From Candidatus Nomurabacteria bacterium (GTDB lineage Bacteria; Patescibacteriota; Minisyncoccia; Phycocordibacterales; UBA9973): DNA of 64,000 nucleotides. The notes below the pieces were generated by a model. The model did no database searches, was not told the DNA's origin, and worked only from the letters and a program-made list of their open reading frames with translations. Position numbers and translations under genes: made by a program. The stretch covers positions 345,375 through 409,374 of the forward strand of contig CP064958.1 of the NCBI GenBank assembly GCA_016699085.1. Reading direction: 5' to 3'. Below, one piece after another: positions 1-64,000 of this stretch. Position 1 is the stretch's first letter. Every line of letters begins with the position of its first letter.

Positions 1-76
1 CGTGAAACATATTTCATAAGTTACACATGAAACTTATCAATATTTTGAACATTATGTTACACGTGTAACAAATTAT

Positions 77-571
77 ATGAAAATACAAGCAGAGTACATT
101 GGCTACTCAAAAGTAAAATATATACTTGAATACGAAGACTGTGATGATTTTTCTATATTGCCATATGAAAAATGTACTCAGGTATATACGGTTTGTTTTA
201 ATGAAGACAAAATAATCATTGGATACGGCGGTCATAAAAATACATGGGGACTCATAGGGGGTACAATTGAGCCTGGTGAAACTTTTGAACAAACTTTAAT
301 TAGGGAAGTACAAGAAGAATCAAACCATAAACTACTAAAAATGTTACCCATAGGCTATCAAAAGGTGACGGACACAAGAGATAATTCCATTGTTTATCAA
401 TTGCGATATGTTTCATGTGGAACACCATACGGGCCTTTTATTTCAGATCCAGCGGGTACTATAACGCAAATAGCATGTATTGAACCATGTGACTATAAGA
501 AATATTTTGATTGGGGCAAAATTGGAGAGCGAATCATGCAACGAGCTGTAGAATTAAAAGATCAGCTTTAA
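77..571 (+). CDS. NUDIX hydrolase
   Basis: Nudix box-like GGTIEPGETFEQTLIREVQEESN (GX5EX7REVXEEXG pattern); 164 aa. Confidence 0.8.
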   Translation: MKIQAEYIGYSKVKYILEYEDCDDFSILPYEKCTQVYTVCFNEDKIIIGYGGHKNTWGLIGGTIEPGETFEQTLIREVQEESNHKLLKMLPIGYQKVTDTRDNSIVYQLRYVSCGTPYGPFISDPAGTITQIACIEPCDYKKYFDWGKIGERIMQRAVELKDQL

Positions 572-598
572 ATCTGTTAGTGTGACAGATATCTAAGT

Positions 599-988
599 AT
601 GCCAAAAGTATTTACATCAAAAAGCCAAAAAATTGGAGAACTAGGTGAAGATATAGCTTGTAAGTATCTTACTAAGCACGAGTATACTATTTCGGAGCGA
701 AACTATACAAAAAAATGGGGTGAAATAGATATTGTAGCTCAAAAAGGCCAAAAAATTTACTTTGTTGAGGTAAAATCTCAGAATCAAGTGGGTGTTACAC
801 ATGAAACTATTCGTCCAGAAGAAAATATGCATCCCAAGAAATTACAGAGGCTCTCTCGAACGATTCAGACGTATGTCCTTGAGAAAACGAGTGGGGAAGT
901 TGATTGGCAATTTGATCTTATTGTTGTCCTTTTGAATGAAAACAAAAAGACAGCCCATGTACGTCGCATAGAAAATATTATTTTGTAA
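599..988 (+). CDS. YraN/UPF0102 family endonuclease-like protein
   Basis: GELGEDIACKYL ... WGEIDIVA ... FVEVKSQ motifs typical of YraN family; 129 aa. Confidence 0.7.
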   Translation: MPKVFTSKSQKIGELGEDIACKYLTKHEYTISERNYTKKWGEIDIVAQKGQKIYFVEVKSQNQVGVTHETIRPEENMHPKKLQRLSRTIQTYVLEKTSGEVDWQFDLIVVLLNENKKTAHVRRIENIIL

Positions 989-1034
989 ATTTGACAAAAT
1001 ATAAATTTTCTTATATAAAGATAAAAACTTTTGT

Positions 1035-1493
1035 ATGTTCTACACTTTGCTTCTTTTTATGGCAGCATTACAAAATGTGCCAATTCAGATTCCATTAGAT
1101 GCAGCAAGACCAGTGGCAATTCTTGACAGTGTGCAATTGAAGCGGTTGCACAAGGGACGTTTTGATGACACAAAAGTAAATCGTTTAGATGGAAACCTGT
1201 ACGTACGGTTTCAAGATAAAAATATTTATTTTTTCGACAAGGATAATCTTAATGCAACTCTTTCCAAAGAAGGGAAGTTACTGCAGGTGCTTATATGGAA
1301 AGATACTGTTTTATACAGCTATGTGTATTTGGATTCGTTGAGTGAGATTGGTGTAATGATGACCTATACAAAAGATAAGGAATTTATATCAGGGGGAGAA
1401 ATTCCTGCAAACGAATCTTTGAGGGTTGTGTATCCAATTATTAAGGTCAGATTTGATTCAATAAAAATATTTACTTCAGGTTCAAAAAAATGA
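1035..1493 (+). CDS. hypothetical protein
   Basis: ORF with hydrophobic N-terminus, followed by terminator hairpin; no recognisable domain. Confidence 0.4.
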   Translation: MFYTLLLFMAALQNVPIQIPLDAARPVAILDSVQLKRLHKGRFDDTKVNRLDGNLYVRFQDKNIYFFDKDNLNATLSKEGKLLQVLIWKDTVLYSYVYLDSLSEIGVMMTYTKDKEFISGGEIPANESLRVVYPIIKVRFDSIKIFTSGSKK

Positions 1494-1505
1494 TACAGCA
1501 CAAGG

Positions 1506-1535
1506 AAAGGCGACCATAAGTCGCTTTTTTATTTT
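1506..1535 (+). terminator. rho-independent terminator (GGCGAC-cataa-GTCGC + T-run)
   Basis: GC hairpin followed by TTTTTTATTTTTT immediately after ORF 1035-1493. Confidence 0.6.
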
Positions 1536-1628
1536 TTCTATTATTGTAAATAACATTGTATTTGAAGGGGAATATGCTAGGATAGGGAAGTTCAGTTTTT
1601 AATTCGTAATTCTTAATTTTAATTGATT

Positions 1629-1756
1629 TCGGGGTGTGGTCCGCCAGTGGTCGGGTAAATGTAACGGCTAATCACGACTACGCTTGCGCTCCGCTGGACT
1701 GTGATTTCTACAGTTTCTTTGAAACTAAGAAATCGGGAGCATTCCTGTTTTGGGGA
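1629..1756 (+). repeat. disrupted tRNA-Pro 5'-half pseudocopy (fragments separated by insertions)
   Basis: tcggggtgtggt (1629-1640) = first 12 nt of tRNA-Pro, then 20-nt insertion, then gtaacggctaa, later attcctgttttgggga at 1741-1756 matching the anticodon arm. Confidence 0.55.
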
Positions 1757-1777
1757 TACAATTCTTTTCATACCAAT
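1757..1777. repeat. 21-bp perfect inverted repeat, left arm (tacaattcttttcataccaat)
   Basis: exact reverse complement of 1883-1903; flanks the intact tRNA-Pro. Confidence 0.8.
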
Positions 1778-1797
1778 AAGATTTTTGAGATATGAGT

Positions 1798-1870
1798 CGG
1801 GGTGTGGTGTAACGGCTAACATTCCTGTTTTGGGAACAGGCGACTCAGGGTTCGAATCCCTGCACCCCGA
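1798..1870 (+). tRNA. tRNA-Pro (anticodon UGG)
   Basis: Manual fold: 7-bp acceptor CGGGGTG/CACCCCG, D-arm, anticodon stem CCTGT/ACAGG with loop TTTGGGA (UGG), T-arm CAGGG-TTCGAAT-CCCTG, discriminator A; no encoded CCA. Confidence 0.9.
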
Positions 1871-1882
1871 CCCATATCTTAA

Positions 1883-1903
1883 ATTGGTATGAAAAGAATT
1901 GTA
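1883..1903. repeat. 21-bp perfect inverted repeat, right arm (attggtatgaaaagaattgta)
   Basis: exact reverse complement of 1757-1777. Confidence 0.8.
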
Positions 1904-1945
1904 TCCGGAGATTTGGGAAATCTCCGTGGCATTTTATAAAAATGA

Positions 1946-1974
1946 GGCGACTCAGGGTTCGAACCACTCCCGAC
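1946..1974 (+). repeat. degenerate tRNA-Pro 3'-half pseudocopy
   Basis: GGCGACTCAGGGTTCGAA identical to tRNA-Pro positions 43-60, then diverges (CCACTCCCGAC). Confidence 0.55.
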
Positions 1975-2024
1975 AAAAGCAAAGCTTGTGTGGAAACGAT
2001 AATTTTAAATTTCCAAATAACTAT

Positions 2025-2369
2025 ATGGATGAGCAAAAAAATGTGCCTATGCCAATACAAGTTTCTAAGCTACAAGGATTTATTGACTTCATCCGGGAGC
2101 AGGGAGTTGTTGGTCTTGCGATCGGTTTTATTTTAGGTGGCGCAGTATCAAAAATTGTTGGGTCTTTGGTAGATAATGTTATCAATCCGATCGTCGGGAT
2201 TATTCTCGGTAAAGTTGATCTTGCTGAACGCATGATTACTATTGGACAGGCAAGCATTAAATGGGGAGCATTCGTCTCGTCAATTATTGATTTTGTCGTT
2301 ATTGCTGCAGTCGTTTATTTTGGATTTAAGATGCTTGGACTCGAAAAACTAGATAGGAAGAAAGAATAA
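2025..2369 (+). CDS. mscL: large-conductance mechanosensitive channel MscL
   Basis: GFIDFIREQGVVGLAIGFILGGAVSKIVGSLVDNVINPIVG ... KMLGLEKLDRKKE matches MscL TM1/TM2 architecture; start chosen at 2025 (alt 2049). The track ORF from 1899 reads through tRNA-fragment DNA and is too long. Confidence 0.8.
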   Translation: MDEQKNVPMPIQVSKLQGFIDFIREQGVVGLAIGFILGGAVSKIVGSLVDNVINPIVGIILGKVDLAERMITIGQASIKWGAFVSSIIDFVVIAAVVYFGFKMLGLEKLDRKKE

Positions 2370-2372
2370 TTT

Positions 2373-2444
2373 GCCTTCGTAGTTCAATGGATAGAACGCA
2401 AGTTTCCGGAACTTGTAATATAGGTTCGATTCCTGTCGAAGGCA
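2373..2444 (+). tRNA. tRNA-Arg (anticodon CCG)
   Basis: Manual fold: acceptor GCCTTCG/CGAAGGC, D-arm GTTC-AATGGATA-GAAC, anticodon stem CAAGT/ACTTG with loop TTCCGGA, T-arm ATAGG-TTCGATT-CCTGT, discriminator A. Confidence 0.85.
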
Positions 2445-2528
2445 CACAAAGAGTTTTGTGTGCGCCAGGAATCGAATGGAGTTTCGTTATCGAGTTTACG
2501 AGATCGAAACTCACCTGCGGCAGTTGCC

Positions 2529-2547
2529 GAGATTCCTGTCGAAGGCA
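2529..2547 (+). repeat. direct duplicate of tRNA-Arg 3' end (gattcctgtcgaaggcaca)
   Basis: 19-nt exact copy of 2428-2446, 100 bp downstream; enclosed in a larger hairpin CAGGAATCG ... GATTCCTG with internal 8-bp stem GAGTTTCG/CGAAACTC. Confidence 0.7.
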
Positions 2548-2592
2548 CAGATGCATTTTCTATGATTTTTTGCTATTGTGTGAGCATTCACT

Positions 2593-2663
2593 GCGGGATT
2601 AGTTAAATGGTATAACTCTAGTTTTCCAAACTAGTGTCGGGAGTTCGATTCTCCCATCCCGCA
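2593..2663 (+). tRNA. tRNA-Gly (anticodon UCC)
   Basis: Manual fold: acceptor GCGGGAT/ATCCCGC, D-arm GTTA-AATGGTA-TAAC, anticodon stem CTAGT/ACTAG with loop TTTCCAA, T-arm GGGAG-TTCGATT-CTCCC, discriminator A. Confidence 0.9.
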
Positions 2664-2677
2664 CAAACTTGCTATAT

Positions 2678-2768
2678 CTGGCAATTACTCGAACTCCTTT
2701 AATAATACGCCTTATTTATCAACAAGAACTGAATTTTGATTACTAGTATTTAGTTCGATTCCACGATG
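2678..2768 (+). repeat. island end-repeat A, copy 1 (~90 bp)
   Basis: ggcaaTtactcgaactcCTttaATaatacgccttatttatcaa ... tagttcgattcca aligns with copy 2 at 3872-3963; contains tRNA T-arm-like TAGTTCGATTCCA. Confidence 0.7.
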
Positions 2769-2786
2769 GTTTAATAATCTTAAATT

Positions 2787-3443
2787 ATGAAATGCTATTT
2801 ATGTTTAAAAGAAATAATGAATGAAAAAGTATCGAGGGATCACGTACCAGCGCGAAATATTTTTCCTGAACCAAAGCCATCAAACTTAATGACACTTCCA
2901 ACCCACTTAATATGTAACCAAGAGTATTCAGATGATGAGGAAATATTTAGGACTGATATTGTTTCAATAGCAGATATTGAAAATAATCCAAGCGCTAAAA
3001 ATGTCTGGGAAAAAGTAAAAAGAAGTCATGATAAAAATCCAAATAAACAAATAGAAATGTTTTCAAGGATTGAGTTTATTAATATAAAAGACCACAGAAT
3101 TCCTCAGCTGAAATTATCAGAAGAAAGAACAAAGAGAGTTATTACTAAAATAGCAAAAGGACTATATAATAAGCGCACAGGAAATTTTATAGATAATTTA
3201 TATGAAATAAAGATACATTTCCAACCAGTAGAATTTATACCTGATTTATTAAAAAAGCTCAATATAAAGGAACTTTCACTGATACTTTTTCCTATGCAGG
3301 CGCCGTCTCAAAAAGTGGGTCAATTTGGTGGATGGTTTTCTATAAACGAATTGCTGCTATTGTTAGTTTCTGGAATGAAGAGATGGAAAAGGAAACTCAA
3401 TCAGTCTAAGCTTGTGAAAATAATAATCTATTATAAAATTTGA
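2787..3443 (+). CDS. hypothetical protein with N-terminal HNH-like motif
   Basis: N-terminus MKCYLCLKEIMNEKVSRDHVPARNIFPE (C-x2-C ... DHVP, HNH ββα-Me-like) and THLICNQE; rest of the 218 aa unrecognised. Confidence 0.45.
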   Translation: MKCYLCLKEIMNEKVSRDHVPARNIFPEPKPSNLMTLPTHLICNQEYSDDEEIFRTDIVSIADIENNPSAKNVWEKVKRSHDKNPNKQIEMFSRIEFINIKDHRIPQLKLSEERTKRVITKIAKGLYNKRTGNFIDNLYEIKIHFQPVEFIPDLLKKLNIKELSLILFPMQAPSQKVGQFGGWFSINELLLLLVSGMKRWKRKLNQSKLVKIIIYYKI

Positions 3444-3458
3444 TATACTGGGTCTACT

Positions 3459-3782
3459 ATGCCAATGATAAATGTCGAATATGATAGTAATCTGGTTCCT
3501 GAACCGGATATTCAGTCCCTATCGGAAGCTATAAGGGATATTGTATCTAATGTTACAGGAATTGAAGATGTCTTTACATATGCGAATTCTGCAAGGATCA
3601 AAATTAAGATTGCTCCAATTGAAATTTTTGTCCGCATGACAGATAAGAAAATAAAAGACGAAGACGCTTTAGTGAATGACATCAAATTAAAGCTAAAGGA
3701 ATGGAAAGTAGCAAGTAATTTCCAATATCCTATTAATCTCACTTTAATACCTATGAATTGGAAGGTAGAAATAGGCATTTAA
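3459..3782 (+). CDS. hypothetical protein
   Basis: 107-aa ORF immediately downstream of the HNH-like ORF inside module 1 of the tRNA-Gly island. Confidence 0.4.
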   Translation: MPMINVEYDSNLVPEPDIQSLSEAIRDIVSNVTGIEDVFTYANSARIKIKIAPIEIFVRMTDKKIKDEDALVNDIKLKLKEWKVASNFQYPINLTLIPMNWKVEIGI

Positions 3783-3789
3783 TGTAAAG

Positions 3790-3852
3790 TAGGAATATGT
3801 ATATAAGCATCATATTTTTTCTGAAACACGGTTCGAACATCCTGCACGGTGG
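3790..3852 (+). repeat. island end-repeat B, copy 1
   Basis: gaaacacggttcgaacatcctgcacggtgg (3823-3852) is 30/30 identical to 4913-4942; upstream ~30 nt also similar; starts right after the stop of ORF 3459-3782. Confidence 0.75.
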
Positions 3853-3871
3853 TTGCACAAAGTTACCACTT

Positions 3872-3963
3872 ATGGCAAGTACTCGAACTCACTTATAAAA
3901 TAGCCTTATTTATCAAAAATAAATCACCAAGTAAATAAGATTCTTAGTTCGATTCCATAAGGG
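3872..3963 (+). repeat. island end-repeat A, copy 2
   Basis: aligns with 2678-2768 (~80% identity), same TACTCGAACTC ... CCTTATTTATCAA ... TAGTTCGATTCCA landmarks. Confidence 0.7.
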
Positions 3964-3993
3964 AATGTTTTGCTTGGTGTAACAAATAGTTAA

Positions 3994-4548
3994 ATGCAAT
4001 CAGACAAGCAAAAAGGAAAATTTCTATCAAAACTCCAGATTGTTTCTATGGAACAAAGAATTAAGGGGGCTTTAGAATATCATTTCTTTAGATATCAGAC
4101 TTTAGAAAAAGAGGGGCATCCTGTTGATTTGGCAGGCAATTTTAAGTCAGACAATGAACGGTCTGAAGCCGCCAGAAATGAAATTAAGTATGAATTAGCG
4201 GCATATCTTAATCAGTTAGGAGCTTTTTACCATTTCATTTGCTCTCAAGATGTTACACAACCCGTAGACCCTGATTTAAAAGAAACTTGGTATGATTTAC
4301 ATAAAAATGGGGTACTCCATTTTATGGACAATAAGTGGTCTGGACACCGTTCTGTAGATTGTCCCAAGAAAGAAGATAGTGATTCAGTCCACACACAAAT
4401 AATGTTTTTTGATGTTGGTGCAACTACTTGGAATGGCGAGCACTTTATGGTAAACATTCACGAGAAGTCCCTAGATCTTTGTGACCTGCATCCGAAAATT
4501 AAGAAATTTATAAACTGGGCTTTTAAGGAAATTAATAAAAAAGCCTGA
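3994..4548 (+). CDS. hypothetical protein
   Basis: 184-aa ORF, first gene of module 2; no recognisable domain. Confidence 0.4.
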   Translation: MQSDKQKGKFLSKLQIVSMEQRIKGALEYHFFRYQTLEKEGHPVDLAGNFKSDNERSEAARNEIKYELAAYLNQLGAFYHFICSQDVTQPVDPDLKETWYDLHKNGVLHFMDNKWSGHRSVDCPKKEDSDSVHTQIMFFDVGATTWNGEHFMVNIHEKSLDLCDLHPKIKKFINWAFKEINKKA

Positions 4549-4612
4549 GAATAGAAGGAATGATTGTATCTACAATCTTCATCTACAAGAAAACCAAATT
4601 TATTTACTACCG

Positions 4613-4882
4613 ATGAAGTACTTATTAATAATTCTATTGATTGCGGCTGGATTTTGGATTTTTCACAAAAAAGACGTTTGGGAAGGATTTTATTATCCAA
4701 ATGGTTGTTTAAGTTGTGCTGAAAACTATATCTATAGTCCAAAATTTGAAACAAAAGAGGAATGTTTTGATTGGGCAGATTCCATAAAAATTTCTAGAAA
4801 TAATCCCGACGATTTATTCGAATGTGGCTTAAACTGTAAATATAAAGATGGATTTAATGTTTGTGAGGAAACTGTAGATTAG
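4613..4882 (+). CDS. small Cys-rich membrane-anchored/secreted hypothetical protein
   Basis: N-terminal hydrophobic helix MKYLLIILLIAAGFWIF, six Cys in 89 aa. Confidence 0.4.
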   Translation: MKYLLIILLIAAGFWIFHKKDVWEGFYYPNGCLSCAENYIYSPKFETKEECFDWADSIKISRNNPDDLFECGLNCKYKDGFNVCEETVD

Positions 4883-4942
4883 GAATGTGGATGTATTCAT
4901 TATTTCTTGTTAGAAACACGGTTCGAACATCCTGCACGGTGG
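4879..4942 (+). repeat. island end-repeat B, copy 2
   Basis: 30-nt perfect match to 3823-3852 plus similar upstream flank; starts right after the stop of ORF 4613-4882. Confidence 0.75.
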
Positions 4943-4995
4943 TGCACATAAAACACTTGACCTGGATGTAAAGCATTCAGGTTTTAGTGTTTTAC

Positions 4996-5011
4996 TGCGG
5001 ATGGAGAATCG
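4996..5011 (-). repeat. inverted copy of tRNA-Gly 3' end (T-loop/acceptor fragment)
   Basis: tgcggatggagaatcg is the reverse complement of cgattctccatccgca, i.e. tRNA-Gly cgattctcccatcccgca minus 2 nt. Confidence 0.55.
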
Positions 5012-5094
5012 AAAGACGGAGGCCGCGAAGCCGTCCGAAGGACGTGGCCGAGTCGGGGTCGAGAAATTTTTATGCAATAAAAAATATTCGTGAC

Positions 5095-5136
5095 CGATTC
5101 TCCTCCGCCAAAGGTCGGACAAGCATCCCGCACAAA
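5095..5136 (+). repeat. direct copy of tRNA-Gly 3' end with 21-nt internal insertion (putative attR of the island)
   Basis: cgattctcc[tccgccaaaggtcggacaagc]atcccgcacaaa versus tRNA-Gly 2643-2669 cgattctcccatcccgcacaaa. Confidence 0.7.
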
Positions 5137-5330
5137 ATAAAAATTCCCTCGAAAGGGAATTTTTTACATGATTTTTCCTAAGAAATTAGAATGATGATTT
5201 TTGATAAATTGTTTCCGAATATAATAACGTCGGGCTTTTCTTCGAAAACAATTAATAATTGTAGGTTCTTTTCCATGCTAAGTAATTATTTCTCATACTA
5301 TACCACATCAATTAATTTTAAGCAAATAAA

Positions 5331-5350
5331 ATCCCGAACAAAGTCGGGAT
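5331..5350 (-). terminator. rho-independent terminator for the minus-strand gene 5365-5820
   Basis: ATCCCGA-acaaag-TCGGGAT hairpin with T-run on the minus strand. Confidence 0.55.
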
Positions 5351-5364
5351 AATAAAATTTTTCT

Positions 5365-5820
5365 TTATAAACATACAGCACGATATTGTATCTTGTCGAT
5401 GTTCACTTCCGGTTGAACTCCATGATCAATATTTAAATAATAGGTAACCATTGACTGAATTTGAGCCAGGGTCTTGTCACTTTTCTTGCCGTTTTCTTCA
5501 ATACTGATGCCATTAGTCGTGCCGGTACTACAGTCTACTTTAACTGTATATATACGTTCGCATTCACTAAAATAAAAAATTGATGTTCCGGCATCACCAG
5601 AATCAGTATTCATTATGAGTCCGTGGCTCTCAACAAAATTAACGAATCTTTCCCCGCAGTCCTGATTCGTCGTTCTGAAACTTACAAACGACGGGGTGCA
5701 TGTAGGGAAGAACTCCCTCTCTTTTGCTGTTGCATTTGTTTGTGCGTATGTTTGTGTTGTCAAAATGAAGGTACTCATGAGTACCAAGAGTAGTAGTTTC
5801 ATAGTGCAGTTTTTCTCCAC
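5365..5820 (-). CDS. secreted hypothetical protein
   Basis: signal peptide MKLLLLVLMSTFILTTQTYA; several Cys; no known domain. Confidence 0.5.
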   Translation of the reverse strand: MEKNCTMKLLLLVLMSTFILTTQTYAQTNATAKEREFFPTCTPSFVSFRTTNQDCGERFVNFVESHGLIMNTDSGDAGTSIFYFSECERIYTVKVDCSTGTTNGISIEENGKKSDKTLAQIQSMVTYYLNIDHGVQPEVNIDKIQYRAVCL

Positions 5821-5862
5821 TATACTCGCTTGTATGAGATTTGCAATAGTTTGCAGGCAAAG

Positions 5863-5892
5863 AAAAAATCCGGGGATAGGACCGGATTTTTT
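5863..5892. terminator. bidirectional rho-independent terminator downstream of hup
   Basis: AAAAAATCCGG-ggatagga-CCGGATTTTTT. Confidence 0.7.
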
Positions 5893-5974
5893 CTTATATA
5901 TTTTTTTCTCGAGAAAAAAATTATTTGTCCTTCGAGATACTCAGGATAAATAATCCTAGTTTTTTTCAAAGGAA

Positions 5975-6247
5975 TTATTTAACTGCGTCCTTAAATGCTT
6001 TTGCTGCGCGGAATTTTGGAACTTTGACTGCAGCAACTTTGACTTGCTCACCAGTCTTTGGATTTCTAGCCATGCGCGCTGCGCGCTGTTTGACTGAGAA
6101 GATGCCGAGGCCAGCGATAGATACCTCATCTCCCTTTTTCAAGGTTGAAATGATCGCATCAATCAAGCCATCAACAATTTCTTCAGCGGCAACTTTGGTG
6201 CCGCCAATCTTTCCATGAACCCATTCTACGAGTGCTTGTTTATTCAT
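5975..6247 (-). CDS. hup: DNA-binding protein HU
   Basis: MNKQALVE ... GLGIFSVKQRAARMARNPKTGEQVKV ... RAAKAFKDAV: canonical HU/IHF fold, 90 aa. Confidence 0.92.
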   Translation of the reverse strand: MNKQALVEWVHGKIGGTKVAAEEIVDGLIDAIISTLKKGDEVSIAGLGIFSVKQRAARMARNPKTGEQVKVAAVKVPKFRAAKAFKDAVK

Positions 6248-6386
6248 AGCAATAGAAATGTGTGTGGAACTAAGTGATAATATAACGACCCGTCATCTGG
6301 TTGCGTTGTACGAAACCATCAAACGCTTGCCTATAAGTATATCGCCCTTTGTTTACAATGCAAGGTAGGATTAAATTTGACAAATC

Positions 6387-7160
6387 TTATTTTCCGTTTT
6401 GCCACGCAATGTTAAAAAGCGAGGTAAGTAAGCCTGCAATTTTACTATTTTTTACAATCGCTGTGTGGAGTCCTTTGTCCCATACAGTAAATGCTACTGT
6501 ATCACCGAAAATTGATGTCTGAACGTCCGGATTGTACATTTCTTTGGAAATCGATCGTACTTCGCGAGATTTGCCGAGAGCATCTTGCTTCTCAAATTCT
6601 GCAAATGGAGATTCTGGTAATAGAAGCCGAACTTTGATCTTCTTTTTCTCGCGTTTTTCTCGAAATGTTTTGAGTTTCTCCCTTGCAATAGTAAATTTCT
6701 CTGCTTCACCGCCAAAACGAAGAATTTCCGCATGACCGCCTTCAAGCGAGCGATAAAATGTCTCGACGAAACCATCTTCACCTGCAAGTTCTTCGATCTC
6801 GATAGGCTCCTCACCGCGAGAGATCGTGAAAAGTGCTTGTAGCTCTGGTAGTGTCCGCTCAAGAATGCTTTTGCGTTCATTGATACTGGTCTCATCATAG
6901 CTGATGATCTGACGCAGGCGCAAAGGCGAATCAATATAGAAAAATCTTCGCTTACCTTGCTTCTGAACAAGGACAGCGCCTTTTTCAACTAGCTCTTCGA
7001 TAGAAAGATGGACGCTTGACCGAGGCAAATGCACTAGCTGTGCAACATCTTGTATGGAAAGTGGCTCTGCACCTGAAAGTGCAACAATGATTTCTACTTG
7101 CGTTCGATCGAATCCAGCTTTGCGTAAAGAAGCTTTCAATTCCTGTGGTATTTGTTTCAT
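6387..7160 (-). CDS. TrmB-family transcriptional regulator
   Basis: N-terminal winged-helix GFDRTQVEIIVALSGAEPLSIQDVAQLVHLPRSSVHLSIEELVEKGAVLVQKQGKRRFFY typical of TrmB. Confidence 0.7.
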   Translation of the reverse strand: MKQIPQELKASLRKAGFDRTQVEIIVALSGAEPLSIQDVAQLVHLPRSSVHLSIEELVEKGAVLVQKQGKRRFFYIDSPLRLRQIISYDETSINERKSILERTLPELQALFTISRGEEPIEIEELAGEDGFVETFYRSLEGGHAEILRFGGEAEKFTIAREKLKTFREKREKKKIKVRLLLPESPFAEFEKQDALGKSREVRSISKEMYNPDVQTSIFGDTVAFTVWDKGLHTAIVKNSKIAGLLTSLFNIAWQNGK

Positions 7161-7305
7161 AAAATGACAAATATTTCTGACAAAAATTAATAATATCTAT
7201 AAATAATCAATACTAACAATATACTATCACAATACATATACCAAATATAGTTGACAAAATAGAATCAAACTGGTATGTTATGTCCAGATTATTCAATACC
7301 AAATA

Positions 7306-7361
7306 TTTCAAAGAGAGATTACTGGAAGTATGTTGAAGCTTGCTTCTGGTAACCTCTCTTT
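7306..7361. promoter_or_regulatory. 22-bp imperfect palindrome/hairpin ~150 bp upstream of the TrmB-like gene (candidate operator)
   Basis: TTCAAAGAGAGATTACTGGAAG-12 nt-CTTCTGGTAACCTCTCTTTGAA: 19 Watson-Crick + 2 wobble pairs, 1 mismatch. Confidence 0.4.
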
Positions 7362-7379
7362 GAAAAGGCTGTTTAAGGG

Positions 7380-7600
7380 ATAAGTCGTGGACATCGCCAC
7401 TATACGAGGGCCGCCATGAAGGTAACTTCATAGGTCATACTCACTAACGGAACTTGGCACGGGCTCCGCGAGGACCGCATCTGCTTGCCTGCGAAATCAG
7501 GATATCCTTACAAAACAGTTTGATCGTACCCGCCACGCCTTTAGCGAAAGCTTGCGCACCTGGCGGGTCTATTTAAATCCTTGTTCTTTATATAGCCAGT
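7380..7600. other. GC-rich, hairpin-dense non-coding segment (candidate structured RNA)
   Basis: local GC well above the window average; multiple short stems with GNRA-type loops (TCC-GCGA-GGA, AGC-GAAA-GCT, CCTG-CGAAAT-CAGG) and an 8-bp stem ACCCGCCA/TGGCGGGT; no convincing ORF. Confidence 0.3.
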
Positions 7601-7746
7601 AAGTTCTGCTGAAAGAAGAGTAGATGGTTCACGACATTGCCATGATGAAATAATTCATTGGGAACCATCGAACGTAGCGTGTGAGTATATGCACACTATG
7701 GAGTCCTCTTCGCTGATGTCATATGGAGGAAATATTCTTTCCTCCG

Positions 7747-7798
7747 CTTTATCAGACCTTTGAGCAATGATTCGAAGTTCTGTAGAGATTTGTTCTTT
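7747..7798 (+). repeat. repeat family R1, copy a (CTTTATCAGA ... TTCTGTAGAGA ... GTTCTTT)
   Basis: shared 5' CTTTATCAGA and 3' TCTGTAGAGAnnnnGTTCTTT boxes with copies b, c, d; preceded by the hairpin GGAGGAAA/TTTCCTCC. Confidence 0.6.
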
Positions 7799-8204
7799 CA
7801 AATAATTTTCATTGTAACGTTTGTACTTCGCCTGAAGTATTTCTGAAATTCAAGCGCTCCATGCGTCATCTACACGAAAAAACAAACAAAACTAAAACGT
7901 TACAACATGAAAAAAGGTAATGCAGTGCTTATCACAAGAATCGGAGATTCTTGGGGACCAGATCATCCAATCGAAATCGGCCGTGAATTTATGTGTCGAC
8001 TTCGCTATGATTTGGAACTCGGGGATAGTTGTTATGCAAAAGGAATCAGTCCTTCGCATGGCATCGAAACCACCACTATCCTCAGTATCATTGTGATAGG
8101 TAGAGTTGTAATCTTTAAAACTTACAATTCGGTTTATATGGTTCAGCCATTATACCGAACATATCGTTTTAAAGGTTAAAAATCTGGGAAGCTCTGCTTC
8201 CCAT

Positions 8205-8256
8205 CTTTATCAGAATCGTGATCAAGTATCGTGATTCTGTAGAGAAATTGTTCTTT
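8205..8256 (+). repeat. repeat family R1, copy b
   Basis: ctttatcagaatcgtgatcaagtatcgtgattctgtagagaaattgttcttt; internal 12-bp hairpin CAGAATCGTGAT/ATCGTGATTCTG (8211-8239). Confidence 0.65.
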
Positions 8257-8264
8257 ATAAAGAT

Positions 8265-8312
8265 GTGATTAGTTACCTTAGTTTCTCATGGTGATTAAGG
8301 TAACTAATCACA
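8265..8312. repeat. 17-bp perfect-stem hairpin (TGTGATTAGTTACCTTA ... TAAGGTAACTAATCACA)
   Basis: arms 8265-8281 and 8296-8312, 14-nt loop; sits just upstream of a 48-aa membrane ORF (8321-8467). Confidence 0.6.
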
Positions 8313-8424
8313 TTCAAATTATGAAAAAAATTAAGGAATCAATTAATAATACGATTGATAACAATATCTGGATATTCGCTGTCATTGTTGTAGGTATCTG
8401 CGGGATTAGTCACTTGTTAGTAAC

Positions 8425-8745
8425 CTATACCGCGTTGGGTGAAGTATTCAGAGCGATGAAGCCGTAGGTAGCGTGTATGATTTCTTGAAGGTCTAACATG
8501 CCTTTCGCCGCAAGCGATAAAAGTGGTTCTAGCAGTTTCACCAACCTCTCATAGATCCCTCTTTTCGAAAGAATAAGGATCGCAAACCGGGGAAGGGAGT
8601 TCAGGCTAGTCTCCAAGTGGCGATAGAGTGCAAGATCTCTGTCAAAGCGGAATCCATCGGCTGATGGAGTAATCTCGGTCGCACCGAGTAGGAGAAAACG
8701 CATCGGAATGACGTTGCGAGTAACTCTATAGCTTTTGGGCAACAA
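8425..8745 (-). CDS. hypothetical protein (doubtful)
   Basis: 106-aa ORF in a repeat-rich region; no domain; overlaps a plus-strand terminator/repeat, so it may be non-coding. Confidence 0.2.
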   Translation of the reverse strand: MLPKSYRVTRNVIPMRFLLLGATEITPSADGFRFDRDLALYRHLETSLNSLPRFAILILSKRGIYERLVKLLEPLLSLAAKGMLDLQEIIHATYGFIALNTSPNAV

Positions 8746-8800
8746 ATGTTGCCCTGATTTTTGAGAACTTAATTACGATTGAGTTTTCAAAATGAAATTG
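8700..8800 (+). repeat. repeat family R2, copy a (includes terminator GGGCAAC-aaat-GTTGCCC + TGATTTTTGAGAAC)
   Basis: ~100 bp alignable with 10600-10695; hairpin 8737-8754 followed by T-run; shared GTTTTCAAAATGAAA tail. Confidence 0.65.
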
Positions 8801-8874
8801 TTCTTTGTAAACGTTCGAAAAGAATATAGTTGGCATTATTGCGCATATAGTGCTCAGTATATTCTTTTCGAACT

Positions 8875-9525
8875 ATGGAAAACACAAACACATTTCCTGT
8901 ATATTGGATTACTCTTGCACATACGCATGCCACAAATGGCCTCGCAGCCTTTGCTCGCACAAAACGCGTGAGTGCTTTGATTCATGCTATTGAAAATATT
9001 GCTTCTGATTTAACTAAGGCAAAAGTTTTGCCGCGTCAAATCAGTTATGATACGAGCTCAGTAATTGAGGTGCTTACGGACTATAAAAAACGGTTCGTTG
9101 AACATTCTCCAGAAACGAAGAACTGGGATTCATGGCGTCTCGTGTCGCATAAAAATGCATTAAAGAGTTTACAGAATAGACTGGAATGGGCGATGATCGG
9201 ACTTGTGCGGGCACTAAAGTATCAAGCACTTGAGCACAAAATTTATGTCCGAGATTGGAGAGGTGATCGCACATTATATATCGCGAATGACTACTGCTAC
9301 TTTCAAGTTACCGGCTCTTGCCAGAACCAAGGCTGTGAGACTTGCCGTAAAAGGCTTCGCGAAATGAAATATGCACTCAATCAGGCTGATATTACTTTTA
9401 GTTATGCATGGGAACTTTCCAAGAACGTGACTTTCTTCAAGATCGAATTGCCGTCGAAAGACATTCGATCGATTGATGAAGTGAAAAGTGCGCTTGCGAA
9501 AGCCGGAGTGTATATCCATACATAG
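8875..9525 (+). CDS. hypothetical protein
   Basis: 216-aa ORF followed by the terminator GGGCGAC-gaattc-GGTCGCCC (9531-9552); no recognisable domain. Confidence 0.45.
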   Translation: MENTNTFPVYWITLAHTHATNGLAAFARTKRVSALIHAIENIASDLTKAKVLPRQISYDTSSVIEVLTDYKKRFVEHSPETKNWDSWRLVSHKNALKSLQNRLEWAMIGLVRALKYQALEHKIYVRDWRGDRTLYIANDYCYFQVTGSCQNQGCETCRKRLREMKYALNQADITFSYAWELSKNVTFFKIELPSKDIRSIDEVKSALAKAGVYIHT

Positions 9526-9958
9526 GATTGGGGCGACGAATTCGGTCGCCCATGTTATTTAGCTCGGTACAAACGTAGTGAGCTAATCGCATGTGTTCTA
9601 TCGATCACAAAAATCACGACGGGGAGACCGATGAAGCCCCAGGATTGTTTGCGCAGGCAATCTGAATCATTGGCTTGGGCGTGTGTAGATGAAATGAATT
9701 GCGGATGCTGGGGTGAAACAGTATCGGATCATGTGTAATCTATGTATTCCAATGGAGCTCAGTTTACCCAAGTGAGGTGAATTGAGTATCGTATGCGGTG
9801 GTGGTACGGACGCGTCGTACTCCTTGACGGGAGGAGATGTTTCTTTTGAAACATTGAGATGTGCATCATCGAGGCAACATGCTTCCAGAAATACATCAAG
9901 GTGCTTTGCCAGTGTCTTGATGTGTAGAAAAGCCAATCTGTCTACGGATGGATTGGCT

Positions 9959-10010
9959 CTTTATCAGAATCGTGATCAACGATCGTGATTCTGTAGAGAT
10001 AAAGTTCTTT
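9959..10010 (+). repeat. repeat family R1, copy c
   Basis: ctttatcagaatcgtgatcaacgatcgtgattctgtagagataaagttcttt, hairpin 9965-9993; ends 17 nt before the ATG at 10027. Confidence 0.65.
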
Positions 10011-10026
10011 TCATAAAAAAACAAAT

Positions 10027-10413
10027 ATGGGCAACCAAGTTGAAAAAATTATTATTGTGCAAAGGCATCAAGAAAATTTGAACAGTATACGGGAAATGGT
10101 GGCGGAAAATCTGCCATCCTGTCTGAGTATTATGACGTTTTTTACTTCGCCAGAAGATGCACTTCGTGCGGCAGCTGGGAGCAACAAGAAAACAATTGTT
10201 ATTTCCGGGAACGTCTTCGAGGAGACCAATCTCGATGGCGATTGGTTCGCTCGAGAATTTAAAGCGAATATGAGTGATGTAAAAGTGTATTGTTACTCAG
10301 TTTGCCCAAGTGGTGGTGAACATTGGGACGGATTGATTGTAAAGGAACAAGGTACATGCGCTACCGGCGATCATGCCAGTTTGATTGAATTCTTGCGTGC
10401 AGGATTGAAATAA
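10027..10413 (+). CDS. hypothetical protein
   Basis: 128-aa ORF directly downstream of R1c; weak resemblance to a degenerate receiver-like alpha/beta fold only. Confidence 0.4.
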   Translation: MGNQVEKIIIVQRHQENLNSIREMVAENLPSCLSIMTFFTSPEDALRAAAGSNKKTIVISGNVFEETNLDGDWFAREFKANMSDVKVYCYSVCPSGGEHWDGLIVKEQGTCATGDHASLIEFLRAGLK

Positions 10414-10450
10414 TGGTGCATAATATTTTTTCACTAAACCAAATGAACTT

Positions 10451-10624
10451 ATGATTGTAAGCATTACCGAAGAAAAAAAGCGTAAGCTCTATGCTACTGC
10501 CAACAAACTTTTAGCACGCAATAATTTTGCATTTGACGGCACGCCGAGAGAGAAAATGAAGAGAGGACAGAGACATTTTGAAAAAAGGATTATTATGACG
10601 CCGATGGGTAACGGAAGCAGGTAG
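10451..10624 (+). CDS. small hypothetical protein (57 aa), not in the ORF track
   Basis: ATG at 10451, stop at 10622-10624 (MIVSITEEKKRKLYATANKLL...); immediately followed by R2b terminator. Confidence 0.3.
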   Translation: MIVSITEEKKRKLYATANKLLARNNFAFDGTPREKMKRGQRHFEKRIIMTPMGNGSR

Positions 10625-10695
10625 CTTCCAGGACATGGACAACAAACGTTGTCCAGATTTTTGAGAACATAAAGTGATTTGTGTTTTCAAAATGA
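10600..10695 (+). repeat. repeat family R2, copy b (terminator GGACAAC-aaac-GTTGTCC + AGATTTTTGAGAAC)
   Basis: aligns with 8700-8800; hairpin 10637-10654 plus T-run. Confidence 0.65.
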
Positions 10696-11032
10696 AACCC
10701 GCCAAAGGCGGATAAGTTGTTCATTTAAAAAATATAATTATAGCAAACCATAAGAAGAAGTCATCATTTACGGTTACCTTTGATAAAGTCAAAGAAATCA
10801 AACATATGTCACGAACTATTTTTATGGGAGTCGATACGAAACAAAAGCCATTCAAGGATAAAAGTAAATACTACAGGAAGGAAAAACATAGCAAAGCTTT
10901 TGCCTAATAAGAAGCATATAAATCCGACCTACATACAGGCGGATTTTATTTTGACATCGTATACATTATATGGTAATTTAAGAAATCGGGAATTTATTAT
11001 GTAAGATGGTACGTTTCCTGTTTTTATCAGAA

Positions 11033-11088
11033 TCTGAAGCATGGACTTGAGGTTCCGTAGAAATATTCAGTTCATTTTAAAAAAAAAC
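11033..11088 (+). repeat. repeat family R1, copy d (degenerate)
   Basis: tttatcagaatctgaag ... ttccgtagaaatattcagttcatttt; ends just before the ATG at 11093. Confidence 0.45.
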
Positions 11089-11092
11089 AATA

Positions 11093-11416
11093 ATGCCTAA
11101 CACACTAGCACACATTTTCAGAAATTTACAAACATCAAATGATGATGTTCTTACAAAACTTAATGCCATGTTTACAGGTATTAATCAAATGACAGGTGAT
11201 GAACTCGTGCCGGCATATCAGGCAGCGAAAGTATATGAAGAAAATTTGTTACCCAATGATCAATTCAAAAAACTGGCAGGGAGTTTAGTGGAAGCAATTA
11301 AACAACGGATGCGAAATGTTGCTCGTGCTCAATTTACAATTGTTGATAATAAGAATTTCAAAATTATTTTTGCTGAAGTTACTGGCGATGAATCATTTCG
11401 TGCATTGAAACGTTGA
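11093..11416 (+). CDS. hypothetical protein
   Basis: 107-aa ORF downstream of R1d. Confidence 0.4.
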   Translation: MPNTLAHIFRNLQTSNDDVLTKLNAMFTGINQMTGDELVPAYQAAKVYEENLLPNDQFKKLAGSLVEAIKQRMRNVARAQFTIVDNKNFKIIFAEVTGDESFRALKR

Positions 11417-11489
11417 AATAAAAGAGATGTGTAAATAAAATCCGTCCAAGAGTTACTCTGGACGGATTTTCTTATACTAAAAAATTCAA

Positions 11490-13016
11490 CTATCTTGCGT
11501 ATTCGATTACACGTGTCTCCCGTATGAGGGTGACTTTGATTTCACCTGGATACTTGAGTTCGGATTCGATTTTCTTGGCAACATCACGGGCGAGGTCTTT
11601 GGCTTCGACGTCAGTGATTTTCTCAGGGGTGACGAATATTCTGATCTCACGACCAGCAGAAAGTGCGTAGGATTTCTCGACTGAAGGGAATTGGTTGACG
11701 AGTGCTTCGAGTTCGGCGAGACGCTTGAGATAATTCTCGACACTATCACGTCGTGCACCAGGACGTCCGCCTGAGATATAGTCCGCAGTCTGAACAATGA
11801 CAGCTTCGATCGTCTCATGAGGACAGTCATCATGGTGACTTTTCATAGCGACGATGATGCGTGGATCAGCACCAAATTTCTGAAGGATGCGGATACCGAT
11901 ATCGATATGTGTGCCTTGGACTTCATGGTCGAGCGCTTTGCCGATGTCGTGGACGAGTGCGCCAGCTTTGGCAATAGCGACGTCAGCTCCGAGTTCTTCT
12001 GCGAGCATGCCAGCAATATGGGTCATTTCGATCGAATGTTGCAAGACGTTCTGTCCGTAGCTCGTGCGGAAGTAGAGGCGACCCAAGATGGCGATAATAC
12101 GTGGATCAAAGTTAAAGATGCCACATTCATAGACGGCTTGCTCACCTTTTTCTTTGATGATTTTGTTGATATCATCTTTGGCCTTATCAACCATTTCTTC
12201 GATTTTGGCTGGTTGGATACGGCCATCGAGAATCAAATTCTCAAGTGCAAGTCGGGCGATCTGACGTCGTACAGGGTCAAATGATGAAATAACGATCGTG
12301 CCAGGTGTATCGTCGACGATGAGTTCAACACCCGCTGCTCGTTCGAAAGCTCTGATGTTACGGCCTTCTTTACCAATGATTTTGCCTTTGATTTCATCTG
12401 AAGGAATCGCAACGTTAGTCGTCATGAGTTCAGCTGCTGTCGAAGATGCGAGACGTTGGATAGAGGTCGCGAGTATGTCTTTGGCACGGTTCTCAAGTTT
12501 TTCGGCGTTCGAGTTTTCAAGCTTCTGCATACGAATAAGAAAGTCCTCTTCGTATTCATTCTCAACACTTCGCACAAGTTCGCTCTTGGCATCTTCACGA
12601 GAAAGTCCTGCGACACGTTCGAGGGCTTTAGCTTTCTCACCTTCAAGCTCGACAGCTTTCTCTTTGATCTTCTTGATGTCCTCGATCTTGAGTTTGATGT
12701 TTTCGACTTCCTTGTCGATCTCGACTTGTCGCGCATCGAGCAGTTCTTCTTTCTTGATGAGACGCTTCTCTGTGTCTTTGAATTCTACTTCTTTCTTCCT
12801 CTCTTCATTTTTAAGCTCCTCGTCGCGATCTTCTGCTTTTTTCTTGGCTTCGTCCAAGATTCTCTGGGCTTCTTCTTTGGCATCAATCATGGTCTTCTTG
12901 ATCTCAAGCTCCATCGAACCTTTCTGTCCGAGAGATATGATGAGTCGTAGATAGTAGCCAATACCGACACCGGCAAGTGCTGCTATAGCCAAAAAGGCTA
13001 GTAAGTGCAAATTCAT
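11490..13016 (-). CDS. rny: ribonuclease Y
   Basis: N-terminal TM helix, long coiled coil, KH domain (IIGKEGRNIRAFE), HD domain (HSIEMTHIAGMLAEELGADVAIAKAGALVHDIGK); 508 aa. Confidence 0.92.
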   Translation of the reverse strand: MNLHLLAFLAIAALAGVGIGYYLRLIISLGQKGSMELEIKKTMIDAKEEAQRILDEAKKKAEDRDEELKNEERKKEVEFKDTEKRLIKKEELLDARQVEIDKEVENIKLKIEDIKKIKEKAVELEGEKAKALERVAGLSREDAKSELVRSVENEYEEDFLIRMQKLENSNAEKLENRAKDILATSIQRLASSTAAELMTTNVAIPSDEIKGKIIGKEGRNIRAFERAAGVELIVDDTPGTIVISSFDPVRRQIARLALENLILDGRIQPAKIEEMVDKAKDDINKIIKEKGEQAVYECGIFNFDPRIIAILGRLYFRTSYGQNVLQHSIEMTHIAGMLAEELGADVAIAKAGALVHDIGKALDHEVQGTHIDIGIRILQKFGADPRIIVAMKSHHDDCPHETIEAVIVQTADYISGGRPGARRDSVENYLKRLAELEALVNQFPSVEKSYALSAGREIRIFVTPEKITDVEAKDLARDVAKKIESELKYPGEIKVTLIRETRVIEYAR

Positions 13017-13233
13017 ATATTTTCAGATTTCCTTATGCCAAAAGCACCGCGTGTGCGGAATGTCGAGAGTAAGATGCAAGTTCTAAATATTGTGTAACCA
13101 TAGTGTGAACAAACATCGGAGCGTGAGAAAGCGGAATTTTTGGAAATCAGGAAATAACTATTTAATAAAAATCGATACTTTCATAGTAGCAAATCTTCAT
13201 GAGGATGTCACGAATGCTTAACCGTCAGTAGTG

Positions 13234-13824
13234 TTACTTGTCTGACTTAGGTTTGGTGATGATTTCGTCTACGATGCCGTACTTGAGTGCTTCTTCGGCG
13301 CTCATGAAGAAATCACGTTCGACATCTTTTTCGATTTGTGCAAGTTTCTGACCAGTATTTTTTGCCATGATTTGATTGAGCTGATGCCGTGATTTGATGA
13401 TGTGCTTAGCAGAGATCTCAATATCGGTTGCTTGGCCTTCAGCGCCGCCGCTCGGCTGGTGAATCATGATCTCAGAGTTAGGAAGTGCGAAGCGTTTGCC
13501 TTTGGCACCACCAGAAAGGAGAAATGCTCCCATTGATGCAGCCATGCCAACACAAATCGTTGAAATATCAGGTTTGACGAAATTCATCGTGTCATAGATT
13601 GCAAGACCTGAAGAAATCACACCACCAGGAGAGTTGATATAGAGACTAATATCACGCTTGGGATCTTCATTGGCGAGGAAGATGAGTTGCGCGATGACGA
13701 TGTTTGCAACATGATCATCAATGACGCCGCCTAAGAAAATAATGCGCTCGCGAAGCAGTCTGGAGTAAATATCGTAGGCTCGTTCGCCGAATTGTGATTT
13801 TTCAATAACAGTAGGAATCAACAT
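13234..13824 (-). CDS. clpP: ATP-dependent Clp protease proteolytic subunit
   Basis: [34 protein letters not shown] ... [11 protein letters not shown] ... IMIHQPSGG: canonical ClpP with Ser-His-Asp context. Confidence 0.95.
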
Positions 13825-13875
13825 GGTTAAATTAATTATTTAGTAATTGGTCATATAAAACGTCGTACTATATCG

Positions 13876-13930
13876 TCTCGCCCCGTACGAAGTTTTGTGT
13901 GCGTCTGAGATGAAGCTTTCGTTCTGGGGT
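13876..13930 (+). repeat. bipartite GC element, copy 1 (TCTCGCCCCGTACGAA-32 nt-GTTCTGGGGT)
   Basis: 13-16-nt GC box identical to copy 3 and to the reverse complement of copy 2; same spacing to a GGGGT box. Confidence 0.7.
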
Positions 13931-14101
13931 AACTGTTGGGATTAACATATAGGTAAAAGGTAAGGTTAAACTTGATTAGTAACAGATTAAGTATAGCAAA
14001 ATAGGGCATTCTGAGGGACTTGACAGAATAGGGTATAGTATGCTATGATATAGGCACAAATTGTTCCCGTTTAATTTCATAAAAACAAAAAAAACATAAA
14101 G

Positions 14102-14800
14102 ATGAAGAAAATCTTTTCCTTTTTGCCACTGGCAACCCTTACTTTATTTGTCATTTCAATGACCTCTTGCTGGGACGGTGATCGTCAGGCAAAGAGGGAA
14201 ATGCTTTTCGAAAACCAACCGGATGCAGCTTTTGTAGATAATTACATTGCGACAATTAAATTTTCTTCCCCGATTGCTGTGGATCCTTTGACTGTCCGGG
14301 TCCAAGACGCTGCAGGCAAAACAATTTTTGTCCGCTGCATTGACAAGGCTAAGCTTACTGATATCCTAAATCTTGCATTAGATGGCAAGATTCATGGTTT
14401 TGAAGTCTGGGGAAGAGTTCGACCTACGTCATACCATACGAAGTATTTAGGCAAAAAAATATTTGTATGGGAAGTTGTAGGAGAGGTATGGACCACAGAA
14501 GATAAAGATTATCACATGGTTGCCGACTCGGTTAGAGGATACAATTTGAGGGATATTGAAAAAAACTCTCGCGAAAAATCCAAAGTCCGGATAATACAGG
14601 CGCCGTTACCGAGCAGGGTTACAAAACCTTGTGATGGATCCAATGTGGAATTTAGTTCTACATTCCCTGATGGAACGAAAATTGAATTTAAGTCGGTACA
14701 GGGAGTCGTGCAGCAAACCAAAGCACTTCCCAGTATGCCAACTGTTCCAAAGTCAGATTCAATCCCGCGGCCTGGTGCGACAGTGCCCGTGCCGCAATGA
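14102..14800 (+). CDS. putative lipoprotein/secreted hypothetical protein
   Basis: signal peptide with lipobox-like LFVISMTSC; Pro-rich C-terminus; followed by terminator 14822-14852. Confidence 0.55.
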   Translation: MKKIFSFLPLATLTLFVISMTSCWDGDRQAKREMLFENQPDAAFVDNYIATIKFSSPIAVDPLTVRVQDAAGKTIFVRCIDKAKLTDILNLALDGKIHGFEVWGRVRPTSYHTKYLGKKIFVWEVVGEVWTTEDKDYHMVADSVRGYNLRDIEKNSREKSKVRIIQAPLPSRVTKPCDGSNVEFSSTFPDGTKIEFKSVQGVVQQTKALPSMPTVPKSDSIPRPGATVPVPQ

Positions 14801-14821
14801 TGTTTCGCCTATGCGAAGCAA

Positions 14822-14852
14822 AACACCCTCAATTATAGAGGGTGTTTTTTAT
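14822..14852 (+). terminator. rho-independent terminator
   Basis: AACACCCTC-aattata-GAGGGTGTT + TTTTTTATT. Confidence 0.75.
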
Positions 14853-14907
14853 TACATAAAGTAATCAGTGGCAAGTATTTTACTTCTGTTCTTCAAGAAA
14901 CTTAAAC

Positions 14908-14958
14908 ACCCCAAACAAAATAACGGTTAATAAATAACCTATTTCGTACGGGGCGAGA
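14908..14958 (-). repeat. bipartite GC element, copy 2 (inverted orientation)
   Basis: reverse complement reads TCTCGCCCCGTACGAA-29 nt-GTTTGGGGT; lies 42 nt 3' of the tig stop codon in tig sense orientation. Confidence 0.7.
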
Positions 14959-14999
14959 AGTGATCGATGTTACTTATTCAACTTAGCAATTTCAGAGGT

Positions 15000-16088
15000 T
15001 TATTTGAGCCCTTCTAGGAAACTAAACACTTTTTCATTCCTAAGAATATTCTCAACATAGAGCTCTGCTTGGAGCGGATCAGCATCTTTGTACATATCCA
15101 TAAGTTTCTTTACTTCGGTATCAATGTTTTCTTTTGGTACGGTAATATTTTCGACTTGGGCGATTTTGTTGAGTGTAAGCTCAAGTATTGCTCGGCGCTC
15201 GGCATCTTTTCTCCATTCCTCACGAAGAGATTCCTTGGTCTTCTTTACGTGCTTCAAGTAGTCGTCCATATTGAGTCCCATATTTGAAATGTCGCTCTCC
15301 ATGCGGTGGAACATTTTATTGAGTTCAGCTTCAATTAAAATTTCAGGTACATCGACTTTGACACCATCGATGATTTTCTCAACTGCTGCAATGCGTTTCT
15401 TCTCTTCTTCTTTATTCTTTTTCTCGAGTAGGATATTTTCTCGAATTTTTTCCTTGAGCTCATCAGCTGTTTTAAAATTACCAACAGCTTGGGCGAAAGT
15501 ATCATCAAACGGCGGCAATGCTTCCTCCGTTAATTCTGGATGATTGTGCTCATGCGATTCGCTAGTGTCGTCTTTGTGAAGTTCTTGATGGGCGCGCATT
15601 TTCCTGAATTCAAGTATTGCATCGTCGACTTCCTTCTCGGTTACTTCTGCCTTCACTTCTTTGCTAAAAGCCTCCGTAGCTATCTTTTTATAGTCGGGTA
15701 AGGTGAGCTCAGGCAGTACGGCGGTGCGGATTTTGAAACCGAGGGGATTATCTTTGGCAAGCTTGGTAATCATGATTTCAGGCCGGCCGATAGCGTCGAT
15801 CTTCTCACTCTCCAGGATTTCTGGATAGTGTTTTGCCATGGCAAGTTCTGCCATTTCCTCAAGGATCGGCATGTCGCCGATTTGTTTGCGGAATACATCA
15901 ACAGGGACTTTGCCTTTACGAAAGCCAGGCATTTCGAAATTTGCGAGCAAATGCTCGATAGCTTTGGTTTCGAATGTCTTGAATTCTGCTTCAGGTATTT
16001 CACCTTCGATCTCAATTCTGCTTTTTTCTAGTTTAGTGATTTTTGGTTGCATGGATTCGAGTGTACTTGGGAGAAGTGTTTTTGTCAA
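15000..16088 (-). CDS. tig: trigger factor
   Basis: N-terminal ribosome-binding signature PGFRKGKVP, PPIase and C-terminal chaperone arms; 362 aa. Confidence 0.85.
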   Translation of the reverse strand: MTKTLLPSTLESMQPKITKLEKSRIEIEGEIPEAEFKTFETKAIEHLLANFEMPGFRKGKVPVDVFRKQIGDMPILEEMAELAMAKHYPEILESEKIDAIGRPEIMITKLAKDNPLGFKIRTAVLPELTLPDYKKIATEAFSKEVKAEVTEKEVDDAILEFRKMRAHQELHKDDTSESHEHNHPELTEEALPPFDDTFAQAVGNFKTADELKEKIRENILLEKKNKEEEKKRIAAVEKIIDGVKVDVPEILIEAELNKMFHRMESDISNMGLNMDDYLKHVKKTKESLREEWRKDAERRAILELTLNKIAQVENITVPKENIDTEVKKLMDMYKDADPLQAELYVENILRNEKVFSFLEGLK

Positions 16089-16119
16089 AAAGTGTTGAAA
16101 TGTATAAGATACAGAGCAA

Positions 16120-16452
16120 TTGACAATAATGATTTATTGTGATAATATGTCTTCAAACCTAAAAATAAAAAAAATGGAAAATGAATTTCTCAAAGTAAGG
16201 GTAAAACTGATTAAAGCAATTGGTGAAAAAAGATTTGATAATATTATGGACAGTATGAATGAGTGGAAAGAAGCAATAAAATTACTTGTACTTTCTGCGG
16301 AAGAAAAAGAAAATGGCAGTGGAGAAAAAATTGAGAATTTACTAAGGGAAATTTCCAACAGTTCTTTCCTTCACACTTCTGCAGTGAACGGTAAGCCAGA
16401 GAAATTAATAAAAGCTCTGGAGGAATTAAGGGATAAAATTAGTTTTGCATAA
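16120..16452 (+). CDS. hypothetical protein
   Basis: 110-aa Lys/Glu-rich ORF; real start may be the internal MENEFLKV. Confidence 0.35.
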   Translation: MTIMIYCDNMSSNLKIKKMENEFLKVRVKLIKAIGEKRFDNIMDSMNEWKEAIKLLVLSAEEKENGSGEKIENLLREISNSSFLHTSAVNGKPEKLIKALEELRDKISFA

Positions 16453-16526
16453 TGTTTCTATGAAGAATTTACAAAAAAGCGCTCAGATTTTTTCTGGACG
16501 CTTTTTCTTTTGCAAAATTTATTTTT

Positions 16527-17114
16527 TTATTCCTCTAACTTCGGAGCGTAGTCACTCTCGTAACGAGCAGCACATTCATCGATAATCTTTTTTGCTTCGG
16601 CTGCGTCAAAGAATCCCAAGACTTTACATGTGCCGGGTTTCTTGAGGTCTTTGTAGTGCTCGAAATAATATTCAGTCTCCTTTTTCCAGTGTTCGCCGAG
16701 TTGATCGAGAGAGGTGAGGTGATCCATGCGCTTGTCATCTGAGAGTACAGTGATCACTTTATCATCACGCTCGCCCGCGTCTTCAAATTTCATAATACCA
16801 ATAACACGAGCTTCAACGAGTGAGCCAGGCACTAATGCTTCGGTGACGTCAACAACGATCATATCGAGAAGGTCGCCATCTTGGTCCCAGGTCTTAGGAA
16901 TCGCACCATAGGCAACAGGGTACGCGAGCGATGAGTAGCCGACGCGATCGAGCTTGAGATGGCCGGTTTCAGTGATGAGCTCGTATTTATTGATCGAACC
17001 AGAATTTATTTCGATAATTGCATTCACAGTATTGTCGTCTTTGTTTACATAGGGATCGAGCACATGCTGGAGATTGAGCATGTATTTTGATGGTTTGTGG
17101 TTTATGTTGGCCAT
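16527..17114 (-). CDS. ppa: inorganic pyrophosphatase (family I) with C-terminal extension
   Basis: NAIIEINSGSINKYE ... DGDLLDMIVV ... conserved Asp/Lys/Tyr residues of family I PPase; ~20 aa longer than usual. Confidence 0.85.
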   Translation of the reverse strand: MANINHKPSKYMLNLQHVLDPYVNKDDNTVNAIIEINSGSINKYELITETGHLKLDRVGYSSLAYPVAYGAIPKTWDQDGDLLDMIVVDVTEALVPGSLVEARVIGIMKFEDAGERDDKVITVLSDDKRMDHLTSLDQLGEHWKKETEYYFEHYKDLKKPGTCKVLGFFDAAEAKKIIDECAARYESDYAPKLEE

Positions 17115-17266
17115 GAGTTAAATAAGTATTAATTAATAATTACGAAAGATGAATTAAAATTCAGGAGATAGTATTTACTCGCGACAGTATCTTCTTTGCA
17201 GTGAGGACGAGTGCGACTTATTGACTGCGCCCCGCAACAAAAAGAGATATTGTTGCGAGTACTTTA

Positions 17267-18592
17267 TTATTCGCTTTTTTGTTCCTCTGGTTCTTCAGCG
17301 ATAGCTACAGTAGGTTCACCAGAAACATCTTCATTTACTTCTGCGGGAACATCTTTAGTTGCACTTTTCTTTTTAGTTTTAGGTTTCGTGTCAGCATTTT
17401 CATCAGCAGATTTTTCTTTGGTGAGGTCTCCGAGTGATACATAGCCTTCATCGTCGCCATCGACTTTCTCTGAAACATCTTCACCCTTGATACCTTTGAT
17501 ATCGATGCGCCAACCAGTGAGTTTTGCTGCGAGTCGGACATTTTGTCCGCCTTTGCCGATAGCAAGACTGAGCTGATCATCTGCGACTTCAATGAGGGCT
17601 TTGTGTTCGTTTTCTTCCATATCAATATCGAGGACCTTGGCAGGCGAGAGTGCGCTTGCAACAAACGTAGAAATATTTTCTGACCAAGGAATAATATCGA
17701 TCTTCTCACCAGCGAGCTCATTCATAACGGTCGTCACACGAACACCGCGCTGGCCCACACATGAGCCGACTGGATCAACATGATCATCGGTCGACATAAC
17801 TGCCATTTTACTTCGGGAGCCTGCTTCACGAGCGATCGCTTTGATAACAACAACACCTGATGCGATTTCTGGTGCTTCGAGTTCAAAAAGTTTCTCTAAG
17901 AATTTTGGATGGGTACGTGAAAGTTTGAGTGTGATACCTCGAGGAGTTTCTTCGACGAGGTAGAGGTAGGCACGAATACGCTCACCACGGCGATATGATT
18001 CGCCAGGGATTTGTTCTTCGAATGGCAATATGCCTGTTGCTCGATTGAAATCAATATACACAATACCTCGCTCTATCTTTTGGACGACGCCGTTGATGAT
18101 TTCGCCTTCCTTTGTGCCGTATTCATCCATGATTGAACTTCGTTCAGCTTCTCTGATGCGTTGGATGATGACTTGCTTGGCAGTTTGTGCGGCAATACGA
18201 CCAAAGTCTTCTTTGGTTTCAAGTGGGAATATGATTTCTTCATCGAGTTCGATACCTTTTTTTATCTTGCGTGCGTCATCGATAAAGATATGATGTTCTT
18301 CGTTGTAACGCACACGCTCGTCGCCCTCTTCTGGCTTGTCTTCTTCATCGAGTATTTCAGGTGATACGACTCGTACAGTCGTGTCATCGACAACTTTTTT
18401 GACTTGGTAGAATTCGGTTGTGCCAACTTCGAGATCAAATTTAGCACGGATAATTTGGCCGCGTTTGCCGTATTCTTTCTTGTAGGCAGCTGCGAGAGAT
18501 TGCTCGATGGCATCTATGATTTTCTCTTTTGGAATCTTGCGCTCTTCTTCGAGCTGTTCAAGCGCTGATTTTAGTACTTTGAGGTCTAACAT
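17267..18592 (-). CDS. nusA: transcription termination/antitermination factor NusA
   Basis: N-terminal NusA domain, S1 domain, two KH domains ([11 protein letters not shown]..., [22 protein letters not shown]); acidic C-terminal tail. Confidence 0.9.
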
Positions 18593-18685
18593 ATTATTGT
18601 ATTGTTATTAATTTTTAAGAAAAAAAGTCCGCTTCCGCGAACTTCTCTTACATCACTACTATAGCATTTTCAGAGAAATGTGCAA

Positions 18686-19060
18686 CTATTTTTTGTTGTT
18701 TTCTATAGTAGAAATACCGCCTTCGACAGCTATGGCTACTTGCTTGGCTTTATGATATGTCGAACGAGTTTGATCGCTTGCATTTGCTGTTGCCGCGTCA
18801 CCAACTTGTAGTAATACCCCCATTATTTTTTTGCGAGTTTCAGCTTTTTGCTCTGTTGTTTTCTTGGGCTTTTTATCATCTAGCGAAGTATCTATGTTTG
18901 CAAAGCTTTGGGTTGTGGCCACAGTCATAAGCAAGGCTGGAATAAGCATTTTCATTTTAGTAGCTGCTTTAGCGGCCAAACGCCCAATGTAGTTCTCTTT
19001 GGATTCTGCCTGGGAAGCAAATGATTGTTCTGGTGATTTCATATGTGGTGAGTATAGCAT
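18686..19060 (-). CDS. hypothetical secreted protein
   Basis: possible internal start at MKMLIPALLMTVATTQSFA (signal peptide), which would give 18686-18955. Confidence 0.35.
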   Translation of the reverse strand: MLYSPHMKSPEQSFASQAESKENYIGRLAAKAATKMKMLIPALLMTVATTQSFANIDTSLDDKKPKKTTEQKAETRKKIMGVLLQVGDAATANASDQTRSTYHKAKQVAIAVEGGISTIENNKK

Positions 19061-19130
19061 TTAGGAAATAAAAAAGCCCCTGATAGCATTTGCTAACAGA
19101 GGCTTACTAAAATGAAAAAACAAACCCAAC

Positions 19131-20441
19131 TCACTCTATCTTCTCGAAGCGGGCTACACTTCGTGCGTCCTTCGAAACTATAACTATCGTGTATATGCCT
19201 GTTGGCAAATCACCGATATCGAGCCTTACCTTAGAGCCAATTCCCACACTCGGTACAACAACTTGCTGTCCCAGTATATTGACGATCTTGATTTCGTCTA
19301 TATGGGTGACTACATCAACAGTAATTATATCGGTCGCAGGATTTGGGTATAGCTTTAGGGCCTGCACATTACGTATCTCATCTACAGCAGTAATTGTAAA
19401 CTCTGCTGTATCAAAGACATAAATGTCTACAAGGCCATTCCCGTTTATTGAGCCAATCATTGCATAGTACTTTTCCATGAAGGGTACTCCAACATCCTTG
19501 TATCCGATGCAACCATCGTCGTCGTAGGCTTTAAAAGTGCCATTAATTCCGATGTAATTTAGATTGCATGTTTCGACATCAATATCGTTAATACGATCAA
19601 TGACGCCAGTAATTAGCATTATACCTTTCCAGACATCAGTACTCAGCGCCCAGTGGCAGTCAATGAATGATTCAGATCCTACAGTGAGAATTCCCGTGCT
19701 TACGGTGAGATTTTCATCCATGAATTCGCCAACCAATATTGGTTGGTTAGATACGTTTGTGCGCACCTTAACCTTTCCTGGCTGGTATTGGGTCGGCAAT
19801 GTGATTTCCTCCCATATGTGACCCTCAACGCTGTACCTTTTCAGCTTTTCTTCGGGGAAGAAGATATTTTCTTCACCTTCCACAGTGTACAAGAAGCCAT
19901 CTATTACCATACCGGACTGCGTATTTAGAGTGGCCTGATTCCCAACGGGAATTACATTTCCCTCCAAATCGATTTCTACGATATGGTACACACTGTCTCC
20001 GTCAAAAGTTTTAAAATCACCAATGACGTACATTTTTTCCGGTGTTACGATTAGATCGTTTACTGGACCGTCTAAGATATATGGTGACGTCCAATGTTTT
20101 GTGGTGCCACTCATTTTTGCAAAATATTTGCAAGTGGAATTAATAAAATTTCCACCTACCCACCATGCATTGTTGAAGTAGGCACACACTTTTTTTTGAT
20201 CGCTTGATAAATCGACACCTTCTAATCCTGTGGTTGGAATAATTTGCTGCTGGTTTGCTGTCCAAAGAACTGCACCTGGTGTACCGCCAAACAAAAGAAG
20301 GGTATCTTTGTTTGCTGTGATTGATGAAGGAGCATTATTTGGCTCCCCTAATGCAAGGGGAAATTTCTGCGAAAATAATGTTTGTGCTGAAGCATTGATT
20401 GCTCCAACAAGAAGTATGAGCAATAAGGCTATATTTTTCAT
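19131..20441 (-). CDS. secreted protein with T9SS-type C-terminal sorting-domain-like tail
   Basis: signal peptide MKNIALLLILLVGAINASA; C-terminus LKLYPNPATDIITVDV ... ILGQQV ... LDIGDLPTGIYTIVIVSKDARSVARFEKIE matches the Por_Secre_tail pattern. Confidence 0.6.
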   Translation of the reverse strand: MKNIALLLILLVGAINASAQTLFSQKFPLALGEPNNAPSSITANKDTLLLFGGTPGAVLWTANQQQIIPTTGLEGVDLSSDQKKVCAYFNNAWWVGGNFINSTCKYFAKMSGTTKHWTSPYILDGPVNDLIVTPEKMYVIGDFKTFDGDSVYHIVEIDLEGNVIPVGNQATLNTQSGMVIDGFLYTVEGEENIFFPEEKLKRYSVEGHIWEEITLPTQYQPGKVKVRTNVSNQPILVGEFMDENLTVSTGILTVGSESFIDCHWALSTDVWKGIMLITGVIDRINDIDVETCNLNYIGINGTFKAYDDDGCIGYKDVGVPFMEKYYAMIGSINGNGLVDIYVFDTAEFTITAVDEIRNVQALKLYPNPATDIITVDVVTHIDEIKIVNILGQQVVVPSVGIGSKVRLDIGDLPTGIYTIVIVSKDARSVARFEKIE

Positions 20442-20595
20442 CTGATTTATTTTTTAAATGAAGAATCGATGTTTTGTACATTAAATCATATATTTTGTCA
20501 AATGTAAAGGGCTTTATCCACAGGTAAGTAGGTACCCAATTTGAGGCCTTTTTATAAGGCTGTGGTATACTTTAGGTCAATATAACTTATTTCCT

Positions 20596-20913
20596 ATGGA
20601 TCCAATACAAGCTCAATCATCACCAGTAGCTGATTCTCATAAACGCAAGCTTTTATGGCTTGGATTGGTTGTTTTACTTATACTAATAGGTGGGTATGCA
20701 TACTATACGAAGCATAAAAAACCAGTTCTTGATCCATCTTCAGTTGAAGCGCGACTAGAAGAACTCAATCGATTAGGAGAAACTTCCTCAAAAGAGCCAG
20801 TTACTCCAGAACAGCAAACACAAGAATTAGATAATTTAGCAAAATCATCTTCGGGGACTACAGTGACAACAGAAGACCAGATGAATGCTCTCAATAGTTT
20901 AGGTGGTCAATAA
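20596..20913 (+). CDS. small membrane-anchored hypothetical protein
   Basis: single TM LLWLGLVVLLILIGGYAYY then low-complexity S/T/E-rich tail. Confidence 0.4.
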   Translation: MDPIQAQSSPVADSHKRKLLWLGLVVLLILIGGYAYYTKHKKPVLDPSSVEARLEELNRLGETSSKEPVTPEQQTQELDNLAKSSSGTTVTTEDQMNALNSLGGQ

Positions 20914-20918
20914 ATAAT

Positions 20919-22331
20919 ATGAGACATTTTATTTTTGGTGCATATCTACTTATAGCATTGCTCGCCGTGAGTACTTTTCTCTATGCATCGAAAGCATTTG
21001 CTGGCTCGGGTGACAATGTCACTGGCTGGGCATGGGGTGAAGCGCAAATGCCAGACGGTAGTGCGGGGGGAATGGGCTGGCTTTCATTTAATTGTACCAA
21101 TGCTAGCTCTGGAGGTTGTTCACATCTAGATGATGCAATGCAAAATATCTCCACAAAATATGGTGTAAATGTCGACATGACGACAGGTTATATGACTGGT
21201 TATGCGTGGAGTGATAACTATGGCTGGGTACAGTTTGATGCTGGCTGTCCTTCTGGAACTAGTGGAGAATGTAATGCGAGACTTAATTTTACAACAAATA
21301 AATTAGTTGGTTTTGCTAGGGTCTTGATCGGTAATGGTCAGACAGATTGGGACGGATGGATAAGTTTAAATGCTGTGAATGATCAAGACCCAAGTTCAGT
21401 TGGGTCACAACCCTCTGCATTTGCGTACGGTATTTCATATGATCCAGCAACAGGGGCTCTCACGGGATTTGCTTGGGGTGGAGAAATGATAGGTTGGGTC
21501 AAATTTATTAATGTTGTTACTGCGGCACAATCAACTGATGGACTCGCCCTTATACCAACAGCAACCCCCGCTACTAATCTACAAGGACTTCCAAAAGTAA
21601 TTACTATCCCAACAGGAAATAAGGTATATCTCAATTGGTGGTCACCAAATGGTACCGTCTTTGATCATTGTGAAGCAATATCTACACAGGTAGTGCCCGC
21701 ATGGACCACCCTTGATTTTTCAGCTGGCTCTGCTAATTTGCCACCTCCGCCACCGGCTAATCCTACAATATTCAAATCAATTTCCGACATACTTGTTCCT
21801 ACAAGTGGGACAAAATACACACTCTCTTGTTATAAAACTCCATCAGCTACCAAGGCAACTACTGCCACAGCAACGGTAAACACTTCACCGACAATTACAC
21901 CTACTTTGTCCCTTCATATTAATGGATCGACAGCAACAAGTGGTACGGCTTTCCCGCCAACATACTTGATTGATCTTGGATTTGATTCTTCTAATCCTGA
22001 CTACAATCCAACTACGAGTTGTGTTGGTATAGGCGGTAGTACTGATTGGAATACGAATCTAGGCACATTAACTTCAGCAAATAATTATGCGATAAGTAAA
22101 ATAGGCGTTAGTGTGCCAACAAATCCGACAAATTTCCAAGTTAGATGTCTGGCAAATAATGGCACATGGATAACCTCGAATATTGTCACCGTTTCAAAAT
22201 TTACGGCAACTTGCCAAGACCCAACTGCAACAAACTACGGAGGATCATTGCCGTGTACGTATGGACAAAACCCAACTACAGGTGGAGGTGGGGGTATTGT
22301 GCCGATATATAATGAGCCGAGAAATTATTAA
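20919..22331 (+). CDS. secreted repeat-containing hypothetical protein
   Basis: N-terminal TM/signal; three Trp-rich repeats (GWAWGEAQ, GYAWSDNYGWVQFD, GFAWGGEMIGWVKF); T/S/P-rich C-terminal half. Confidence 0.5.
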   Translation: MRHFIFGAYLLIALLAVSTFLYASKAFAGSGDNVTGWAWGEAQMPDGSAGGMGWLSFNCTNASSGGCSHLDDAMQNISTKYGVNVDMTTGYMTGYAWSDNYGWVQFDAGCPSGTSGECNARLNFTTNKLVGFARVLIGNGQTDWDGWISLNAVNDQDPSSVGSQPSAFAYGISYDPATGALTGFAWGGEMIGWVKFINVVTAAQSTDGLALIPTATPATNLQGLPKVITIPTGNKVYLNWWSPNGTVFDHCEAISTQVVPAWTTLDFSAGSANLPPPPPANPTIFKSISDILVPTSGTKYTLSCYKTPSATKATTATATVNTSPTITPTLSLHINGSTATSGTAFPPTYLIDLGFDSSNPDYNPTTSCVGIGGSTDWNTNLGTLTSANNYAISKIGVSVPTNPTNFQVRCLANNGTWITSNIVTVSKFTATCQDPTATNYGGSLPCTYGQNPTTGGGGGIVPIYNEPRNY

Positions 22332-22370
22332 GCATTGTTTACTTACCATTAATTTAGTATTCTACATATT

Positions 22371-24074
22371 ATGAAACAAGAAAAAAATAATATATTGCAA
22401 AGTGCAAAAGTGATATTACTCGGACTCATCATTGCAGTCGGGGTTAGCTATGTGTCTGCATTCGTCGGTCCGACAGCAGATGCGCCTGGCAATAATGTGA
22501 AAGCACCACTTAATTCAAGTGAGACAAATCAGGCAAAAGATATTGGTTCATGTACGACTGGTAGCTGTGGTGGTATTGCAGTCGGAACATTTAATGCGTA
22601 TCGGGACTCTTCTTTTTCAGGTACAAACGTATATTTTGGTCTATCTGACCCTACTTCTCATGTTGGACCTGATCTCTTTCTCAAAAAATATAGTATTGAA
22701 GGCAGTACGGCCACAGATCCTCTTTGCGTACAGCGTTCTACTGGTAAAGTTGTGACATGTACTGGGTCAGCTCCAACAGTAACATTGACAGCTACACCTA
22801 CTTCAGTTACGAGTGGAGGCACCTCAACAATCTCAGTCAATTACACAGGAAGCAATTCCTCAAGCTGTCAAAAAAGTTCAACACCATCTAGCGCATGGAG
22901 TGGAACAGGTATAGCTTCTCAATCAATTAGTAACATCACAGCAACAACGACGTTTAATATTAGCTGTGATAGCGGATCGGTAACGGATAGTGTTGTGGTT
23001 ACGGTAGGCAGTGTACCTCTTCCTGTGATTACACTTACATCAGCGCTTGATCAAAGTGATGCATACGATGCATTAACAAAGACAATCAGTACGTCAGGTA
23101 TTACCGCAATCAGTTCTGTTTCAACAACAGACACAGTAGCCAATGATAGGAAGGTTTGGATGGCGCTTGCAACTACCAATGCGACTTCTTGCACATACAC
23201 TTCAAGTCCTTCATTTTCAACCTGGAACAGTGGATCAGCAACATCATTTAATGCAACAAGTTATGATTTGCCAAACTGGGGAACAAATTCATTTACGATT
23301 ACATGTTTGAATTCTGCTGGTCAGTCAGCAACAAAAACAGTCTCATTCATTGTTAAAGGTAAAATGACTTATGATGCAAACGGGTCATGGACAACGCCTG
23401 CAAATATTACTCAAATATTCTTTGAACTTTGGGGTGCTGGAGCTGGCGGAGCTGGTGGTGGTGGTGGAGCAAGTAATGGCACACAAAGTAATGCTGAAGC
23501 TGGAGCTGGTGGTGGTGGTGGTGAAAGTGGTCAATATAATGCCAGTTTGGTTACTAGTGCATCTGGAGCGTATACGCTAACAATCGGCTCAGGAGGCACA
23601 GGAGGTAATAATGGTAACGGAGGTGATCCAGGTACAGCAGGAAGCGTAGGAAGTGCAGGTGGTAATACAACAATTGCAGGTAGTGGGTTATCTTCACTTG
23701 ATACTATCGCAGAAGGCGGAGCTGGTGGTGGCGGAGGACAAGGTGGAGATCACAACAATGGTGCTTCTACTGGTGGCTACGCTGGAGGGTCACTTACCTC
23801 ACCAGGTGTTGGAGATAATCGAGTTAACGGACAAAGCGGTATAGATGGTCACCCTCAAAATATTAGTGGTTGTGGCATAGACAATGATAATGGCATAGGC
23901 GGATCTGGCGGAAATCCATCTGATCCAAATGCTAGTGCTGGAACCAAAGGTGTGGGTGGATCAGGTGGATCTGGTGGTCAACCAGGACCAGGTTGTGGCG
24001 GCGGTGGTGCTGATGGTACTGATGGAGCAAATGCTGCGGGCGGACGGGCAATCATCTACTGGCCATCAATGTAA
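22371..24074 (+). CDS. membrane-anchored protein with extreme Gly-rich C-terminal region
   Basis: N-terminal TM; C-terminal 200 aa dominated by GGxGG runs (WGAGAGGAGGGGGASNG ... GGAGGGGGQGG ...); followed by terminator 24096-24122. Confidence 0.5.
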   Translation: MKQEKNNILQSAKVILLGLIIAVGVSYVSAFVGPTADAPGNNVKAPLNSSETNQAKDIGSCTTGSCGGIAVGTFNAYRDSSFSGTNVYFGLSDPTSHVGPDLFLKKYSIEGSTATDPLCVQRSTGKVVTCTGSAPTVTLTATPTSVTSGGTSTISVNYTGSNSSSCQKSSTPSSAWSGTGIASQSISNITATTTFNISCDSGSVTDSVVVTVGSVPLPVITLTSALDQSDAYDALTKTISTSGITAISSVSTTDTVANDRKVWMALATTNATSCTYTSSPSFSTWNSGSATSFNATSYDLPNWGTNSFTITCLNSAGQSATKTVSFIVKGKMTYDANGSWTTPANITQIFFELWGAGAGGAGGGGGASNGTQSNAEAGAGGGGGESGQYNASLVTSASGAYTLTIGSGGTGGNNGNGGDPGTAGSVGSAGGNTTIAGSGLSSLDTIAEGGAGGGGGQGGDHNNGASTGGYAGGSLTSPGVGDNRVNGQSGIDGHPQNISGCGIDNDNGIGGSGGNPSDPNASAGTKGVGGSGGSGGQPGPGCGGGGADGTDGANAAGGRAIIYWPSM

Positions 24075-24144
24075 AAGTAAAATAAGTAAAAAATAAAAAC
24101 TCCGAAAGGGGTTTTTATTTTTTACCCACACAATTTGCGTCATA

Positions 24145-25926
24145 TTGTCTGTTATACTTGGTATAAGAATGCAAATCAAAGAAGAACAATTAAAAACTTT
24201 TATTGCAGAGGCAGGATTAGTTTCAAAAACAGATTTAACTGCAGCAATAAAAGAAGCCAAAGAGAAAGAGCAATCAATCGGCGACATACTCTTGTCCGCT
24301 GGTAAGATTACCGACTCTGATCTTAAACGTATGCAAGCCTACATATTGGGCATACCGTTTATTTCACTGCTTGGGGAAAAAATCCCATTTGAAATACTTT
24401 CGCTTATTCCTGAACCTATTGCTCGCAATCATAATATTATCGCGTATCGCAAGCGCGCTGATGAACTCGAAGTCGCAATGCTCGATATTGAAGACCTATC
24501 GGTGATTGACTTCATTAAGAAAAAAGTTGAACTTAAGATTTCTCCACGTTTGACTGATACTGAGTCTCTCAAACACGCACTCTCACAGTATAAGAAAAGT
24601 CTCAAGGCGGATTTTGATGACATCATCAAAAAAGAATCTGTCTCACTTAAGATGATCGCCGAAGAAAATGGTGAGGCAGGACTTTCAGGTAAAGAACTCA
24701 AAGCTATGGCTGATGATCTACCAGTCGTTAAGATTGTCGATACACTTATATCCCATGCAATTCTCCAAAATACATCTGATATCCATATTGAGCCTGAGGA
24801 AAATGAATTGCTTGTTCGCTACCGTATCGATGGCATACTCCATGATGCGATGGTACTACCAAAAGATGCAGCAGCTGGTATTACAGCGCGTATTAAAGTA
24901 CTTTCGAATTTAAAGCTTGATGAGAAACGATTGCCGCAGGATGGGCGCTTCAAAATCACGACTGAAGCCGGGGATCAGGTATCGTTTCGTGTCTCAACAT
25001 TGCCTACATATTATGGCGAGAAAACAGTTATCAGAATTTTGAAGGAAAATGCCAAAGGTTTTACCTTGGAAGGTTTGGGCTTCCACGGCGAAGCGATGGA
25101 GCGCATTCATGAAGGCATGAAGCAAAAAACAGGGATGATTTTAGCGACCGGACCGACTGGATCAGGTAAGACCACAACACTCTATACTGTGCTTGATATT
25201 TTAAACACTCCAGATGTTAATATTTCAACAGTTGAAGATCCAATTGAATATCAAATGCAGCGAATCAATCAAACGCAGGTAAAATCAGAAATTGGACTCA
25301 CGTTTGCTAATGGACTTCGCACGCTCTTGCGACAAGACCCAGATATTATTATGGTCGGTGAGATTCGTGATACCGAAACTGCATCGCTTGCAATTAACGC
25401 CGCACTGACCGGTCACTTGGTGCTCTCAACGATCCACACCAATTCTGCAGCAGGTGCTATTCCCCGAATGATAGACATGGGTGCGGAGTCATTTTTGATT
25501 GTCTCGACAGTGAAAACTATTATTGGCCAACGCCTTGTGAGAAAATTAACCAATACGAAAGAAAAATATTTTTTGAATCCGACTGAAATAGCTGCGCTAG
25601 CTAAAATCATAGATTTGGATCGGATGCTTACCATGATTAAGACTGAGAATATTGTGCCACAAGATGCGACCTGGGAGACGATACCGTTCTATAAAGCTAT
25701 ACCTTCTGAAGAATCTGAATCAGGTTATAGTGGCCGACTTGGTATTCATGAAGTGCTAAAAGTGACGACAAGTATTAAGGAACTCATACTAAAAGGTGCC
25801 TCAGAAGATGTTATTTCAGAACAAGCCAAGAAAGAAGGTATGATGACGATGCTTGAAGATGGTTTATATATGGCAGTGTCTGGATTAACCACAACAGAGG
25901 AAGTGCTACGAGTCGTGTCTGAATAG
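24145..25926 (+). CDS. pilB: type IV pilus assembly ATPase PilB (GspE family)
   Basis: N-terminal GspII_E domain, Walker A GPTGSGKTT, Asp box and His box; 593 aa. Confidence 0.92.
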   Translation: MSVILGIRMQIKEEQLKTFIAEAGLVSKTDLTAAIKEAKEKEQSIGDILLSAGKITDSDLKRMQAYILGIPFISLLGEKIPFEILSLIPEPIARNHNIIAYRKRADELEVAMLDIEDLSVIDFIKKKVELKISPRLTDTESLKHALSQYKKSLKADFDDIIKKESVSLKMIAEENGEAGLSGKELKAMADDLPVVKIVDTLISHAILQNTSDIHIEPEENELLVRYRIDGILHDAMVLPKDAAAGITARIKVLSNLKLDEKRLPQDGRFKITTEAGDQVSFRVSTLPTYYGEKTVIRILKENAKGFTLEGLGFHGEAMERIHEGMKQKTGMILATGPTGSGKTTTLYTVLDILNTPDVNISTVEDPIEYQMQRINQTQVKSEIGLTFANGLRTLLRQDPDIIMVGEIRDTETASLAINAALTGHLVLSTIHTNSAAGAIPRMIDMGAESFLIVSTVKTIIGQRLVRKLTNTKEKYFLNPTEIAALAKIIDLDRMLTMIKTENIVPQDATWETIPFYKAIPSEESESGYSGRLGIHEVLKVTTSIKELILKGASEDVISEQAKKEGMMTMLEDGLYMAVSGLTTTEEVLRVVSE

Positions 25927-25940
25927 GCAAAAAATATACT

Positions 25941-27158
25941 ATGCAATTTTCATACAAAGCAAAAAATAAAGAGGGGGTGCAGACTGACGGTGTTCTTGAG
26001 GCATCAGACAAATTTGCCGCAGCCAAAGCGTTACGTGCGCAAGGACTCATACCGGTCATGCTTACACTTACAAAAGTAAAGGCATTAGGTGGACTTTCCT
26101 TTCTGAGTGGATTATTTGGCGGCGTTAAACTTCACGAAAAAATAATTTTTACCAGAAATCTAAGCGGTATGCTTTCGGCTGGGCTGTCACTGTATCGGGC
26201 TTTATCAGTCTTGGAGAAGCAGACAATAAATGAGAAATTTAAGAAAATATTAAATATGCTTATCAAGGACATTGACCGGGGTGGCACACTGTCTGAAGGT
26301 ATGGGGAAATTTCCAAAAGTATTCTCTACGCTGTTTGTCTCTATGGTACGTGCTGGAGAGGAATCTGGAAGTATGCCACAGACATTGACCGAAGTTGGTG
26401 GCACACTTGAGAAGACCTATGCGCTCAATAAGAAAATAAAGGGCGCGCTCATGTATCCGTCTATTATCTTGATTGCGATTGTACTCATTGGTATTTTGAT
26501 GATGATATTTGTCGTACCAACACTCACGAATACATTTAAAGACTTAGATGTAGAATTACCGAAAAGTACACAGCTAGTTATATTTATTAGTGATTCGCTC
26601 TCACAGAGCCCTGTTATTACATTCCTTGTTCTCTTCACTTTTGCAGGGGGATTGTTTGGAATTTCAAGAATAAAAGGTCTTAAAAAATACACTGATTTTA
26701 TTGTTATTCGTATACCAGTTATCGGTGGCATTGTGCAAGAAGTAAATGCTGCCCGTACAGCTCGAACACTATCCTCACTTTTGAACGCAGGTGTTGATAT
26801 GACTAAAGCATTAACAATTACTGAAGAAGTGGTTCAGAACATGTATTACAAAGCTGTTATTACCAAGGCGATTGCGTCAGTACAAAAAGGTATCACACTC
26901 TCCTCAATATTTAAGGAAGCAGATCGGCTCTATCCAATCATGGTTGGAGAAATGATGGAAGTTGGAGAAGAAACTGGCAAATTATCAAGCATGCTTATGG
27001 ATATCGCCACCTTCTACGAAGGTGAGGTTGATACAAAAACAAAAGATCTATCAACTATTATTGAGCCGATTCTAATGATTTTCATTGGTGGTGCTGTCGG
27101 ATTTTTTGCGATATCAATGATTTCACCGATGTATTCCTTAATGGATAGTGTTTCATAA
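25941..27158 (+). CDS. pilC: type IV pilus inner-membrane platform protein PilC (GspF family)
   Basis: two T2SSF repeats, 405 aa; 14 nt after pilB. Confidence 0.9.
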   Translation: MQFSYKAKNKEGVQTDGVLEASDKFAAAKALRAQGLIPVMLTLTKVKALGGLSFLSGLFGGVKLHEKIIFTRNLSGMLSAGLSLYRALSVLEKQTINEKFKKILNMLIKDIDRGGTLSEGMGKFPKVFSTLFVSMVRAGEESGSMPQTLTEVGGTLEKTYALNKKIKGALMYPSIILIAIVLIGILMMIFVVPTLTNTFKDLDVELPKSTQLVIFISDSLSQSPVITFLVLFTFAGGLFGISRIKGLKKYTDFIVIRIPVIGGIVQEVNAARTARTLSSLLNAGVDMTKALTITEEVVQNMYYKAVITKAIASVQKGITLSSIFKEADRLYPIMVGEMMEVGEETGKLSSMLMDIATFYEGEVDTKTKDLSTIIEPILMIFIGGAVGFFAISMISPMYSLMDSVS

Positions 27159-28962
27159 TATGCAACGATATAAAACAAACAGATATCGTGGTATGACACT
27201 AATTGAGACGCTTGTTGCGATAGGATTTTTCATGGTTGTGTCTGTCGCATTGTATGAAGTGTATGTAAAAATTATAAAGACTACGACGATTTTAAATGCA
27301 CGTGTTGTTGCAGCGTCTCTAGCAAATGAAGAATTTGAAATTTTACGTAATATGCCATATGCAAGTGTCGGAACTCAAGGTGGCATTCCATCAGGTTCTG
27401 TCCCACATATCCAGACATTAACACGTGATGGTATTTCATTTGATGTGACAACAACAATTCGAAATATTGACGAAGCATTCGATGGCACCATCGGAGGCAC
27501 ACCCAATGATCTTTCTCCAGCTGATAATAAGCTAGTAACGATTGAGATTACTTGTGCAGTGTGTGAAAATTTTGTTCCACTCATGTATACAACCCACATC
27601 GCGCCAAAAGATTTGGAGACAGCTTCAACGAATGGGGCACTCATTATCAATGTTTTTGATGCAAATGGAGTAGCGCTGCCTGATGCCACAATCACCATTG
27701 ATAATCCAACCCTCGTTCCAGCTGTCCATATAAGCGATGTTAGTGGTGTGGATGGCACGCTTACTATTGTTGATGCACCGCCAGCAGTCGGTTCGTACCA
27801 TATTGTCGTAACGAAAGACGGCTATTCTACAGACCAGTCATATCCGCCGAATGCAGTCGATAATCCAAATCCTACAACCCCCGATGCAACAGTTGTTGTG
27901 CAGCAAATTAGTCAGGTAAGCTTTAGTATTGATAAAACGAGCACGCTAACGACTACGACAACGAGCGATACGTGCGTTGCAAAGCCTGGGGTAACGTATG
28001 AACTTTCAGGATCAAAAATAATTGGGACAACGCCTGATGTGTTGAAATATACATCTACAGAAACTACTGACAGTTCTGGGGTAAAGACTATCACAGGCCT
28101 TGAATGGGACACCTATACGATTGCACTCGCCGACTCAACCTATGATCTTATTGGTACTAATCCATTGCTGTCGCTCGGCCTCTTGCCTGATTCACTGCAA
28201 AACATGCAGCTCATTGTCGCACCAAAGAACCCAAATCGATTACTTGTTGTTGTCAGGGATCAATCAACCGGGTTGCCTATTACAGATGCTCATGTTGAAG
28301 TGGCAACTGAAGATTTGTCATATGATGTCATTCAAAGAACTGGTGAAGGATTTTTGACGCAGACTGATTGGTCGGGTGGTAGTGGACAGGAAGATTTTAT
28401 TGATCCGACTCTTTACTATAGTTCAGACGGTAATATCGATACGACGAGTCCAACGGGTGAATTAAAATTGCGAAATGTATTTGGTACCTACGTAACGAGT
28501 GGATATCTAACCTCCTCAACATTCGATACGAATGGAGAAAATAATTTCCATCAGATTTATTGGTCACCTACATCACAACCCGCACAAACTGGCAGTGATA
28601 GCATTAAGTTTCAAGTGGCTACCAACAATGATAATACAACTTGGGATTTTAGAGGTCTTGATGGTACAGACGCTACCTACTATACTACCGAGGATAATGC
28701 ATTGAGTGCACTTCTCAATGGTAATCGATATTTTCGTTATCGAGTGTTTCTCGCCACAGCTGATACAGCTGTCACGCCGTCAATATCGGATATTTCATTT
28801 ACGTTTACAACCTCATGTACCCCACCTGGGCAAGTTTCATTCAGTGGACTTTCGCCCGGAGAGTATACGGTGTCTGTTATCAAAGCTGGATACCAGACGT
28901 ATTCTGGATCAGTAACTATTAATTCAAATTGGCAGAAACTTGAAGTTGCTATAACGCCATAA
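27148..28962 (+). CDS. large prepilin-type N-terminal domain protein (pilin-like, 604 aa)
   Basis: class III signal RG|MTLIETLVAIGFFMVV; overlaps the pilC stop by 11 nt; Thr/Ser-rich beta-rich body. Confidence 0.65.
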   Translation: MFHNMQRYKTNRYRGMTLIETLVAIGFFMVVSVALYEVYVKIIKTTTILNARVVAASLANEEFEILRNMPYASVGTQGGIPSGSVPHIQTLTRDGISFDVTTTIRNIDEAFDGTIGGTPNDLSPADNKLVTIEITCAVCENFVPLMYTTHIAPKDLETASTNGALIINVFDANGVALPDATITIDNPTLVPAVHISDVSGVDGTLTIVDAPPAVGSYHIVVTKDGYSTDQSYPPNAVDNPNPTTPDATVVVQQISQVSFSIDKTSTLTTTTTSDTCVAKPGVTYELSGSKIIGTTPDVLKYTSTETTDSSGVKTITGLEWDTYTIALADSTYDLIGTNPLLSLGLLPDSLQNMQLIVAPKNPNRLLVVVRDQSTGLPITDAHVEVATEDLSYDVIQRTGEGFLTQTDWSGGSGQEDFIDPTLYYSSDGNIDTTSPTGELKLRNVFGTYVTSGYLTSSTFDTNGENNFHQIYWSPTSQPAQTGSDSIKFQVATNNDNTTWDFRGLDGTDATYYTTEDNALSALLNGNRYFRYRVFLATADTAVTPSISDISFTFTTSCTPPGQVSFSGLSPGEYTVSVIKAGYQTYSGSVTINSNWQKLEVAITP

Positions 28963-28966
28963 TTTT

Positions 28967-29563
28967 ATGTCAAAAGGATTTACACTTATTGAATTGCTTG
29001 TAACCCTTGCTGTCATCGGTATTGTGGTTACGATCGTGGGAAGATTTAGTGGTGATACATTTTATTTTTCAAATATCTTTTCACATTCACTCAATACTTC
29101 TGATCAAGCGCGCCGTATTCTAAGGCCGATGGCGGATGAAATCAGATCAATATCGCCATCATCAGCTGGGGCATATCCAATTGAGCAAGCTGCATCAAAT
29201 GCATTTATTTTTTTCTCTGATATAGATAATGATGGACTCAAGGAACGTGTGCGATACTATGTAAGTGGTACACTACTGAAGAAAGGTGTCACTAAACCAA
29301 CAGGTAATAATTTTACATATGATCCTAGCTCGGAAGTTATTATTGATGTTGTTGAGGGTGTCCAAAACGGTGCGAGTCCAGTTTTTGAATATTATGATAC
29401 TAACTATGATGGCACAACGAACCCATTAGTGCAGCCAGTTATCATTTCAACTATACGGCTAGTGAAGGTCACCTTTATTATTGATGAAGATGTCAATCGA
29501 ATGCCGGGTCCGATGACAGTAATGACTCAAGTCTCAATGAGAAATCTTAAAGATAATTTATGA
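28967..29563 (+). CDS. prepilin-type pseudopilin
   Basis: MSKG|FTLIELLVTLAVIGIVV canonical N-terminal methylation motif. Confidence 0.7.
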   Translation: MSKGFTLIELLVTLAVIGIVVTIVGRFSGDTFYFSNIFSHSLNTSDQARRILRPMADEIRSISPSSAGAYPIEQAASNAFIFFSDIDNDGLKERVRYYVSGTLLKKGVTKPTGNNFTYDPSSEVIIDVVEGVQNGASPVFEYYDTNYDGTTNPLVQPVIISTIRLVKVTFIIDEDVNRMPGPMTVMTQVSMRNLKDNL

Positions 29564-31050
29564 GAATAAAAGGATTTATACTTCTTAATACTATTGTTTT
29601 CTCAGCAATCGCGATTACGCTTGTTGTGGCATTTGTTGGCTGGGCAGGTGCTAGTTTAAAATCAGCAGCAAATCTGGTGAAGCGTGAGCAAGCTTTTGCA
29701 ATTGCAGAAGCGGGTATTGATTATTATCGATGGCATTTAGCGCATGCAACGAATGACTATCAGGATGGTACAGGTCAGCCCGGTCCGTACGTTCACGCAT
29801 TTAATGATAAAGATGGCAATCAAATCGGAACTTTTACACTTACGATTACACCGCCGCCTATTGGCTCGACACTTGTGATTATTGAGTCAAAAGGTACGCT
29901 TATCTCTGATCCAAATATATCGCGCACAGTTGTTACACACCTCGCCATACCTTCCTGGGCACGGTTTGCACTCGTGACTAATGCTGATACGCGCTTTATT
30001 GAAGGTGCTGAATTTTTTGGTCCAGTACATTCAAATGGGGGGATACGATTTGATGCTTTGGCACATAACCTAGTGACCAGCGGCAAAGCATCGTATATTG
30101 ATACGAGTCATCCTGGAACTACTCAAGAATTTGGTGTTCATACTCATGTAAAACCTCCTCCACAAAATGGTATTTCCGGGGGTAACTATGTAGCCGCTGA
30201 GGCCCCACCATCTGTTATGGAAAATCGACCTGATGTTTTTATTGCCGGCAGACAATTTCCAGTACCGCAAGTAGATTTTGTAGGTATTACTAGCAATTTA
30301 GCAGCATTTAAGACAGATGCACAAACAAGTGGGTATTATTTTGCCGCATCTGGTGCTCTGGGATACCACATTGTTCTAAAAACCGACGATACATTTGATA
30401 TATATAGGGTAAACAGCTTAGCTCCAGTCCCACGCAATTCATGTAAAAATATATCGAACCAAAACGGCTGGGGAACCTGGAGTATCAACCCATCCGCTGG
30501 TGGTCAGACGCTTATTGGCAATTTCCCTAATCCAATGAATGGGCTCATCTTTACAGAAGATGATGTTTGGGTTGACGGTACAGTCAACAGTGCTCGCCTT
30601 ACTATTGCAGCAGCAAAATTTCCTGACAACCCCTCAACAAGAAAAAATATAATTATAAATCACAGTATTAATTATACTAACTTTGATGGGCAGGATGTTG
30701 TTGGGCTTATTGCACAGAATAATGCCATTATCGGGCTTTTTGCTGATGAAGAACTTGTTATCAATGCTGCACTTATTGCACAAAATGGGAATTTGATCCG
30801 ATATAATTATCCTGGCCCTGGTAATGGTAATGGCTCAGCACAATGCTCACCGAATGATGTACTTACCTCATTTAATTCATACGGTATGATTGGTAGCAAT
30901 TTACAGGGAGTACTAAGCTATAGTAATGATGCAAGTGGATTTTTATCTCGTACCTATACGTACGATGCTAATTTGCTCTATAGTCCGCCACCATCATTTC
31001 CGAGGACATCAGATAAATATTCAACAATATTTTGGCAAGAGCTGCAGTAA
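29560..31050 (+). CDS. pilin-like/minor pilin hypothetical protein (496 aa)
   Basis: N-terminus MRIKGFILLNTIVFSAIAITLVVAF pilin-like hydrophobic helix; ATGA overlap with the previous gene. Confidence 0.5.
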   Translation: MRIKGFILLNTIVFSAIAITLVVAFVGWAGASLKSAANLVKREQAFAIAEAGIDYYRWHLAHATNDYQDGTGQPGPYVHAFNDKDGNQIGTFTLTITPPPIGSTLVIIESKGTLISDPNISRTVVTHLAIPSWARFALVTNADTRFIEGAEFFGPVHSNGGIRFDALAHNLVTSGKASYIDTSHPGTTQEFGVHTHVKPPPQNGISGGNYVAAEAPPSVMENRPDVFIAGRQFPVPQVDFVGITSNLAAFKTDAQTSGYYFAASGALGYHIVLKTDDTFDIYRVNSLAPVPRNSCKNISNQNGWGTWSINPSAGGQTLIGNFPNPMNGLIFTEDDVWVDGTVNSARLTIAAAKFPDNPSTRKNIIINHSINYTNFDGQDVVGLIAQNNAIIGLFADEELVINAALIAQNGNLIRYNYPGPGNGNGSAQCSPNDVLTSFNSYGMIGSNLQGVLSYSNDASGFLSRTYTYDANLLYSPPPSFPRTSDKYSTIFWQELQ

Positions 31051-31070
31051 TCTCATGCTATACTTGGTGC

Positions 31071-31838
31071 ATGGAATCAAAGCGGAAAATTATTGTTGGC
31101 AACTGGAAAATGAATCCAGTCGGATCTTCGAAAGCTCTTGCAATATTTAAAGCAATAAAAAAAGAACATCATTCGTATAAGAATATCGATGTCATAGTTG
31201 CAGTTCCGTGTGTCTATTTACCAGTTTTGAAATTATTAGCCTCAAAACGTCTTAGTTTGGCTGCACAGAATGCCTTTTATGAAGCCGCTGGTCCCTTTAC
31301 AGGAGAAATGGCAATAAGTATGTTGCAAGAAGTAGGTGCAACAGCAGTTATTGTCGGACACTCAGAGCGTCGTGCTCTTGGAGAAACTAATGAGCTTATA
31401 AATAAAAAAGTAAAAGCTGCACTCAAGAAAAATATATTGCCAATCCTCTGTATCGGCGAGAGTACTCGTGAAGATGATGTATGGTATTTACATGCTGTAA
31501 AATCGCAATTGGAAGAATGTCTTAAAGATGTAAAAGCATCAGAACTCAAGTCACTTGTTATTGCTTATGAGCCACTATGGGCAATCGGTAAAGATGCCAA
31601 AAGAGTTGCTACACCTATTGAATCAGAAGAAATGGCTATATATATACGAAAAGTGCTTACCGATCTATTTGGTGCACGATATGCAGCACTACCGCGGATT
31701 ATTTACGGCGGTTCAGTAGATGAGCAAAATGCGCAAGGTTTCTTGTATCATGGCGGTGTTGATGGACTACTGCCAGGACGTGTTAGTCTTGAACCAAAGA
31801 AATTTTTAAAAATTCTAGCAATGGCAAACGAGATGTAA
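31071..31838 (+). CDS. tpiA: triosephosphate isomerase
   Basis: IIVGNWKMN ... VIVGHSERR ... YEPLWAIG ... GGSV signatures; start at 31071 (MESKRK) rather than the track's 31032. Confidence 0.9.
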   Translation: MESKRKIIVGNWKMNPVGSSKALAIFKAIKKEHHSYKNIDVIVAVPCVYLPVLKLLASKRLSLAAQNAFYEAAGPFTGEMAISMLQEVGATAVIVGHSERRALGETNELINKKVKAALKKNILPILCIGESTREDDVWYLHAVKSQLEECLKDVKASELKSLVIAYEPLWAIGKDAKRVATPIESEEMAIYIRKVLTDLFGARYAALPRIIYGGSVDEQNAQGFLYHGGVDGLLPGRVSLEPKKFLKILAMANEM

Positions 31839-31845
31839 TAAATAT

Positions 31846-32949
31846 ATGAAATCAATTACGAGTATTAAAAGCCTACAAAACAAGATTGTCTTATTGCGTG
31901 CTGACTTTAATGTACCAATTGAAAATGGCAAAGTCCGGGATGCATTTCGTATCGAAAAAACATTGCCAACAATAGACTATCTCGTAAAAAAAGGTGCTCG
32001 GATCATCATCGTCTCACATGCTGGTGAAGATGGTAGTGTTTCTTTGCAGCCAGTTGCGACATGGCTGTCAAAAAAAATGAAAGTTCGATTCATAACAGAT
32101 CCATTACCAAATGCAATTGAGTTTAATACTACTAAAATAGTATTGCTTGAAAACATTAGGCAAAATAGTGGTGAAATGAATAATGATAGGACATTTGCAA
32201 AAAAATTAGCTAGACTTGCGGATGTGTATGTCAATGATGCTTTTTCTGTCTCACATAGAAAGCATGCATCACTCGTTCTTATACCTAAATTGCTCCCAAG
32301 TTATGCAGGACTTCAGGTAATGGAGGAAGTTAAGCATTTGTCGCTGATTTTAAAACCGAAACACCCATTTCTTTTTATTCTAGGCGGCGCTAAGTTTGAC
32401 ACAAAAATGCCTCTTATAGATAAATTTATACAATCTGCAGACCATATGCTTATTACTGGAGCGCTCATGAATAATTTTTTTAAAGATGCAGGGTTTGAAA
32501 TTGGTAAGTCATTATATGAACCGAAGGATTTTCATTTACAAAAGCTTCTAAAAACGCCTAAGTTACTTTTACCTGTTGATGTAGTCGTAACACAAAAAGA
32601 TGGTGGTAAGCAAACTAAGTCGATTGCTGAAATTACATCAAAGGATATTATTGTTGATATTGGCAGTCGAACAGTACAAGAAGTTGCACTACTTATTGCA
32701 AAAGCTAAATTAGTTGTTTGGAATGGTCCAACGGGCCTCTATGAAAAAGGATTTGATAGAGGGACGCGCGGTGTACTTGAACTATTAGTAAAATCCAAGG
32801 CAACTACCATAATTGGTGGAGGTGATACAGTCGCATTAGTTCACAAACTTCATCTAGAGAAAAAATTTACTTTCGTCTCAACAGGAGGAGGGGCCACCTT
32901 GGCATTTTTGACTAAAGGTACTTTGCCTGGGCTGAAAGCGTTAGAATAA
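31846..32949 (+). CDS. pgk: phosphoglycerate kinase
   Basis: VLLRADFNVPIENGKVRDAFRIEKTLPTIDYLVKKGARIIIVSHAG N-domain signature; tpiA-pgk adjacency. Confidence 0.88.
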   Translation: MKSITSIKSLQNKIVLLRADFNVPIENGKVRDAFRIEKTLPTIDYLVKKGARIIIVSHAGEDGSVSLQPVATWLSKKMKVRFITDPLPNAIEFNTTKIVLLENIRQNSGEMNNDRTFAKKLARLADVYVNDAFSVSHRKHASLVLIPKLLPSYAGLQVMEEVKHLSLILKPKHPFLFILGGAKFDTKMPLIDKFIQSADHMLITGALMNNFFKDAGFEIGKSLYEPKDFHLQKLLKTPKLLLPVDVVVTQKDGGKQTKSIAEITSKDIIVDIGSRTVQEVALLIAKAKLVVWNGPTGLYEKGFDRGTRGVLELLVKSKATTIIGGGDTVALVHKLHLEKKFTFVSTGGGATLAFLTKGTLPGLKALE

Positions 32950-33040
32950 TTTTATAAAATTACCTATTGGTTATGTATTGTAAGATAAGTTTGGTACACT
33001 TATATATACATAAATTATATTTAAAACAAAAAGGTATAGT

Positions 33041-34858
33041 ATGTCATTTTTACGAAACCCACAATACGATGTTGTTAAATTATTTTTCCTCGCAGTTACT
33101 ATTATTGCACTTGGGGTTTTTATAGTTTTCAATATTAACAATAGAAACAACTTTAATAGTGCGCTCGTGGGAGATACACTGGCACCTTCTATTCCAACGG
33201 GGTTAACAGTAGAATCAACAACGTCATCGTCAGTCACTCTTTCCTGGGATCCATCGACTGGTGATGTTGCTAACTATACTGTCTACCAAATTACCGATGA
33301 TGGGGATGTTCCAGGTGATGGTATTATGATTAATGTTTCGACTGCCCCAGGCACACCAATTGCAAAAGATATCTATGGTGTCGCAGTGAATAATCTCGGA
33401 CGCGACTATGTTGAATTTGGAACTAACCCGCTTTGGAATTCGATGCTCGATGAGATCGGATTTACCAGTGCGGCATATACAGCTGGCGCGGAAGATCGAT
33501 GGATACATCCAGTGTCTGCAACAGGTGGATTTGATAGTGGCAGGGAGTTTTCTGTACTAGCAGCTCCTGTTGGTATGGGAGCAAACATTGACGAAATTTT
33601 TTACCATACACAAAAGACCACAGGTGCATATAATCTACAAAAAAAGAATAACGATACCAATGTTGATTTTTGGGACGTGACCGCTGACTACATTAAAAAC
33701 CATAATCAAAAAATGGTGTTTACTGCTAATGTCATCCGCGGTACTACAGAAGAGATGGGAACATTCATTAACTCTATTGGTACACACGGTATTAGTAAAT
33801 ACAAACTCCGGTACGGTCAAGAAGTACCGAGTGGCGAAGGGGGAAGTCTTACTTCAAATGAGTACATTGCAAAGCTCAACGAATTTGATGCATACCTTAA
33901 TAGTCACTATGGATCTCTCCCTGAGCGAGTAGTAAATATGGCTGATCATACAACGTGTCCGAATACTAATCAGACCAATTGCTGGGATAACAATGCAGTC
34001 TATCAATGGGCACTTGCCCATGACGTAGAAGAATTTAGTCAGTATTTCTGGCTCGATGGTATACAAGCCACCGCAGATACTCAGTTCAAAAATATTGATG
34101 ATTACTTTGCGCAATCGAATACTCTCCTGCAGACAAGTCTCAACAATGATGTACTCGTTCGTTTAACGCAGTACCAAGACGATATGCCAAATCTTAAAAT
34201 GCATCTTGGGCAATACGGCATGAGTTTGCAACGAAGTGGATATGCTGCGCATACAATGCTTCACGGAGTTATGCTTTGGAATTTATTGTTTGAGATTCTT
34301 AAATTTAACAGCGAGCACAATAACTTTGTAAATTCTGCAATTTTCTTGGAGAACGAAACTGCTGTCAGTCCGTATGGGGCAGGCGATTCTTCTTTCACTA
34401 TTGATCCGAGTTTTATTCAAACAAGTGGTTCAAAATCATTTGTAAAACGAGTTCCGGGTGTTGCGTATGAAATGTTAAAGCCAGTTTTCACTTCGGCAAA
34501 CCCATTGTTTGTACAAACAGAAATTACAAATCGTGCCACAGGACTCGATGCAATAGCAGTAAAAAGCGATAAGACCAGATTATATATTTACAACAATGGT
34601 CCGGAGAAAACAATTTCAGGACTGACACTTAACAGTGCTCCGATTACTGGTTCGCATTATAGAAATGCACTTTGGAGTGAAAAATTGTACGGTTCAATCG
34701 GTAGTTCTCCCGCATATTCAACCTTTAAAGACGAGGATCACATCGAAGCAAATCCAAATCTGCAAGCAATTCCAGCCCAGGCCGAAAAAGGTAATATTGA
34801 TTTAGGAAATCCAATTACTATTAGGCCGTACAGTATTACCGTAATTGATCTTGAGTAA
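33041..34858 (+). CDS. membrane-anchored surface hypothetical protein (FN3-like N-domain)
   Basis: N-terminal TM; SSVTLSWDPSTGDVANYTVYQ fibronectin-III-like; 605 aa. Confidence 0.5.
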   Translation: MSFLRNPQYDVVKLFFLAVTIIALGVFIVFNINNRNNFNSALVGDTLAPSIPTGLTVESTTSSSVTLSWDPSTGDVANYTVYQITDDGDVPGDGIMINVSTAPGTPIAKDIYGVAVNNLGRDYVEFGTNPLWNSMLDEIGFTSAAYTAGAEDRWIHPVSATGGFDSGREFSVLAAPVGMGANIDEIFYHTQKTTGAYNLQKKNNDTNVDFWDVTADYIKNHNQKMVFTANVIRGTTEEMGTFINSIGTHGISKYKLRYGQEVPSGEGGSLTSNEYIAKLNEFDAYLNSHYGSLPERVVNMADHTTCPNTNQTNCWDNNAVYQWALAHDVEEFSQYFWLDGIQATADTQFKNIDDYFAQSNTLLQTSLNNDVLVRLTQYQDDMPNLKMHLGQYGMSLQRSGYAAHTMLHGVMLWNLLFEILKFNSEHNNFVNSAIFLENETAVSPYGAGDSSFTIDPSFIQTSGSKSFVKRVPGVAYEMLKPVFTSANPLFVQTEITNRATGLDAIAVKSDKTRLYIYNNGPEKTISGLTLNSAPITGSHYRNALWSEKLYGSIGSSPAYSTFKDEDHIEANPNLQAIPAQAEKGNIDLGNPITIRPYSITVIDLE

Positions 34859-34871
34859 TTACTGTTTCAGT

Positions 34872-34905
34872 AAATCAAAAGCGCCTATAAGGCGCTTTTG
34901 ATTTT
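34872..34905. terminator. bidirectional terminator between convergent genes
   Basis: AAATCAAAAGCGCCT-tata-AGGCGCTTTTGATTTTTT; overlaps the stop of the HIT gene. Confidence 0.8.
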
Positions 34906-35286
34906 TTCTGCGATTATCGATAACGCTTCAATGTTTGCCATCTCTTTGCCTTCACCCATGCAATCATCGTTTTCTTCATAGCAAGGGAATAATTTTAAAT
35001 GACCATGGTTAACTTCTAGGCCTTCCATGACTTGTATGCATCGACGAGAACCAAGAGATGTATCAATCGCTCGTGCTATACGTTTAGTAAAAAGATGCAT
35101 ACTTGCAAACTCGTTATCGTCTAAAGATTGATACAGGTAACTCGAAACATGTTTTTTAGTAGCAATGACAGTCATACCAGGATATTTTGGGAATACTCCT
35201 AGGAAGGCAATGAAATTATCGTCTTCAAGAATCTTTGCCGAAGGAATTTCTCTACTTACAATTTTACAAAAAATACAGTTTTCCAT
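34885..35286 (-). CDS. HIT family hydrolase
   Basis: MENCIFCKIVSREIPSAKILEDDNFIAFLGVFP ... NHGHLKLF histidine-triad-like motif. Confidence 0.8.
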   Translation of the reverse strand: MENCIFCKIVSREIPSAKILEDDNFIAFLGVFPKYPGMTVIATKKHVSSYLYQSLDDNEFASMHLFTKRIARAIDTSLGSRRCIQVMEGLEVNHGHLKLFPCYEENDDCMGEGKEMANIEALSIIAEKIKSAL

Positions 35287-35401
35287 GGACTAAGTGTAAC
35301 ATAATTAGCAGTTGTGCTTGTGGCTATTTGTAATATCCACACATATCCTTGTCTATAGATAGGTAACATACTATTATTTACTCATACATTAATCTTACCT
35401 C

Positions 35402-37783
35402 ATGAACTTTCTCAATAATCCCGAATACTCGTCTCTTAAAATTATTGCTGTTTTAGTAGTTGTTGCAGGCCTCGGCTTCTTTGTATTTGGCAAAGAAAAC
35501 TCAGGTAACCTTGCTCGCATCTTTAATGATAATAGCCGGATCGAAACAGCAAAAAACACTAATCCCACCCAAGGAGAGGGTGACCCCCAATTCTTCTCCT
35601 CTCCCACCATAGTCTCCATCATCCCAAACGTGGGTCCCACTACAGGTGGAGCTCTCGTCACCATCACTGGTACGAGCTTCTCTCCTGACATCACCGCTAC
35701 CCTCGACTCTCTGCCATGTACTGACCTCTCCTATGTCAGCGACACAGAAATCAAATGCAAAACACCCCCACACTCCATTGACCTAGTAGACGTCACCATC
35801 ACAGAAGCCACTGGTACTGCTACTCTCACAGATGGGTATCAGTACATTGATGCTCCAGTGACAGCAGGGAGTGGAGGAATATTCAACAATCAGGGAGGGG
35901 TGCTTTCGACTGGTGGTACTACTTCCACGAGTTCCAAGAAGCCTAAGGTTTCCTTCGAATCAGACAAAGGCATTCACGAAGAAGCCGGTACCTTCACCGT
36001 CACTGCTACGCTCTCTTTCACCTCCAACGATCCTGTCACCGTACCCTTCACCATCGCAAGCACCAGTACTGCCCTCAACCCTGCCGACTATTCCTTGATC
36101 TCCGCCAATCCACTCATCATTCCCGCCAACGAACTATCAGGAAGTATTTCTTTCAAAGTCCTCAACGACTCTTCTTACGAAAACGATGAATCAGTCATGC
36201 TTACCATGGGAACACCAGTCAACGCTACTTCTGGTGACACCACTCACACAACTATGATCGATGACAATGATGTGCCGCCGACGGTGTCGTGGGTGCTTGC
36301 CTCACAAACAGGCAATGAGAACGTGGGGACGATGAAAGTGGAAGCGAAGTTGTCATTTCAAGTTGGAGTACCGGTCACTGTACCGTTTACATACATTGGT
36401 ACCGGAGGTACGGCTTCAACTCCCGCCGACTACACCATGTCAGCCAGTCCTATTATTATTCCTGCCAATACACCATCATACTTCACAACCATCAACGTCG
36501 TCTCTGACCCATATCCTGAAGGCAATGAAACCGTCGTTGTGAAAATGGGAACACCAACCAATGCCACTCCCGGAAACATCACAACCCACACAGCGACGAT
36601 TACAGATGCGCAGCCGCCATGTAAGATCACTTCTTTCAATGCGAATCCAACTTCGATTGGAAGTGGAGCATCCTCAATACTTTTTTGGACGACAGGGTAT
36701 TGTACTAGTACATCAATTGATCAAGGAATAAATATTGTGACGCCCGTATCGGGGGGATCGGTTAACACTCCTCCACTAGTAGAAACAACAACTTTTATAT
36801 TGACTGCGTCTTCAGCAATTAATACTGTGACAGCGCAAGTAACTGTCGAGGTAGTAGGTTGTGGATGGCAGTTCGTATTAGATACCCATCCTTCAGAGAT
36901 TGATTGGTATAGAGTGGCAATGTCTGCAGATGGATCAAGGATTGCAGCAGTCGCTTATGATACCCCTTTTGGCCCTTCTAATCCTGCCTATATCTACACT
37001 TCAAGTGATAGTGGTGTCACTTGGGTACAACAAACAAATTCTGGAACGGGCTATTGGCAATCCATTGCAATGTCTGCAGACGGAATGAAGATTGTAGCAA
37101 TAAAAAATAGTAATTATGTTTTCACTTCCATTAATGGTGGAGTTACTTGGGCTTACACCCAAAATCCTCTTTGGAATTCTCTGCAATCCATCACCTCTTC
37201 TGCCGACGGCACAAAGCTTGCAGTGGCAGATTTTGGGGGATATATTTATACTTCTACTAATGGTGGTTCCAGTTGGGTCCAGCGAATAAATTCTGGAATA
37301 GGTAGTTGGTATTCCATCGCTTCTTCTGCTGACGGCACAAAACTTGCGGCAGTAAGAGAAAATGGATACATTTATACCTCAAGTGATAGTGGTTTTACGT
37401 GGACTCAACAAACAAATTCTGGAACGGGTCTATGGCGCTCCATCGCTTCTTCTGCTGACGGCACAAAACTTGCGGCAGTCATGGAAGGTGGTTATATTTA
37501 TACATCTACAAATAGTGGGGCAACTTGGACAAAACAACTTGGAGCGGGACATCATGACTGGTTGTCGATCGCTTCTTCTGCTGACGGCATAAAGCTTGTT
37601 GCGGCAGATCGATGGTTGAGTCCAATCGCCGGCGGAGATGTTCATACTTCTACTGACGGAGGTGTAACCTGGAAAACTCATGAATGTATTAGTGGTCATC
37701 ATTGGGAAGCCGTAGCTTCCTCTGCTGATGGTTCGAAATTGGTAGGCGTTTGTAATGTAGGGCATGTTCATACAACCTACTAA
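35402..37783 (+). CDS. surface protein with IPT/TIG domain and BNR (Asp-box) repeat beta-propeller
   Basis: TM anchor; IVSIIPNVGPTTGGALVTITGTSF (IPT); at least six S-x-D/N-x-G-x-T/S-W repeats (SSDSGVTWVQ, SINGGVTWAY, STNGGSSWVQ, SSDSGFTWTQ, STNSGATWTK, STDGGVTWKT). Confidence 0.6.
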   Translation: MNFLNNPEYSSLKIIAVLVVVAGLGFFVFGKENSGNLARIFNDNSRIETAKNTNPTQGEGDPQFFSSPTIVSIIPNVGPTTGGALVTITGTSFSPDITATLDSLPCTDLSYVSDTEIKCKTPPHSIDLVDVTITEATGTATLTDGYQYIDAPVTAGSGGIFNNQGGVLSTGGTTSTSSKKPKVSFESDKGIHEEAGTFTVTATLSFTSNDPVTVPFTIASTSTALNPADYSLISANPLIIPANELSGSISFKVLNDSSYENDESVMLTMGTPVNATSGDTTHTTMIDDNDVPPTVSWVLASQTGNENVGTMKVEAKLSFQVGVPVTVPFTYIGTGGTASTPADYTMSASPIIIPANTPSYFTTINVVSDPYPEGNETVVVKMGTPTNATPGNITTHTATITDAQPPCKITSFNANPTSIGSGASSILFWTTGYCTSTSIDQGINIVTPVSGGSVNTPPLVETTTFILTASSAINTVTAQVTVEVVGCGWQFVLDTHPSEIDWYRVAMSADGSRIAAVAYDTPFGPSNPAYIYTSSDSGVTWVQQTNSGTGYWQSIAMSADGMKIVAIKNSNYVFTSINGGVTWAYTQNPLWNSLQSITSSADGTKLAVADFGGYIYTSTNGGSSWVQRINSGIGSWYSIASSADGTKLAAVRENGYIYTSSDSGFTWTQQTNSGTGLWRSIASSADGTKLAAVMEGGYIYTSTNSGATWTKQLGAGHHDWLSIASSADGIKLVAADRWLSPIAGGDVHTSTDGGVTWKTHECISGHHWEAVASSADGSKLVGVCNVGHVHTTY

Positions 37784-37842
37784 AGACTTCTAGGAATACT
37801 GCCTGTAAAATAATTAAAAATTACTAATTACAAATTGAAATC

Positions 37843-38193
37843 GTGAACACTACACACAAAATAATTCTTGTCATCATTTTTCTTACAGTCATTGTAGGTG
37901 GAGCGTTGTACTTGGATAAAAATAAAAAAGAAGAGATAGTAAATCCATATGCTGATTCGGTTGTTACTACTACCATTCTCACCAATCCTGACGGTACATT
38001 TGGTTACGACATTTTGATCGATGGCAATATCTATGTGCATCAGCCGACCAAGCCTGCTGTCGGTGGCAATGTTGGCTTTGCGACCGAAGCCGAAGCAAAG
38101 CAGGTTGCTGACTTGGTTATTTCTAAAATCAAAAACAATATTTTACCACCAAGTGTAACATCTGAAGAAATTACAAATTTTGTAATTGATTAA
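37843..38193 (+). CDS. small membrane hypothetical protein
   Basis: N-terminal TM IILVIIFLTVIVGGALYL; followed by terminator 38207-38235. Confidence 0.4.
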   Translation: MNTTHKIILVIIFLTVIVGGALYLDKNKKEEIVNPYADSVVTTTILTNPDGTFGYDILIDGNIYVHQPTKPAVGGNVGFATEAEAKQVADLVISKIKNNILPPSVTSEEITNFVID

Positions 38194-38206
38194 TTTCGAA
38201 ACAAAT

Positions 38207-38235
38207 CAAAAAATCCCGCTGTGGCGGGATTTTTT
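38207..38235. terminator. bidirectional terminator
   Basis: AAAAAATCCCGC-tgtg-GCGGGATTTTTTG. Confidence 0.8.
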
Positions 38236-38248
38236 GATTTGTTCTAAT

Positions 38249-39937
38249 TTATTCAACTGTAACTGTATAGATAAAAGGTTCCGATACAACGTTTGAACTA
38301 GTATTTTTTGCCGTAAGAACTGCATTGTAGGTTCCGGCCGCAGTGCCTTTGGGAATAATTATGTTAAATGACTGGGTAGCGTATTTACTTGCAACAACAT
38401 TTAGATCTTTTGAATATGATCCTGCATATTCTGTATAATTTTGATAAATAAGCGTCGGTGACGGGGAAGTCATAGTTAGTGTAAAGGCTTGCGTTCCACA
38501 TAAATATGGATTGCTATTCGTTTCATTGAATTGGACATACACCATTTGCCGGTCGAGATCAACTTTTGATTTCGGTATTGTAATATGTGAAAGGTCGCCC
38601 CAGATGACTGTGTTGGGACCTTTTTGGCTGTTATTTTCTTTGACTGACCAGTATGAAGACATGACTGGGGATGTGACTGTCGAAGCGGTGCATGAAGTAG
38701 GAGTTGCCAAATCAACGGAAAATGAAATTGATCCATCGCCACCTTTTTGAACGTTACTAAGGGTAAGCCCATATAATGGATCAGAAAAACTTGTTTCTTT
38801 GCCGAGTGTGTAGTCTTTCATATCATCACCAAAGGCATGCTCACTTGGATTTGCGTCGAGAATATATGTTTGACCGTAATCGATTCGAGATAAAGTGAGC
38901 CCAAAGGGTGAAAACTGACTGAGTGACTTATTAAATCCAACCGGAGCATGGTACTCAAGGGTGTAGGGAGTAGTAATGGTTGTGCCATCTTGTGCGGTAA
39001 CTGCAATCTTGATGAGTCGAGTGCCAGTACGAGACTCAACTGGTTTGAGAGTATATACTCCAGAAGTCGTAACAGTCATAACGTCTTCGTCAGGTAGCCA
39101 TCCTAAAGCGTTTCTTGCAAATGCACTTAAGCCGAGTGAATAGCTTGAATTGCCCATGATATCGAAATTGTTTCCAGTTTCAATTTTTACACAATCAGTG
39201 ATTTTGTCCTTAATTGTCGTGTTGCCGCAATCATAGCCGTTGGCGTGATCGAGTCCAAATAAATGACCAACTTCATGGATCATGACGCGTTCGAGGCCTG
39301 TCTGTTCTGGAGTAAATGTACTCCACAGATTTTCGTACCACCAAGAGCTTCCCATACCTGCAGCAATATTTGTGCCTAGTTGTGCAAGTCCATTGAAACC
39401 AGGATAGTCTGAGCAATTGTGTAGGATAAATGTATAGTCGTAGGTTTCGAGGTTGATGCTATTTTCCGAAATGTAATTTGCAAGCGCTGTACCAGGAATA
39501 ATGCTTGCAGATGTATTGAAATCACATTCACTTGAGTCTATTGGTTCTGTAATCCATCCATAGACATCACCTCCGAAAACTATATCTCCATAGGAAGCCT
39601 GCTTAAAAAACTTTGCGAAATTGCCGCTAAATATTTTCTCAGTTGCTTCTGAAGGTGTAAATGGATTTTGAGTCGAGTCAGTATAATTAACAAGAAAAAC
39701 GGCAAGTGTTTTAGTCACTACAGCTGCTTTCTGTTCATCGTTTTTAATTACGTTTACAAAACTTGTGGTTGAGATAGGAATATAAGAACCTATGCCATTT
39801 TTTGGAGTATTGTTTTCTACGGGAGAATTAACTGGATTCTTAATAGCATGCACGCTACTGCCAGTTACAAGAATGATAATAACTAAAATAGAGATACAAG
39901 TTTTGGCAAACAAAGAAAATACTGAACGTTTTTGCAT
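38249..39937 (-). CDS. secreted zinc metalloprotease (metzincin-type HEXXHXXGXXH)
   Basis: signal peptide; VMIHEVGHLFGLDHANGYDC matches the metzincin extended zinc-binding motif; 562 aa. Confidence 0.65.
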   Translation of the reverse strand: MQKRSVFSLFAKTCISILVIIILVTGSSVHAIKNPVNSPVENNTPKNGIGSYIPISTTSFVNVIKNDEQKAAVVTKTLAVFLVNYTDSTQNPFTPSEATEKIFSGNFAKFFKQASYGDIVFGGDVYGWITEPIDSSECDFNTSASIIPGTALANYISENSINLETYDYTFILHNCSDYPGFNGLAQLGTNIAAGMGSSWWYENLWSTFTPEQTGLERVMIHEVGHLFGLDHANGYDCGNTTIKDKITDCVKIETGNNFDIMGNSSYSLGLSAFARNALGWLPDEDVMTVTTSGVYTLKPVESRTGTRLIKIAVTAQDGTTITTPYTLEYHAPVGFNKSLSQFSPFGLTLSRIDYGQTYILDANPSEHAFGDDMKDYTLGKETSFSDPLYGLTLSNVQKGGDGSISFSVDLATPTSCTASTVTSPVMSSYWSVKENNSQKGPNTVIWGDLSHITIPKSKVDLDRQMVYVQFNETNSNPYLCGTQAFTLTMTSPSPTLIYQNYTEYAGSYSKDLNVVASKYATQSFNIIIPKGTAAGTYNAVLTAKNTSSNVVSEPFIYTVTVE

Positions 39938-40109
39938 ATATGATGAATTGCCTATAGGGCTGGTCTTAATCGGTTAATAATAATTATTATAATATATTTT
40001 CCAGAAAATGCAATAGGTGACGAGTAGATGTTCTAATAGCTTCATGTTTGTATATTTTCCAAATAGAAAAACAAAAAATTTTTATTTTGCATATGCTACA
40101 ATCTTCTCT

Positions 40110-41765
40110 ATGAAAACTACAGATCTAATTGATCTTCTACTAGAAAAACGCGGTATTACTGGTGTGCAAGATAAAGAAATGTTTCTGCATCCTTCATATG
40201 AGCGCGGTATGCATGACCCCATGCGAATGAAAAATATGGAACGTGCAGTGGTACGGCTCTATGAAGCTATTGAAGCAAAACAAAAAATTGTTATTTATGC
40301 TGACTATGACTGTGATGGTATTCCGGGTGCGGTAATGATGCATGATCTCCTAACCAAAATCGGTTACACGAATTTTTCTATTTATATTCCAGACCGACAA
40401 GATGAAGGATATGGACTCCATATGGATGCGATTAAACAATTTATTATCGAGAAAGTTGATTTACTAATTACGATCGATTTAGGGACGACCGCTGTCGCTG
40501 AAGTTGCCGAAGCTCAAGCAAATGGTATCGATGTCATCATTACAGACCATCACCTGCCGCACGGCGATCTGCCGAAAGCATTTGCCCTGCTTAATCCAAA
40601 GCAGGAAGGCGATACATATCCATATCCTATGCTTGCAGGTTCTGGAGTTATTTTTAAGTATATCCAAGGGTTTCTTTTTAAATATAGAGAATATTACAAG
40701 ATTCCAAATGGTTTTGAGAAATGGCTGCTTGATATGGCTGGACTTGCAACACTCGCTGATATGGTGCCCTTAACTGGGGAAAATCGAGTGATTGCATATT
40801 ACGGACTTATGGTTTTACGCAAATCAATGCGCCCAGGACTACGTGCACTTTTTTCACATCTTAAAATTGACCAGCGACATCTGGCTGAAGATGATATTAC
40901 ATTTATGATTACCCCTAGGTTGAATGCCGCATCTCGTATGGATTCTCCAATGCGAGCATTTGAACTTCTATCCGAAACTGATAAAACTAAAGGCAACTTG
41001 CTTGCATTACATCTTTCGAAAATTAATGATGAGCGTAAAGTGTTAGTTGCTCAAATTATGAAAGATGCCTATAAACATTTGGAAAAGCGCGATCTAGGTC
41101 AAGTTATTGTGATAGGGAATCCTTCCTGGCGTATTGGTGTGCTTGGTCTTGTTGCGGGCAAGCTCTGTGAAGTATACAAGCGACCAGTCTTTGTCTGGGG
41201 AAGAGAAAGTCATGACGGGTCAACGACACTCAAAGGCTCATGTCGAAGCGATGGTAGCATAAGCGTTGTAGAACTCATGCAGGCAAAAGAGTCTCTCTTC
41301 CTTCATTTTGGTGGACACGAAGCATCAGGTGGATTTTCTCTGGAAGAAGCAGGGATTCATTTTCTTGAAGAACATTTAACAAAAAGCTATCTCTCACTTG
41401 CGAAAGATACCTCAGAATCGAACGTGGTCTATGATGCGCAATTGGCTGTATCAGATATAACATCCAAAATGCATACAACACTCGCAGAGCTTGCGCCGTT
41501 TGGCTGTGAAAACCGTAAGCCTACGTTCTTGTTTTCTGGAGTAATAGTAGAGCGTGTACGGCAATTTGGTAAAGAAAAAAATCATTTAGAACTACACGTT
41601 AGTGATGGTAAACGTAGTATAAAAGCTATAGCTTTTTTTACAACAGCAGATACTTTTGATGTAAGTATTACAGAAGGTTCGTGTATTGATCTGGTGGCGA
41701 CTGTTGAACTCTCGTATTTTGGTGGTCAGTCAGAATTACGCTTACGAATAGTTACTATCCAATAA
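40110..41765 (+). CDS. recJ: single-stranded-DNA-specific exonuclease RecJ
   Basis: DHH motifs (IYADYDCDGIPG, ITDHH), DHHA1 domain (GGHEASGGFS); start at 40110 (MKTTDLIDLL), track ORF is 5'-extended. Confidence 0.85.
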   Translation: MKTTDLIDLLLEKRGITGVQDKEMFLHPSYERGMHDPMRMKNMERAVVRLYEAIEAKQKIVIYADYDCDGIPGAVMMHDLLTKIGYTNFSIYIPDRQDEGYGLHMDAIKQFIIEKVDLLITIDLGTTAVAEVAEAQANGIDVIITDHHLPHGDLPKAFALLNPKQEGDTYPYPMLAGSGVIFKYIQGFLFKYREYYKIPNGFEKWLLDMAGLATLADMVPLTGENRVIAYYGLMVLRKSMRPGLRALFSHLKIDQRHLAEDDITFMITPRLNAASRMDSPMRAFELLSETDKTKGNLLALHLSKINDERKVLVAQIMKDAYKHLEKRDLGQVIVIGNPSWRIGVLGLVAGKLCEVYKRPVFVWGRESHDGSTTLKGSCRSDGSISVVELMQAKESLFLHFGGHEASGGFSLEEAGIHFLEEHLTKSYLSLAKDTSESNVVYDAQLAVSDITSKMHTTLAELAPFGCENRKPTFLFSGVIVERVRQFGKEKNHLELHVSDGKRSIKAIAFFTTADTFDVSITEGSCIDLVATVELSYFGGQSELRLRIVTIQ

Positions 41766-41791
41766 AAAAATGCCCACAAGGGGCATTTTTT
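41764..41791. terminator. bidirectional terminator
   Basis: AAAAAAATGCCC-acaa-GGGGCATTTTTT. Confidence 0.8.
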
Positions 41792-41804
41792 ATTTACTTC
41801 GTTT

Positions 41805-42365
41805 TTATTGAAGTGAAGATTGGATGTTTGAGTTAAATTCAACTGAATTTGGGAGGATACTGTTTACAGGATTTGTTGAAATTACAGCGTCTGCTTTTAC
41901 ATCAGCCTTAATGCTTTCAAAGAAAGCTTTTTCTTGTGCATGAAGGGCCTTTGCTGCAGTTAGGAAATCTTTAATGGCAGTAACAGCTTCTTTGAGTGCA
42001 ACTTTTGCATTCTCTGTAGATTGACCATTTTGATATGCACTGACTGAAGTTTGGAAAGCTAAGATTTTTGCCTTTGCAATATCATGTTTAACAATAACCT
42101 GATCAAGCTTAGCATTGTACATACTCATGTCGTGACCGCGAGCTTGGAGTTTCTGATTGATTTCTCGTAGGTGGTTTACAGCGTTATCCATGCGTGTCAT
42201 GTACTCACTGAGTCTTTCTCGGACAGACATAATTCTATCTGAAGTGCTCATAGTTGCTCGTGCGTTTGTATCTACTGTTGTAACAGCAAATGTTGGTGCA
42301 ATACCTGCAAACATAAGCATTGATAAAGCGATAGTACTAATAAGAATTTTTTTTGTGTTTTTCAT
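41805..42365 (-). CDS. secreted alpha-helical hypothetical protein (paralog of 42856-43284)
   Basis: signal peptide MKNTKKILISTIALSMLMFAGIAPTFA; helical/coiled-coil composition. Confidence 0.45.
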   Translation of the reverse strand: MKNTKKILISTIALSMLMFAGIAPTFAVTTVDTNARATMSTSDRIMSVRERLSEYMTRMDNAVNHLREINQKLQARGHDMSMYNAKLDQVIVKHDIAKAKILAFQTSVSAYQNGQSTENAKVALKEAVTAIKDFLTAAKALHAQEKAFFESIKADVKADAVISTNPVNSILPNSVEFNSNIQSSLQ

Positions 42366-42519
42366 AAAGTAATAATTACGGTAATAAATGACAGGATCAC
42401 TGTCAGAGGGCTTTCTAAGCCTCTCGCCTAGTATGACGTATCATCCTCTAAATAGTGACACTCCCATATAAAGCAATAAAATCCAGGCATCAGCCTGGAT
42501 TTTATTGGGGCAACTCTTA

Positions 42520-42780
42520 TTAGAGCCCTTGGTCAATATTGGTTGTATCAATACTATTGAGATCATTGCTTGCACTGTTAAAGTCAGCATCCAATTGCGC
42601 ATCTGTGCTTGCGCCATTTGTAGTGTCAGATGGATAGGTATTTGTCATGTCAGCATTATATGGAGTAACTGCGTTTTGATTTGTATTTTTAACAATAAAG
42701 TAAACACCAATCAAAATAACAACTGCTACTAAAACCCAAATAATTGCGTTGCCTCTTTGTGAACGATTTGTTTGTGACAT
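42520..42780 (-). CDS. small membrane hypothetical protein
   Basis: TM IIWVLVAVVILIGVYFIV then N/T/D-rich tail; terminator hairpin 42477-42503 downstream. Confidence 0.35.
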   Translation of the reverse strand: MSQTNRSQRGNAIIWVLVAVVILIGVYFIVKNTNQNAVTPYNADMTNTYPSDTTNGASTDAQLDADFNSASNDLNSIDTTNIDQGL

Positions 42781-42855
42781 AGGTAGAGATGAAATATATA
42801 ATCTTTTAGTTTATATATTTCAGAAATTAATATATTAATAATTGTTACCTTTTTA

Positions 42856-43284
42856 TTATTCTACAGTGACGGGATTACTAGCTCGATATGCCTCTAGCGC
42901 AGTTTTTAAATAATCTCGAACAGTTGCTACTGTTTGTTTCAAATCAATAAAATCGTTTTTAACTTTTATCACCTGAGCTCTCATTTCTGGTGTAAAAGCT
43001 GTTGCAGTGCCAAACATTGCCTTGAGTGTATCAATATCAGCTTTAAGTGTTGCTCGCTTTGCTACAGCTGTCTGTAGAAGATTTTGTGCTTGTGTAACAT
43101 CTCGTCCGCTTGCTTGCGCTCTTGTAATAAGATCGTCAAAACGGTCCATGACAGTTGCCATGCGGCTGTACATAGACTCAATACGATTACTAAGATCTGC
43201 TGGGGTAATAGTCGCTGCAAATGCCTGTGTTCCTGCAAACATGATAGTAAGTGCCAATGCGCCTACAAGGATTTTATTTTTCAT
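42856..43284 (-). CDS. secreted alpha-helical hypothetical protein (paralog of 41805-42365)
   Basis: signal peptide MKNKILVGALALTIMFAGTQAFA; same architecture as 41805-42365. Confidence 0.45.
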   Translation of the reverse strand: MKNKILVGALALTIMFAGTQAFAATITPADLSNRIESMYSRMATVMDRFDDLITRAQASGRDVTQAQNLLQTAVAKRATLKADIDTLKAMFGTATAFTPEMRAQVIKVKNDFIDLKQTVATVRDYLKTALEAYRASNPVTVE

Positions 43285-43474
43285 AAAAAATATCTATTTT
43301 ATTAGTAATAAGTAAAAATTCTATTAAGAATTTTTATCTGCTGTAATAACGAATGAATATATATATTGTGACAACGATCAATCACTCTATATGCACTTAA
43401 GTATAGCATGTATGCATTCGGCACAATGTGTTTTTGCACATGCTCCTTTTATAATAAAAAGCTATACTTGGAAA

Positions 43475-44185
43475 ATGAAACAAGATATAACGACTGTATT
43501 TACCGATGGATCATCGCGCGGCAATCCTGGTCCTGGTGGCTGGGGGACTGTCGTACTTTATGCTACCGGTATGGTTCGTGAACTCGGCGGTTATGCAGCA
43601 GATACAACAAATAATCGTATGGAACTTACCGCTGCTCATGAAGCATTGTATTTTCTTGAGCAAGAAAAATACGACCGCGAAGTCATTGTCTGTACGGACT
43701 CTACGTATCTACTTAATGGCATTACAGGTTGGGTATTCGCATGGGAGAAAAATGGTTGGAAAACTAAAACAGGTGAGCGAGTTGAAAACCGTGACATTTG
43801 GGAAGCGTTGCTCGGGCTTACCTATCGATTAAGTCGAACAAATAAAATAACCTGGCAAAAAGTAAGTGGTCATCGAGGTGTATTTGGTAATGACCGTGCA
43901 GATTTTATTGCAACATCGTATGCACTTGGTACACCGCCACTTCTCTATAAAGGTTCATTTGATGAATATGTACGGTTATTCGGCAAAGGTGGAGCAAGTG
44001 AGGCAAAAGCACCAAAACGTAAAGGTGAAGCATATGCATATGTTTCACTCGTTGATGGTGCATGCTATTCGGATCAAACGTGGGACGCATGTGAAAAACG
44101 AGTCAAAGGGAAAAAAGGTGCAAAATTCAAAAAAGTGTTTTCTGTTGAAGAAGAGAAGGAGTTGGTAGCACTATGGAGTAAATAG
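43475..44185 (+). CDS. rnhA: ribonuclease HI with ~100-aa Lys-rich C-terminal extension
   Basis: FTDGSSRGNPGPGGWG ... NNRMELTAAHEAL ... VCTDSTYLLNGITGW ... catalytic DEDD context; start at 43475. Confidence 0.8.
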   Translation: MKQDITTVFTDGSSRGNPGPGGWGTVVLYATGMVRELGGYAADTTNNRMELTAAHEALYFLEQEKYDREVIVCTDSTYLLNGITGWVFAWEKNGWKTKTGERVENRDIWEALLGLTYRLSRTNKITWQKVSGHRGVFGNDRADFIATSYALGTPPLLYKGSFDEYVRLFGKGGASEAKAPKRKGEAYAYVSLVDGACYSDQTWDACEKRVKGKKGAKFKKVFSVEEEKELVALWSK

Positions 44186-44323
44186 GATACAATCCTTGAC
44201 TTTTTGCAAAAAATATGTTTATATACAAGAAGACGTAAGAAGGAAACTTCCAGAGCGTCTAATACTTTGAAGCATTAGTGCTTCATTTTTCGTTCATTTC
44301 ACTTTCATAAAAAACAAAAAAAC

Positions 44324-45841
44324 ATGAAGAAAAAACTCTCCATGATTATGATTTGCATTTTCGCAATGACTGTGCAAATTTCATTTGCTCAGGAAGCAGC
44401 TTTCACCGTCAGTAAGGCCAATCCCTGTATGAAGCAGGATTCAGTTATTTTCACCGATCAATCGACTGGTGATATCACCGAATGGTATTGGAGTTTCGGC
44501 GGAGGTACTCCATATAGCCATTATGGCCAAACTCCTCCCAAAATTCATTTTGATTGGGCAGGTAGTCATCAGGTGTGGCTTACCATAACTACAAGTGATG
44601 GATATCAACACCAGACATCCCAATATATAAATGTCAGTGAATTGCCAGCAGCGATGTTGGACCAAAATAATTTAAGTAATAACTGCCCTGGGACAGAAGT
44701 TACATTGTCTTCATCGCAAACTATGGAGAAATTTGAATGGTTCAAAGAGGACTCACTTATTTCCTCTGGTCTTGTAAAAACCATATCCGTAACTGAAACA
44801 GGTGAATACGAGCTTTATGTAACGGATGCAAATGGTTGTCGATCCCAGTATGGAGATGACATATATGTTCCATATTATCAGGAAATGATTGTTATCATGG
44901 ATGGTTGGGGGCCAACAGGCGGAATGGAAAACGGGGAACTAAGTAATTGCTATAGTTCACCTGGAAGTTTGAATGCACAGGTATACAATGCCTGGGCGCA
45001 GCCACTTACCTTTGTATGGAATGGAATTGATACAACATACTATTCAAACTATACACCAACAGGTACGGGTGATTATTCAGTTCAGGTCACTGATCAAAAT
45101 GGCTGCAAAGCAAAATCTGAAACTGTCCATGTAACGACGCATCCAACCCCAATCATTGCAATTAATGCATTGAATGGCACAAGTGCATGTTACGGTGATA
45201 GTCTGTTGTTGACCGTTCCAAATTCCTGGTCCTCATACCAGTGGAATTACGGCTCAACGAATAGTGTCATGTATGCCATGTGGAGTGGAAACTATAGTGT
45301 GACAGTAACTGATATGTATGGTTGCATAGGTATGGATAATATAGATCTAAACTTTATGCAACCACCCCAGGAGCCAAATATTTTTCCGGGTGATGGGTGT
45401 ACACTTGCGACAGATGGAATCGATGGAGTGCAACAGTGGTATGTCAATAATGTTGCTATTGCGAATTCAGATACGCCATACTTATTTATCAATACTTCCG
45501 GTTTTTATACCGTGGAAGTTACGAATACGAATGGTTGTATTTCTGAACGATCCAATCCGTTTTGGGCAAATTGCTCAGTAACAGGAATTTTGGAGCTTCA
45601 ACCAACAATTGAGTTTATGGTGTATCCGAATCCAGCAACAGATGTGATCAATATTTCACTGCCAATTTCGGATGATTATACAGTTGAACTCATTAATATG
45701 GTTGGCCAACATGTTTTTGACTTGCAAAACCAACAAGGTTTGGTAAATGTTCATCGACCAAATATTCCACCTGGTCAGTATTTACTAAAAGTTTCTGACA
45801 AAGATGGAATCAATACAGTGCAGCAAGTGATTTTCAATTAG
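44324..45841 (+). CDS. secreted protein with T9SS-type C-terminal sorting-domain-like tail
   Basis: signal peptide; Cys-rich repeated beta modules; C-terminus MVYPNPATDVINISL ... MVGQHV ... IPPGQYLLKVSDKDGINTVQQVIFN. Confidence 0.6.
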   Translation: MKKKLSMIMICIFAMTVQISFAQEAAFTVSKANPCMKQDSVIFTDQSTGDITEWYWSFGGGTPYSHYGQTPPKIHFDWAGSHQVWLTITTSDGYQHQTSQYINVSELPAAMLDQNNLSNNCPGTEVTLSSSQTMEKFEWFKEDSLISSGLVKTISVTETGEYELYVTDANGCRSQYGDDIYVPYYQEMIVIMDGWGPTGGMENGELSNCYSSPGSLNAQVYNAWAQPLTFVWNGIDTTYYSNYTPTGTGDYSVQVTDQNGCKAKSETVHVTTHPTPIIAINALNGTSACYGDSLLLTVPNSWSSYQWNYGSTNSVMYAMWSGNYSVTVTDMYGCIGMDNIDLNFMQPPQEPNIFPGDGCTLATDGIDGVQQWYVNNVAIANSDTPYLFINTSGFYTVEVTNTNGCISERSNPFWANCSVTGILELQPTIEFMVYPNPATDVINISLPISDDYTVELINMVGQHVFDLQNQQGLVNVHRPNIPPGQYLLKVSDKDGINTVQQVIFN

Positions 45842-45862
45842 CAAGAAAAACACTTACTGCAA

Positions 45863-45890
45863 TACCCTCACATTCTGAGGGTATTTTTTA
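45863..45890 (+). terminator. rho-independent terminator
   Basis: ATACCCTCA-cattc-TGAGGGTAT + TTTTT. Confidence 0.8.
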
Positions 45891-45905
45891 TGTTAAAATT
45901 TTTAT

Positions 45906-47396
45906 ATGCAACGATATTTACTTTTTATCGTTATGCTTGCATTTGGTATTGGCATACTAACAGCTAGTTATGTTCCAATACCTATAAATATACTCTGTAT
46001 ATTTATAGGTATTGGTGTACTCCTTTTCTTTTTACAATTTGTATTTCAAAAGCGCAAAAATATTTTCCTTCTCATTTCAATACTCCTGCTTGCTTTTACC
46101 ATTGGCATAGTTCGTACACAGTTTGCGATTATAGGCATACCACCCTATTTAGAAGAATTAGTAGGGGATAATGTCTCGTTTACTGGAGAAATAATTGCAA
46201 AACCAGATGTGCGAGAATCGAGCACGCGGTTAATAGTGGAGAGTACTAATCTTGTGCCAGATGAAAAAGTTAGATTACTTGTCGTTGTTGGTCCTTATGA
46301 AAATATTTCTTACGGGGATACGCTTAAAGTTACAGGCATAGTCGAGACGCCAGAAAATTTCCAAACCGATCAAGGCAAAGAATTTGATTACGTTTCCTAT
46401 CTCGGCAAAGACGATGTGTATCTCATAGTACCGAAAGCAAAGGCGAGTGTTATAGACACTCGCCCACGTTCGCTCCTTAAGATGTTGTACAACATCACTG
46501 ACCGTTTTAGTAATGTTATTAGTGACGCTGTTCCTGCGCCCGAAAGCACATTTGAACAAGGTATTCTTTTGGGGGCAAAGTCTGGATTATCCCAAGAGTT
46601 GCGTAATGCATTTATTACGACAAGTACCATCCATATTGTTGCCCTGTCTGGCTACAATGTATCAATAGTTGCTCGCGCAATTGAAAACATCTTCTCATCT
46701 TTCCTCTCTCAAACATTCGCACTTAGCTTAGGGGGGTTAGGCATCGTACTGTTTGTACTGGCAACTGGTGCACAAGCAACGGCAATCAGGGCAGGTGTGA
46801 TGGCGCTCTTGGCAATTATTGCCAAGCGTACTGGACGGACGTACATGATTACTCGTGCGCTTTTTATTGCTGGTGCATTGATGCTTCTTTGGAATCCAAA
46901 ATTGCTTGCATTCGATGTATCATTCCAGCTTTCTTTTATTGCAACAGCGGGAATTATTTGGATAACACCAATTCTTCTACAGAAACTTTCATGGATCCGT
47001 ATTTTGTGGTTCAAAGACATAATTGCAACAACAATAGGGGCTCAAATTGCTGTTGCGCCGCTCATACTGTATAAGATGGGCACCTTTTCTTTGATTGCAC
47101 TTCCAGTCAATATTATTATCTTGCCATTTATTCCTATCGCGATGTTGCTCGGATTTTTTATTGGGGTTATTGGACTTGCGAGTCCCGTGCTCGCCATGCC
47201 ATTTGGCTATTTGTTGTACCTATTACTCCATAGCATACTTTTTATTGTGGTTACTGCGAGTCATATTCCTTTTGCAATGGTTGTTGTGTCGCATTTCCCG
47301 TTCATACTGGCATTGATTCTGTATCTGGCACTTTTGTATTGGCTTTATCGGACGCACCGAAATAGAAGTAATGAAATAAAAGACACTGCATTTTAA
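45906..47396 (+). CDS. comEC: competence protein ComEC/Rec2, N-terminal part (DUF4131 + channel domain)
   Basis: polytopic membrane protein, OB-fold region then ComEC competence-domain TM bundle; no metallo-beta-lactamase domain in this ORF. Confidence 0.7.
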   Translation: MQRYLLFIVMLAFGIGILTASYVPIPINILCIFIGIGVLLFFLQFVFQKRKNIFLLISILLLAFTIGIVRTQFAIIGIPPYLEELVGDNVSFTGEIIAKPDVRESSTRLIVESTNLVPDEKVRLLVVVGPYENISYGDTLKVTGIVETPENFQTDQGKEFDYVSYLGKDDVYLIVPKAKASVIDTRPRSLLKMLYNITDRFSNVISDAVPAPESTFEQGILLGAKSGLSQELRNAFITTSTIHIVALSGYNVSIVARAIENIFSSFLSQTFALSLGGLGIVLFVLATGAQATAIRAGVMALLAIIAKRTGRTYMITRALFIAGALMLLWNPKLLAFDVSFQLSFIATAGIIWITPILLQKLSWIRILWFKDIIATTIGAQIAVAPLILYKMGTFSLIALPVNIIILPFIPIAMLLGFFIGVIGLASPVLAMPFGYLLYLLLHSILFIVVTASHIPFAMVVVSHFPFILALILYLALLYWLYRTHRNRSNEIKDTAF

Positions 47397-47405
47397 TTCT
47401 ATTTT

Positions 47406-48002
47406 TTATTCCAGCGCTTCCTCGAAGTTATCTTCAACATCATTCCAATTAAGATTCTCAAAAAAGGCTTCAACGTATTTTTTCTTGTCTGCTGGTGTAT
47501 AGTCAAAAAGATACGAATGTTCCCACATATCAAGTGCAAGGATTGGTGAGAGTCCAGTTAGTTGTCCCAAGTGTTGCTCGTCTACCCACTGCATGATAAG
47601 CCTTGTTGTTTTTCTGTCGTAGTAAAGCATAGCCCAACCAATGCCTCGAGTAAGTGCGATTGCTTTAAATCGTGCAAGCCACGCATCATATGAGCCCCAT
47701 TCTTTCTCTATATTTGTCTGCAGCACACTATCCGCTGGGAATGAGCTAGCACCGCCTTCGAGTGCGCCAAAGTAATATTCATGGTTTCGCATGCCGTCGA
47801 ATTCAAATGCAAATCTGCGCTGTAGTTCGCCGAGTTCATAGGCATATTTCTCACTATTTCCCGCTAGTTCATCGATATGTTCGAGAATAAGGTTGGCATT
47901 TTTAACATAGCCCTGGTAGAGCTTCAAGTGTTCCTCGATTGTTTTTGCTGATATTCCTGCAAGTTCAGGAATTACGAATGCTTTAGCGGTAAATGGTGTC
48001 AT
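47406..48002 (-). CDS. sod: Fe/Mn superoxide dismutase
   Basis: EEHLKLYQGYV (His-containing N-domain), DMWEHSYLFDY C-domain metal ligands; 198 aa. Confidence 0.9.
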   Translation of the reverse strand: MTPFTAKAFVIPELAGISAKTIEEHLKLYQGYVKNANLILEHIDELAGNSEKYAYELGELQRRFAFEFDGMRNHEYYFGALEGGASSFPADSVLQTNIEKEWGSYDAWLARFKAIALTRGIGWAMLYYDRKTTRLIMQWVDEQHLGQLTGLSPILALDMWEHSYLFDYTPADKKKYVEAFFENLNWNDVEDNFEEALE

Positions 48003-48080
48003 ACATTATATTGAAATAGTTAGAAGTAATGGCTAAAGTATACCACGGGAATTTTTTACCAGGAGAGGTATACTTTATAT

Positions 48081-48941
48081 ATGTCACACAGGTATACATA
48101 CCTATCTATAGGATTTGGAACGTTACTTTTTGTTATTTGGTTTTTTATTTTGCAAAGTTTGCCCCACGATTCAGGTAAACTCAAAGTTGCCTTCTTAGAT
48201 ATCGGACAAGGGGATGCAATTTATATTGAGGCACCCAATGGCAATCAAATGATTATCGATGGCGGACCGGGGATTGCACTTATGAATAAATTGCCCGAGG
48301 TGTTGCCATGGGGTGACAAAACTATCGATACAGTTGTTATTACCAACCCAGACGCAGATCATTATTCAGGTCTAATTCCTTTATTTGAACAATATGCAGT
48401 TGCTTCAGTTGTTGAACCTGGCACGCGTTCAGAGACATCGCTCTATCAAACGCTTGAAGAGCATATAATTCTAGAACATGTGCCTCATCTACTAGCGACG
48501 CGTGGAATGGAGATTATACTCGATAGTGAGAAACATATTTCCTACGAGATCCTTTTCCCGGATCGTGATGTGTCTACCTGGGAAACTAATGACGGATCAA
48601 TCGTCGGCAAACTCACCTATGGCGATACATCATTTCTTCTTATGGGTGATGCCACCATACTGACCGAAGGTATTGTCGTTGCTGAAAATAAAAATACGCT
48701 TGATACTATTGATGTTCTCAAGCTTGGTCATCATGGTTCGCGGACATCATCTGGCAATCCGATTCTTACTGCGACGACACCTGATGTTGCGATTATTTCT
48801 GCGGGATTGAATAATAAATATGGTCATCCACACCAAGAAGTCATTGATCGATTACTAGCTTTGCATATTCCATACCTTACAACATTCAAAGAGGGAACAA
48901 TTATCTGCGAGAGTGATAGTATGGATATTATCTGTCAGTAA
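48081..48941 (+). CDS. ComEC-type metallo-beta-lactamase domain protein (C-terminal ComEC module as separate gene)
   Basis: TM + FLDIGQGDAIYIE ... NPDADHYSGL ... LKLGHHGSRTSS motifs characteristic of the ComEC MBL nuclease domain. Confidence 0.7.
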   Translation: MSHRYTYLSIGFGTLLFVIWFFILQSLPHDSGKLKVAFLDIGQGDAIYIEAPNGNQMIIDGGPGIALMNKLPEVLPWGDKTIDTVVITNPDADHYSGLIPLFEQYAVASVVEPGTRSETSLYQTLEEHIILEHVPHLLATRGMEIILDSEKHISYEILFPDRDVSTWETNDGSIVGKLTYGDTSFLLMGDATILTEGIVVAENKNTLDTIDVLKLGHHGSRTSSGNPILTATTPDVAIISAGLNNKYGHPHQEVIDRLLALHIPYLTTFKEGTIICESDSMDIICQ

Positions 48942-48945
48942 AATA

Positions 48946-48970
48946 AAAATCACGCATATGCGTGATTTTT
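48946..48970. terminator. bidirectional terminator (palindrome AAAATCACGCATATGCGTGATTTT)
   Basis: perfect palindrome flanked by A- and T-runs between convergent genes. Confidence 0.8.
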
Positions 48971-49214
48971 ATTTTACTGCTCCGGCTTTTTTGAGAGTGG
49001 CGTAGACGCCGTTTTTGTTGAGTGTTCGTAGTCCTCGAGTCGAAATTTGGACTGTGACTGTTTTCTTGAGCTCAGGTACGTAGATTCTTTTCTTCTGAAT
49101 ATTGATATATCGACGAGTTTTACCAGTTGGCGTGAAAATAGTAGCACGTGTGCGGTTCGCATACTTGCCGGCGGTCGTCGAACTTCGTTTTGTGACTATA
49201 CATGTTTTAGCCAT
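48969..49214 (-). CDS. rpmB: 50S ribosomal protein bL28
   Basis: MAKTCIVTKRSSTTAGKYANRTR ... basic 81-aa protein matching the L28 N-terminal pattern (MA+xC.VTxK ... TAG ...). Confidence 0.6.
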   Translation of the reverse strand: MAKTCIVTKRSSTTAGKYANRTRATIFTPTGKTRRYINIQKKRIYVPELKKTVTVQISTRGLRTLNKNGVYATLKKAGAVK

Positions 49215-49219
49215 AGTGT

Positions 49220-49867
49220 TTGCATGCTATCATGCTATATACCTATATGCAAGTTACTGAATCAATTTTTTACGTTGCTGTGCTCATTATGTCAGTCGTT
49301 GTCCACGAAGTGGCTCATGGCTATGCGGCATCGCGCCTGGGGGACCAAACCGCAGTCATGGCTGGCCGGTTGACACTTAATCCCCTTAAACACCTCGACT
49401 TCATTGGATCGTTTCTTTTACCGCTCCTCCTCATTATTTCCAAAGCAGGTTTCGTTTTCGGCTGGGCTCGACCAGTGCCATACAATCCGAATAATTTACG
49501 CGATAAAAAATGGGGAACGGTGATTGTGGCTTCGGCAGGTGTTATAGCCAATGCTGGCATGGTTGTTATTTTTTCACTCGTGTTGCGGCTCTTGCCACTT
49601 GTTGGTGTCACTTCGCCAGCACTCATAGGCATTCTTTCTATTATCGTCTTGGTCAATATTGTGCTTATGATTTTTAACCTTATCCCGATTCCCCCGCTTG
49701 ATGGTTCTAAAATCCTCTTTGCTTTTTTGCCACCAAGCGCTCGTCGTATTGAATACTATATGGAGCAGTACTCCCTCGTCGTACTTCTTTTCTTTGTTAT
49801 ATTCCTCTGGAGATATATTGCACCGTATATATATATATTATTCCATGCAGTAACAGGATTAAGCTAG
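49220..49867 (+). CDS. M50-family (site-2 protease-like) membrane metalloprotease
   Basis: HEVAHGYAA (HExxH in TM helix) and NLIPIPPLDGSKIL (LDG motif); polytopic. Confidence 0.65.
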   Translation: MHAIMLYTYMQVTESIFYVAVLIMSVVVHEVAHGYAASRLGDQTAVMAGRLTLNPLKHLDFIGSFLLPLLLIISKAGFVFGWARPVPYNPNNLRDKKWGTVIVASAGVIANAGMVVIFSLVLRLLPLVGVTSPALIGILSIIVLVNIVLMIFNLIPIPPLDGSKILFAFLPPSARRIEYYMEQYSLVVLLFFVIFLWRYIAPYIYILFHAVTGLS

Positions 49868-49946
49868 GTCATGGCAGACTTGCGTTTTCCTTGGGGCTAT
49901 AGTAGAGTTATCGCACTAGCTTTTTGAGCTATTTTTGTTTAGACAT

Positions 49947-50372
49947 ATGCCGACAATCAACCAATTAATCAAAAATAAAAGAAAGAAGGTTATTAAGAAA
50001 TCAAAAACTGTCGCACTTGCGAGAGGGTTTAACTCGCTTAAGAACCGACCAGTCTACTACCCTGCCCCATTTAAGCGAGGAGTTTGCACGAAAGTTTCAA
50101 CAACAACTCCAAAGAAGCCTAACTCAGCGCTTCGTAAGATTGCACGTGTTCGTCTCACTAACGGTCTCGAAGTGACTGCCTACATCCCGGGTATTGGTCA
50201 CAATCTCCAAGAACACTCAGTTGTTATGCTCCGTGGTGGCCGTGTGAAGGACTTGATCGGGGTACGATACCACATTGTTCGCGGTATGCTCGATGCATCA
50301 GGAGTCGATAAACGTATGCAAAGCCGTAGTCGCTATGGTGCCAAACTTCCTAAGAAAGGCGATAAGAAATAA
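49947..50372 (+). CDS. rpsL: 30S ribosomal protein S12
   Basis: [14 protein letters not shown] ... [10 protein letters not shown] ... canonical uS12; start at 49947. Confidence 0.95.
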
Positions 50373-50387
50373 TTTTAATTTAAATTC

Positions 50388-50858
50388 ATGCGAAGAAAAG
50401 TCAAAAATCGTAATACTGCAGAGCCAGATCTAACCTACAACTCAGCCCGTCTAGGTAAGTTTATCAATGCCATCATGTTTGATGGTAAGAAAGAAACTGC
50501 GCGCCAAGTTGTCTACGATGCACTCACGATAATCAAAGAAAAAGCTGCAACTGAAGAACCGCTTGAAGTATTCGATACTGCTATTAGAAATGCTTCTCCT
50601 GCAACTGAAGTTCGCTCACGCCGAATCGGTGGTGCTAACTATCAAGTCCCTCGTGAAGTTCGTCCTGAACGCCGACAAGCACTGGCATTTCGTTGGATTA
50701 TTGATGCTGCTCGTGCAAAGAAAGGCTCACCAATGGCCAACCGTCTTGCAGATGAGTTAATGCTTGCTGCTAAGAACGAAGGTTCTGCTATCAAGAAGCG
50801 TGATGATACGCATCGTATGGCTGAAGCCAACAAAGCCTTTGCTCACTTTGCGTGGTAA
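50388..50858 (+). CDS. rpsG: 30S ribosomal protein S7
   Basis: canonical uS7, 156 aa. Confidence 0.95.
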   Translation: MRRKVKNRNTAEPDLTYNSARLGKFINAIMFDGKKETARQVVYDALTIIKEKAATEEPLEVFDTAIRNASPATEVRSRRIGGANYQVPREVRPERRQALAFRWIIDAARAKKGSPMANRLADELMLAAKNEGSAIKKRDDTHRMAEANKAFAHFAW

Positions 50859-50880
50859 TTGTAAATAATCTTCAATAACA

Positions 50881-50910
50881 AAAGCTCCCTAATAGGAGCT
50901 TTTGTTATTT
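50881..50910 (+). terminator. rho-independent terminator between rpsG and fusA
   Basis: AAAGCTCC-ctaata-GGAGCTTTTGTTATTT. Confidence 0.65.
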
Positions 50911-50990
50911 GCATAAACTTACCTTATACCGTATAGTATTGGCACAAGACGCAAGTCTCTTTTTTATTTATTTTATACATATAACGAACT

Positions 50991-53141
50991 ATGGAACGAG
51001 ATTATCCGTTAGAGAAAGTAAGAAATTTTGGTATTATCGCCCACATTGATGCGGGTAAAACAACGACAACTGAGCGTGTCCTTTACTATACCGGTGTGTC
51101 ACACAAGATCGGCGAGGTGCATGACGGCGAAACAACGACTGACTGGATGGAACAAGAGCGCGAGCGTGGTATCACGATCACGTCTGCTGCGGTGACTTGT
51201 TTCTGGACGCCAACGTATGCATTGACTGACAAAAATAAAAAGCATCGTTTCAATATTATTGATACCCCAGGTCACATCGACTTTACGGTTGAAGTAAAGC
51301 GCTCCCTCCGTGTGCTCGATGGAGCTGTCGTTGTGTTCGATGGTGTTGCTGGTGTTGAACCACAATCAGAAACCAACTGGCGTTATGCTGATGAGGCAAA
51401 CGTCCCTCGAATCTGTTTCATCAACAAACTTGACCGAACCGGTGCATCATTTGAACATTCCTATGCAACAATCCTTGATCGTCTTTCCAAAAAAGCTGTT
51501 CGTGCACAAATTCCAATAGGACTTGAGGAGAAACATGAAGGCGTGATTGATCTCCTTCGTATGAAGGCCTACTACTTCGAAGGTGAGATGGGAAATAAAG
51601 TTATCGAAAAAGATATTCCTGAAGAATATAAAGCTGATGCGGAGAAATACCATAGTGAGCTTATCGAGAAAATCGTCGAGCAAGATGATGCAGTCATGAA
51701 TGAATATCTCGAAGGCAAAATTCCTGATTTTGATATGCTTAAGAAATTGCTCAGAAAAGGCGTGATTGCCAACAATGTATTTCCAGTCTTTGCTGGAAGT
51801 GCACTCAAGAACAAAGGCGTGCAACTCGTTCTCGATGCTGTTGTTGACTATCTCCCAGCACCTACCGATATTCCGCCGATCCCAGGTATCAATCCTGATA
51901 CTGATGAAGTGACGGAACGCAAAGCGTCTGACGCGGAACCATTTGCAGCGCTCGCATTTAAAGTTGCTACTGATCCATTCGTCGGACAGATTATTTTCTT
52001 CCGTGTGTACTCAGGTACACTTGAAGCCGGCTCATATGTCTATAACCCACGTACTCGCAACAAAGAGCGCATCGGCCGAATTCTTCGTATGCATGCCAAC
52101 GATCGAGAAGAAGTGAAGAAAGTCTATGCCGGAGAAATTGCGGCAGCTGTTGGACTCAAAGATACGATTACGTCAGACACGCTCTGTGATCAAGAAAAAC
52201 CTGTTGAGCTTAACCGTATCGTCTTCCCTGAACCAGTTATTTCGCTACGAGTAGAACCAAAGACCAAAGCTGACCAAGAGAAAATGGGTATGGCACTTAA
52301 CCGTCTTGCCCAAGAAGATCCGACATTCCGCGTATCTACTGATCAAGAAACAGGAGAAACGATTATTGCTGGCATGGGAGAACTACACCTTGAAATCATC
52401 GTTGATCGTATGAAGCGCGAATTTGCTGTGGAAACCAATGTTGGCAAGCCACAAGTTGCCTACCGAGAAACAATTACCTCAGAAGCTTCAGCCGAAGGCA
52501 AGTACATCAAGCAGTCTGGCGGCCGCGGTAACTATGGTCACGTCAAAATCAAGATCAAGCCAATGGATATGTCACTTACCAAAGAAGACATTGAAGATTT
52601 ACCAAAGAATACCAAGCGTGAACCACATTTCGAATTCATCAACAATATCAAAGGTGGCGCGATTCCGCAGGAATATATTCCACCAGTTGAGAAAGGCTTC
52701 CGTGAAGGACTTGATCGGGGAATTCTTGCAGGGTTCAAAATGGTAGATGTTTCTGTTGATCTCTGGGATGGTAGTTTCCATGAAGTTGACTCGAACGAAA
52801 TGGCCTTCAAAATCGCAGCATCGATGGCTATCCAAGACGCAGCCAAAGCTGCTAAGCCTGTCATCCTTGAACCTATGATGAATGTTGAAGTCGTGACCCC
52901 TGAGAAATTCATGGGTGATGTAACTGGAAGTCTTTCTGCAAAACGTGGACTTATCGAAGGCATGGAAGATCGAGGTATGAATAAAGTTGTTCGTGCTATC
53001 GTGCCGCTATCTGAAATGTTCGGCTACATGACCAATCTCCGTTCGATGACTGAAGGTCGGGCAGGATTTACTATGGAATTCATCCGGTACGATATCGTAC
53101 CTGCTAACGTTGCGGAAACAATTATTGCTGCAAGGAAGTAA
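50991..53141 (+). CDS. fusA: elongation factor G
   Basis: G-domain [24 protein letters not shown]; 716 aa full length. Confidence 0.97.
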
Positions 53142-53168
53142 AAGCGTACGCAAGTTTATATAACAACA

Positions 53169-53223
53169 TCTCGCCCCGTACTAAACAATCTGCGCATTCG
53201 GCAGGTTGTTTTGGTTCTGGGGT
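53169..53223 (+). repeat. bipartite GC element, copy 3 (TCTCGCCCCGTAC-32 nt-GTTCTGGGGT)
   Basis: 27 nt after the fusA stop; same boxes and spacing as copies 1 and 2. Confidence 0.7.
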
Positions 53224-53266
53224 GCCACAAAACGTCGCTGAGACGATCATTGCCGCAAGGAAATAA
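53219..53266 (+). pseudogene. decayed duplicate of the fusA 3' terminus
   Basis: translates [15 protein letters not shown]-stop versus the fusA end [15 protein letters not shown]-stop. Confidence 0.65.
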
Positions 53267-53280
53267 AATTTACATAAACA

Positions 53281-53310
53281 AAAATCTCCCCAAACAGGGG
53301 AGATTTTTGT
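53281..53310 (+). terminator. rho-independent terminator
   Basis: AAAATCTCCCC-aaaca-GGGGAGATTTTT. Confidence 0.8.
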
Positions 53311-53359
53311 TTATTGACATTTATGATAATTTGTGATAATCTAAGCAAAACTTAAAAAT

Positions 53360-54133
53360 ATGAAAAATAAAAGACTTCCTTTTATCATCTTGGCACTGGC
53401 TGCCATTGCTACGATTATTTTTTTCGCTGTCTCCTGCTCCAAGGAGAAAAGTATTGTTGATTTGGTGAACGATATTGAACCGGTTCATCGGTTAGATAAT
53501 CGTTATACATCTATCCTGGATACGTTATCAACAATGACAGACAAAGGCAAATTGGAATATATTAACAAACAGTGGCCAACACTCGGAAATGATGTTGTTT
53601 ATTGGGTAAGAAACTATTCTGATGATATGCCTGCATATTCTCGAATTTCAAAAACTGCAAGAATTGATTCTGTGGTCTTACTTTTCGGTAGTGGAAAAGA
53701 TGCACAAGGCAACGATGCAAATGGGAATATGCATGATGGCGGAATATTTGATAATGATCTAATTGCCGCAATTTATGTTCACGGAGAAAAGGATCCTCAC
53801 AAATATTTCGTACAATGCACCAATGGTATGAGCTATCCGGTAGAAACATCAAATGTTCGGAGAATTGGTCGCATAAAATATGGAAGTGAATTTACCATCG
53901 GAGAGGGAGAAGGATTCTGTCACTATATATCCTTTGATGTTGGGATTGACTTAGGACGTGAGTGCGGAATTAAATTTTATGAAGGGAGAATTCAAACCCC
54001 AGAGCATGAAATATCATATGAACGTGCATGGGAATTGAGAGATCAAACTGATGATATACAGGTTACGGCTGGATTGAAAAAAGGAGATTATTTTAACCTT
54101 ACTACCAGGAAGTGCAAACTGGTTCCCAGATAA
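53360..54133 (+). CDS. putative lipoprotein, hypothetical
   Basis: lipoprotein signal MKNKRLPFIILALAAIATIIFFAVSC. Confidence 0.45.
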   Translation: MKNKRLPFIILALAAIATIIFFAVSCSKEKSIVDLVNDIEPVHRLDNRYTSILDTLSTMTDKGKLEYINKQWPTLGNDVVYWVRNYSDDMPAYSRISKTARIDSVVLLFGSGKDAQGNDANGNMHDGGIFDNDLIAAIYVHGEKDPHKYFVQCTNGMSYPVETSNVRRIGRIKYGSEFTIGEGEGFCHYISFDVGIDLGRECGIKFYEGRIQTPEHEISYERAWELRDQTDDIQVTAGLKKGDYFNLTTRKCKLVPR

Positions 54134-54153
54134 ATTTGCTATTTTAAATGGCA

Positions 54154-54182
54154 AAACCCACCAATTAGTTTGGTGGGTTTTC
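54154..54182. terminator. bidirectional terminator
   Basis: AAAACCCACCAA-ttag-TTTGGTGGGTTTT. Confidence 0.8.
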
Positions 54183-54440
54183 TTTTGCGTCTTTTTTAGG
54201 TAATACGCCTTGTTCTTCGAGTTCCTTTCGTTTTTCTGGAGACATAAAATCTTTGGCTAACATGTCGCCTAATGCTTCGGGTGTAAGTGGTTTATCCTTG
54301 ATAAATTTACCTTTTTCATAATTAAAAATTTCTCTTTTGTCCATACATATATTGTATAGCGGCATATACCACCGGTCAATCATTGTGATTGGGAAGCGCT
54401 TTACAATAAAACCAAGATACTTCATGATAGGAAAAACCAT
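54165..54440 (-). CDS. hypothetical protein
   Basis: 91-aa ORF, Lys/Glu-rich C-terminus. Confidence 0.35.
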   Translation of the reverse strand: MVFPIMKYLGFIVKRFPITMIDRWYMPLYNICMDKREIFNYEKGKFIKDKPLTPEALGDMLAKDFMSPEKRKELEEQGVLPKKDAKENPPN

Positions 54441-54459
54441 TATCTAAACAGGCAAGTAC

Positions 54460-54675
54460 ATGGAAAGTTCCAATAAAAAATACCATCAAGCATATGCAAT
54501 CGCTAGAGCATTGTATACGTTAATATATGTAGGAAGCCGTAAAATGTCTCCAGAAGTTTATATATGTATCGTTCAGGGTGTCAAAATGTCCCAAGGTACT
54601 CTTGCTGAAGAGTCGGAGTTCCCCGGTGTTGTAGAATTTTCTCATGAACTAAATTTAGCTTTGCAAAAAAAATAA
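54460..54675 (+). CDS. small hypothetical protein
   Basis: 71-aa ORF; terminator hairpin AAGAACCCCATGGGGTTCTT at 54817-54838 downstream. Confidence 0.3.
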   Translation: MESSNKKYHQAYAIARALYTLIYVGSRKMSPEVYICIVQGVKMSQGTLAEESEFPGVVEFSHELNLALQKK

Positions 54676-54887
54676 TTGGAAGGATATCTATCTCACCTAC
54701 ATGTTGCAAACTTTAGAAGGAGCCCCGGCAATCATCACCGAAGCGCAAATCAAGAGTTTAGTTATTCTTTTAAGAAATGTGAGGAATATACTAGAGAAAA
54801 AAATGTTGTCTTAGTTAAGAACCCCATGGGGTTCTTTTTATTGCAAAATACAATATTTATGTTATAATAAAATAAACTTTATTTGAC

Positions 54888-55289
54888 ATGCTAAAAACAA
54901 AACAAAACAAAGAGGCAGATGTTGCGGTGCTCAATCTATTTAAGGCACTGCGAAGACTGGTAAAGGGCGAGACTAAGAAATTATCAAAAGCAAACTACAA
55001 GAAACTTACTTCTGTAGTACGTTTGATGAATACCAAACCCACCGAGAATAATCTTGAGGTGGTGAAACAATCTTTCCTGAAGAGTATCAAAGGTGATCCT
55101 GACTATATTGGCTGCAATGAAACGTATTATTTGATTGAGACGTATACCCCAAAAGAATCGCTGGATTCAATTGTGAAGGAATTGCTCAATATATGTGGAT
55201 CTAAAGATTTCAAAGCCTCTGTGCTTTTACTTTGGAGCCAAACCATGCGCGATAAAGCGCTTGAAGAAAAACGAAAACTGACAAAATAA
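54888..55289 (+). CDS. hypothetical protein (first of a three-gene small-ORF operon)
   Basis: 133 aa, Lys-rich, no domain recognised. Confidence 0.4.
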   Translation: MLKTKQNKEADVAVLNLFKALRRLVKGETKKLSKANYKKLTSVVRLMNTKPTENNLEVVKQSFLKSIKGDPDYIGCNETYYLIETYTPKESLDSIVKELLNICGSKDFKASVLLLWSQTMRDKALEEKRKLTK

Positions 55290-55294
55290 GTAAC

Positions 55295-55678
55295 ATGGAA
55301 AATACGACATCACTTGCCCGATTACGAGTGGGCACAGCAAAAAATATTGCTTTTGGACTTGTAGAATTTATTGTTAACAAAAGGGGTATTTTGTATCCTA
55401 AGATAAAAGAAACAGTCTATCAGGCATTACATTTTATGGAGACTGAAAACGGTAAAAGTATTGAAGAATACCGACCTTGCAATACGGGCGCGCGAGAATT
55501 GGCTGAGTGGATGATTGATAGTGTGAGTCAATATCGTCGTGCTGCATTTGCGGCATATGTCCGTGCGAAGTTAAATAATGATCCGATTATTGCTAACGTA
55601 GAAGAGAAACAGATATTCAACGACGCCTTGGAAGATGTGTCGTATCAGCTAGCTTGTCAACTGAAACACACGAAGTAA
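55295..55678 (+). CDS. hypothetical protein
   Basis: 127 aa; 5-nt gap from the previous ORF. Confidence 0.4.
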   Translation: MENTTSLARLRVGTAKNIAFGLVEFIVNKRGILYPKIKETVYQALHFMETENGKSIEEYRPCNTGARELAEWMIDSVSQYRRAAFAAYVRAKLNNDPIIANVEEKQIFNDALEDVSYQLACQLKHTK

Positions 55679-55881
55679 TGCACAGATCCTTAGAACTTTC
55701 AAATGCAATGAGGGAAATTTTCCCTCAAGATTCTAAGAAAGATTTCTGGATTGAGTGTATACGAAGCAAACTCAGTCACCCACATATGAACAGTAATGCT
55801 CAAGAATGCACAGGTGATTTGCTTGTCGTGATGGAAAAAGTAAAAGATATTCTCCATCAGAGGCGAAAAGCATTTCTCTGA
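55654..55881 (+). CDS. small hypothetical protein
   Basis: 75 aa, overlaps the previous ORF by 25 nt; followed by terminator AATACCCC-ttctttct-GGGGGTATT (55888-55912). Confidence 0.3.
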   Translation: MSTETHEVMHRSLELSNAMREIFPQDSKKDFWIECIRSKLSHPHMNSNAQECTGDLLVVMEKVKDILHQRRKAFL

Positions 55882-55945
55882 TTGCTCAATACCCCTTCTT
55901 TCTGGGGGTATTTCTTTTTTACAGAAAATCTGTACACTGAACCAA

Positions 55946-56680
55946 ATGGAAAACGATATGAAAAAAATTAAAGGAATTGCATTGATCACAGGCGCAACTG
56001 GAGATATTGGCGGGGATGTGGTCGCAGAAGGCATTTCCCGCGGATACTTCATATTGGCGTTTGGGCGAAATCAAGATAAATTATTGGCGCTTAAAGATAA
56101 GTATCAAGACGCAATAGAAACAGTGTCGCTTGATCTTTCTGACGAGGCACATGTTGAAAGAATACTTAAGGATATGAATCAAAAGTATCCTAAGGTTGAT
56201 GTGCTGATCAATGGTGCCGGACTTTTTCGTTGGGATTATGAATACGGGAAGGCAACTGTGGATGAGAACAGGCTTGCGGCCATGGAAGACTTGATGGAGC
56301 AGAACTATACTTCAAAAGTTCGCTTCATGAAATATTTCAAACCGCTCTATCGTGGGCAGAAAGTAAAAGTGATAGATGTGTCATCTTGGGCCGCGCAGTT
56401 TCCGTTGTCGGATTTGATTATCTGGCCGGAATGGGGATATGTATTCTCAATGCGTTCTGTGTCTGCTCGAAACTTGAATTTACAGAAGCAGAATGATCCA
56501 ACTGATACGTTTAGTTACGATTTGATCGAGCCGAAACTCATTGATACGCCCAAAATGCGGGAGAATATGAAAGATGACTCCGAAGGTCGTCGACCAACAA
56601 TGCATGTCAATTGGGAAGTTGATGCTCAAAAGCCTGCAGCTCTTGCGAAAAATATCTGGGATCTAGCTGAACAAGAATAA
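55946..56680 (+). CDS. atypical short-chain dehydrogenase/reductase family protein
   Basis: Rossmann TGATGDIG and NGAG motifs; canonical catalytic YxxxK not evident. Confidence 0.5.
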   Translation: MENDMKKIKGIALITGATGDIGGDVVAEGISRGYFILAFGRNQDKLLALKDKYQDAIETVSLDLSDEAHVERILKDMNQKYPKVDVLINGAGLFRWDYEYGKATVDENRLAAMEDLMEQNYTSKVRFMKYFKPLYRGQKVKVIDVSSWAAQFPLSDLIIWPEWGYVFSMRSVSARNLNLQKQNDPTDTFSYDLIEPKLIDTPKMRENMKDDSEGRRPTMHVNWEVDAQKPAALAKNIWDLAEQE

Positions 56681-56868
56681 TCGAAATAAAATGCCTCGAA
56701 AACCTCGGGGCATTTTTTATTTATCTAAAACTCATTCTCACATTCTCAAGTATGTTGGCATGAGTTTTAGGTAAAAGAAAACCCAAGCGCATGTAGGTGT
56801 TTCATTTGACAAAAGCCCGTATTTCATTAGACTGAGTCTAAATTTCTTCATAGTAAAAATCAGTCACA

Positions 56869-57642
56869 ATGGAATCAAAATTTAGCCAGAAACAGCTGGA
56901 TGCTGCAAGAAAGAAAATCATTTTCGCGCTCGATGTGGATGATCTTAAAAAAGCTAAAAACATCATAAATGATTTAGGTCCCCATGTCGGAGGCATCAAG
57001 ATTGGTTTGGAGACTCAAACAGTTTTTGGTGGTCCAATTATGCTTGATCTGACAGAAAAGCAGGACGTTGATACATTCTATGATGGCAAGTTCAATGACA
57101 TCCCCGCTACCATTATTGGTGCAACAAAACCTCTCGCAAAACGTGGAGTCGGAATGTTTAATATCCACGCTACAAGTGGTAATGAGGCAATTAAAGCTGC
57201 AGTAAAAGCATGTGAAAGTGCAGGTTGTATTGTACTTGTTGTAACTGTGCTTACTTCCATTAGTCCTGAAGAATGCATGGAAATATTTGGCGATACTCCT
57301 GAAAACAAGGTGTTACAGTTTGCTCGTAAGGCAAAAGCAAATGGAGCTCATGGTGTCGTGTGTTCAGCAAAAGAACTTCCAGTGCTTATGGCGGATGAAG
57401 AAACTCATTCGCTTATAAAAGTGACTCCAGGTATTCAGCCTGAATGGATGCAAAAGAATGATCAACAGAGAGTTATGACACCCTACGAAGCGATCAAAGC
57501 TGGTGCTGACTATTTGGTGATTGGAAGAGCAATCAGTCAACCACCTAAAGATCACGAGTATATCCAAGGTGATTCTCTCAAAGCGATTGAACTCATCACT
57601 GAAGAAATCGCCAAAGCATTGAGTGAAATGAACATAGAATAA
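56869..57642 (+). CDS. pyrF: orotidine 5'-phosphate decarboxylase
   Basis: FALDVDD ... IKIGLE ... DGKFNDIPATI ... MFNIHATSG ... LVIGRAI match OMPdecase active-site regions. Confidence 0.75.
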   Translation: MESKFSQKQLDAARKKIIFALDVDDLKKAKNIINDLGPHVGGIKIGLETQTVFGGPIMLDLTEKQDVDTFYDGKFNDIPATIIGATKPLAKRGVGMFNIHATSGNEAIKAAVKACESAGCIVLVVTVLTSISPEECMEIFGDTPENKVLQFARKAKANGAHGVVCSAKELPVLMADEETHSLIKVTPGIQPEWMQKNDQQRVMTPYEAIKAGADYLVIGRAISQPPKDHEYIQGDSLKAIELITEEIAKALSEMNIE

Positions 57643-57662
57643 ATAATTAGATATCTAAAATT

Positions 57663-57695
57663 AAAATCCCCTAAAGTGAATCACTTTGGGGGATT
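57663..57695. terminator. bidirectional terminator between convergent pyrF and the PRTase gene
   Basis: AATCCCCTAAAGTG-aatc-ACTTTGGGGGATT + T-run. Confidence 0.8.
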
Positions 57696-57698
57696 ATT

Positions 57699-58475
57699 TT
57701 ATACTAGCACCTTAGCATCACGCATTGCTTGCATTAGTATAGGCCATTCGTCTTTTGTTTGAGTCACAATATTTCCATCCTTAATGTCTGCATAAACCGC
57801 AGGATCTTCTTGTACATATTCCACAAATGGCTTTTGCCATAAAGAATATACAGGGATAGTTTGTTCACCATGCTTGAATTCTGTCTTTACTGATGGAGAT
57901 CTATTAAATGCACCAACGATGGCGACAACTGTACCTCCATTTTTCTCAATCTCAGTAATGGTTTTTTCTGTGGTGCTGAAATTATTCAATACATCTTCAA
58001 CTATAACAGTCACATCGCCTTTCCGTATTGAATGCCGCGCAAAAGCCAGATTTGTTTCCTCACGTTCCTTTTCTGACCTTGCCTTCTTCACCTTTTTTTC
58101 AGCACATGCATACCTTTTTGTACACACAAGAGCAAGCATCAGTGCCAGCGCGATACCGCCCATTTGAGGACCAATAAATACTGTTATCTTTTCGAGCAAA
58201 GCAGGGCTAATTTCGCGTTTTAGTTGTGTAGCGAAGTAGTGTACTAATGTTGGATGTTCTTCGGCTTTGGCGAAGTTTATGTAGATGTCGCCAACATATG
58301 CTTTTTCTGTTTGGTCAGGAAGGGGGTATTTACCCGCATACGTGACTAATGGACCTAATCGTTTGCCACCTTGATCTTTCGGACATTCATAGAATCCATC
58401 GATCGCATGCATGATACTGATAGGATCATTTTTCTGGTCATTAACGATCTGCATAATAGGTTTTTCGTGTGCCAT
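57699..58475 (-). CDS. type I phosphoribosyltransferase (putative orotate phosphoribosyltransferase)
   Basis: PRPP-binding motif VTVIVEDVLNNFSTT; convergent with pyrF; 258 aa is longer than typical PyrE. Confidence 0.5.
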   Translation of the reverse strand: MAHEKPIMQIVNDQKNDPISIMHAIDGFYECPKDQGGKRLGPLVTYAGKYPLPDQTEKAYVGDIYINFAKAEEHPTLVHYFATQLKREISPALLEKITVFIGPQMGGIALALMLALVCTKRYACAEKKVKKARSEKEREETNLAFARHSIRKGDVTVIVEDVLNNFSTTEKTITEIEKNGGTVVAIVGAFNRSPSVKTEFKHGEQTIPVYSLWQKPFVEYVQEDPAVYADIKDGNIVTQTKDEWPILMQAMRDAKVLV

Positions 58476-58691
58476 AGGGAGTGTATTTGTGTTTTTTAAA
58501 TTTTTTTAAACTTTACCATAGTATGGCTTTATAGCAAGATTTAATCTGCTTTATAAAAATCAGGGGAGTAAGAAGCCTCCTGTCAAAGGACTTATTGACA
58601 AATATTTTCTATTTGCTAGGATGAGATGTAATCGCAATTTTGCGCCGTTTTTATTTAGTCTTTTTATTATTACTAGTAATTTTTTATTTCT

Positions 58692-59882
58692 ATGGCAGAA
58701 CTATTTAAGCGAGACAAGCCACACATCAATGTGGGCACTATTGGTCACGTTGACCACGGTAAAACAACTCTAACAGCAGCTATCCTCCATGTGTTACAGA
58801 TGGCTGGTAAAGAGGTGAAAATGAAGGGAGTTGGCGATATCGACAACGCTCCTGAAGAAAAGGCTCGTGGTATCACGATTAACATTTCTCACAACGAATA
58901 CGCAACAGACTCACGTCACTATGCGCATATTGACGCTCCTGGACACGCTGACTACATCAAAAACATGATTACCGGTGCAGCTCAGATGGATGGTGCTATC
59001 CTCGTTGTTGCTGCTACTGACGGCGCGATGCCACAAACTCGTGAACACGTGCTTCTTGCTAAGCAAGTCGGTGTTCCAAAAATCATCGTCTTCTTGAACA
59101 AAGTAGATATGGTTGATGATAATGACTTGGTTGATCTCGTTGAAGAGGAAATCCGAGAAATCCTTGCAAAACAAGGCTTTGATAAAGATTGTCCAATTAT
59201 CCGAGGTTCAGGCCTTAAGGCTCTTGAATCAACATCTATGGATGATCCATGGGCACAGAAAGTTATGGAACTCGTTACAGCTCTCGATACCTATATTCCA
59301 GTCCCAGAGCGTGATGTTACCAAGCCTTTCCTTATGCCTATTGAAGATATCTTTTCTATCGAAGGTCGAGGTACTGTGGTTACTGGTAAAATCGAACGTG
59401 GGATCGTTAAGGTTGGTGAAGATGTTGAAATCGTCGGTATCAAACCAACACTTAAAACGACCGTTACTGGTATCGAAATGTTCAACAAGCAACTCAATGA
59501 AGGTATGGCTGGAGACAATGCAGGTATACTTCTCCGTGGAACAAAGAAAGAAGAAATTACTCGCGGACAAGTTCTCGCAAAGCCAGGCTCAGTAACACCT
59601 CATGATAACTTCGAATGTGAAGTCTATATCTTGAAGAAAGAAGAAGGCGGCCGTCACACACCATTTTTCGCAGGTTACAAACCACAATTCTACATCCGAA
59701 CAACTGACGTGACTGGTGATGTTACGCTTCCAGAAGGTACTGAAATGGTTATGCCAGGTGATACGATCAAGCTCGTGGTTAAATTGGTTACTCCAGTTGC
59801 CCTCGAAGATCAGACACGCTTTGCAATCCGTGAAGGTGGCAAGACAGTTGGTGCAGGAGTTGTAACTAAGATCATCAAGTAA
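58692..59882 (+). CDS. tuf: elongation factor Tu
   Basis: [22 protein letters not shown]; 396 aa. Confidence 0.97.
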
Positions 59883-59910
59883 GCTTACTATCCGAGACTA
59901 TTGTTCATTC

Positions 59911-60276
59911 ATGACAACACAAACAACAAAACCAAAGACGACTCGCAAGAAAGTCACGAAAGAAGAGGCAAGTGTCAAACTCCGCATTCGCGTCAGGGCA
60001 TATGAGAATAAAATTCTCGATGCTTCAGTGAAGCAGATTATTGATACAGCTCGAAGGTACGATGCAGTTGTTGTAGGTCCAATCCCACTTCCGACAGAGA
60101 TCAAAAAGTACACAGTCAACCGCGCATCGTTTGTCTACAAGAATACTCGAGAACAATTTGAGATGCGAGTTCACAAGCGAGTGATTGACATACTTAATCC
60201 TAATCAGAAAACGATCGAAGCACTGACAAACTTGAGTTTGCCGTCAGGGGTTGATATTGATGTCAAGATGATGTAA
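59911..60276 (+). CDS. rpsJ: 30S ribosomal protein S10
   Basis: KLRIRVRAYENKILDASVKQIIDTARRYDAVVVGPIPLPTEIKKYTVNRASFVYKNTREQFEMRVHKR: canonical uS10 with N-terminal basic extension. Confidence 0.9.
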   Translation: MTTQTTKPKTTRKKVTKEEASVKLRIRVRAYENKILDASVKQIIDTARRYDAVVVGPIPLPTEIKKYTVNRASFVYKNTREQFEMRVHKRVIDILNPNQKTIEALTNLSLPSGVDIDVKMM

Positions 60277-60321
60277 GGTATATCTCTAACCGAGCATGTC
60301 GGTTCGCCCGACCTCTACTAT

Positions 60322-60933
60322 ATGAAATTTATTCTAGCTACAAAGGAATACATGACAACCTATTTTGCACCGGATGGCAGAGCTATTCCGGTTACGGTTG
60401 TTCACGCAGGTCCTATTACGGTAACCCAAGTTAAAACTCAAGAACTCGATGGCTATGACGCTATCCAGTATGGTTCAGGCACTCAGAAAGAATCACGCAT
60501 GACGAAAGCAGAAATTGGCCACCTCAAAGAATTACAGAAGACCAACATTCTCCGTGAAGTTCGGCTCGATATGCCAGCTGATGTCAAACGTGGCGATACT
60601 GCTGATGTTTCATTGTTTACGCCAGGAGATGTCGTCAGTGTTTCAGGTATTTCAAAAGGTAAAGGATTTCAAGGTGTCGTCAAGCGATATAACTTTGCTG
60701 GTGGACGTAGAAGTCATGGTCAAAAGCATTCTGAACGTGAAGGTGGATCAATCGGTGGAGGTTTGCGCTCGCGCGTACCGAAAGGCATGCGAATGCCAGG
60801 CCGTATGGGAACTGATATGATTACGGTCACTAACCTCGAAATTATCGCTGTTGAATCTGAAACTGGCACAATGCTTATCAAAGGTGCGCTTCCTGGAAGA
60901 CGAGGTACGCTATTAGAAATCAAGGCAAAATAA
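60322..60933 (+). CDS. rplC: 50S ribosomal protein L3
   Basis: canonical uL3 (GKGFQGVVKRYNFAGGRRSHGQKHSEREGGSIGG). Confidence 0.92.
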   Translation: MKFILATKEYMTTYFAPDGRAIPVTVVHAGPITVTQVKTQELDGYDAIQYGSGTQKESRMTKAEIGHLKELQKTNILREVRLDMPADVKRGDTADVSLFTPGDVVSVSGISKGKGFQGVVKRYNFAGGRRSHGQKHSEREGGSIGGGLRSRVPKGMRMPGRMGTDMITVTNLEIIAVESETGTMLIKGALPGRRGTLLEIKAK

Positions 60934-60966
60934 TACTTGTCCCGTTAGAAAGAAACCAAAAACAAT

Positions 60967-61764
60967 ATGACAACAAATCTGAAACAACCAAATACTAGTA
61001 CAACCAAGCGAAATGAAACGCAGGTTGTTTCTGATGGTATGGAAGTAATAAAGAAACAAAAGAATACCAAAGCAAAGACTGGCAAACCAGTACTTAAGTC
61101 TTTGGAAGTGCCTTTGTATACGCAAGCTGGCAAATCTGACAGCATGCTTCCACTTCCACCTGAATACTTTGGTTTGCCTTGGAAAGCTGATTTGGTGCAC
61201 TATGTAGCAAATGCAATGCTTCTCAATAAACGTGCAGGTACTGCCGATACAAAAAGTCGCGGTGAAGTTCGCGGTGGTGGCAAGAAGCCTTGGCGTCAAA
61301 AAGGTACTGGACGAGCTCGACATGGATCAAGTCGTTCACCAATCTGGAAAGGTGGAGGTGTGACCCACGGACCGCTCGCTGAGAAAAACTACAAACAGAA
61401 AATAAATAAGAAAATGAAAGTGAAAGCTCTCTTTACTGCACTGTCAGCTAAGGCTAAAGCAGGAGATATTCTTTTCATTGACGCACTAAAACTCGACAAC
61501 ACGAAAACTAAAGATGCAGTGAAGATTATCGGTGCAGTAGGTACTATCAAAGGATTTGAGCGAGCAGCAAAAAATACAAAACGCCAAATTGCGCTTATCC
61601 TACCTGATTTGACTTCTCTAATGGATCGCTCATTTAGAAATCTTTCCTCTGTTGAGCTTGTTGCGACCAAAGAGCTCAATGTCGTCAATATTCTCGAATA
61701 CAAAACAATTATTTTTGTTGATCCGAAAGCAACCTTTGCATTATTCGCGAAGAAATTTGCATAA
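60967..61764 (+). CDS. rplD: 50S ribosomal protein L4 (N-terminally extended)
   Basis: RGEVRGGGKKPWRQKGTGRARHGS uL4 signature; ~50 aa extra N-terminal residues; alternative start MEVIKKQ. Confidence 0.85.
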   Translation: MTTNLKQPNTSTTKRNETQVVSDGMEVIKKQKNTKAKTGKPVLKSLEVPLYTQAGKSDSMLPLPPEYFGLPWKADLVHYVANAMLLNKRAGTADTKSRGEVRGGGKKPWRQKGTGRARHGSSRSPIWKGGGVTHGPLAEKNYKQKINKKMKVKALFTALSAKAKAGDILFIDALKLDNTKTKDAVKIIGAVGTIKGFERAAKNTKRQIALILPDLTSLMDRSFRNLSSVELVATKELNVVNILEYKTIIFVDPKATFALFAKKFA

Positions 61765-61769
61765 ATTTT

Positions 61770-62066
61770 ATGGCTACTACAACGACTAAAAATCTATACG
61801 CACATGTCCTCACACGTCCTCGTATAACTGAGAAGGCAGCACAAGTAAGCACAAAGAATGTGTACACATTTGATATTGCAAAGACGACAACGAAGAACGA
61901 AATTATGAAAGCTATAAAGGCTCTCTATAAAGTTACTCCAGTTGCTATCCGTGTAGTGACTATTCCACGAAGAAATGTTATACGACGTGGCAAGGCTGGT
62001 GTACAAAGCGGTGGTAAGAAAGCCTATGTATCACTTAAAAAGGGCGACAAAATAGAATTAATTTAA
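61770..62066 (+). CDS. rplW: 50S ribosomal protein L23
   Basis: canonical uL23, 98 aa. Confidence 0.88.
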   Translation: MATTTTKNLYAHVLTRPRITEKAAQVSTKNVYTFDIAKTTTKNEIMKAIKALYKVTPVAIRVVTIPRRNVIRRGKAGVQSGGKKAYVSLKKGDKIELI

Positions 62067-62076
62067 TCGTACTGAC

Positions 62077-62925
62077 ATGAAGCACTATAAACCTACAACT
62101 CCATCACGACGTCACATGACCAATGTATCCTACAGAGGTGTTTTGACAGGCGTTAAGCCCCACAAGGCTCTGACGAGTGGCTTCAAGCGACATTCTGGTC
62201 ACAACAACCAAGGCCGTATTACCACGAGACACAAAGGTGGTGGCCACAAACGACTCTATCGTGATGTTGATTTTCTATATAACAAAATTGATATTCCAGC
62301 CAAGATCACGAGTATTGAATATGATCCAAACCGAAGTGGTTTTATCGCTCTTGCTGTATATCGAGATGGTGAAAAGCGATATGTCTTGGCATCAAAAGCT
62401 ATGACAGCAGGAACGAGTTTCATCGTTTCAGAAAAAGCACCACTAACTCCTGGTAATCGTTTGCCACTACGACTGATTCCAGTTGGAACTTTTGTATATA
62501 ACATTGAAGTCAAACCAAAAGGCGGCGCTAAGATTGCTCGCTCTGCAGGTATTTTTGCGCAAGTCATCGCTAATACTGATGGTAAGACTCATATCAAAAT
62601 GCCTTCGACTGAAGTACGCACAGTATCAGAGAATTGCTGGGCAACAATCGGTGAAGTATCAAATGAAGAATATAAATTGCAGAATTTCGGTAAAGCTGGC
62701 CGTTCTCGATGGAAGGGTATTCGTCCAACAGTTCGAGGTTCTGTCATGAATCCAGTTGACCACCCATACGGTGGAGGTGAAGGACGACAAGGCCGTGGCA
62801 CTCGAAGGCCTAAGACTATGTGGGGTAAAGTCACTGGTGGACGCAAGACTCGCACACCAAAGAAATACTCAAACACCTTTATCGTCTCACGACGCAAAAC
62901 TGGCAAATCAAGGAAGTCCCAATAA
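62077..62925 (+). CDS. rplB: 50S ribosomal protein L2
   Basis: canonical uL2 ([22 protein letters not shown] ... [14 protein letters not shown]). Confidence 0.95.
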   Translation: [282 protein letters not shown]

Positions 62926-62929
62926 ATCA

Positions 62930-62958
62930 AAAACAACTCCTCGCGGAGTTGTTTTACA
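62930..62958 (+). terminator. rho-independent terminator directly after rplB
   Basis: AAAACAACTCC-tcgc-GGAGTTGTTTT. Confidence 0.75.
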
Positions 62959-62975
62959 TTTGTTAAGATTACGAT

Positions 62976-63371
62976 ATGGAATCATATGAAAAAGATAAAC
63001 AAGCTTTTACTATCTCTGGACGTATTCGAAGTATGCGGCACGCGTGTCGAGGACTACTCATCTTTATAAAAAATGAGCACAATGCTTGGCTGCATATCGT
63101 AGCGCTTATTGCTGTGGTGATGCTTGGCATGTATTTTTCTATTTCGTCTATCGAATGGTTGTTTATAATCCTAGCTGTCGGTATCGTCTTTGTCGCGGAA
63201 GCCTTTAACACTGCGCTAGAGATCGATATGAATCTGACGAGTCCTGAATTCAACCCCAAAGCTCGTGACACCAAAGATATAGCTGCAGGGGCTGTGCTCA
63301 TCACCTCACTTGCCGCACTTCTCATCGGCCTCATCATATTTATACCAAAAATACTCTGGTGTTTTAAATAA
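62976..63371 (+). CDS. dgkA: diacylglycerol kinase / undecaprenol kinase family (DgkA)
   Basis: three TM helices and the conserved E..NTALE...ARDTKDIAAGAVL motif of the DgkA family; 131 aa. Confidence 0.75.
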   Translation: MESYEKDKQAFTISGRIRSMRHACRGLLIFIKNEHNAWLHIVALIAVVMLGMYFSISSIEWLFIILAVGIVFVAEAFNTALEIDMNLTSPEFNPKARDTKDIAAGAVLITSLAALLIGLIIFIPKILWCFK

Positions 63372-63406
63372 AAAGACTAATAAATTGGGCTTTTTTAGAT
63401 GTACGC

Positions 63407-63433
63407 AAATGCAAGGGAAATCCTTGCATTTTT
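63407..63433 (+). terminator. rho-independent terminator
   Basis: AAATGCAAGG-gaaa-TCCTTGCATTTTT. Confidence 0.75.
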
Positions 63434-63485
63434 CTGTAGTTATGGTATAGTGTCAACAAATTCATTGTTAAACAAACAAAAAAAC

Positions 63486-64000
63486 AAATAAGCCATGCTG
63501 TACTTAAACATTTTGCCCGATACCTGGGGAATCCCATATGGTAATTCGATTGTATTAGGGATACTAATAATTCTTTTGGTGGTGTTTTTAATATACCGCA
63601 AAAGGATTTTTGCCCGATTTAAAACTCATAAGTCAGATAAGACGATCGGATTGAATGATCCAATTGTTGATGAAACAAACAGGTCAAAATTTGAAAATGG
63701 GAAAGCAATTATTGTGGCCACTGCTGATCCGAATGTTCGTCCACTTAAAAAAGCTGAAGAAGAAAAACAAGCTATTCCAGTGTCGGATGTAAATGAAAAT
63801 AAAGCTGATGAACAAACTCTGGCAGTGAACTATGTTGCACCAGAGCCTGAGGCATTGCCATTTGCTGCTTTTCTGCCGGAAGATGCCAATGACTTAAATT
63901 CTGTCATCTCGGCGCATAAGAACATTCCAAAAATTGCCCTTAATGCAGAGGAATCCAGGAAAATTCTTGGAATGTTCGCAAAGGACTATGAGAGTACGAT
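63486..64000 (+). CDS. hypothetical membrane protein (3'-partial, runs off the window)
   Basis: open frame from the ATG at 63486 to the window end; N-terminal TM IVLGILIILLVVFLIY. Confidence 0.3.

What the first reader, a model, noticed from the sequence alone, without database searches (positions are those of the whole stretch)
1629..1974. tRNA-Pro gene nested between perfect 21-bp inverted repeats inside a shattered older tRNA-Pro copy
The intact tRNA-Pro(UGG) at 1798-1870 is bracketed by an exact 21-bp inverted repeat (1757-1777 tacaattcttttcataccaat / 1883-1903 attggtatgaaaagaattgta). This would put the pre-tRNA at the tip of a 21-bp leader-trailer duplex (an RNase III-type processing stem) or make it the cargo of an IR-bounded 147-bp unit.

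Outside that unit there are additional pieces of tRNA-Pro:
- the first 12 nt plus D-arm (1629-1670, split by a 20-nt insertion);
- part of the anticodon arm (1741-1756);
- 18 nt of the T-arm (1946-1963), followed by divergent sequence.

So a second, disrupted tRNA-Pro copy appears to surround the intact one. Either an IR-flanked tRNA-bearing element inserted into a resident tRNA-Pro, or the locus records repeated integration/excision scars.
Basis: seen in the sequence. Interest (0 to 1): 0.6.

Follow-up and report, generated by a model that had tools for sequence, protein, structure and literature searches.

The report
Proline tRNA nested inside broken copy
A working proline-tRNA gene sits on a long hairpin stem inside the anticodon loop of an older, now broken proline-tRNA gene; the same arrangement recurs in related ultra-small (CPR) bacteria and is conserved like a functional RNA, which points to an undescribed way for a tRNA gene to be split and replaced.

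Summary
Four exact, colinear tRNA-Pro fragments (12, 12, 15 and 19 nt) surround it.

It is not a private scar. The sister species has the same 532-bp region at 92-94% identity, where neutral sites are about 64% identical. Four other Patescibacteria lineages (L109, L125, L140, L103) carry homologous nests behind the same promoter. In each, the outer copy breaks right after position 37 and a related leader follows. In L125 the outer gene is a different, still intact tRNA-Pro type. It refolds into a cloverleaf once its 157-nt insert is removed. The leader-trailer helix covaries.

Best reading: an old insertion carrying a complete tRNA-Pro split a resident tRNA-Pro at the canonical intron site. 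The broken host gene now serves as the structured leader and trailer of one precursor.

It is not a MITE: no target duplication, no other copies, arms not conserved. It is not a group I or bulge-helix-bulge intron. No integrase is nearby. The insertion mechanism is unknown. Verdict: a new variant of a known kind, of moderate to high interest.

The parts
1573..1583 (+). Extended -10 promoter-like motif TATGCTAGGAT (consensus TRTGnTAnnnT)
   Evidence: It is the only such motif on the + strand between 1400 and 2570. The same motif lies 12-47 nt upstream of plain tRNA-Pro genes and of the OUTER copy in every nest locus (read). The function is inferred.
1584..1628 (+). AT-rich 5' leader of the transcription unit
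   Evidence: It belongs to a 96-nt block (1544-1639) that is 100% identical in the sister species L003, although four-fold degenerate sites are only 50-70% identical.
1629..1640 (+). Outer tRNA-Pro fragment 1 (tRNA positions -1 to 11: acceptor 5' strand and start of the D-stem)
   Evidence: Exact 12-nt direct repeat of 1797-1808 (family D14). Predicted to pair with 1963-1973.
1641..1659 (+). Mini-insert of about 20 nt, a hairpin motif CCGCCAGTGGTCGGGTAAA, splitting the outer D-stem between positions 11 and 12
   Evidence: The motif CCGCCANNGGNCGG recurs at the same site in the L109 nest and inside a displaced tRNA-Gly 3' fragment at window 5105. Chance expectation is 0.13 per window.
1660..1671 (+). 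Outer tRNA-Pro fragment 2 (positions 11-22, D-loop)
   Evidence: Exact 12-nt direct repeat of 1808-1819 (family D15).
1672..1739 (+). 68-nt insert between outer positions 22 and 23. It pairs with the mini-insert and holds a hairpin (about 1702-1735)
   Evidence: Predicted folds. 89.7% identical in L003. L003's changes at 1710 and 1720 fall in a predicted bulge and loop.
1740..1754 (+). Outer tRNA-Pro fragment 3 (positions 23-37: anticodon stem 5' strand and loop up to G37)
   Evidence: Exact 15-nt direct repeat of 1820-1834 (family D9). The outer copy also ends after position 37 in L109, L125, L140 and L103.
1754..1777 (+). Left arm of the perfect 24-bp inverted repeat (distal leader-trailer helix)
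   Evidence: 24 of 24 identical in L003.
1778..1797 (+). Internal loop plus proximal leader. Positions 1784-1797 pair with 1870-1883 and extend the acceptor stem
   Evidence: (inverted repeat I2). Covariation across window, L003, L125 and L103. The leader resembles that of the other nests.
1798..1870 (+). Intact inner tRNA-Pro(UGG), 'type A'
   Evidence: ARAGORN. Rfam 61.9 bits. 100% identical in L003, L109 and L102.
1871..1882 (+). Proximal trailer, pairing with the proximal leader
   Evidence: In L003 the C1872-to-T change turns the only A/C mismatch into an A-U pair.
1883..1906 (+). Right arm of the 24-bp inverted repeat
   Evidence: One change in L003, giving an A/C mismatch.
1907..1925 (+). 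Hairpin GGAGATTTGGGAAATCTCC
   Evidence: Folds. A hairpin occupies the same place in the L125 trailer.
1930..1944 (+). AT hairpin CATTTTATAAAAATG, the 3' end of the 190-nt insert
   Evidence: Alignable with GCGGAAATTTTTATCAAAAA at the 3' end of the L125 insert. Predicted hairpin.
1945..1963 (+). Outer tRNA-Pro fragment 4 (positions 41-59: end of the anticodon stem, variable loop, T-stem 5' strand and T-loop)
   Evidence: Exact 19 nt, 22 of 24 over 1945-1968 (family D3). It is the least conserved fragment in L003, with 3 changes.
1963..1973 (+). Degenerate outer 3' end ACCACTCCCGA, which closes the whole unit by pairing with 1629-1640
   Evidence: An 11-bp helix with one bulge in the minimum-energy and centroid folds. 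Identical in L003.

Best explanation
The stretch from about 1573 to 1974 is one transcription unit. It was built when a segment of about 190 bp, carrying a complete tRNA-Pro(UGG) gene on a long leader-trailer helix, came to lie in the anticodon loop of a resident tRNA-Pro gene. The break is right after position 37, the canonical tRNA intron site.

The inner gene is the working tRNA and is read from the resident gene's promoter. The split resident gene can no longer make a tRNA. It lacks positions 38-40 and the T-stem 3' strand, and its D-stem carries two inserts. It survives as a structured 5' leader and 3' trailer.

Inferred, not shown: the 37-bp composite helix clamps the two ends of the inner tRNA together, so that the identical outer 5' fragments cannot mispair with the inner 3' half. 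The helix also offers a double-stranded RNA cut site (RNase III type) ahead of RNase P and 3' trimming.

The insert belongs to a family found at the same site in other Patescibacteria. Nests can collapse back to a plain gene by recombination between the outer and inner repeats. That would explain their patchy distribution and the clean swaps between two tRNA-Pro types at one promoter. How the segment first entered is not known.
For: Shown:
1. The anatomy and its statistical support.
2. One promoter. The extended -10 motif at 1573 is the only one before the unit. In all nest loci the outer copy starts where plain tRNA-Pro genes start relative to that motif and to the upstream UPF0102 gene.
3. 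L125. Its outer copy matches the plain 'type B' tRNA-Pro of its relative L139 at 35/36 (5' part) and 29/35 (3' part). Its inner gene is 'type A', one base different from the window's. Joining G37 to T38 restores a full cloverleaf that ARAGORN calls tRNA-Pro(UGG). The window's outer pieces joined give no tRNA.
4. Same site and homologous insert. The outer copy breaks after position 37 in window/L003, L109, L125, L140 and L103. A related leader follows (…TTTTTTGAAAnTTTCGT; 22-23 nt in L125, L109, L140) that none of the plain loci has. The window and L125 trailers align: stem strand, hairpin, then the GYGGMA…TTTTAT.AAAAA motif.
5. The helix is selected as a helix.
   - Duplex energy is -45.7 kcal/mol (z -12) in the window, -44.6 in L003, -35.8 in L125 and -27.1 in L103.
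   - The 15 plain loci give z from -1.7 to +1.6.
   - Over 16 pairs, 89% of cells pair against 69% in shuffles (0 of 500 reach it). Ten pairs change on both sides. Slid registers give 34-55%.
6. Constraint. Outer flanks are 94.1% (5') and 92.4% (3') identical to L003. Four-fold degenerate sites are 50-70% identical and other intergenic spacers 15-74%.
7. No known RNA family other than tRNA matches.

Inferred: the folding-clamp and RNase III role, loss by repeat recombination, and gene conversion keeping outer fragments identical to the inner gene. The conversion idea rests on two observations. Outer copies track lineage-specific inner variants in L103, L115 and L140. The L140 inner gene has an A4/C69 mismatch.
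Against: - No target-site duplication, recombinase, transposase or homing endonuclease is associated with the unit, so no insertion mechanism is demonstrated.
- Only L125 shows an outer gene clearly different from the inner one. Elsewhere outer and inner are the same type, which local duplication would also give.
- All nests may descend from a single ancient event, so recurrent insertion is not shown.
- L115 and L135 have only an upstream 5' half, broken at positions 33 and 35, without the shared leader or a helix.
- In L109 the best partner of the leader arm lies beyond the outer 3' end. Its downstream tRNA fragments look like the 3'-end units seen at other tRNAs.
- A dead host gene does not by itself explain 92-94% conservation, nor the 100% conserved 96 nt upstream.
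- The conservation test rests on a single species pair and the covariation on three lineages.
- There are no expression data.
Confidence: 0.55

Rival explanations
1. Composite scar of site-specific integrations. Integrase-driven elements that target tRNA genes entered and left or decayed at tRNA-Pro. They displaced the host 3' half downstream, and by a second event of opposite polarity the 5' half upstream. Only about 40-75 nt of each element remains.
For: - The neighbourhood is an integration hot spot. Of 128 distinct tRNA loci in these Patescibacteria contigs, 35 have an exact self-fragment of 11 nt or more within 300 nt.
- At tRNA-Gly and tRNA-Arg genes this is typically an inverted T-arm copy followed by an 18-21-nt direct repeat of the 3' end.
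- The window's tRNA-Arg carries such a 103-nt unit, which L003 lacks.
- tRNA-Gly is followed by a 2.4-kb island ending in a displaced 3' end.
- The window's downstream fragment (positions 41-59) and the L109 downstream pieces fit a displaced 3' half.
Against: - Elements known to integrate in tRNA genes replace the 3' part (established knowledge; Williams 2002, from memory). Upstream 5' halves are not expected from them.
- A crossover inside the tRNA would give hybrid genes (5'B-3'A … 5'A-3'B). L125 instead shows B5'-[complete A]-B3'.
- Break points on the two sides are complementary: 37|38 in L125 and 37|41 in the window.
- The shared leader and the covarying helix point to one inserted unit.
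- No integrase lies nearby.
Confidence: 0.17
2. Purely local rearrangement. Tandem and inverted duplications of the resident tRNA-Pro arose from replication slippage or template switching at its hairpins. Decay followed, and gene conversion between copies kept them alike. No mobile or foreign DNA was involved.
For: - In the window, L003, L109, L140, L103 and L115 the outer fragments are identical or nearly identical to the inner gene of the same lineage, including lineage-specific anticodon-stem or acceptor variants.
- A perfect 24-bp inverted repeat is what an inverted duplication would create.
- Partial nests with only a 5' half exist (L115, L135, L140).
Against: - The L125 outer and inner genes are of different types.
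- The non-tRNA leader is homologous across lineages whose UPF0102 proteins are only 43-58% identical to one another. Independent local events would not produce that.
- The nested order, 5' half then full gene then 3' half with complementary break points, needs three copies and two precise deletions under a tandem model.
- Helix arms differ in sequence between lineages but keep pairing.
Confidence: 0.12
3. A functional tRNA-derived regulatory or scaffold RNA. The outer shell is kept because the folded leader and trailer do something of their own. Candidate roles are control of tRNA-Pro maturation, acting as the 5' UTR of the downstream mscL gene, or acting as a decoy for a tRNA-binding factor. 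This is compatible with any origin, including the best explanation.
For: - Conservation is 92-94% against about 64% at neutral sites, with a 96-nt block at 100%.
- The whole unit folds far better than shuffles (z -8.6 and -7.1), with a closing helix 1629-1640 / 1963-1973.
- The scan found no terminator-like site between the unit and mscL.
- Several L003 substitutions fall in predicted loops or bulges, or improve pairing (one search compared).
Against: - Only one species pair is available for the conservation test.
- L115 and L135, whose UPF0102 proteins are 91% identical, have unalignable outer and leader regions.
- Many relatives do without any shell.
- No compensatory double change is seen within the outer shell itself.
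Confidence: 0.12
4. A true tRNA intron. The outer halves are spliced into a second tRNA-Pro while the inner tRNA is released from the intron.
For: - The break is at the canonical 37/38 site in five lineages.
- The L125 outer gene is an intact cloverleaf once joined.
- An A-run that could pair with U32-U34 precedes the 3' junction in both the window and L125 (read).
Against: - In the window and L003 the joined outer pieces give no tRNA. Positions 38-40 and the T-stem 3' strand are missing.
- There is no group I intron signal.
- There is no bulge-helix-bulge geometry. The helix starts at G37 and is separated from the 3' junction by about 38 nt in the window and 33 nt in L125 (inspection).
- Bacteria are not known to have the splicing endonuclease (established knowledge).
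Confidence: 0.04

Closest known systems
Integrative elements (genomic islands, prophages) that insert into tRNA genes and restore them
   Same: The target is a tRNA gene at a 7-nt loop flanked by a stem. The incoming DNA supplies tRNA sequence so that function is kept. Displaced tRNA fragments are left behind. Neighbouring tRNA-Arg and tRNA-Gly genes in this window show the classical 3'-end direct repeats.
   Different: Here a complete tRNA gene, not just a 3' part, lies inside the split target, and the host 5' half is also displaced. The insert is only 157-190 nt. No integrase or core direct repeat is present.
Archaeal and eukaryal tRNA introns and split tRNA genes (bulge-helix-bulge type, e.g. 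Nanoarchaeum split tRNAs)
   Same: The interruption is exactly after position 37. A long helix formed by the two ends of the intervening sequence abuts the anticodon loop. Additional small inserts lie at non-canonical positions of the outer copy (D-stem), recalling multi-intron archaeal tRNAs (review PMC4090602, abstract seen).
   Different: The host is a bacterium. No bulge-helix-bulge motif is present. The exons no longer form a tRNA in the window. The 'intron' contains a full tRNA of the same isoacceptor.
Group I introns in bacterial tRNA anticodon loops (tRNA-Leu(UAA), tRNA-fMet, tRNA-Ile, tRNA-Arg)
   Same: These are bacterial insertions of about 200 nt in a tRNA anticodon loop.
   Different: No group I core is found: there is no Rfam hit at E up to 5. 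Apart from the embedded tRNA and the stems, too little sequence remains for a ribozyme.
Leader-trailer processing stems of rRNA operons (RNase III substrates)
   Same: A long duplex (24 + 13 bp) is formed by sequences flanking a stable RNA, and the mature RNA sits at its tip. Pairing is conserved while sequence is not.
   Different: To my knowledge such stems are not described around single bacterial tRNA genes. In this family they occur only in the nested loci. Cleavage has not been tested.
Dada DNA transposons of fish, which insert specifically into tRNA and snRNA genes
   Same: They are insertions specific for small-RNA genes, a target choice that limits harm (abstract of PMC8869645).
   Different: They are eukaryotic, encode a transposase, and rely on multicopy targets rather than carrying a replacement gene. 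No homology was tested or is expected.
MITEs (miniature inverted-repeat transposable elements)
   Same: A small non-coding unit is bounded by inverted repeats.
   Different: There is no target-site duplication and no second copy. The arms are not conserved among homologous units but covary as a helix.

Membership tests
Bacterial tRNA gene (inner copy, tRNA-Pro UGG) | Cloverleaf recognised by tRNA models, with anticodon UGG | tested here: met
   ARAGORN. Rfam RF00005 scores 61.9 bits against a gathering score of 29.
Functional tRNA gene (outer copy, after removing the inserts) | The joined pieces fold into a cloverleaf | tested here: not met
   The window's outer pieces joined give 0 genes in ARAGORN. 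The L125 outer joined gives tRNA-Pro(UGG).
MITE / IR-bounded transposon | Terminal inverted repeats | tested here: met
   A 24-bp perfect inverted repeat.
MITE / IR-bounded transposon | Target-site duplication flanking the repeats | tested here: not met
   The junctions TTTTGGG|GATACA and AAAAATG|AGGCGA share no repeat. The same holds in L125.
MITE / IR-bounded transposon | Multiple copies with conserved ends | tested here: not met
   The window holds only the two arms. Hits in viral contigs are single, chance-like 17-mers. Arms differ between homologous nests. The rest of the 808-kb genome could not be searched.
Group I intron in a tRNA | Group I catalytic core | tested here: not met
   No Rfam match other than tRNA at E up to 5 in 1500-2700, or at E up to 1 in five nest loci.
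Bulge-helix-bulge tRNA intron | Position 37/38 | tested here: met
   The outer copy ends after G37 in window/L003, L109, L125, L140 and L103.
Bulge-helix-bulge tRNA intron | Two 3-nt bulges separated by a 4-bp helix at the splice sites | tested here: not met
   By inspection only. The helix starts at G37 and the 3' junction is 33-38 nt away from the helix. No program was run.
Bulge-helix-bulge tRNA intron | A splicing endonuclease and ligase in the genome | not testable with these tools
   Only 64 kb of the genome is available.
Integrase-mediated tRNA-targeted island | Direct repeat of the tRNA 3' part at the far end | tested here: inconclusive
   A 19-nt copy of positions 41-59 lies 75 nt downstream. 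However, 5' fragments also lie upstream, and the unit is only 74 nt long.
Integrase-mediated tRNA-targeted island | An integrase gene within the element | tested here: not met
   There is no coding capacity between the fragments. Neighbouring ORFs have housekeeping Pfam families or none.
RNase III-type leader-trailer processing stem | A conserved duplex of 20 bp or more formed by the flanks of a stable RNA | tested here: met
   Duplex energy -45.7 kcal/mol, z -12. Covariation is seen on the 16-bp proximal part of the helix.
RNase III-type leader-trailer processing stem | Cleavage by RNase III in vivo | not testable with these tools
   This needs RNA end mapping.

The most novel reading that the evidence does not exclude
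A bacterial, intron-like 'selfish tRNA'. This would be a small non-coding element that homes into the canonical 37/38 site of tRNA-Pro genes in CPR bacteria. It carries its own tRNA-Pro on a processing helix, rides on the host promoter and thereby replaces the resident gene. Plain loci of the incoming type would be collapsed nests. In young nests such as L125, both tRNAs might even be produced from one precursor.
Probability: 0.15. Interest if true: 0.85.

Novelty: new variant of a known kind. Interest (0 to 1): 0.65.

Why it matters
tRNA genes are classic landing sites for mobile DNA. In the known cases the incoming DNA repairs the 3' end of its target. Here a whole replacement gene sits inside the target at the very position where archaeal and eukaryal tRNA introns lie, in bacteria, which are known to have only group I introns in tRNAs.

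If the insertion reading holds, three things follow:
- It gives a route for swapping one tRNA allele for another without ever losing function.
- It explains why two tRNA-Pro types alternate behind one promoter in close relatives.
- It offers a natural example of a tRNA matured from the tip of a long duplex.

There is also a practical point. Nests like this break assemblies and are invisible to tRNA finders, so they may be under-counted in CPR genomes.

Tried and rejected
- **IR as a repeated mobile end.** There is no other copy in the window. A 17-mer scan of viral contigs gave 18 single, chance-like hits. Rejected.
- **Synteny through MscL in species-representative genomes.** Only the sister species has the nest. 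L010 has a plain gene on the other strand and L009 has none. This was useful only as a negative.
- **The hypothetical 152-aa neighbour as an anchor.** Only two clusters exist in the whole protein collection, so the window's clade has just two sampled species.
- **ARAGORN with long introns allowed.** It reported no outer genes, so I joined the pieces by hand instead. The junctions used were partly wrong and were corrected.
- **Known RNA families, including group I introns and ribozymes.** None matched.
- **Phage carriage of the type A tRNA-Pro.** No hit in viral contigs.
- **Integrase or transposase near the locus.** None found.
- **Literature on nested or intron-bearing tRNAs in CPR bacteria.** Nothing relevant.
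- **L147.** It might have been another nest but holds a 100-N scaffold gap exactly there.
- **An early reading corrected.** I first read the L140 and L103 outer copies as extending to position 43. Alignment A8 shows the break after position 37 and a homologous leader instead.
- **Failed scripts.** The first two regular expressions used to locate the tRNAs failed and were fixed.
Full report
**Source and context.** The window comes from a Candidatus Nomurabacteria (CPR/Patescibacteria) genome. The 152-aa protein next to the finding is named that way by NCBI and sits on an 808-kb contig. The surroundings are ordinary chromosome:
- upstream: a NUDIX protein, UPF0102/YraN and the 152-aa hypothetical protein
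- downstream: MscL, tRNA-Arg(CCG) and tRNA-Gly(UCC)
- further on: HU, a TrmB-like regulator, RNase Y, ClpP, trigger factor, pyrophosphatase and NusA

No recombinase or transposase lies nearby.

**Check of the observation.** tRNA-Pro(UGG) is real (ARAGORN; Rfam 61.9 bits at 1798-1870).
- The inverted repeat is perfect over 24 nt, at 1754-1777 / 1883-1906, not 21. It has no other copy in the window even with three mismatches, and none arises in shuffles.
- A second helix, 1784-1804 / 1863-1883, links leader and trailer to the acceptor stem. The tRNA therefore sits at the tip of a composite stem of about 37 bp (-88.3 kcal/mol, z -9.1).
- The outer fragments are exact and colinear: 1629-1640 (tRNA positions -1 to 11), 1660-1671 (11-22), 1740-1754 (23-37) and 1945-1963 (41-59).
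- In 5000 shuffles of the flanks only 20 produced even one exact match of 11 nt or more, and none longer than 14 nt.
- Contigs from two other sequencing runs are identical as far as they reach, that is through the outer 5' pieces, the left IR arm and the start of the inner tRNA. The sister species shows the whole arrangement, including the 3' part. The arrangement is therefore unlikely to be an assembly artefact.

**State of the outer copy.** It cannot make a tRNA.
- It lacks positions 38-40 and the T-stem 3' strand.
- Its D-stem is split by a 20-nt hairpin between positions 11 and 12, and by a 68-nt insert between positions 22 and 23.
- Joined by hand, its pieces are not recognised as a tRNA.
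- Its two ends still pair: 1629-1640 with 1963-1973, 11 bp with one bulge. The whole 346-nt unit folds far better than shuffles (z -8.6; z -7.1 with flanks).

**Sister species.** L003/L008 (GCA_964563615.1) shares the gene order and a 532-bp intergenic region with every element in place. Identity figures:

| Region | Identity to L003 |
|---|---|
| Flanks of the inner tRNA, 5' side | 94.1% |
| Flanks of the inner tRNA, 3' side | 92.4% |
| 1544-1639 (96 nt) | 100% |
| Neighbouring genes, nucleotide level | 74-91% |
| Four-fold degenerate sites | 50-70% |
| Other intergenic spacers | 15-74% |

The shell is therefore as conserved as first and second codon positions. Among the few changes, one turns the only mismatch of the proximal helix into an A-U pair, one puts an A/C mismatch into the 24-bp repeat, and several fall in predicted loops. 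There is thus no presence/absence polymorphism at this distance, and the shell is not drifting neutrally.

**Wider relatives.**
- Anchoring on MscL in species-representative genomes found the nest only in the sister species. L010 has a plain tRNA-Pro on the other strand.
- Anchoring on the 3' end of the tRNA itself in metagenome contigs gave 42 loci. About two dozen of them hold the same kind of tRNA-Pro.
- Most of these loci also keep UPF0102 next to the tRNA, so they are orthologous loci.
- Full or partial nests occur in L109, L125, L103, L115/L118 and L135, and in L140/L141, found through UPF0102 homologues.
- By UPF0102 identity, nest-bearing lineages are scattered among plain ones. The window's nearest plain relatives are at about 60%, L109 at 55% and L125 at 51%. 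L125's relatives at 76-81% are plain.

**The key locus is L125.** Two tRNA-Pro(UGG) types exist in this group:
- type A: the window's inner gene
- type B: found in L010, L139 and L144, with a different D-arm and T-stem

In L125 the outer copy is type B. It matches plain L139 at 35/36 in its 5' part and 29/35 in its 3' part, and it sits behind the same promoter region as plain L144. The inner gene is type A, one base different from the window's. Removing the 157 nt between G37 and T38 restores a cloverleaf that ARAGORN calls tRNA-Pro(UGG).

A crossover inside two tRNA genes would give hybrids, not B5'-[A]-B3'. This looks like an insertion of a segment that contains a whole gene.

**Same site, related insert.**
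- Alignment A8 shows plain B (L144), plain A (L142), a partial nest (L140) and the full nest (L125) behind the same UPF0102 end and the same extended -10 motif. The outer copy starts exactly where plain genes start.
- In window/L003, L109, L125, L140 and L103 the outer copy breaks right after position 37. A related T-rich leader ending in …GAAAnTTTCGT follows. It is 22-23 nt in three of them and longer in the window and L103.
- None of the plain loci has this leader.
- The window and L125 trailers also align: stem strand, a hairpin, then a GYGGMA…TTTTAT.AAAAA motif.
- The window and L109 share the odd 20-nt mini-insert in the outer D-stem.

The nests therefore share ancestry. Whether by descent, by exchange between relatives or by repeated insertion cannot be told from this sample.

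**The helix.**

| Locus | Leader-trailer duplex |
|---|---|
| window | -45.7 kcal/mol, z -12 |
| L003 | -44.6 kcal/mol |
| L125 | -35.8 kcal/mol |
| L103 | -27.1 kcal/mol |
| 15 plain loci | z -1.7 to +1.6 |

L109, L115, L135 and L140 also show no significant duplex within 45 nt.

In ungapped register with the tRNA ends, 16 pairs are 89% paired against 69% in shuffles (0 of 500 reach it). Ten pairs change on both sides, and slid registers give 34-55%. The arms are unrelated in sequence between lineages. This is the signature of a selected helix, in RNA or in folded single-stranded DNA. It is not the signature of protein-binding terminal repeats.

**Transcription.** A motif TRTGnTAnnnT (extended -10 type) lies 12-22 nt upstream of plain tRNA-Pro genes and 12-47 nt upstream of the outer copy in nests (read). 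In the window it occurs at 1573. It does not recur until 2571, just before tRNA-Gly. The scan saw a terminator at 1504-1530, after the 152-aa gene, and none between the unit and mscL. I infer one transcript that starts near 1590, carries the outer 5' pieces, the inner tRNA and the outer 3' pieces, and may run on into mscL.

**Best explanation (confidence 0.55).** A resident tRNA-Pro gene was split after position 37 by a short segment that brought a full tRNA-Pro on a leader-trailer helix.
- The inner gene took over.
- The host gene decayed, and its remains became a constrained, structured leader and trailer.
- The helix plausibly keeps the inner tRNA's ends together in the presence of identical competing 5' fragments, and provides a double-strand cut site. 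This step is inferred.
- Direct repeats between outer and inner copies allow collapse to a plain gene at the native promoter distance. That would explain the patchy distribution and the clean A/B swaps (L142 versus L144). This step is also inferred.
- Outer copies follow lineage-specific variants of the inner gene, and the L140 inner gene carries an A4/C69 mismatch. This points to gene conversion between the copies.

**What argues against it.**
- No insertion mechanism is visible.
- Only L125 has clearly different outer and inner types.
- L115 and L135 have only an upstream half, broken at positions 33 and 35, with no shared leader.
- The best helix partner in L109 lies beyond the outer 3' end.
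- The strength of conservation suggests a function for the shell that I cannot name.

**Rivals.**
- *Integration scars (0.17).* This fits the neighbourhood. Many tRNA-Gly and tRNA-Arg genes in these contigs are followed by an inverted T-arm copy, hairpins and an 18-21-nt direct repeat of the 3' end. The window's tRNA-Arg has such a 103-nt unit that the sister species lacks. It does not explain upstream 5' halves or L125.
- *Local duplication with gene conversion (0.12).* This fits the identity of outer and inner copies. It does not fit L125 or the shared non-tRNA leader.
- *A functional tRNA-derived RNA (0.12).* This is compatible with any origin and is suggested by the conservation.
- *A true spliced intron (0.04).* This is excluded for the window by the missing segments. 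It remains conceivable only for L125.

**Comparison with what is known.**
- It works like a tRNA-targeting insertion that compensates for the damage it does. It looks like an intron at 37/38.
- It is not a member of the MITEs (no target duplication, no copies, arms not conserved), of group I introns (no core) or of bulge-helix-bulge introns (no motif by inspection; exons dead in the window).
- It is not shown to be an integrase-borne island, because no integrase is present.
- Full-text searches found no description of a bacterial tRNA gene nested in another tRNA gene. That is absence of evidence in the held library only.

**Verdict.** However, the unit is old, conserved and helix-selected rather than a recently mobile IR element. 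It is a new variant of known kinds (tRNA-targeted insertion, 37/38 intervening sequence). It recurs in CPR bacteria and has clear experiments that would settle it.

Noticed in passing
window 2428-2549 (tRNA-Arg(CCG) 2373-2445): A 103-nt unit follows tRNA-Arg. It has a hairpin, an inverted copy of the T-arm (2463-2476), a second hairpin (2479-2512) and a 19-nt direct repeat of the tRNA 3' end (2428-2446 / 2531-2549). The sister species L003 lacks it entirely, so it was gained or precisely lost since the two species split.
   Followed up: partly
Many loci, e.g. L003 4497-4680 and 7433-7690; L109 5199-5390; L114, L115, L118, L099, L010, L102, L105: Downstream of tRNA-Gly(GCC/UCC) and tRNA-Arg(UCG/CCG) genes there is a recurrent architecture. 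It runs: inverted copy of the tRNA's own T-arm or 3' end (often split by a hairpin), then a structured spacer, then an 18-21-nt direct repeat of the tRNA 3' end. The spacer comes in a short form (long hairpin + ACCTG) and a long form (CGGAG … CGAGGCGGGGTCGCG). Of 128 distinct tRNA loci, 35 have an exact self-fragment of 11 nt or more within 300 nt. It could be a family of miniature integrated elements or a tRNA-linked RNA structure. It is not in Rfam.
   Followed up: partly
window 2665-5133: An island of about 2.4 kb lies between tRNA-Gly(UCC) (2593-2664) and its displaced 3' end (5095-5133, preceded by an inverted T-arm copy at 5003-5013). It holds four ORFs with no Pfam match (2787-3443, 3459-3782, 3994-4548, 4613-4882). 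It also has internal tandem structure: a 68-nt repeat at 2661-2728 / 3855-3922 and a tRNA-3'-like piece at about 3827-3860 and 4917-4945. The sister species has only about 170 nt there.
   Followed up: partly
window 1641-1659 and 5104-5123; L109 7036-7055: A 20-nt hairpin motif, CCGCCA(NN)GG(N)CGG(N)(Y)AA, is found only inside broken tRNA pieces. It occurs in the D-stem of the outer tRNA-Pro (window and L109) and in the displaced tRNA-Gly 3' fragment of the window. L003 lacks it at the orthologous tRNA-Gly site. Two exact matches are seen against 0.13 expected per window. Its origin and meaning are unknown.
   Followed up: partly
L115 vs L135; L139 vs L144; L105/L112 vs L098; L099; L010: The promoter-plus-tRNA-Pro cassette points in opposite directions relative to UPF0102 (or MscL) in closely related genomes. 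For example, the UPF0102 proteins of L115 and L135 are 91% identical. The cassette is therefore inverted often.
   Followed up: partly
L142/L145 vs L144 (alignment A8): Two different tRNA-Pro(UGG) types (A and B) occupy exactly the same position behind the same promoter in relatives whose UPF0102 proteins are each 76% identical to that of L125. This is a clean allele swap.
   Followed up: partly
L140 2038-2111: The inner tRNA-Pro of this partial nest has the acceptor 5' strand CGGAGTG but the 3' strand CACCCCG, giving an A4/C69 mismatch. Its plain relative L142 has the matching CACTCCG. This suggests gene conversion from the outer 5' copy, or a hybrid gene.
   Followed up: no
window 1544-1639: 96 nt upstream of the outer copy (promoter region and AT-rich leader) are 100% identical in the sister species, although neutral sites are about 36% diverged. 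The constraint goes beyond a promoter.
   Followed up: no
window, 21 sites, e.g. 1573, 14039, 16138, 40092, 54858: An extended -10-like motif TRTGnTAnnnT occurs 11 times on the + strand and 10 times on the - strand of the window. It precedes tRNA-Pro genes in all relatives, so it is probably the main promoter signal of this lineage.
   Followed up: no
window 599-988 and all related loci: UPF0102/YraN, a predicted nuclease, is linked to tRNA-Pro across the whole family. A preprint reports YraN as part of D-loop resolution in natural transformation (bioRxiv 10.1101/2024.02.06.579203; abstract seen). Whether the linkage means anything for the nest is unknown.
   Followed up: no
window 1-6000: The first 6 kb (tRNA cluster and island) have a G+C content of 0.34-0.36, against about 0.38-0.44 for the rest of the window.
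   Followed up: no
L147 1698-1797: A 100-N scaffold gap sits exactly inside the tRNA-Pro locus of this genome, between tRNA position 15 and position 41. Contigs L001 and L002 also end inside the inner tRNA. Nested loci seem to break assemblies and may be under-reported.
   Followed up: no

Follow-up and report, generated by a model that had tools for sequence, protein, structure and literature searches.

CIMEs (cis-mobilizable elements), defined for the ICE/IME systems of Streptococcus (PMC5704250), keep att-like ends and lack integration and transfer genes. Two cassettes that lie 3′ of tRNA-Gly(UCC) in Candidatus Nomurabacteria resemble CIMEs and their accretion products in these respects, in standing in tandem at a tRNA 3′ end, and in having an internal att-like junction between units; the likeness is one of ends and gene content, not of traced decay from a larger element. 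Unlike CIMEs, they are only 1.1–1.2 kb long with two ORFs each, their core is only 5–7 nt, they have no known parent ICE, IME or integrase, and they reside in a CPR bacterium whose genome measures about 0.8 Mb.

The tycheposons of Prochlorococcus (10.1101/2020.12.28.424599) are 10–20 kb long and encode a recombinase, of the tyrosine or large serine type, in many cases together with replication genes. Points of likeness are cargo arrays beside tRNA genes in a streamlined genome, outward displacement of older material by successive integrations, and scattered partial tRNA copies. In contrast, the modules described here have no recombinase or replication gene, and the partial tRNA copy at this locus is part of a different, non-coding element. 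An integrase-borne tRNA island or tycheposon was rejected because the modules encode no site-specific integrase.

Integron arrays share with this locus short same-orientation cassettes with unrelated ORFs, an identical short core at each boundary, a conserved recombination-site-like sequence at the cassette 3′ end and a fixed chromosomal platform. Unlike integron cassettes, each cassette here has in addition a conserved 5′ end (A) that may contain a promoter of its own. An integron was rejected: intI and attI are absent (there is no tyrosine recombinase in the window, the 64-kb stretch of DNA analysed) and the platform is a tRNA gene. Nor is the conserved 3′ end (B) an attC site, as it has no GTTRRRY core, is not an imperfect palindrome and folds no better than shuffled sequence (z = +0.6 and −0.2). 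A DDE transposon or MITE was also rejected; the module ends (AACTTGC... and ...GGTGGT) are not mutual inverted repeats, and there are no TIRs and no transposase.

The tRNA-Gly Locus and Its Modules

A preliminary description of this DNA placed two tandem modules directly after tRNA-Gly, a layout that our analysis upholds, with the ORFs where they had been drawn. The order 3′ of tRNA-Gly(UCC) is A1-ORF1-ORF2-B1, then A2-ORF3-ORF4-B2 (window coordinates):

1797–1874: tRNA-Pro
2373–2445: tRNA-Arg(CCG)
2593–2664, + strand: tRNA-Gly(UCC) (ARAGORN and Rfam, 70.9 bits)
2661–2667, + strand: junction core J1, GCACAAA, at the boundary of tRNA end and A1; the same 5–7-mer recurs at 3855 and 4944
2668–2786, + strand: A1, conserved left end of module 1
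2787–3443, + strand: ORF1, HNH-like (CxxC...DH...N motif; Pfam HNH_5, E = 0.048; PHROG HNH, E = 3e-4)
3459–3782, + strand: ORF2, 107-aa tautomerase-superfamily protein (MIF/4-OT/CHMI-like)
3783–3854, + strand: B1, conserved right end of module 1, with a 31-mer at 3823–3853
3855–3861, + strand: junction core J2, GCACAAA, at the boundary of B1 and A2, an attP-like junction
3862–3993, + strand: A2, conserved left end of module 2
3994–4548, + strand: ORF3, 184-aa ORFan
4613–4882, + strand: ORF4, 89 aa, hydrophobic N-terminus and Cys-rich remainder
4873–4943, + strand: B2, conserved right end of module 2, with the 31-mer at 4913–4943
4944–4948, + strand: junction core J3, GCACA, at the boundary of B2 with pre-existing sequence
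5139–5164: bidirectional intrinsic terminator, conserved in the nearest relative and probably the original tRNA-Gly terminator

The 2.28-kb module block is compositionally foreign; its GC content (0.325) is the lowest among all 2279-bp windows (mean 0.405, SD 0.023). Its two cassettes share conserved ends but not cargo: ORF1 and ORF3 are unrelated, as are ORF2 and ORF4.

ORF1 is frameshifted at a poly-A run near 3251–3256, and tblastn places its homologous C-terminus in another frame (3245–3394); its sole homolog (P0121) is 45% identical. ORF2, in which a proline directly follows the initiator methionine, has homologs in 76 cluster representatives and is predicted to have a tautomerase fold (AF2 pLDDT 96.7; Foldseek matches in the PDB to MIF, 4-OT and CHMI, with E down to 6e-6). 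No homolog of ORF3 was found except the same element in a second sequencing run, its AF2 model is unusable (pLDDT 43.7), and ORF4 matched no family. The earlier statement that the cargo has no recognisable function beyond an HNH-like protein is therefore to be amended for ORF2; it stands for the ORFans ORF3 and ORF4, and the HNH-like ORF1 is itself frameshifted.

Conserved Ends and Junction Core

The A repeats are 76% identical without gaps (2661–2728 versus 3855–3922) and 73% identical over the 105 nt up to TTCCA, conserved but slightly less so than the approximately 80% first estimated. Both copies contain the equally spaced blocks TGGCAA, TACTCGAACTC, GCCTTATTTATCAA and TTAGTTCGATTCCA; A1 has a 6-bp hairpin (TTGCTA/TGGCAA), with T-loop hexamers at 2689 (TCGAAC, inverted) and 2753 (GTTCGA, direct). 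The B repeats are 82% identical (3783–3853 versus 4873–4943), and the perfect 30-mer reported earlier proves to be a 31-mer (3823–3853 and 4913–4943). B1 includes palindromic GTTCGAAC and a tRNA-end-like stretch, CATCCTGCAC. B1 directly follows the ORF2 stop, and B2 overlaps the last three codons of ORF4. No terminator was found in B, and the perfect conservation of a 31-mer that has neither a stable fold nor a terminator argues for a candidate protein-binding site.

Within the 64-kb window the B 30-mer and an A 18-mer each occur exactly twice (0 and 0.14 copies expected from shuffles), so that A and B are not dispersed there in the manner of ordinary genome-wide repeats, the outcome that the preliminary description named as telling against it. 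IMG/VR, the GTDB representative genomes and the JGI metagenomes yielded no match to the A pattern or to a B 22-mer. Only a single genome is known to carry the cassette system; a second cargo with A/B ends is absent from the collections searched, which leaves reuse of the ends unproven.

The A repeat begins inside the final bases of tRNA-Gly, whose T-loop GTTCGA lies at 2643 and whose terminal GCACA lies at 2661–2665. GCACA(AA) is found at all three module boundaries (2661, 3855 and 4944), and is all that they share apart from a degenerate T-loop/tRNA-end-like stretch in B (GTTCGA...CATCCTGCAC). Left of the core the tRNA has CATCCC and B has GGTGGT, which is unusual for the core sites of tyrosine recombinases. 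The island contains eight T-loop-like GTTCGA/TCGAAC hexamers, where 1.5 are expected (P = 1e-4), and every one of them falls within A or B at a conserved position. GCACA could also pass for a 5-bp target-site duplication, but the modules have neither TIRs nor a transposase.

An Empty Site in the Nearest Relative

A search of relatives for an unoccupied locus, as had been proposed, recovered one with conserved flanks. In the nearest relative, represented by three assemblies (L003, L004 and L005), MscL is 89% identical, gene order is kept and both modules are missing. The order there is NUDIX-UPF0102-tRNAPro-MscL-tRNAArg-tRNAGly-terminator-147aa-HU-TrmB; the gap from MscL to the next gene is 618 bp, versus 2996 bp in the window. 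Flanks are 82–94% identical, and tRNA-Gly(UCC) is 100% identical over 76 nt (L003). Presence/absence polymorphism at the same tRNA-Gly is thus confirmed among related genomes, and a relative with neither module indicates that the 2.28-kb block is an insertion, although their precise loss from the relative is conceivable.

That the tandem layout is an assembly artefact, a mis-join or collapse at the B repeat, is hardly credible: short-read Logan contigs do end exactly at the B 31-mer and the junction of B2 with downstream sequence is in no independent contig, but a k = 31 graph is expected to break at a 31-nt repeat, the gene order of the flanks agrees with the relative, and independent contigs from two runs reproduce tRNA-to-B1 (L001), A2-to-B2 (L002) and the B1|A2 junction (L129).

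Proposed Integration in Trans

None of the four cargo ORFs has a recombinase domain, and phmmer searches with XerD, gamma-delta resolvase, IS608 TnpA and lambda Int matched no ORF of the window, in which the ten integrase-sized ORFs are all housekeeping proteins. The reported absence of an integrase is borne out for these 64 kb of a contig of about 808 kb; no circular junction was seen, and no parent ICE or IME of the cassettes was found in the collections searched. Since a recombinase is not encoded nearby, the enzyme would have to act in trans.

The explanation that we favour, with a probability of about 0.5, is that a recombinase supplied in trans joined two integrase-less CIME-like cassettes, in a site-specific manner, to the extreme 3′ end of tRNA-Gly(UCC); the reaction itself, its enzyme and a circular intermediate are inferred. 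A cassette would be a unit of foreign AT-rich DNA consisting of an A end, two ORFs and a B end, with an attP-like site at the B|GCACA(AA)|A junction that is kept at 3855. The attB-like site would be the T-arm and acceptor 3′ strand of the tRNA, ending in GCACA, and exchange within GCACA would yield tRNA|A1 (attL-like) and B2|flank (attR-like). The B1|A2 junction could reflect accretion, with a second cassette entering an att site of the first, or a single integration of a circle made of two units. Candidate protein-binding sites are the GTTCGA/TCGAAC hexamers present, in inverted orientation, on either side of the core at J1 and J2. The locus that the cassettes entered would already have contained a small structured element, the last part of which copies the tRNA 3′ end; without the modules it would read tRNA-Gly, then GCACATAAAACAC..., then the small element.

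A Structured Element Trailing tRNA Genes

The small element, and a second one upstream, are arranged as follows:

4949–5136, + strand: small structured element, Gly type (fold z-score −4.75; CM R1 76.1 bits, E = 1e-22)
4950–4994: its 5′ hairpin
4996–5013: antisense copy of the tRNA 3′ end (inverted fragment), TGCGGATGGAGAATCGAA
5014–5094: its conserved two-hairpin core
5095–5103 and 5124–5136: sense (direct) copy of the tRNA end, CGATTCTCC and CATCCCGCACAAA, split by a 20-nt insert (5104–5123)
2447–2549, + strand: second small element of the same architecture, after tRNA-Arg(CCG), missing in the relative

The inverted fragment and interrupted direct copy had been noticed earlier (with the insert given as 21 nt), and the displaced tRNA-Gly 3′-end copy had been taken for the attR of the island. 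The copy at 5095–5136 is rejected as attR, because the module-less relative has the same inverted and direct arrangement after its tRNA-Gly, there with a perfect 22-nt direct copy; it is instead part of a separate family of small elements. Of the proposed footprint of repeated integration at a tRNA, the insertion and the cassettes with conserved ends remain, and this attR does not.

Members of the family are 100–200 nt long and immediately follow the 3′ end of tRNA-Gly, -Pro or -Arg genes in many Patescibacteria lineages; of 120 Patescibacteria species sampled at tRNA-Gly(UCC), between about a quarter and a third have an element. Covariation is strong, with helix 1/2 pairing retained in 93–94% of cells. 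G-U pairs outnumber A-C mismatches by about 3 to 1, a ratio no less compatible with an RNA transcript than with single-stranded DNA. Rfam 15 returned only tRNAs at the gathering score for 16 element-bearing loci, only noise at E ≤ 10 for a canonical copy and only noise at E ≤ 5 on the window; three core patterns had no match in 2.9 million viral contigs. The small elements of the window and the relative are 52–57% identical, though their flanks are 82–94% identical, and the element turns over faster than its surroundings. The tRNA-Arg element has a 19-nt direct repeat (GATTCCTGTCGAAGGCACA, 2428–2446 and 2531–2549); it matches the model weakly (14.6 bits) because its arms are Arg-specific.

The last 17 nt of the tRNA joined to the sequence after the GCACA of B2 match the reverse complement of 4986–5015 at 27/30 positions, and the present neighbourhood of B2 matches it only to the right of GCACA. 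The modules interrupt the roughly 30-nt palindrome that the element forms with the tRNA end, and so arrived later than the element, which is older than the modules and unrelated to the cassette ends. A second case is that of a Saccharibacteria genome (L082), in which 2.4 kb of cargo separate tRNA-Gly from its small element, as the modules do here; the right end of this cargo is GGTTCGAACGTC...CCCGCACA, compared with GGTTCGAACATC...GCACA in B.

The small element alone was also compared with CTX phage and other IMEX, in which inverted and direct target copies around a spacer fold into an attP that rebuilds the double-stranded target, and with integron attC sites, which act by bottom-strand folding. 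Integration of a folded attP is expected to leave the order sense, antisense, spacer, sense, and tandem arrays occur. The small element likewise has inverted and direct target copies able to pair as a hairpin, but its target is the tRNA segment from T-loop to 3′ end, not dif (for which reason a dif-type IMEX was rejected), its spacer is a conserved, covarying two-hairpin core, and it has no known Xer involvement, replication protein or single-stranded form.

Compared with tRNA-like RNAs (the tmRNA tRNA-like domain, YrlA/Y RNA, mascRNA and viral TLS), the small element similarly stacks an acceptor-stem-like helix on a T-stem-like helix, and its 3′ strand is identical to that of a real tRNA. It differs in having an extended helix and branched domain instead of a T-loop, one hairpin in place of the D and anticodon arms, a 5′ acceptor strand that is often incomplete and no Rfam match, and in always adjoining the tRNA that it copies.

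A tentative and rather doubtful proposal is that the small element represents an undescribed class of structured nucleic acid specific to Patescibacteria tRNA genes, mobile or tRNA-mimicking, that hosts the A/B cargo. It may be a miniature mobile element able to rebuild its own tRNA target when its single strand folds, and would then mark an integron-like or IMEX-like platform that captures cargo between tRNA and element (the A/B modules and the Saccharibacteria block). Alternatively, it may be a co-transcribed tRNA-mimic RNA whose antisense arm pairs with the tRNA 3′ end or with the decoy copy, the alternative pairing serving to switch tRNA maturation. In both cases the A/B cassettes would be the first units of cargo observed to use the platform.

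Alternative Origins of the Block

That a single 2.3-kb element was acquired once, through homologous or illegitimate recombination of, for instance, DNA taken up by the cell, is unlikely. A would be a promoter/5′ UTR and B a 3′ UTR separating operons, comparable to the promoter-stem-loop cassettes of T4-type phages, which shuffle ORFans, and GCACA a coincidental micro-homology. Every A is directly upstream of a same-orientation ORF and every B follows a stop codon; a weak sigma-70-like site occupies the same place in both A copies (2678–2706 and 3872–3901), and given this site the conservation of A1 and A2 could be partly regulatory. However, shuffled sequence yields promoter-like sites at least as often, and B's lack of a terminator counts against a 3′ UTR. 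The negative recombinase search in 64 kb and the confinement of A and B to this genome in the collections searched are in keeping with a single acquisition, as is a T2SS/type IV pilus protein F encoded in the window; CPR bacteria are thought to take up DNA. Such an event would not account for an insertion exact to the last bases of the tRNA, for one pentamer bounding both modules and block, for T-loop hexamers that are enriched and symmetrical about the core, or for the unrelated cargo of the Saccharibacteria genome, which occupies the equivalent place and resembles the block at its right end.

The model of the preliminary description, in which 2665–5136 is one integrated array with attR at 5095–5136, is improbable, as is a CTX-phage-like variant in which the folded hairpin of a single-stranded circle recombined with the tRNA and the modules are its genome. 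CTX-type integration would leave the order tRNA, cargo, inverted copy, spacer, direct copy, and this is the order in the window and, with cargo, in the Saccharibacteria genome; the divergence of the small elements between well-conserved flanks means that they could be independent integrants. Against both versions, the relative carries the inverted and direct copies without cargo, as do all of the roughly 48 strong model matches in other genomes except the Saccharibacteria one. At GCACA the modules cut through the left arm of the palindrome, which runs on into the tRNA end, and the boundary repeat at B1|A2 inside the block is left unexplained.

Implications for Patescibacteria

Copies of tRNA ends beside CPR tRNA genes are not simple attR scars but parts of a conserved, covarying element, and its nature, as mobile DNA, as a tRNA-mimic RNA or as both, bears on programs that call islands and att sites from partial tRNA repeats; read sets now available and Saccharibacteria in culture make the question testable. 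The genomes of CPR/Patescibacteria are tiny, and the routes by which they gain genes are little known. The tRNA-Gly locus offers a before-and-after case in which units with no recombinase of their own brought genes to a tRNA 3′ end, and this implies a trans-acting integration system in these organisms.

Insertion at the 3′ End of tRNA-Gly

The 2279-bp block at 2665–4943 is an insertion at the 3′ end of tRNA-Gly(UCC), consisting of two cassettes in tandem (A1-ORF1-ORF2-B1, then A2-ORF3-ORF4-B2). The closest relative found (MscL 89% identical; known from an NCBI MAG plus two contigs from JGI, L003–L005) has no modules at this position and keeps the gene order of the window on the left (NUDIX, UPF0102, a 151-aa protein, tRNA-Pro, MscL, tRNA-Arg, and tRNA-Gly) and on the right (a 147-aa gene, HU, and a TrmB-like regulator). 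Identity between the two is 100% for tRNA-Gly and 82–94% for the flanks, and the distance from MscL to the next gene is 618 bp in the relative versus 2996 bp in the window. With a GC content of 0.325, the block is the lowest among all same-size windows (mean 0.405, sd 0.023). The features concerned are as follows.

Features around the insertion (window coordinates)
1797–1874, tRNA-Pro
2025–2369, gene encoding MscL
2373–2445, tRNA-Arg(CCG)
2593–2664, tRNA-Gly(UCC)
2661, 3855, and 4944, GCACA(AA) boundaries tRNA|A1, B1|A2, and B2|downstream
2665–4943, insertion
4949–5136, small structured element trailing tRNA-Gly

The preliminary description had proposed a tandem cargo island formed by repeated site-specific integration and lacking an integrase, and had suggested looking for empty sites in related genomes. 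This reading is partly right: the insertion is real, foreign, composed of two cassettes, and without an integrase. Neither the island nor the rest of the 64-kb window, which represents 8% of the source contig, encodes a recombinase. The three tRNA genes all lie within the first 5.2 kb. Elsewhere the window is core chromosome, encoding trigger factor, NusA, PGK, TIM, EF-Tu, ribosomal proteins, and a T2SS/pilus F protein. It also encodes a 436-aa protein (19131–20441, minus strand) with a Por_Secre_tail (T9SS C-terminal sorting) domain (E = 5.6e-11), unexpected for Nomurabacteria.

Cassette Ends and Junctions

Repeat comparison and Logan contigs confirm two tandem modules with conserved ends. 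The A repeat is real, although its identity is 76% over 68 ungapped nt or 73% over 105 nt rather than the roughly 80% over 90 bp first estimated; B1 and B2 are 82% identical over 71 nt, and the perfect 30-mer reported earlier extends to a 31-mer. Logan contigs from two sequencing runs recover the tRNA-to-B1 segment, the B1|A2 junction, and the A2-to-B2 segment, with contig ends falling in the B repeat. One of them (L129, run SRR11673986) differs from window 3824–4942 solely by five single-base deletions in A/T homopolymers, which seem to be errors in sequencing or assembly and not differences between strains. This contig starts and ends in the B 31-mer; the same is expected of a unitig between two repeat copies, and we discount it as evidence of a circle.

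Within the 64 kb, the B 30-mer and an A 18-mer are confined to this locus (chance expectation 0 and 0.14). The search for A and B in other genomes that had been suggested gave no matches in IMG/VR, GTDB representatives, JGI metagenomes, or phage and plasmid records: a B 22-mer was queried against IMG/VR, GTDB genomes, and JGI metagenomes, a two-block A pattern against JGI metagenomes, and 2665–5136 by blastn against phages and plasmids.

The A repeat starts inside the last bases of tRNA-Gly, and a GCACA(AA) core is present at each of the three boundaries. Immediately upstream of the core in B, the flank GGTTCGAAC...CATCCTGCAC is a degenerate image of the tRNA's GTTCGATT...CATCCCGCAC. An inverted TCGAAC lies 23 nt past the core in each A, with a direct GTTCGA farther along; the island holds eight such hexamers versus 1.5 expected (P = 1e-4), every one of them in A or B. 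Around the core at tRNA|A1 and B1|A2 the hexamers are in inverted orientation, separated by 40 and 46 nt; in B the left half-site exceeds that of the tRNA by about 5–6 nt.

Structured RNAs or terminators can be rejected as the main reason for the 31-mer, since fold z values of A and B range from −1.4 to +0.6 and neither fold analysis nor terminator calling found a stable fold or terminator in B; the 31-mer is therefore better explained as a putative binding site. A weak promoter-like site is common to A1 and A2, of a kind that occurs no more often than in shuffled sequence.

The mechanism of recombination, the enzyme behind it, and any circular intermediate are inferred. The three junctions would fit attL (tRNA|A1), an attP-like site (B1|A2), and attR (B2|flank), the exchange taking place within GCACA. 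If the modules are mobile, excised circles would carry B2|GCACAAA|A1 or B1|GCACAAA|A1, a single-module state would carry tRNA|A2, and the empty site in this cassette model would read tRNA|GCACATAAAACAC. The spacing of hexamers and core may be compatible with what we presume to be the att geometry of large serine integrases, an assignment made with low confidence. We class the modules as integrase-less, att-bounded cassettes with CIME-like accretion, their A and B ends being known from one locus.

Cassette Cargo

ORF1 (2787–3443) is HNH-like by weak Pfam and PHROG matches and a CxxC...DH...N pattern; Pfam, PHROGs, and PADLOC gave nothing further for the cargo. Relative to its single homolog (P0121, 45% identity), ORF1 is frameshifted at a poly-A run (approximately 3251–3256), with the C-terminal 50 residues in another frame (3245–3394). 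The Logan contig L001 agrees with the window here. The frameshift reflects either a pseudogene or a homopolymer error. P0121 (L006 1878–2492) lies 1.7 kb downstream of a small element (L006 54–210) whose sense arm is a copy of another tRNA's end, GATTCCCCGTAGGGTCACCA.

The cargo had been described as lacking recognizable function apart from the HNH-like N-terminus. This holds for ORF3, an ORFan whose single-sequence AF2 model is unusable (pLDDT 43.7), but not for ORF2, for which structure prediction, as had been proposed, gave a two-repeat beta-alpha-beta tautomerase fold (pLDDT 96.7) with a proline directly after the initiator methionine. The ORF2 family is small (76 cluster representatives); its sequence profile had no match in the PDB, whereas the fold search did. 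ORF4 is a small cysteine-rich protein with a hydrophobic N-terminus. Neither ORF1 and ORF3 nor ORF2 and ORF4 show remote similarity, and the two modules share no protein similarity, which rules out their origin by module duplication.

An Older Element Trailing tRNA-Gly

The copy of the tRNA-Gly 3′ end at 5095–5136 had been proposed as the attR of the island. This is wrong: inverted and direct copies also follow tRNA-Gly in the module-less relative. In the window, the inverted fragment lies at 4996–5013, and the direct copy (5095–5103 plus 5124–5136) is interrupted as described, by an insert of 20 nt rather than 21. In the relative, a 197-nt segment after tRNA-Gly contains a hairpin, an inverted GTGGAGAATCGAA, and 22 nt that repeat the tRNA 3′ end perfectly, and is followed by the same terminator as in the window. 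The same inverted/direct arrangement follows the tRNA-Gly(GCC) immediately upstream of the window (in L001) and in the relative; the version behind the window tRNA-Arg is 103 nt long, has a direct repeat of 19 nt, and is absent from the relative.

Small elements at and near the locus
Window 4949–5136, after tRNA-Gly(UCC)
Window 2447–2549, after tRNA-Arg
L001 263–378, Logan contig
L003 4569–4677 and 7505–7701, module-less relative
About 50 more loci among L009–L128

Joining the last 17 nt of the tRNA to the sequence after the GCACA of B2 rebuilds a palindrome that matches the reverse complement of 4986–5015 at 27 of 30 positions; the B2 end, its current left neighbor, matches solely to the right of GCACA. 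This argues that a pre-existing tRNA-hairpin-antisense palindrome was split by the modules at CCC|GCACA. The modules are thus later than the small element, and the tRNA-end closure is older and separate.

tRNA-Pro sits between perfect 24-bp inverted repeats (1754–1777 and 1883–1906), and this functional gene is nested in a degenerate outer tRNA-Pro (5′ half at 1629–1754, with two insertions; 3′ part at 1945–1975). The region (1629–1975; L003 6575–6930) has a fold z of −7, is 94% conserved in the relative, and resembles an older tRNA-Pro whose anticodon loop has taken up an insertion carrying a tRNA. Two copies of the 14-mer CCGCCANNGGTCGG lie in the window (1641–1654 and 5105–5118; 0.01 expected, one mismatch allowed), each as the core of an insert of about 20 nt that breaks a tRNA-fragment copy: in one case the 5′ half of the outer tRNA-Pro, in the other the direct copy of the tRNA-Gly 3′ end. 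In L031, L082, and L100, similar short inserts interrupt the direct copy.

A Family of tRNA-Trailing Elements in Patescibacteria

Scanning GTDB species representatives with the 3′ 25-mer of tRNA-Gly(UCC) retrieved at least 120 Patescibacteria loci; those listed include Saccharibacteria, Paceibacterota, Kaiser-, Yonath-, Adler-, and Nomurabacteria. Among the matches listed, roughly one-quarter to one-third of loci have an inverted fragment 30–80 nt and a direct copy 100–200 nt after the tRNA. A covariance model built on 19 copies scores the window element at 76 bits; across 100 loci, 48 copies reach 25 bits or more. The family layout is 100–200 nt long: an antisense copy of the tRNA T-loop-to-3′-end segment, a conserved two-hairpin core, and a sense copy. 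Copies beside a detected tRNA, which is Gly(UCC/GCC/CCC), Pro(UGG), or Arg(UCG), are all on its strand. In most copies the model match starts 0–50 nt from the tRNA and the tRNA 3′-end repeat is at least 12–24 nt; tandem second copies lie about 160–215 nt downstream.

Covariation strongly supports the structure: 93.8% of cells are paired versus 77.5% in shuffles (30–51% in slid controls), and double-sided changes number 127 versus 36 in shuffles. G-U pairs (35) exceed A-C mismatches (11), which identifies the tRNA-sense strand as the folding one. No Rfam family matches the element, and cores of three subtypes had no matches in viral contigs.

Six loci (L118, L061, L013, L046, L037, and L074) carry tandem arrays of at least two units, each closing in a tRNA 3′ copy; L037 has five copies behind four different tRNAs inside 8 kb. 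In L031 (minus strand), 175–610 nt past tRNA-Gly, an insert of about 400 nt lies between two copies of the element's 3′ part, and a further insert of about 34 nt splits each of these copies.

One other genome, a Saccharibacteria MAG (L082 4384–6994, minus strand), has cargo in exactly the position of the modules: 2.4 kb of unrelated sequence between tRNA-Gly(UCC) and its small element, encoding an RHH protein, a 293-aa membrane protein, and a 158-aa protein, and no integrase. Its right end, GGTTCGAACGTC...CCCGCACA, resembles the B end of the window.

We found no literature description of such cassettes or of the small element in Patescibacteria; the CPR tRNA group I introns (PMC13011429) are anticodon-loop introns, distinct from both. 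Elements turn over faster than their flanks. Same-site elements of two sister genomes are 52–57% identical, each being nearer (65–77%) to copies in distant phyla, which suggests that the family turns over horizontally or is replaced and is not merely inherited. We draw attention to the tRNA-trailing element, rather than the modules, as the more novel object at this locus.

Follow-up and report, generated by a model that had tools for sequence, protein, structure and literature searches.

What parts the small genes crowded between positions 7700 and 11450 of this stretch of a Candidatus Nomurabacteria (Patescibacteria) chromosome, and do the repeats lying between them act as DNA or as RNA? The whole stretch analysed, 64 kb in length, is referred to here as the window. 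An earlier note had described the block as low in coding content and rich in two repeat families, R1 and R2, and had suggested that it consists of small-protein cassettes delimited by conserved repeat units. The cassette reading is upheld: small genes and non-coding RNAs, all in one orientation, are parted by modular junction elements. The supposedly low-coding intervals 8468–8735 and 9552–9935 are structured non-coding RNAs and not junk.

The array and its cassettes

Divergent from the array lies a gene for a TrmB-like winged-helix regulator (6387–7160, − strand; Pfam TrmB/MarR_2 matches), homologues of which adjoin equivalent arrays in other Patescibacteria. A σ70-like promoter, TTGACA-17-TATGTT with TG, identified by promoter scan at 7251–7279 on the + strand, points into the array; its sequence is kept in the related locus L003, and a 12/12 consensus promoter occupies the same relative place in L145. 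The strong consensus promoter is a single one, at the array start, in both the window and L145. At the junctions of these two loci, the search, a simple σ70 scan to which other internal promoter types are invisible, found no σ70-like promoter, which lends no support to R1 as a promoter. The array leader begins with a long palindrome with 23-nt arms (7306–7365, + strand; inverted repeat I4), kept in L003, L008 and L158–160 and visible in L165, which could be either a 5′ stem–loop or the regulator's operator.

The cassettes that follow are all on the + strand. The first ORF, of 90 aa (7907–8179), has no detectable family, and its entire cassette is missing in the relative L130. The next, ORF48 (48 aa, 8321–8467), has a predicted membrane helix and is kept as a 49-aa ORF in L130. 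Its cassette has in its leader the 17-bp perfect hairpin reported previously (8264–8312; arms 8264–8280 and 8296–8312), and includes the structured RNA nc2 (8468–8735), which has conserved blocks and 17 compensatory pairs relative to L130 and no match in Rfam. ORF216 (216 aa, 8875–9525), directly preceded by a hairpin with 27-nt arms (8813–8873; inverted repeat I3), is a near-orphan with only two cluster representatives among 1.84 billion proteins; a homologue (44%) lies directly 3′ of an R1 in another R1 array, L165. On the 3′ side of ORF216 are a terminator-like hairpin (9531–9551) and the structured RNA nc3 (9552–9930; folding z-score −4.8), whose core at about 9620–9740 is some 90% identical to L165, even though the neighbouring protein is so much more diverged.

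ORF128 (128 aa, 10027–10413) has no detectable family, and a suspected likeness to receiver domains was not supported on testing. A 57-aa basic protein (10451–10624), identical (100%) to a Candidatus Nomurabacteria hypothetical protein, belongs to a small family recurring in such loci of other lineages (L013, L159/160, L163/164, L008 and L165). A 74-aa ORF proposed at 10780–11004 was in the wrong frame and is replaced by a conserved Lys-rich frame, open from 10740 to 10907, with family members in L159 and L165; position 10740 is ATG in relatives and ATA in the window, where an ATG at 10806 gives 33 aa. The terminal ORF (107 aa, 11093–11416) is lineage-restricted, with one homologous cluster only. 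The other small ORFs listed previously are all present. Those shared with L003 are under purifying selection, with dN/dS values of 0.18 for the 57-aa protein, 0.14 for the Lys-rich ORF and 0.12 for the terminal ORF, and thus do not lack a coding signal. The cassette ORFs are near-orphans, at least two of the cassettes carry covarying non-coding RNAs, and the notion of a paralogous locus is not borne out, since no paralogy links the ORFs. A hairpin at 11434–11473 (inverted repeat I13), common to the array and to the convergent gene for RNase Y (11490–13016, − strand; Pfam matches), marks where the array ends. Genes for uptake and recombination machinery (type IV pilus, ComEC and RecJ) also lie in the window.

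Junction elements R1 and R2

The pattern TTATCAGA-N15-35-YTCYGTAGA matches the window four times, always on the + strand (7749–7786, 8207–8243, 9961–9997 and 11024–11061), against 0.00 matches expected from shuffles. A covariance model places the R1 copies, a to d, at 7746–7800, 8204–8257, 9958–10011 and 11021–11075, with scores of 55–73 bits, the next-best + strand match in the window reaching only 15 bits. The first three agree with the positions given before, and the fourth, previously set at 11033–11088, was about 12 nt off. The two R2 copies (8736–8797 and 10636–10697) are 81% identical over 62 nt. All four R1 and both R2 copies lie within the 7700–11450 block and on the + strand, a confinement that speaks against generic promoter or terminator motifs spread over the genome. 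Neither element matches an Rfam family.

R1 and R2 junctions are built alike: P1, a strong GC hairpin, is abutted by P2, a hairpin of 15–17 bp, and the unit is completed by a GTTCTTT box, which is unpaired and lies outside the hairpin. Junction R1a (7725–7800; 57.2 bits) has P1 at 7725–7745, folding at −11.4 kcal/mol, and P2 with its box at 7746–7800; this P2 folds at −15.6 kcal/mol on the + strand versus −7.4 on the − strand. R1b (8185–8257; 72.5 bits) has a terminator-like P1 at 8185–8203 followed by R1 and box at 8204–8257, and R1c (9931–10011; 71.6 bits) a P1 of −16.1 kcal/mol at 9931–9958 followed by R1 and box at 9958–10011. R1d (10992–11075; 55.1 bits) has a weaker P1 (−9.0 kcal/mol) and a GTTCATT box within 11021–11075. 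In R2a (8737–8806; 76.2 bits), a terminator-like P1 at 8737–8754 leads into P2 and the GTTCTTT box at 8753–8806. R2b (10636–10725; 68.2 bits) has P1 at 10636–10655 and P2 at 10653–10703, with the extras of a small hairpin at 10697–10713 and a GTTCATT box at 10719–10725. A further junction, at 7529–7595, is without P2: its GC hairpin (7529–7568) is followed by a TTGTTCTTT box (7581–7589), and it matches the abiF RNA below threshold (25.7 bits versus a cut-off of 37). Ahead of the first R1 is a conserved non-coding leader segment (7609–7724), 75–76% identical to L003 and L130, in flanking sequence that is itself unalignable with them. The features named in this paragraph are all on the + strand.

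The GC hairpin reported to precede each R1 is general: across loci, P1 is found before R1 in 33 of 33 copies, ending 0–3 nt upstream, and before R2 in 11 of 11, versus 27% of control positions. The two-hairpin plan of R2 and the box common to both families were absent from the earlier note, as were the structured RNAs and the hammerhead equivalence described below.

An alignment of 32 R1 copies has 98% of cells paired, with compensatory changes at 11 of 17 pairs; shifted-register controls give at most 54% pairing. Two U·G wobbles, which we term invariant, are present in 32/32 and 29/32 copies, and a bulged U and the helix ends are conserved across phylum-level lineages. For R2 (seven copies), pairing is likewise 98%, six of 15 pairs are compensatory, and a G·U and a U·G wobble occur in 7/7 and 6/7 copies. 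The 12-bp hairpin CAGAATCGTGAT/ATCGTGATTCTG, already noticed in two R1 copies, is that of b and c and has two G·U pairs inside; in a and d the stem sequence is another one, with the changes compensated. Arms thus differ among the copies of one genome, and stem length and arm spacing vary. The + strand folds at −14 to −18 kcal/mol, the − strand at −7 to −13.

Taken together, the alignments show that R1 and R2 are covarying, conserved and strand-specific. Since the compensatory changes and invariant wobbles work only on the + strand, the elements function as a nucleic acid single strand, most likely RNA, rather than as an operator. Strand-specific structure does not of itself prove RNA, because folded single-stranded DNA also tolerates G·T wobbles; we nevertheless infer that RNA is the acting molecule.

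Related arrays, cassette turnover and hammerheads

The R1 flank pattern has the full architecture in six of 13 genome matches, all six labelled as lineages of the candidate phyla radiation (CPR)/Patescibacteria, and in 12 of 25 metagenome matches; among 100 viral loci, none had a true R1. Several Patescibacteria lineages conserve both R1 and R2, and same-strand R1 arrays have five copies in L145 and L150, three in L003 and two each in L165, L012, L149 and L001. Between the same flanks, about 90% identical to those of the window, L003 holds different cassettes, in keeping with the earlier proposal that this is an accessory locus which varies, as seen in bacteria with small genomes. The missing ORF90 cassette of L130 is a difference located between two R1 copies, and window and L130 diverge in cassette content immediately past 8806, right after the R2a box. 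Three pairwise comparisons in all indicate cassette turnover with breakpoints in the junction elements, at no single fixed nucleotide: one is in the R1 5′ flank and the others are past the box.

Type III hammerhead ribozymes (Rfam RF00008), a bacterial and phage intergenic class, occupy the same slot in related arrays; the window itself has none. Of the six that we found, a single one exceeds the Rfam cut-off and the other five have E-values of 2e-6 to 9e-4; all are within R1 arrays and on the R1 strand, and at least four have the same GTTCTTT box 0–6 nt downstream. L147 has two modules homologous to window 8248–8320, one behind an R1 and the other behind a hammerhead; the two P2 types also change places, the ORF216 cassette being preceded by R2 in the window and by R1 in L165. 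R1 and hammerheads thus swap positions, but a clear P1 lies upstream of only half the hammerheads, and the equivalence could reflect a shared insertion preference instead of a shared function. Unlike the ribozymes, R1 and R2 are simple hairpins with neither the CUGANGA/GAAA core nor a three-way junction; self-cleavage is unlikely, because they are near-perfect hairpins without conserved internal loops.

A possible role for the junctions and its alternatives

Our preferred explanation is that 7250–11475 is one co-oriented array whose junctions are RNA-level junction or insulator elements doubling as recombination anchors, analogous to the promoter-early stem–loops (PeSLs) of T4-like phages; as a whole, we give it about an even chance of being right. 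Transcription would start at the σ70-like promoter beside the TrmB-like regulator. In the + strand transcript, each junction would present the terminator-like P1, the abutting P2 of R1 or R2 type, a GUUCUUU box and an A-rich leader, and act as punctuation. Transcription would be attenuated at P1, or the upstream RNA capped by it. P2, placed ahead of a standard Shine–Dalgarno-less leader, would give the downstream RNA a defined structured 5′ end, either through endonucleolytic cleavage or by serving as a stem–loop that protects this end, a role which may equal that of the hammerhead in the same slot. If P1 terminates efficiently, transcription from upstream would seldom reach P2, and internal promoters beyond the σ70 scan would then be needed. 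The RNase III hairpins of phage T7 early genes and synthetic RiboJ insulators part successive cistrons within one long transcript, so that the RNAs have ends of defined structure. R1 and R2 resemble them as intercistronic hairpins; any cleavage at R1 and R2 is hypothetical, and their stems, at 15–17 bp, fall short of the length of classical RNase III substrates. Being repeated and conserved, the junctions (60–100 nt) may also be anchors for homologous recombination, through which cassettes would be gained, lost and replaced, plausibly following natural transformation, as with PeSLs.

PeSLs are short, conserved, composite intergenic motifs with a stem–loop containing G-T pairs, concentrated in hyperplastic regions, where they directly precede small orphan ORFs; when close relatives differ by an indel or a replacement, the breakpoints fall in these motifs, which is attributed to homologous recombination (Arbiol et al. 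2010, PMC2839356; Comeau et al. 2014, PMC4122927). The junctions might accordingly be DNA modules of this type, in which P1 terminates the upstream gene, a non-canonical promoter in or after P2 and the GTTCTTT-TAnAAn region serves each cassette, P2 is an attenuator or a mutationally tolerated palindrome, and recombination anchoring is the junction's sole evolutionary role. P1 hairpins with a U-rich tail do score as intrinsic terminators, a TAtAAa-like hexamer often lies 3′ of the box, TTCATAAAAAA-type leaders also front ordinary genes in the window, and the PeSL stem–loop may lie between −35 and −10 (PMC2839356, PMC4122927). PeSLs, however, are elements of phages, not of a cellular CPR chromosome, and hold a consensus σ70 promoter as their sole conserved sequence; no junction here has a −35/−10 pair at σ70 spacing, whereas the array start is near-consensus, and P2 and the box are separated by anything from 2 to about 50 nt. 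What is conserved in R1 and R2, across distant lineages, is the hairpin itself, in a plan of two abutting hairpins and a box; terminators and attenuators would need no invariant wobbles, bulged U or conserved helix ends, and a hammerhead replacing the hairpin makes sense only if the position is transcribed. We hold this alternative to be unlikely, if the strongest of those considered.

Less probable again are single-stranded DNA recombination sites, resembling integron attC or IS200/IS605 end hairpins and used by a putative recombinase to move cassettes site-specifically. The likeness to integrons is considerable: structure is kept more than stem sequence, with strand specificity and a bulged base; co-oriented, mostly promoterless cassettes that turn over between strains stand behind one strong promoter; the expected place of intI is taken by a divergent gene; a conserved 7-mer starting GTT ends at the cassette boundary; and competence genes could supply the single strand. 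But that divergent gene encodes the TrmB-type protein, and no tyrosine, serine or HUH recombinase was found among the Pfam-scanned or annotated ORFs of the window or the array neighbours. The R″/R′ core sites (RYYYAAC/GTTRRRY) are absent, the 7-mer is outside the hairpin, the helix ends are conserved in sequence, breakpoints do not share one nucleotide, and the substituting hammerheads favour RNA; attC and MITE models for R1, both raised before, fail feature tests. We think it very improbable that small selfish insertions (MITE, PATE or REP-like) without host function, targeting the U-rich TCTTTAT terminator tail, account for the P2 hairpins and the hammerheads. TCTTTAT-like sequence on both flanks of P2 in several copies does resemble a target duplication, and three unrelated inserts share one slot. 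REP/BIME elements, too, are repeated, strand-asymmetric intergenic hairpins beside terminators, but they are scattered over whole genomes, in either orientation, and tied to RAYT transposases; R1 and R2 keep to one locus and strand in 64 kb, always with P1 and box, show compensatory changes across distant lineages, and have no transposase. Least credible, in line with the operator-like hairpin of the earlier note, is R1 as a duplex-DNA operator that is bound by the TrmB-like regulator and co-regulates each cassette. The regulator gene is syntenic with arrays in several lineages and the R1 helix ends are partly palindromic, yet the variable, covarying stems and strand-specific wobbles fit a folded single strand and not a duplex operator, in which G·T pairs would be mismatches; the conserved palindrome at 7306–7365, adjoining the promoter, is a better candidate.

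Returning to the RNA-level reading, the array is a strain-variable series of orphan mini-genes and structured RNAs in a candidate phyla radiation host with a tiny genome. R1 and R2 are two new conserved double-hairpin elements and, trading places with hammerheads in related bacteria, point to a previously undescribed way of punctuating and shuffling cassettes.

Junction elements of the small-gene array

The array of small-gene and non-coding RNA cassettes (window ~7250-11475, + strand) belongs to a Candidatus Nomurabacteria-type Patescibacterium and lies between a divergent gene for a TrmB-like regulator (6387-7160) and a convergent RNase Y gene. The earlier note had described two repeat families in this block, and both are real. 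The pattern of conserved ends that defines R1 has four matches in the 64-kb window, all on the + strand and all within the block, where none is expected by chance. With a covariance model, R1 scores 55-73 bits at 7746-7800, 8204-8257, 9958-10011 and 11021-11075, and at most 15 bits over the rest of the + strand; the fourth copy had been correctly recognised but placed about 12 nt too far downstream. R2 is present twice, at 8736-8797 and 10636-10697; the copies share 81% identity over 62 nt and score 76 and 68 bits with the R2 model, which finds no further copy in the window. The 17-bp perfect hairpin reported previously is also present (8264-8280/8296-8312). The listed open reading frames exist, except for the one of 74 aa, an artefact of reading in the wrong frame; the frame conserved at this place is that of a Lys-rich peptide (10740/10806-10907). 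In the 'non-coding' gaps of the block there are conserved structured RNAs. The original finding is confirmed and is richer than described.

R1 and R2 represent two forms of a single modular junction, in which a GC hairpin (P1), an abutting hairpin (P2) and a GTTCTTT box follow one another. In every copy from all loci (33 of 33 for R1, 11 of 11 for R2), P1 ends 0-3 nt upstream of P2; its mean energy is -15 kcal/mol in R1 and -13 kcal/mol in R2. The weaker criterion used for comparison was satisfied by only 27% of control positions. In R1, P2 is a 17-bp hairpin of the + strand whose conserved helix ends CUUUA-U-CAGAA...UUCUG-UAGAG contain one bulged U. The R1 fold is worth -14 to -18 kcal/mol on the + strand vs -7 to -13 kcal/mol on the complement. 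In R2, P2 is a 15-bp hairpin in which a U-rich 'terminator tail', UUUUUGAGAAC, is paired with the 'tail' GUUUUCAAAA. The box, or a one-base variant of it, lies 3' of P2 in 31 of the 31 R1 junctions examined and in most R2 copies, usually at 2-8 nt (range 2-50 nt), sometimes with an extra small hairpin in between; an A-rich stretch follows it. A triplex involving the GUUCUUU box was rejected, as its strands would have the wrong polarity; a possible alternative is for UAGAGA and UUCUUU to form Watson-Crick pairs. In the window, the P1 elements of R1b, R2a and R2b have the GC-rich stem and U-rich tract of a terminator; in L145, a locus from a distant groundwater Patescibacterium, the P1 of each of the five R1 copies is likewise a predicted terminator.

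At the head of the array, a near-consensus promoter (7251-7279) faces inwards; the long hairpin downstream of it (7306-7365) has conserved counterparts in four other lineages. In L145 the same neighbourhood is seen again, made up of HU, RNase Y, ClpP and a TrmB-like gene. Its five R1 junctions, all in one orientation and accompanied by small ORFs, come after a promoter of perfect sequence (TTGACA-16-TATAAT) and a ~0.5-kb leader. Elsewhere too, homologues of the TrmB-like gene adjoin divergent or co-directional arrays of small ORFs. No Shine-Dalgarno-like sequence is present upstream of any of the ~50 ORFs examined across the window, and in many window genes an A-rich leader, 'TTCATAAAAAA', is seen instead, ~20 nt upstream of the ATG. 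On the reverse strand of L145, the GTTCTTT box of three to four cassettes is followed by a conserved nested hairpin with a GAAA loop, ACCGTAAATCCTGAACCGAGAAATCGGCAGGnGGGTT; this 5'-UTR-like element recurs before different ORFs and has no Rfam match. At 7529-7568 of the window, a nested GC hairpin precedes a TTGTTCTTT box with no P2 hairpin. A type III toxin-antitoxin or abiF RNA was considered for this segment and rejected (25.7 bits, E=0.2, cut-off 37; no PADLOC match for the cassette ORFs).

Covariation, distribution and exchange with hammerheads

A scan of 185,579 species genomes with the R1 ends gave 13 matches. Six are labelled as CPR/Patescibacteria (Paceibacterota, Lloydbacteria, 'Saccharibacteria' and unclassified), and each of these has P1, the box and a P2 stem that differs but is stable; the remaining seven seem to be due to chance. 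The corresponding metagenome scan gave 25 matches, 12 of them with the full architecture. The R2 model, beyond its seed sequences, detects copies in L158-160 (73 bits), L008 and L163. A loose R1 pattern occurs in 113 viral contigs, but the covariance model found no true R1 in the 100 scanned; we treat the viral matches as chance and reject a viral origin of R1.

Among the 18 pattern-derived R1 copies, 97% of alignment cells are paired, with double changes in six pairs. When copies found by the model alone are included (32 in total), the figures are 98% and compensatory changes in 11 of 17 pairs; in a control with the register slid, no more than 54% pair. There is next to no variation at two U.G wobbles (32/32 and 29/32 copies); the search pattern does not include the second, which is therefore no artefact of ascertainment. 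R2 shows the same behaviour, with 98% pairing, compensatory changes in 6 of 15 pairs and invariant G.U and U.G pairs. The stems are unlike one another even between copies of one genome, and their length varies. On the opposite strand, the wobble pairs would become A.C mismatches. To judge from the sequences, this pattern is the signature of a folded single strand of + sense, not of a duplex operator; the operator model of the earlier note was rejected, as the arms and spacing are variable.

Six type III hammerhead ribozymes were identified by Rfam searches in related loci: two in L145 (49.9 bits, above the cut-off, and 44.7 bits) and one each in L013 (41.2), L147 (39.3), L150 (36.6) and L012 (35.1 bits). 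All six have intact CUGAUGA/GAAA cores and lie within R1 arrays on the R1 strand. At least four have a GTTCTTT box 0-6 nt downstream, and three have a P1-like hairpin just upstream. In L147, a module 'TGTTCTTT-ATAAAGATTTGATTAGTTAC...long hairpin...ATG', homologous to window 8248-8320, occurs twice, one copy following an R1 and the other a hammerhead. The motif AGRGGAAGCAGAGCC precedes the hammerhead in L147 (1071-1085) and an R2 in L165 (1701-1715). A form similar to AGRGGAAGCAGAGCC is seen upstream of the first hammerhead in L145.

R1 and R2 are not themselves type III hammerheads, as they have no three-way junction and no CUGANGA and GAAA core. Nor are they degenerate forms, since their ends, UCUUUAUC/GUAGAGA, only resemble stem III, UCUCUGUC/ACAGAAA, and the catalytic core is absent. 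The window has no RF00008 match at 7000-11600, even at E<=10.

Contents and turnover of the cassettes

Two of the gaps between ORFs contain structured RNAs. The first, nc2 (8468-8735), shares near-identical blocks with its counterpart in L130, a related locus, and 17 of its 71 predicted pairs are compensatory, with hairpins changed on both sides. The second, nc3 (9552-9930), folds far better than shuffled sequences (z = -4.8), and its core is ~90% identical to that in L165, where the adjacent protein is 44% identical. A leader segment (7609-7724) with no Rfam match is conserved in L003 and L130; the structures of nc2, nc3 and the leader are provisional, each alignment comprising two to three sequences. 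Rfam 15 contains no relevant family for R1, R2, nc2 or nc3, either at the gathering threshold or at E<=10, and at the gathering threshold it recognises only three tRNAs in the whole window. The literature searched on integrons, hammerheads and structured RNAs in CPR/Patescibacteria contained nothing relevant and no description of R1 or R2; one 'hypervariable' match concerned the host and not the epibiont.

The ORFs common to the window and L003 have dN/dS values of 0.12-0.18, and we therefore regard these shared small ORFs as real genes. Two families of tiny basic proteins, the ORF57 family and the Lys-rich family, recur across lineages in these loci and form a conserved core with variable cassettes around it. 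None of the cassette ORFs has a significant match in Pfam, PHROGs or PADLOC, and those of other arrays gave only sub-threshold receiver-domain and zinc-ribbon matches and one XRE HTH match. A receiver domain was considered for ORF128 and rejected, the BLASTP comparison with a REC-like cassette of L130 not being significant. ORF216 has a single homologous cluster among 1.84 billion representatives, and its AlphaFold model, from a two-sequence alignment, is poor, with a pLDDT of 64 and a pTM of 0.52. In the Lys-rich ORF, at window 10740-10808, ATA stands where L003 has its ATG start and an in-frame ATG lies 22 codons downstream, indicating either a start-codon shift or non-canonical initiation. 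The R1-bearing locus L150 contains an adjacent ORF pair (2966-3650) that by eye has the look of an antitoxin and a PemK/MazF-type toxin, and two paralogous XRE-HTH ORFs, each with R1 upstream; the one tested matches Pfam HTH_3.

Comparison of related loci reveals cassette turnover. Over both flanks (window 6349-7365 and 10419-13200), L003 matches the window at ~90% identity; in the interval only R1 and R2 can be aligned, and L003 has ORFs of 105, 139, 134 and 101 aa in place of those of 90, 48, 216 and 128 aa. L130 has no ORF90 cassette; after its leader and P1 comes an R1 with a b-type stem, followed by the ORF48 cassette. It shares ORF48, nc2 and R2a with the window up to an exact point of divergence after GAAATTGTTCTTT (8806), and a different ORF follows. 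The ORF216 homologue, found by protein search alone, sits in another array, L165, with R1 (64 bits) and not R2 directly upstream and an nc3 homologue and then P1-R1 downstream. From these differences and the position of the ORF216 homologue behind R1, we conclude that cassettes move among arrays and that the junction types are interchangeable.

As to the route, the window encodes type IV pilus proteins, RecJ and ComEC (in 24145-31050, 40017-41765 and 45906-48941), which together form a DNA-uptake and recombination toolkit; no recombinase is found in any scanned or annotated window ORF. Transformation followed by homologous recombination at the 60-100-nt junction repeats would therefore be the simplest route of turnover. 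Turnover by homologous recombination has likewise been proposed for the promoter-early stem-loops (PeSLs) of T4-like phages (PMC2839356, PMC4122927).

Several further observations were made in the window and its relatives. The pilus genes encode PilB-like T2SSE, PilC-like T2SSF and N-methyl pilin proteins, and the ComEC gene is accompanied by an ORF with a metallo-beta-lactamase domain. Window 5001-13200 has a counterpart of 100% identity in a Logan contig. Identical metagenome contigs (L153-L156) end at window positions 7613, 8777, 8785, 10731 and 10978, in or beside junction elements, as expected if assembly breaks at repeats or at strain-variable cassettes. L003 (CAZLWF010000001.1) is labelled 'uncultured Candidatus Saccharibacteria', yet its DNA is ~90% identical to the window, and window ORF57 is identical to a Candidatus Nomurabacteria protein; the label is therefore probably wrong. 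A second variable island may lie at window 2700-5900, immediately behind a tRNA-Pro/Arg/Gly cluster (1797-2664); the five ORFs there (218, 107, 184, 89 and 151 aa) have no Pfam match, and neither R1 nor R2 is present. Two proteins with a Por_Secre_tail domain, for C-terminal sorting in type IX secretion, are encoded at 19131-20441 (-) and 44324-45841 (+) and are unexpected in a Patescibacterium.

Nature of the junctions

The array belongs to none of the known families tested. It resembles an integron in its co-oriented, strain-variable cassettes, and single-stranded-DNA sites comparable to attC would also fold on one strand only. An integron, however, has an IntI tyrosine recombinase beside its array, whereas this array is flanked by the TrmB-like regulator and RNase Y, and the scanned and annotated window ORFs give no Phage_integrase match. 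The base of an attC stem pairs R'' (RYYYAAC) with R' (GTTRRRY), whereas that of R1 is CUUUA/UAGAG, with GTTCTTT unpaired on the 3' side of the hairpin. With core sites and integrase missing, R1 and R2 are rejected as attC. Selfish insertion is a further rival explanation. A repeat of REP or MITE type would have many copies, dispersed over the genome in both orientations, whereas R1 occurs four times and R2 twice in the 64 kb examined, always on one strand of a single 3.7-kb locus; on this evidence from the window, such an identity was rejected.

A closer rival is a DNA module combining promoter and terminator, as in PeSLs, with which the junctions share a terminator-like stem-loop, downstream orphan ORFs, location in a hyperplastic region and indel breakpoints within the motif. 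PeSLs differ in containing a consensus sigma70 early promoter within the motif. A simple scan, which non-canonical promoters could escape, found no sigma70-like promoter at the junctions of the window array or L145, only those at the array starts, and a sigma70 promoter inside R1 or R2 was rejected because hexamer spacings of 21-27 nt are unfit. By analogy, the mode of working seems closest to a combination of modular junctions of the PeSL type with RNA punctuation of the hammerhead type. The main reason for placing the function in RNA, where the elements would define or protect transcript ends between cassettes, is the positional equivalence with hammerheads, since a ribozyme matters only if it is transcribed.

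The chance that R1 and R2 represent new RNA-processing elements is substantial. In the mechanism that we propose, P1 would attenuate transcription or cap the upstream RNA; P2, or a hammerhead, would give the downstream RNA a defined, structured 5' end; and the leader of that RNA would be standard, unstructured and suited to Shine-Dalgarno-independent initiation. The junction repeats would double as recombination anchors. Architecture, covariation, strand specificity, cassette turnover and the exchange with hammerheads are observed directly, whereas the identity of the acting molecule as RNA and not single-stranded DNA, any cleavage and the route of recombination are inferred from them. If P1 terminates efficiently, read-through or antitermination must occur, and the long structured leader might be its agent. 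Self-cleavage of R1 and R2 is unlikely because they have no conserved internal loops. The fullest version of the RNA reading is one that we offer tentatively, considering it rather doubtful as a whole: R1 and R2 (P1, P2 and GUUCUUU box) would be new classes of cis-acting RNA cleavage or processing element, self-cleaving or cleaved by a nuclease specific to Patescibacteria, and type III hammerheads could functionally take their place. Together they would define a cassette platform that is punctuated by RNA, has no integrase and starts with a TrmB-like gene, for the expression and exchange of orphan mini-proteins and structured RNAs in ultra-small epibiotic bacteria.

Patescibacteria account for a large part of bacterial diversity and have minimal genomes; their accessory genes are mostly unknown and their RNA biology is almost unknown. 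The locus yields two well-supported new structured motifs and at least two more structured RNAs, all outside Rfam, together with a link to hammerhead ribozymes that is concrete and can be tested. It was through 'guilt by association with hammerhead or twister' that pistol, hatchet and twister-sister came to light as ribozymes. Should the junctions be insulators or processing sites, nature would have in them an equivalent of synthetic ribozyme insulators, in an organism that makes no use of Shine-Dalgarno sequences. The locus also offers a compact model of how a reduced genome may keep an evolvable, strain-specific gene reservoir without integrases or transposases.
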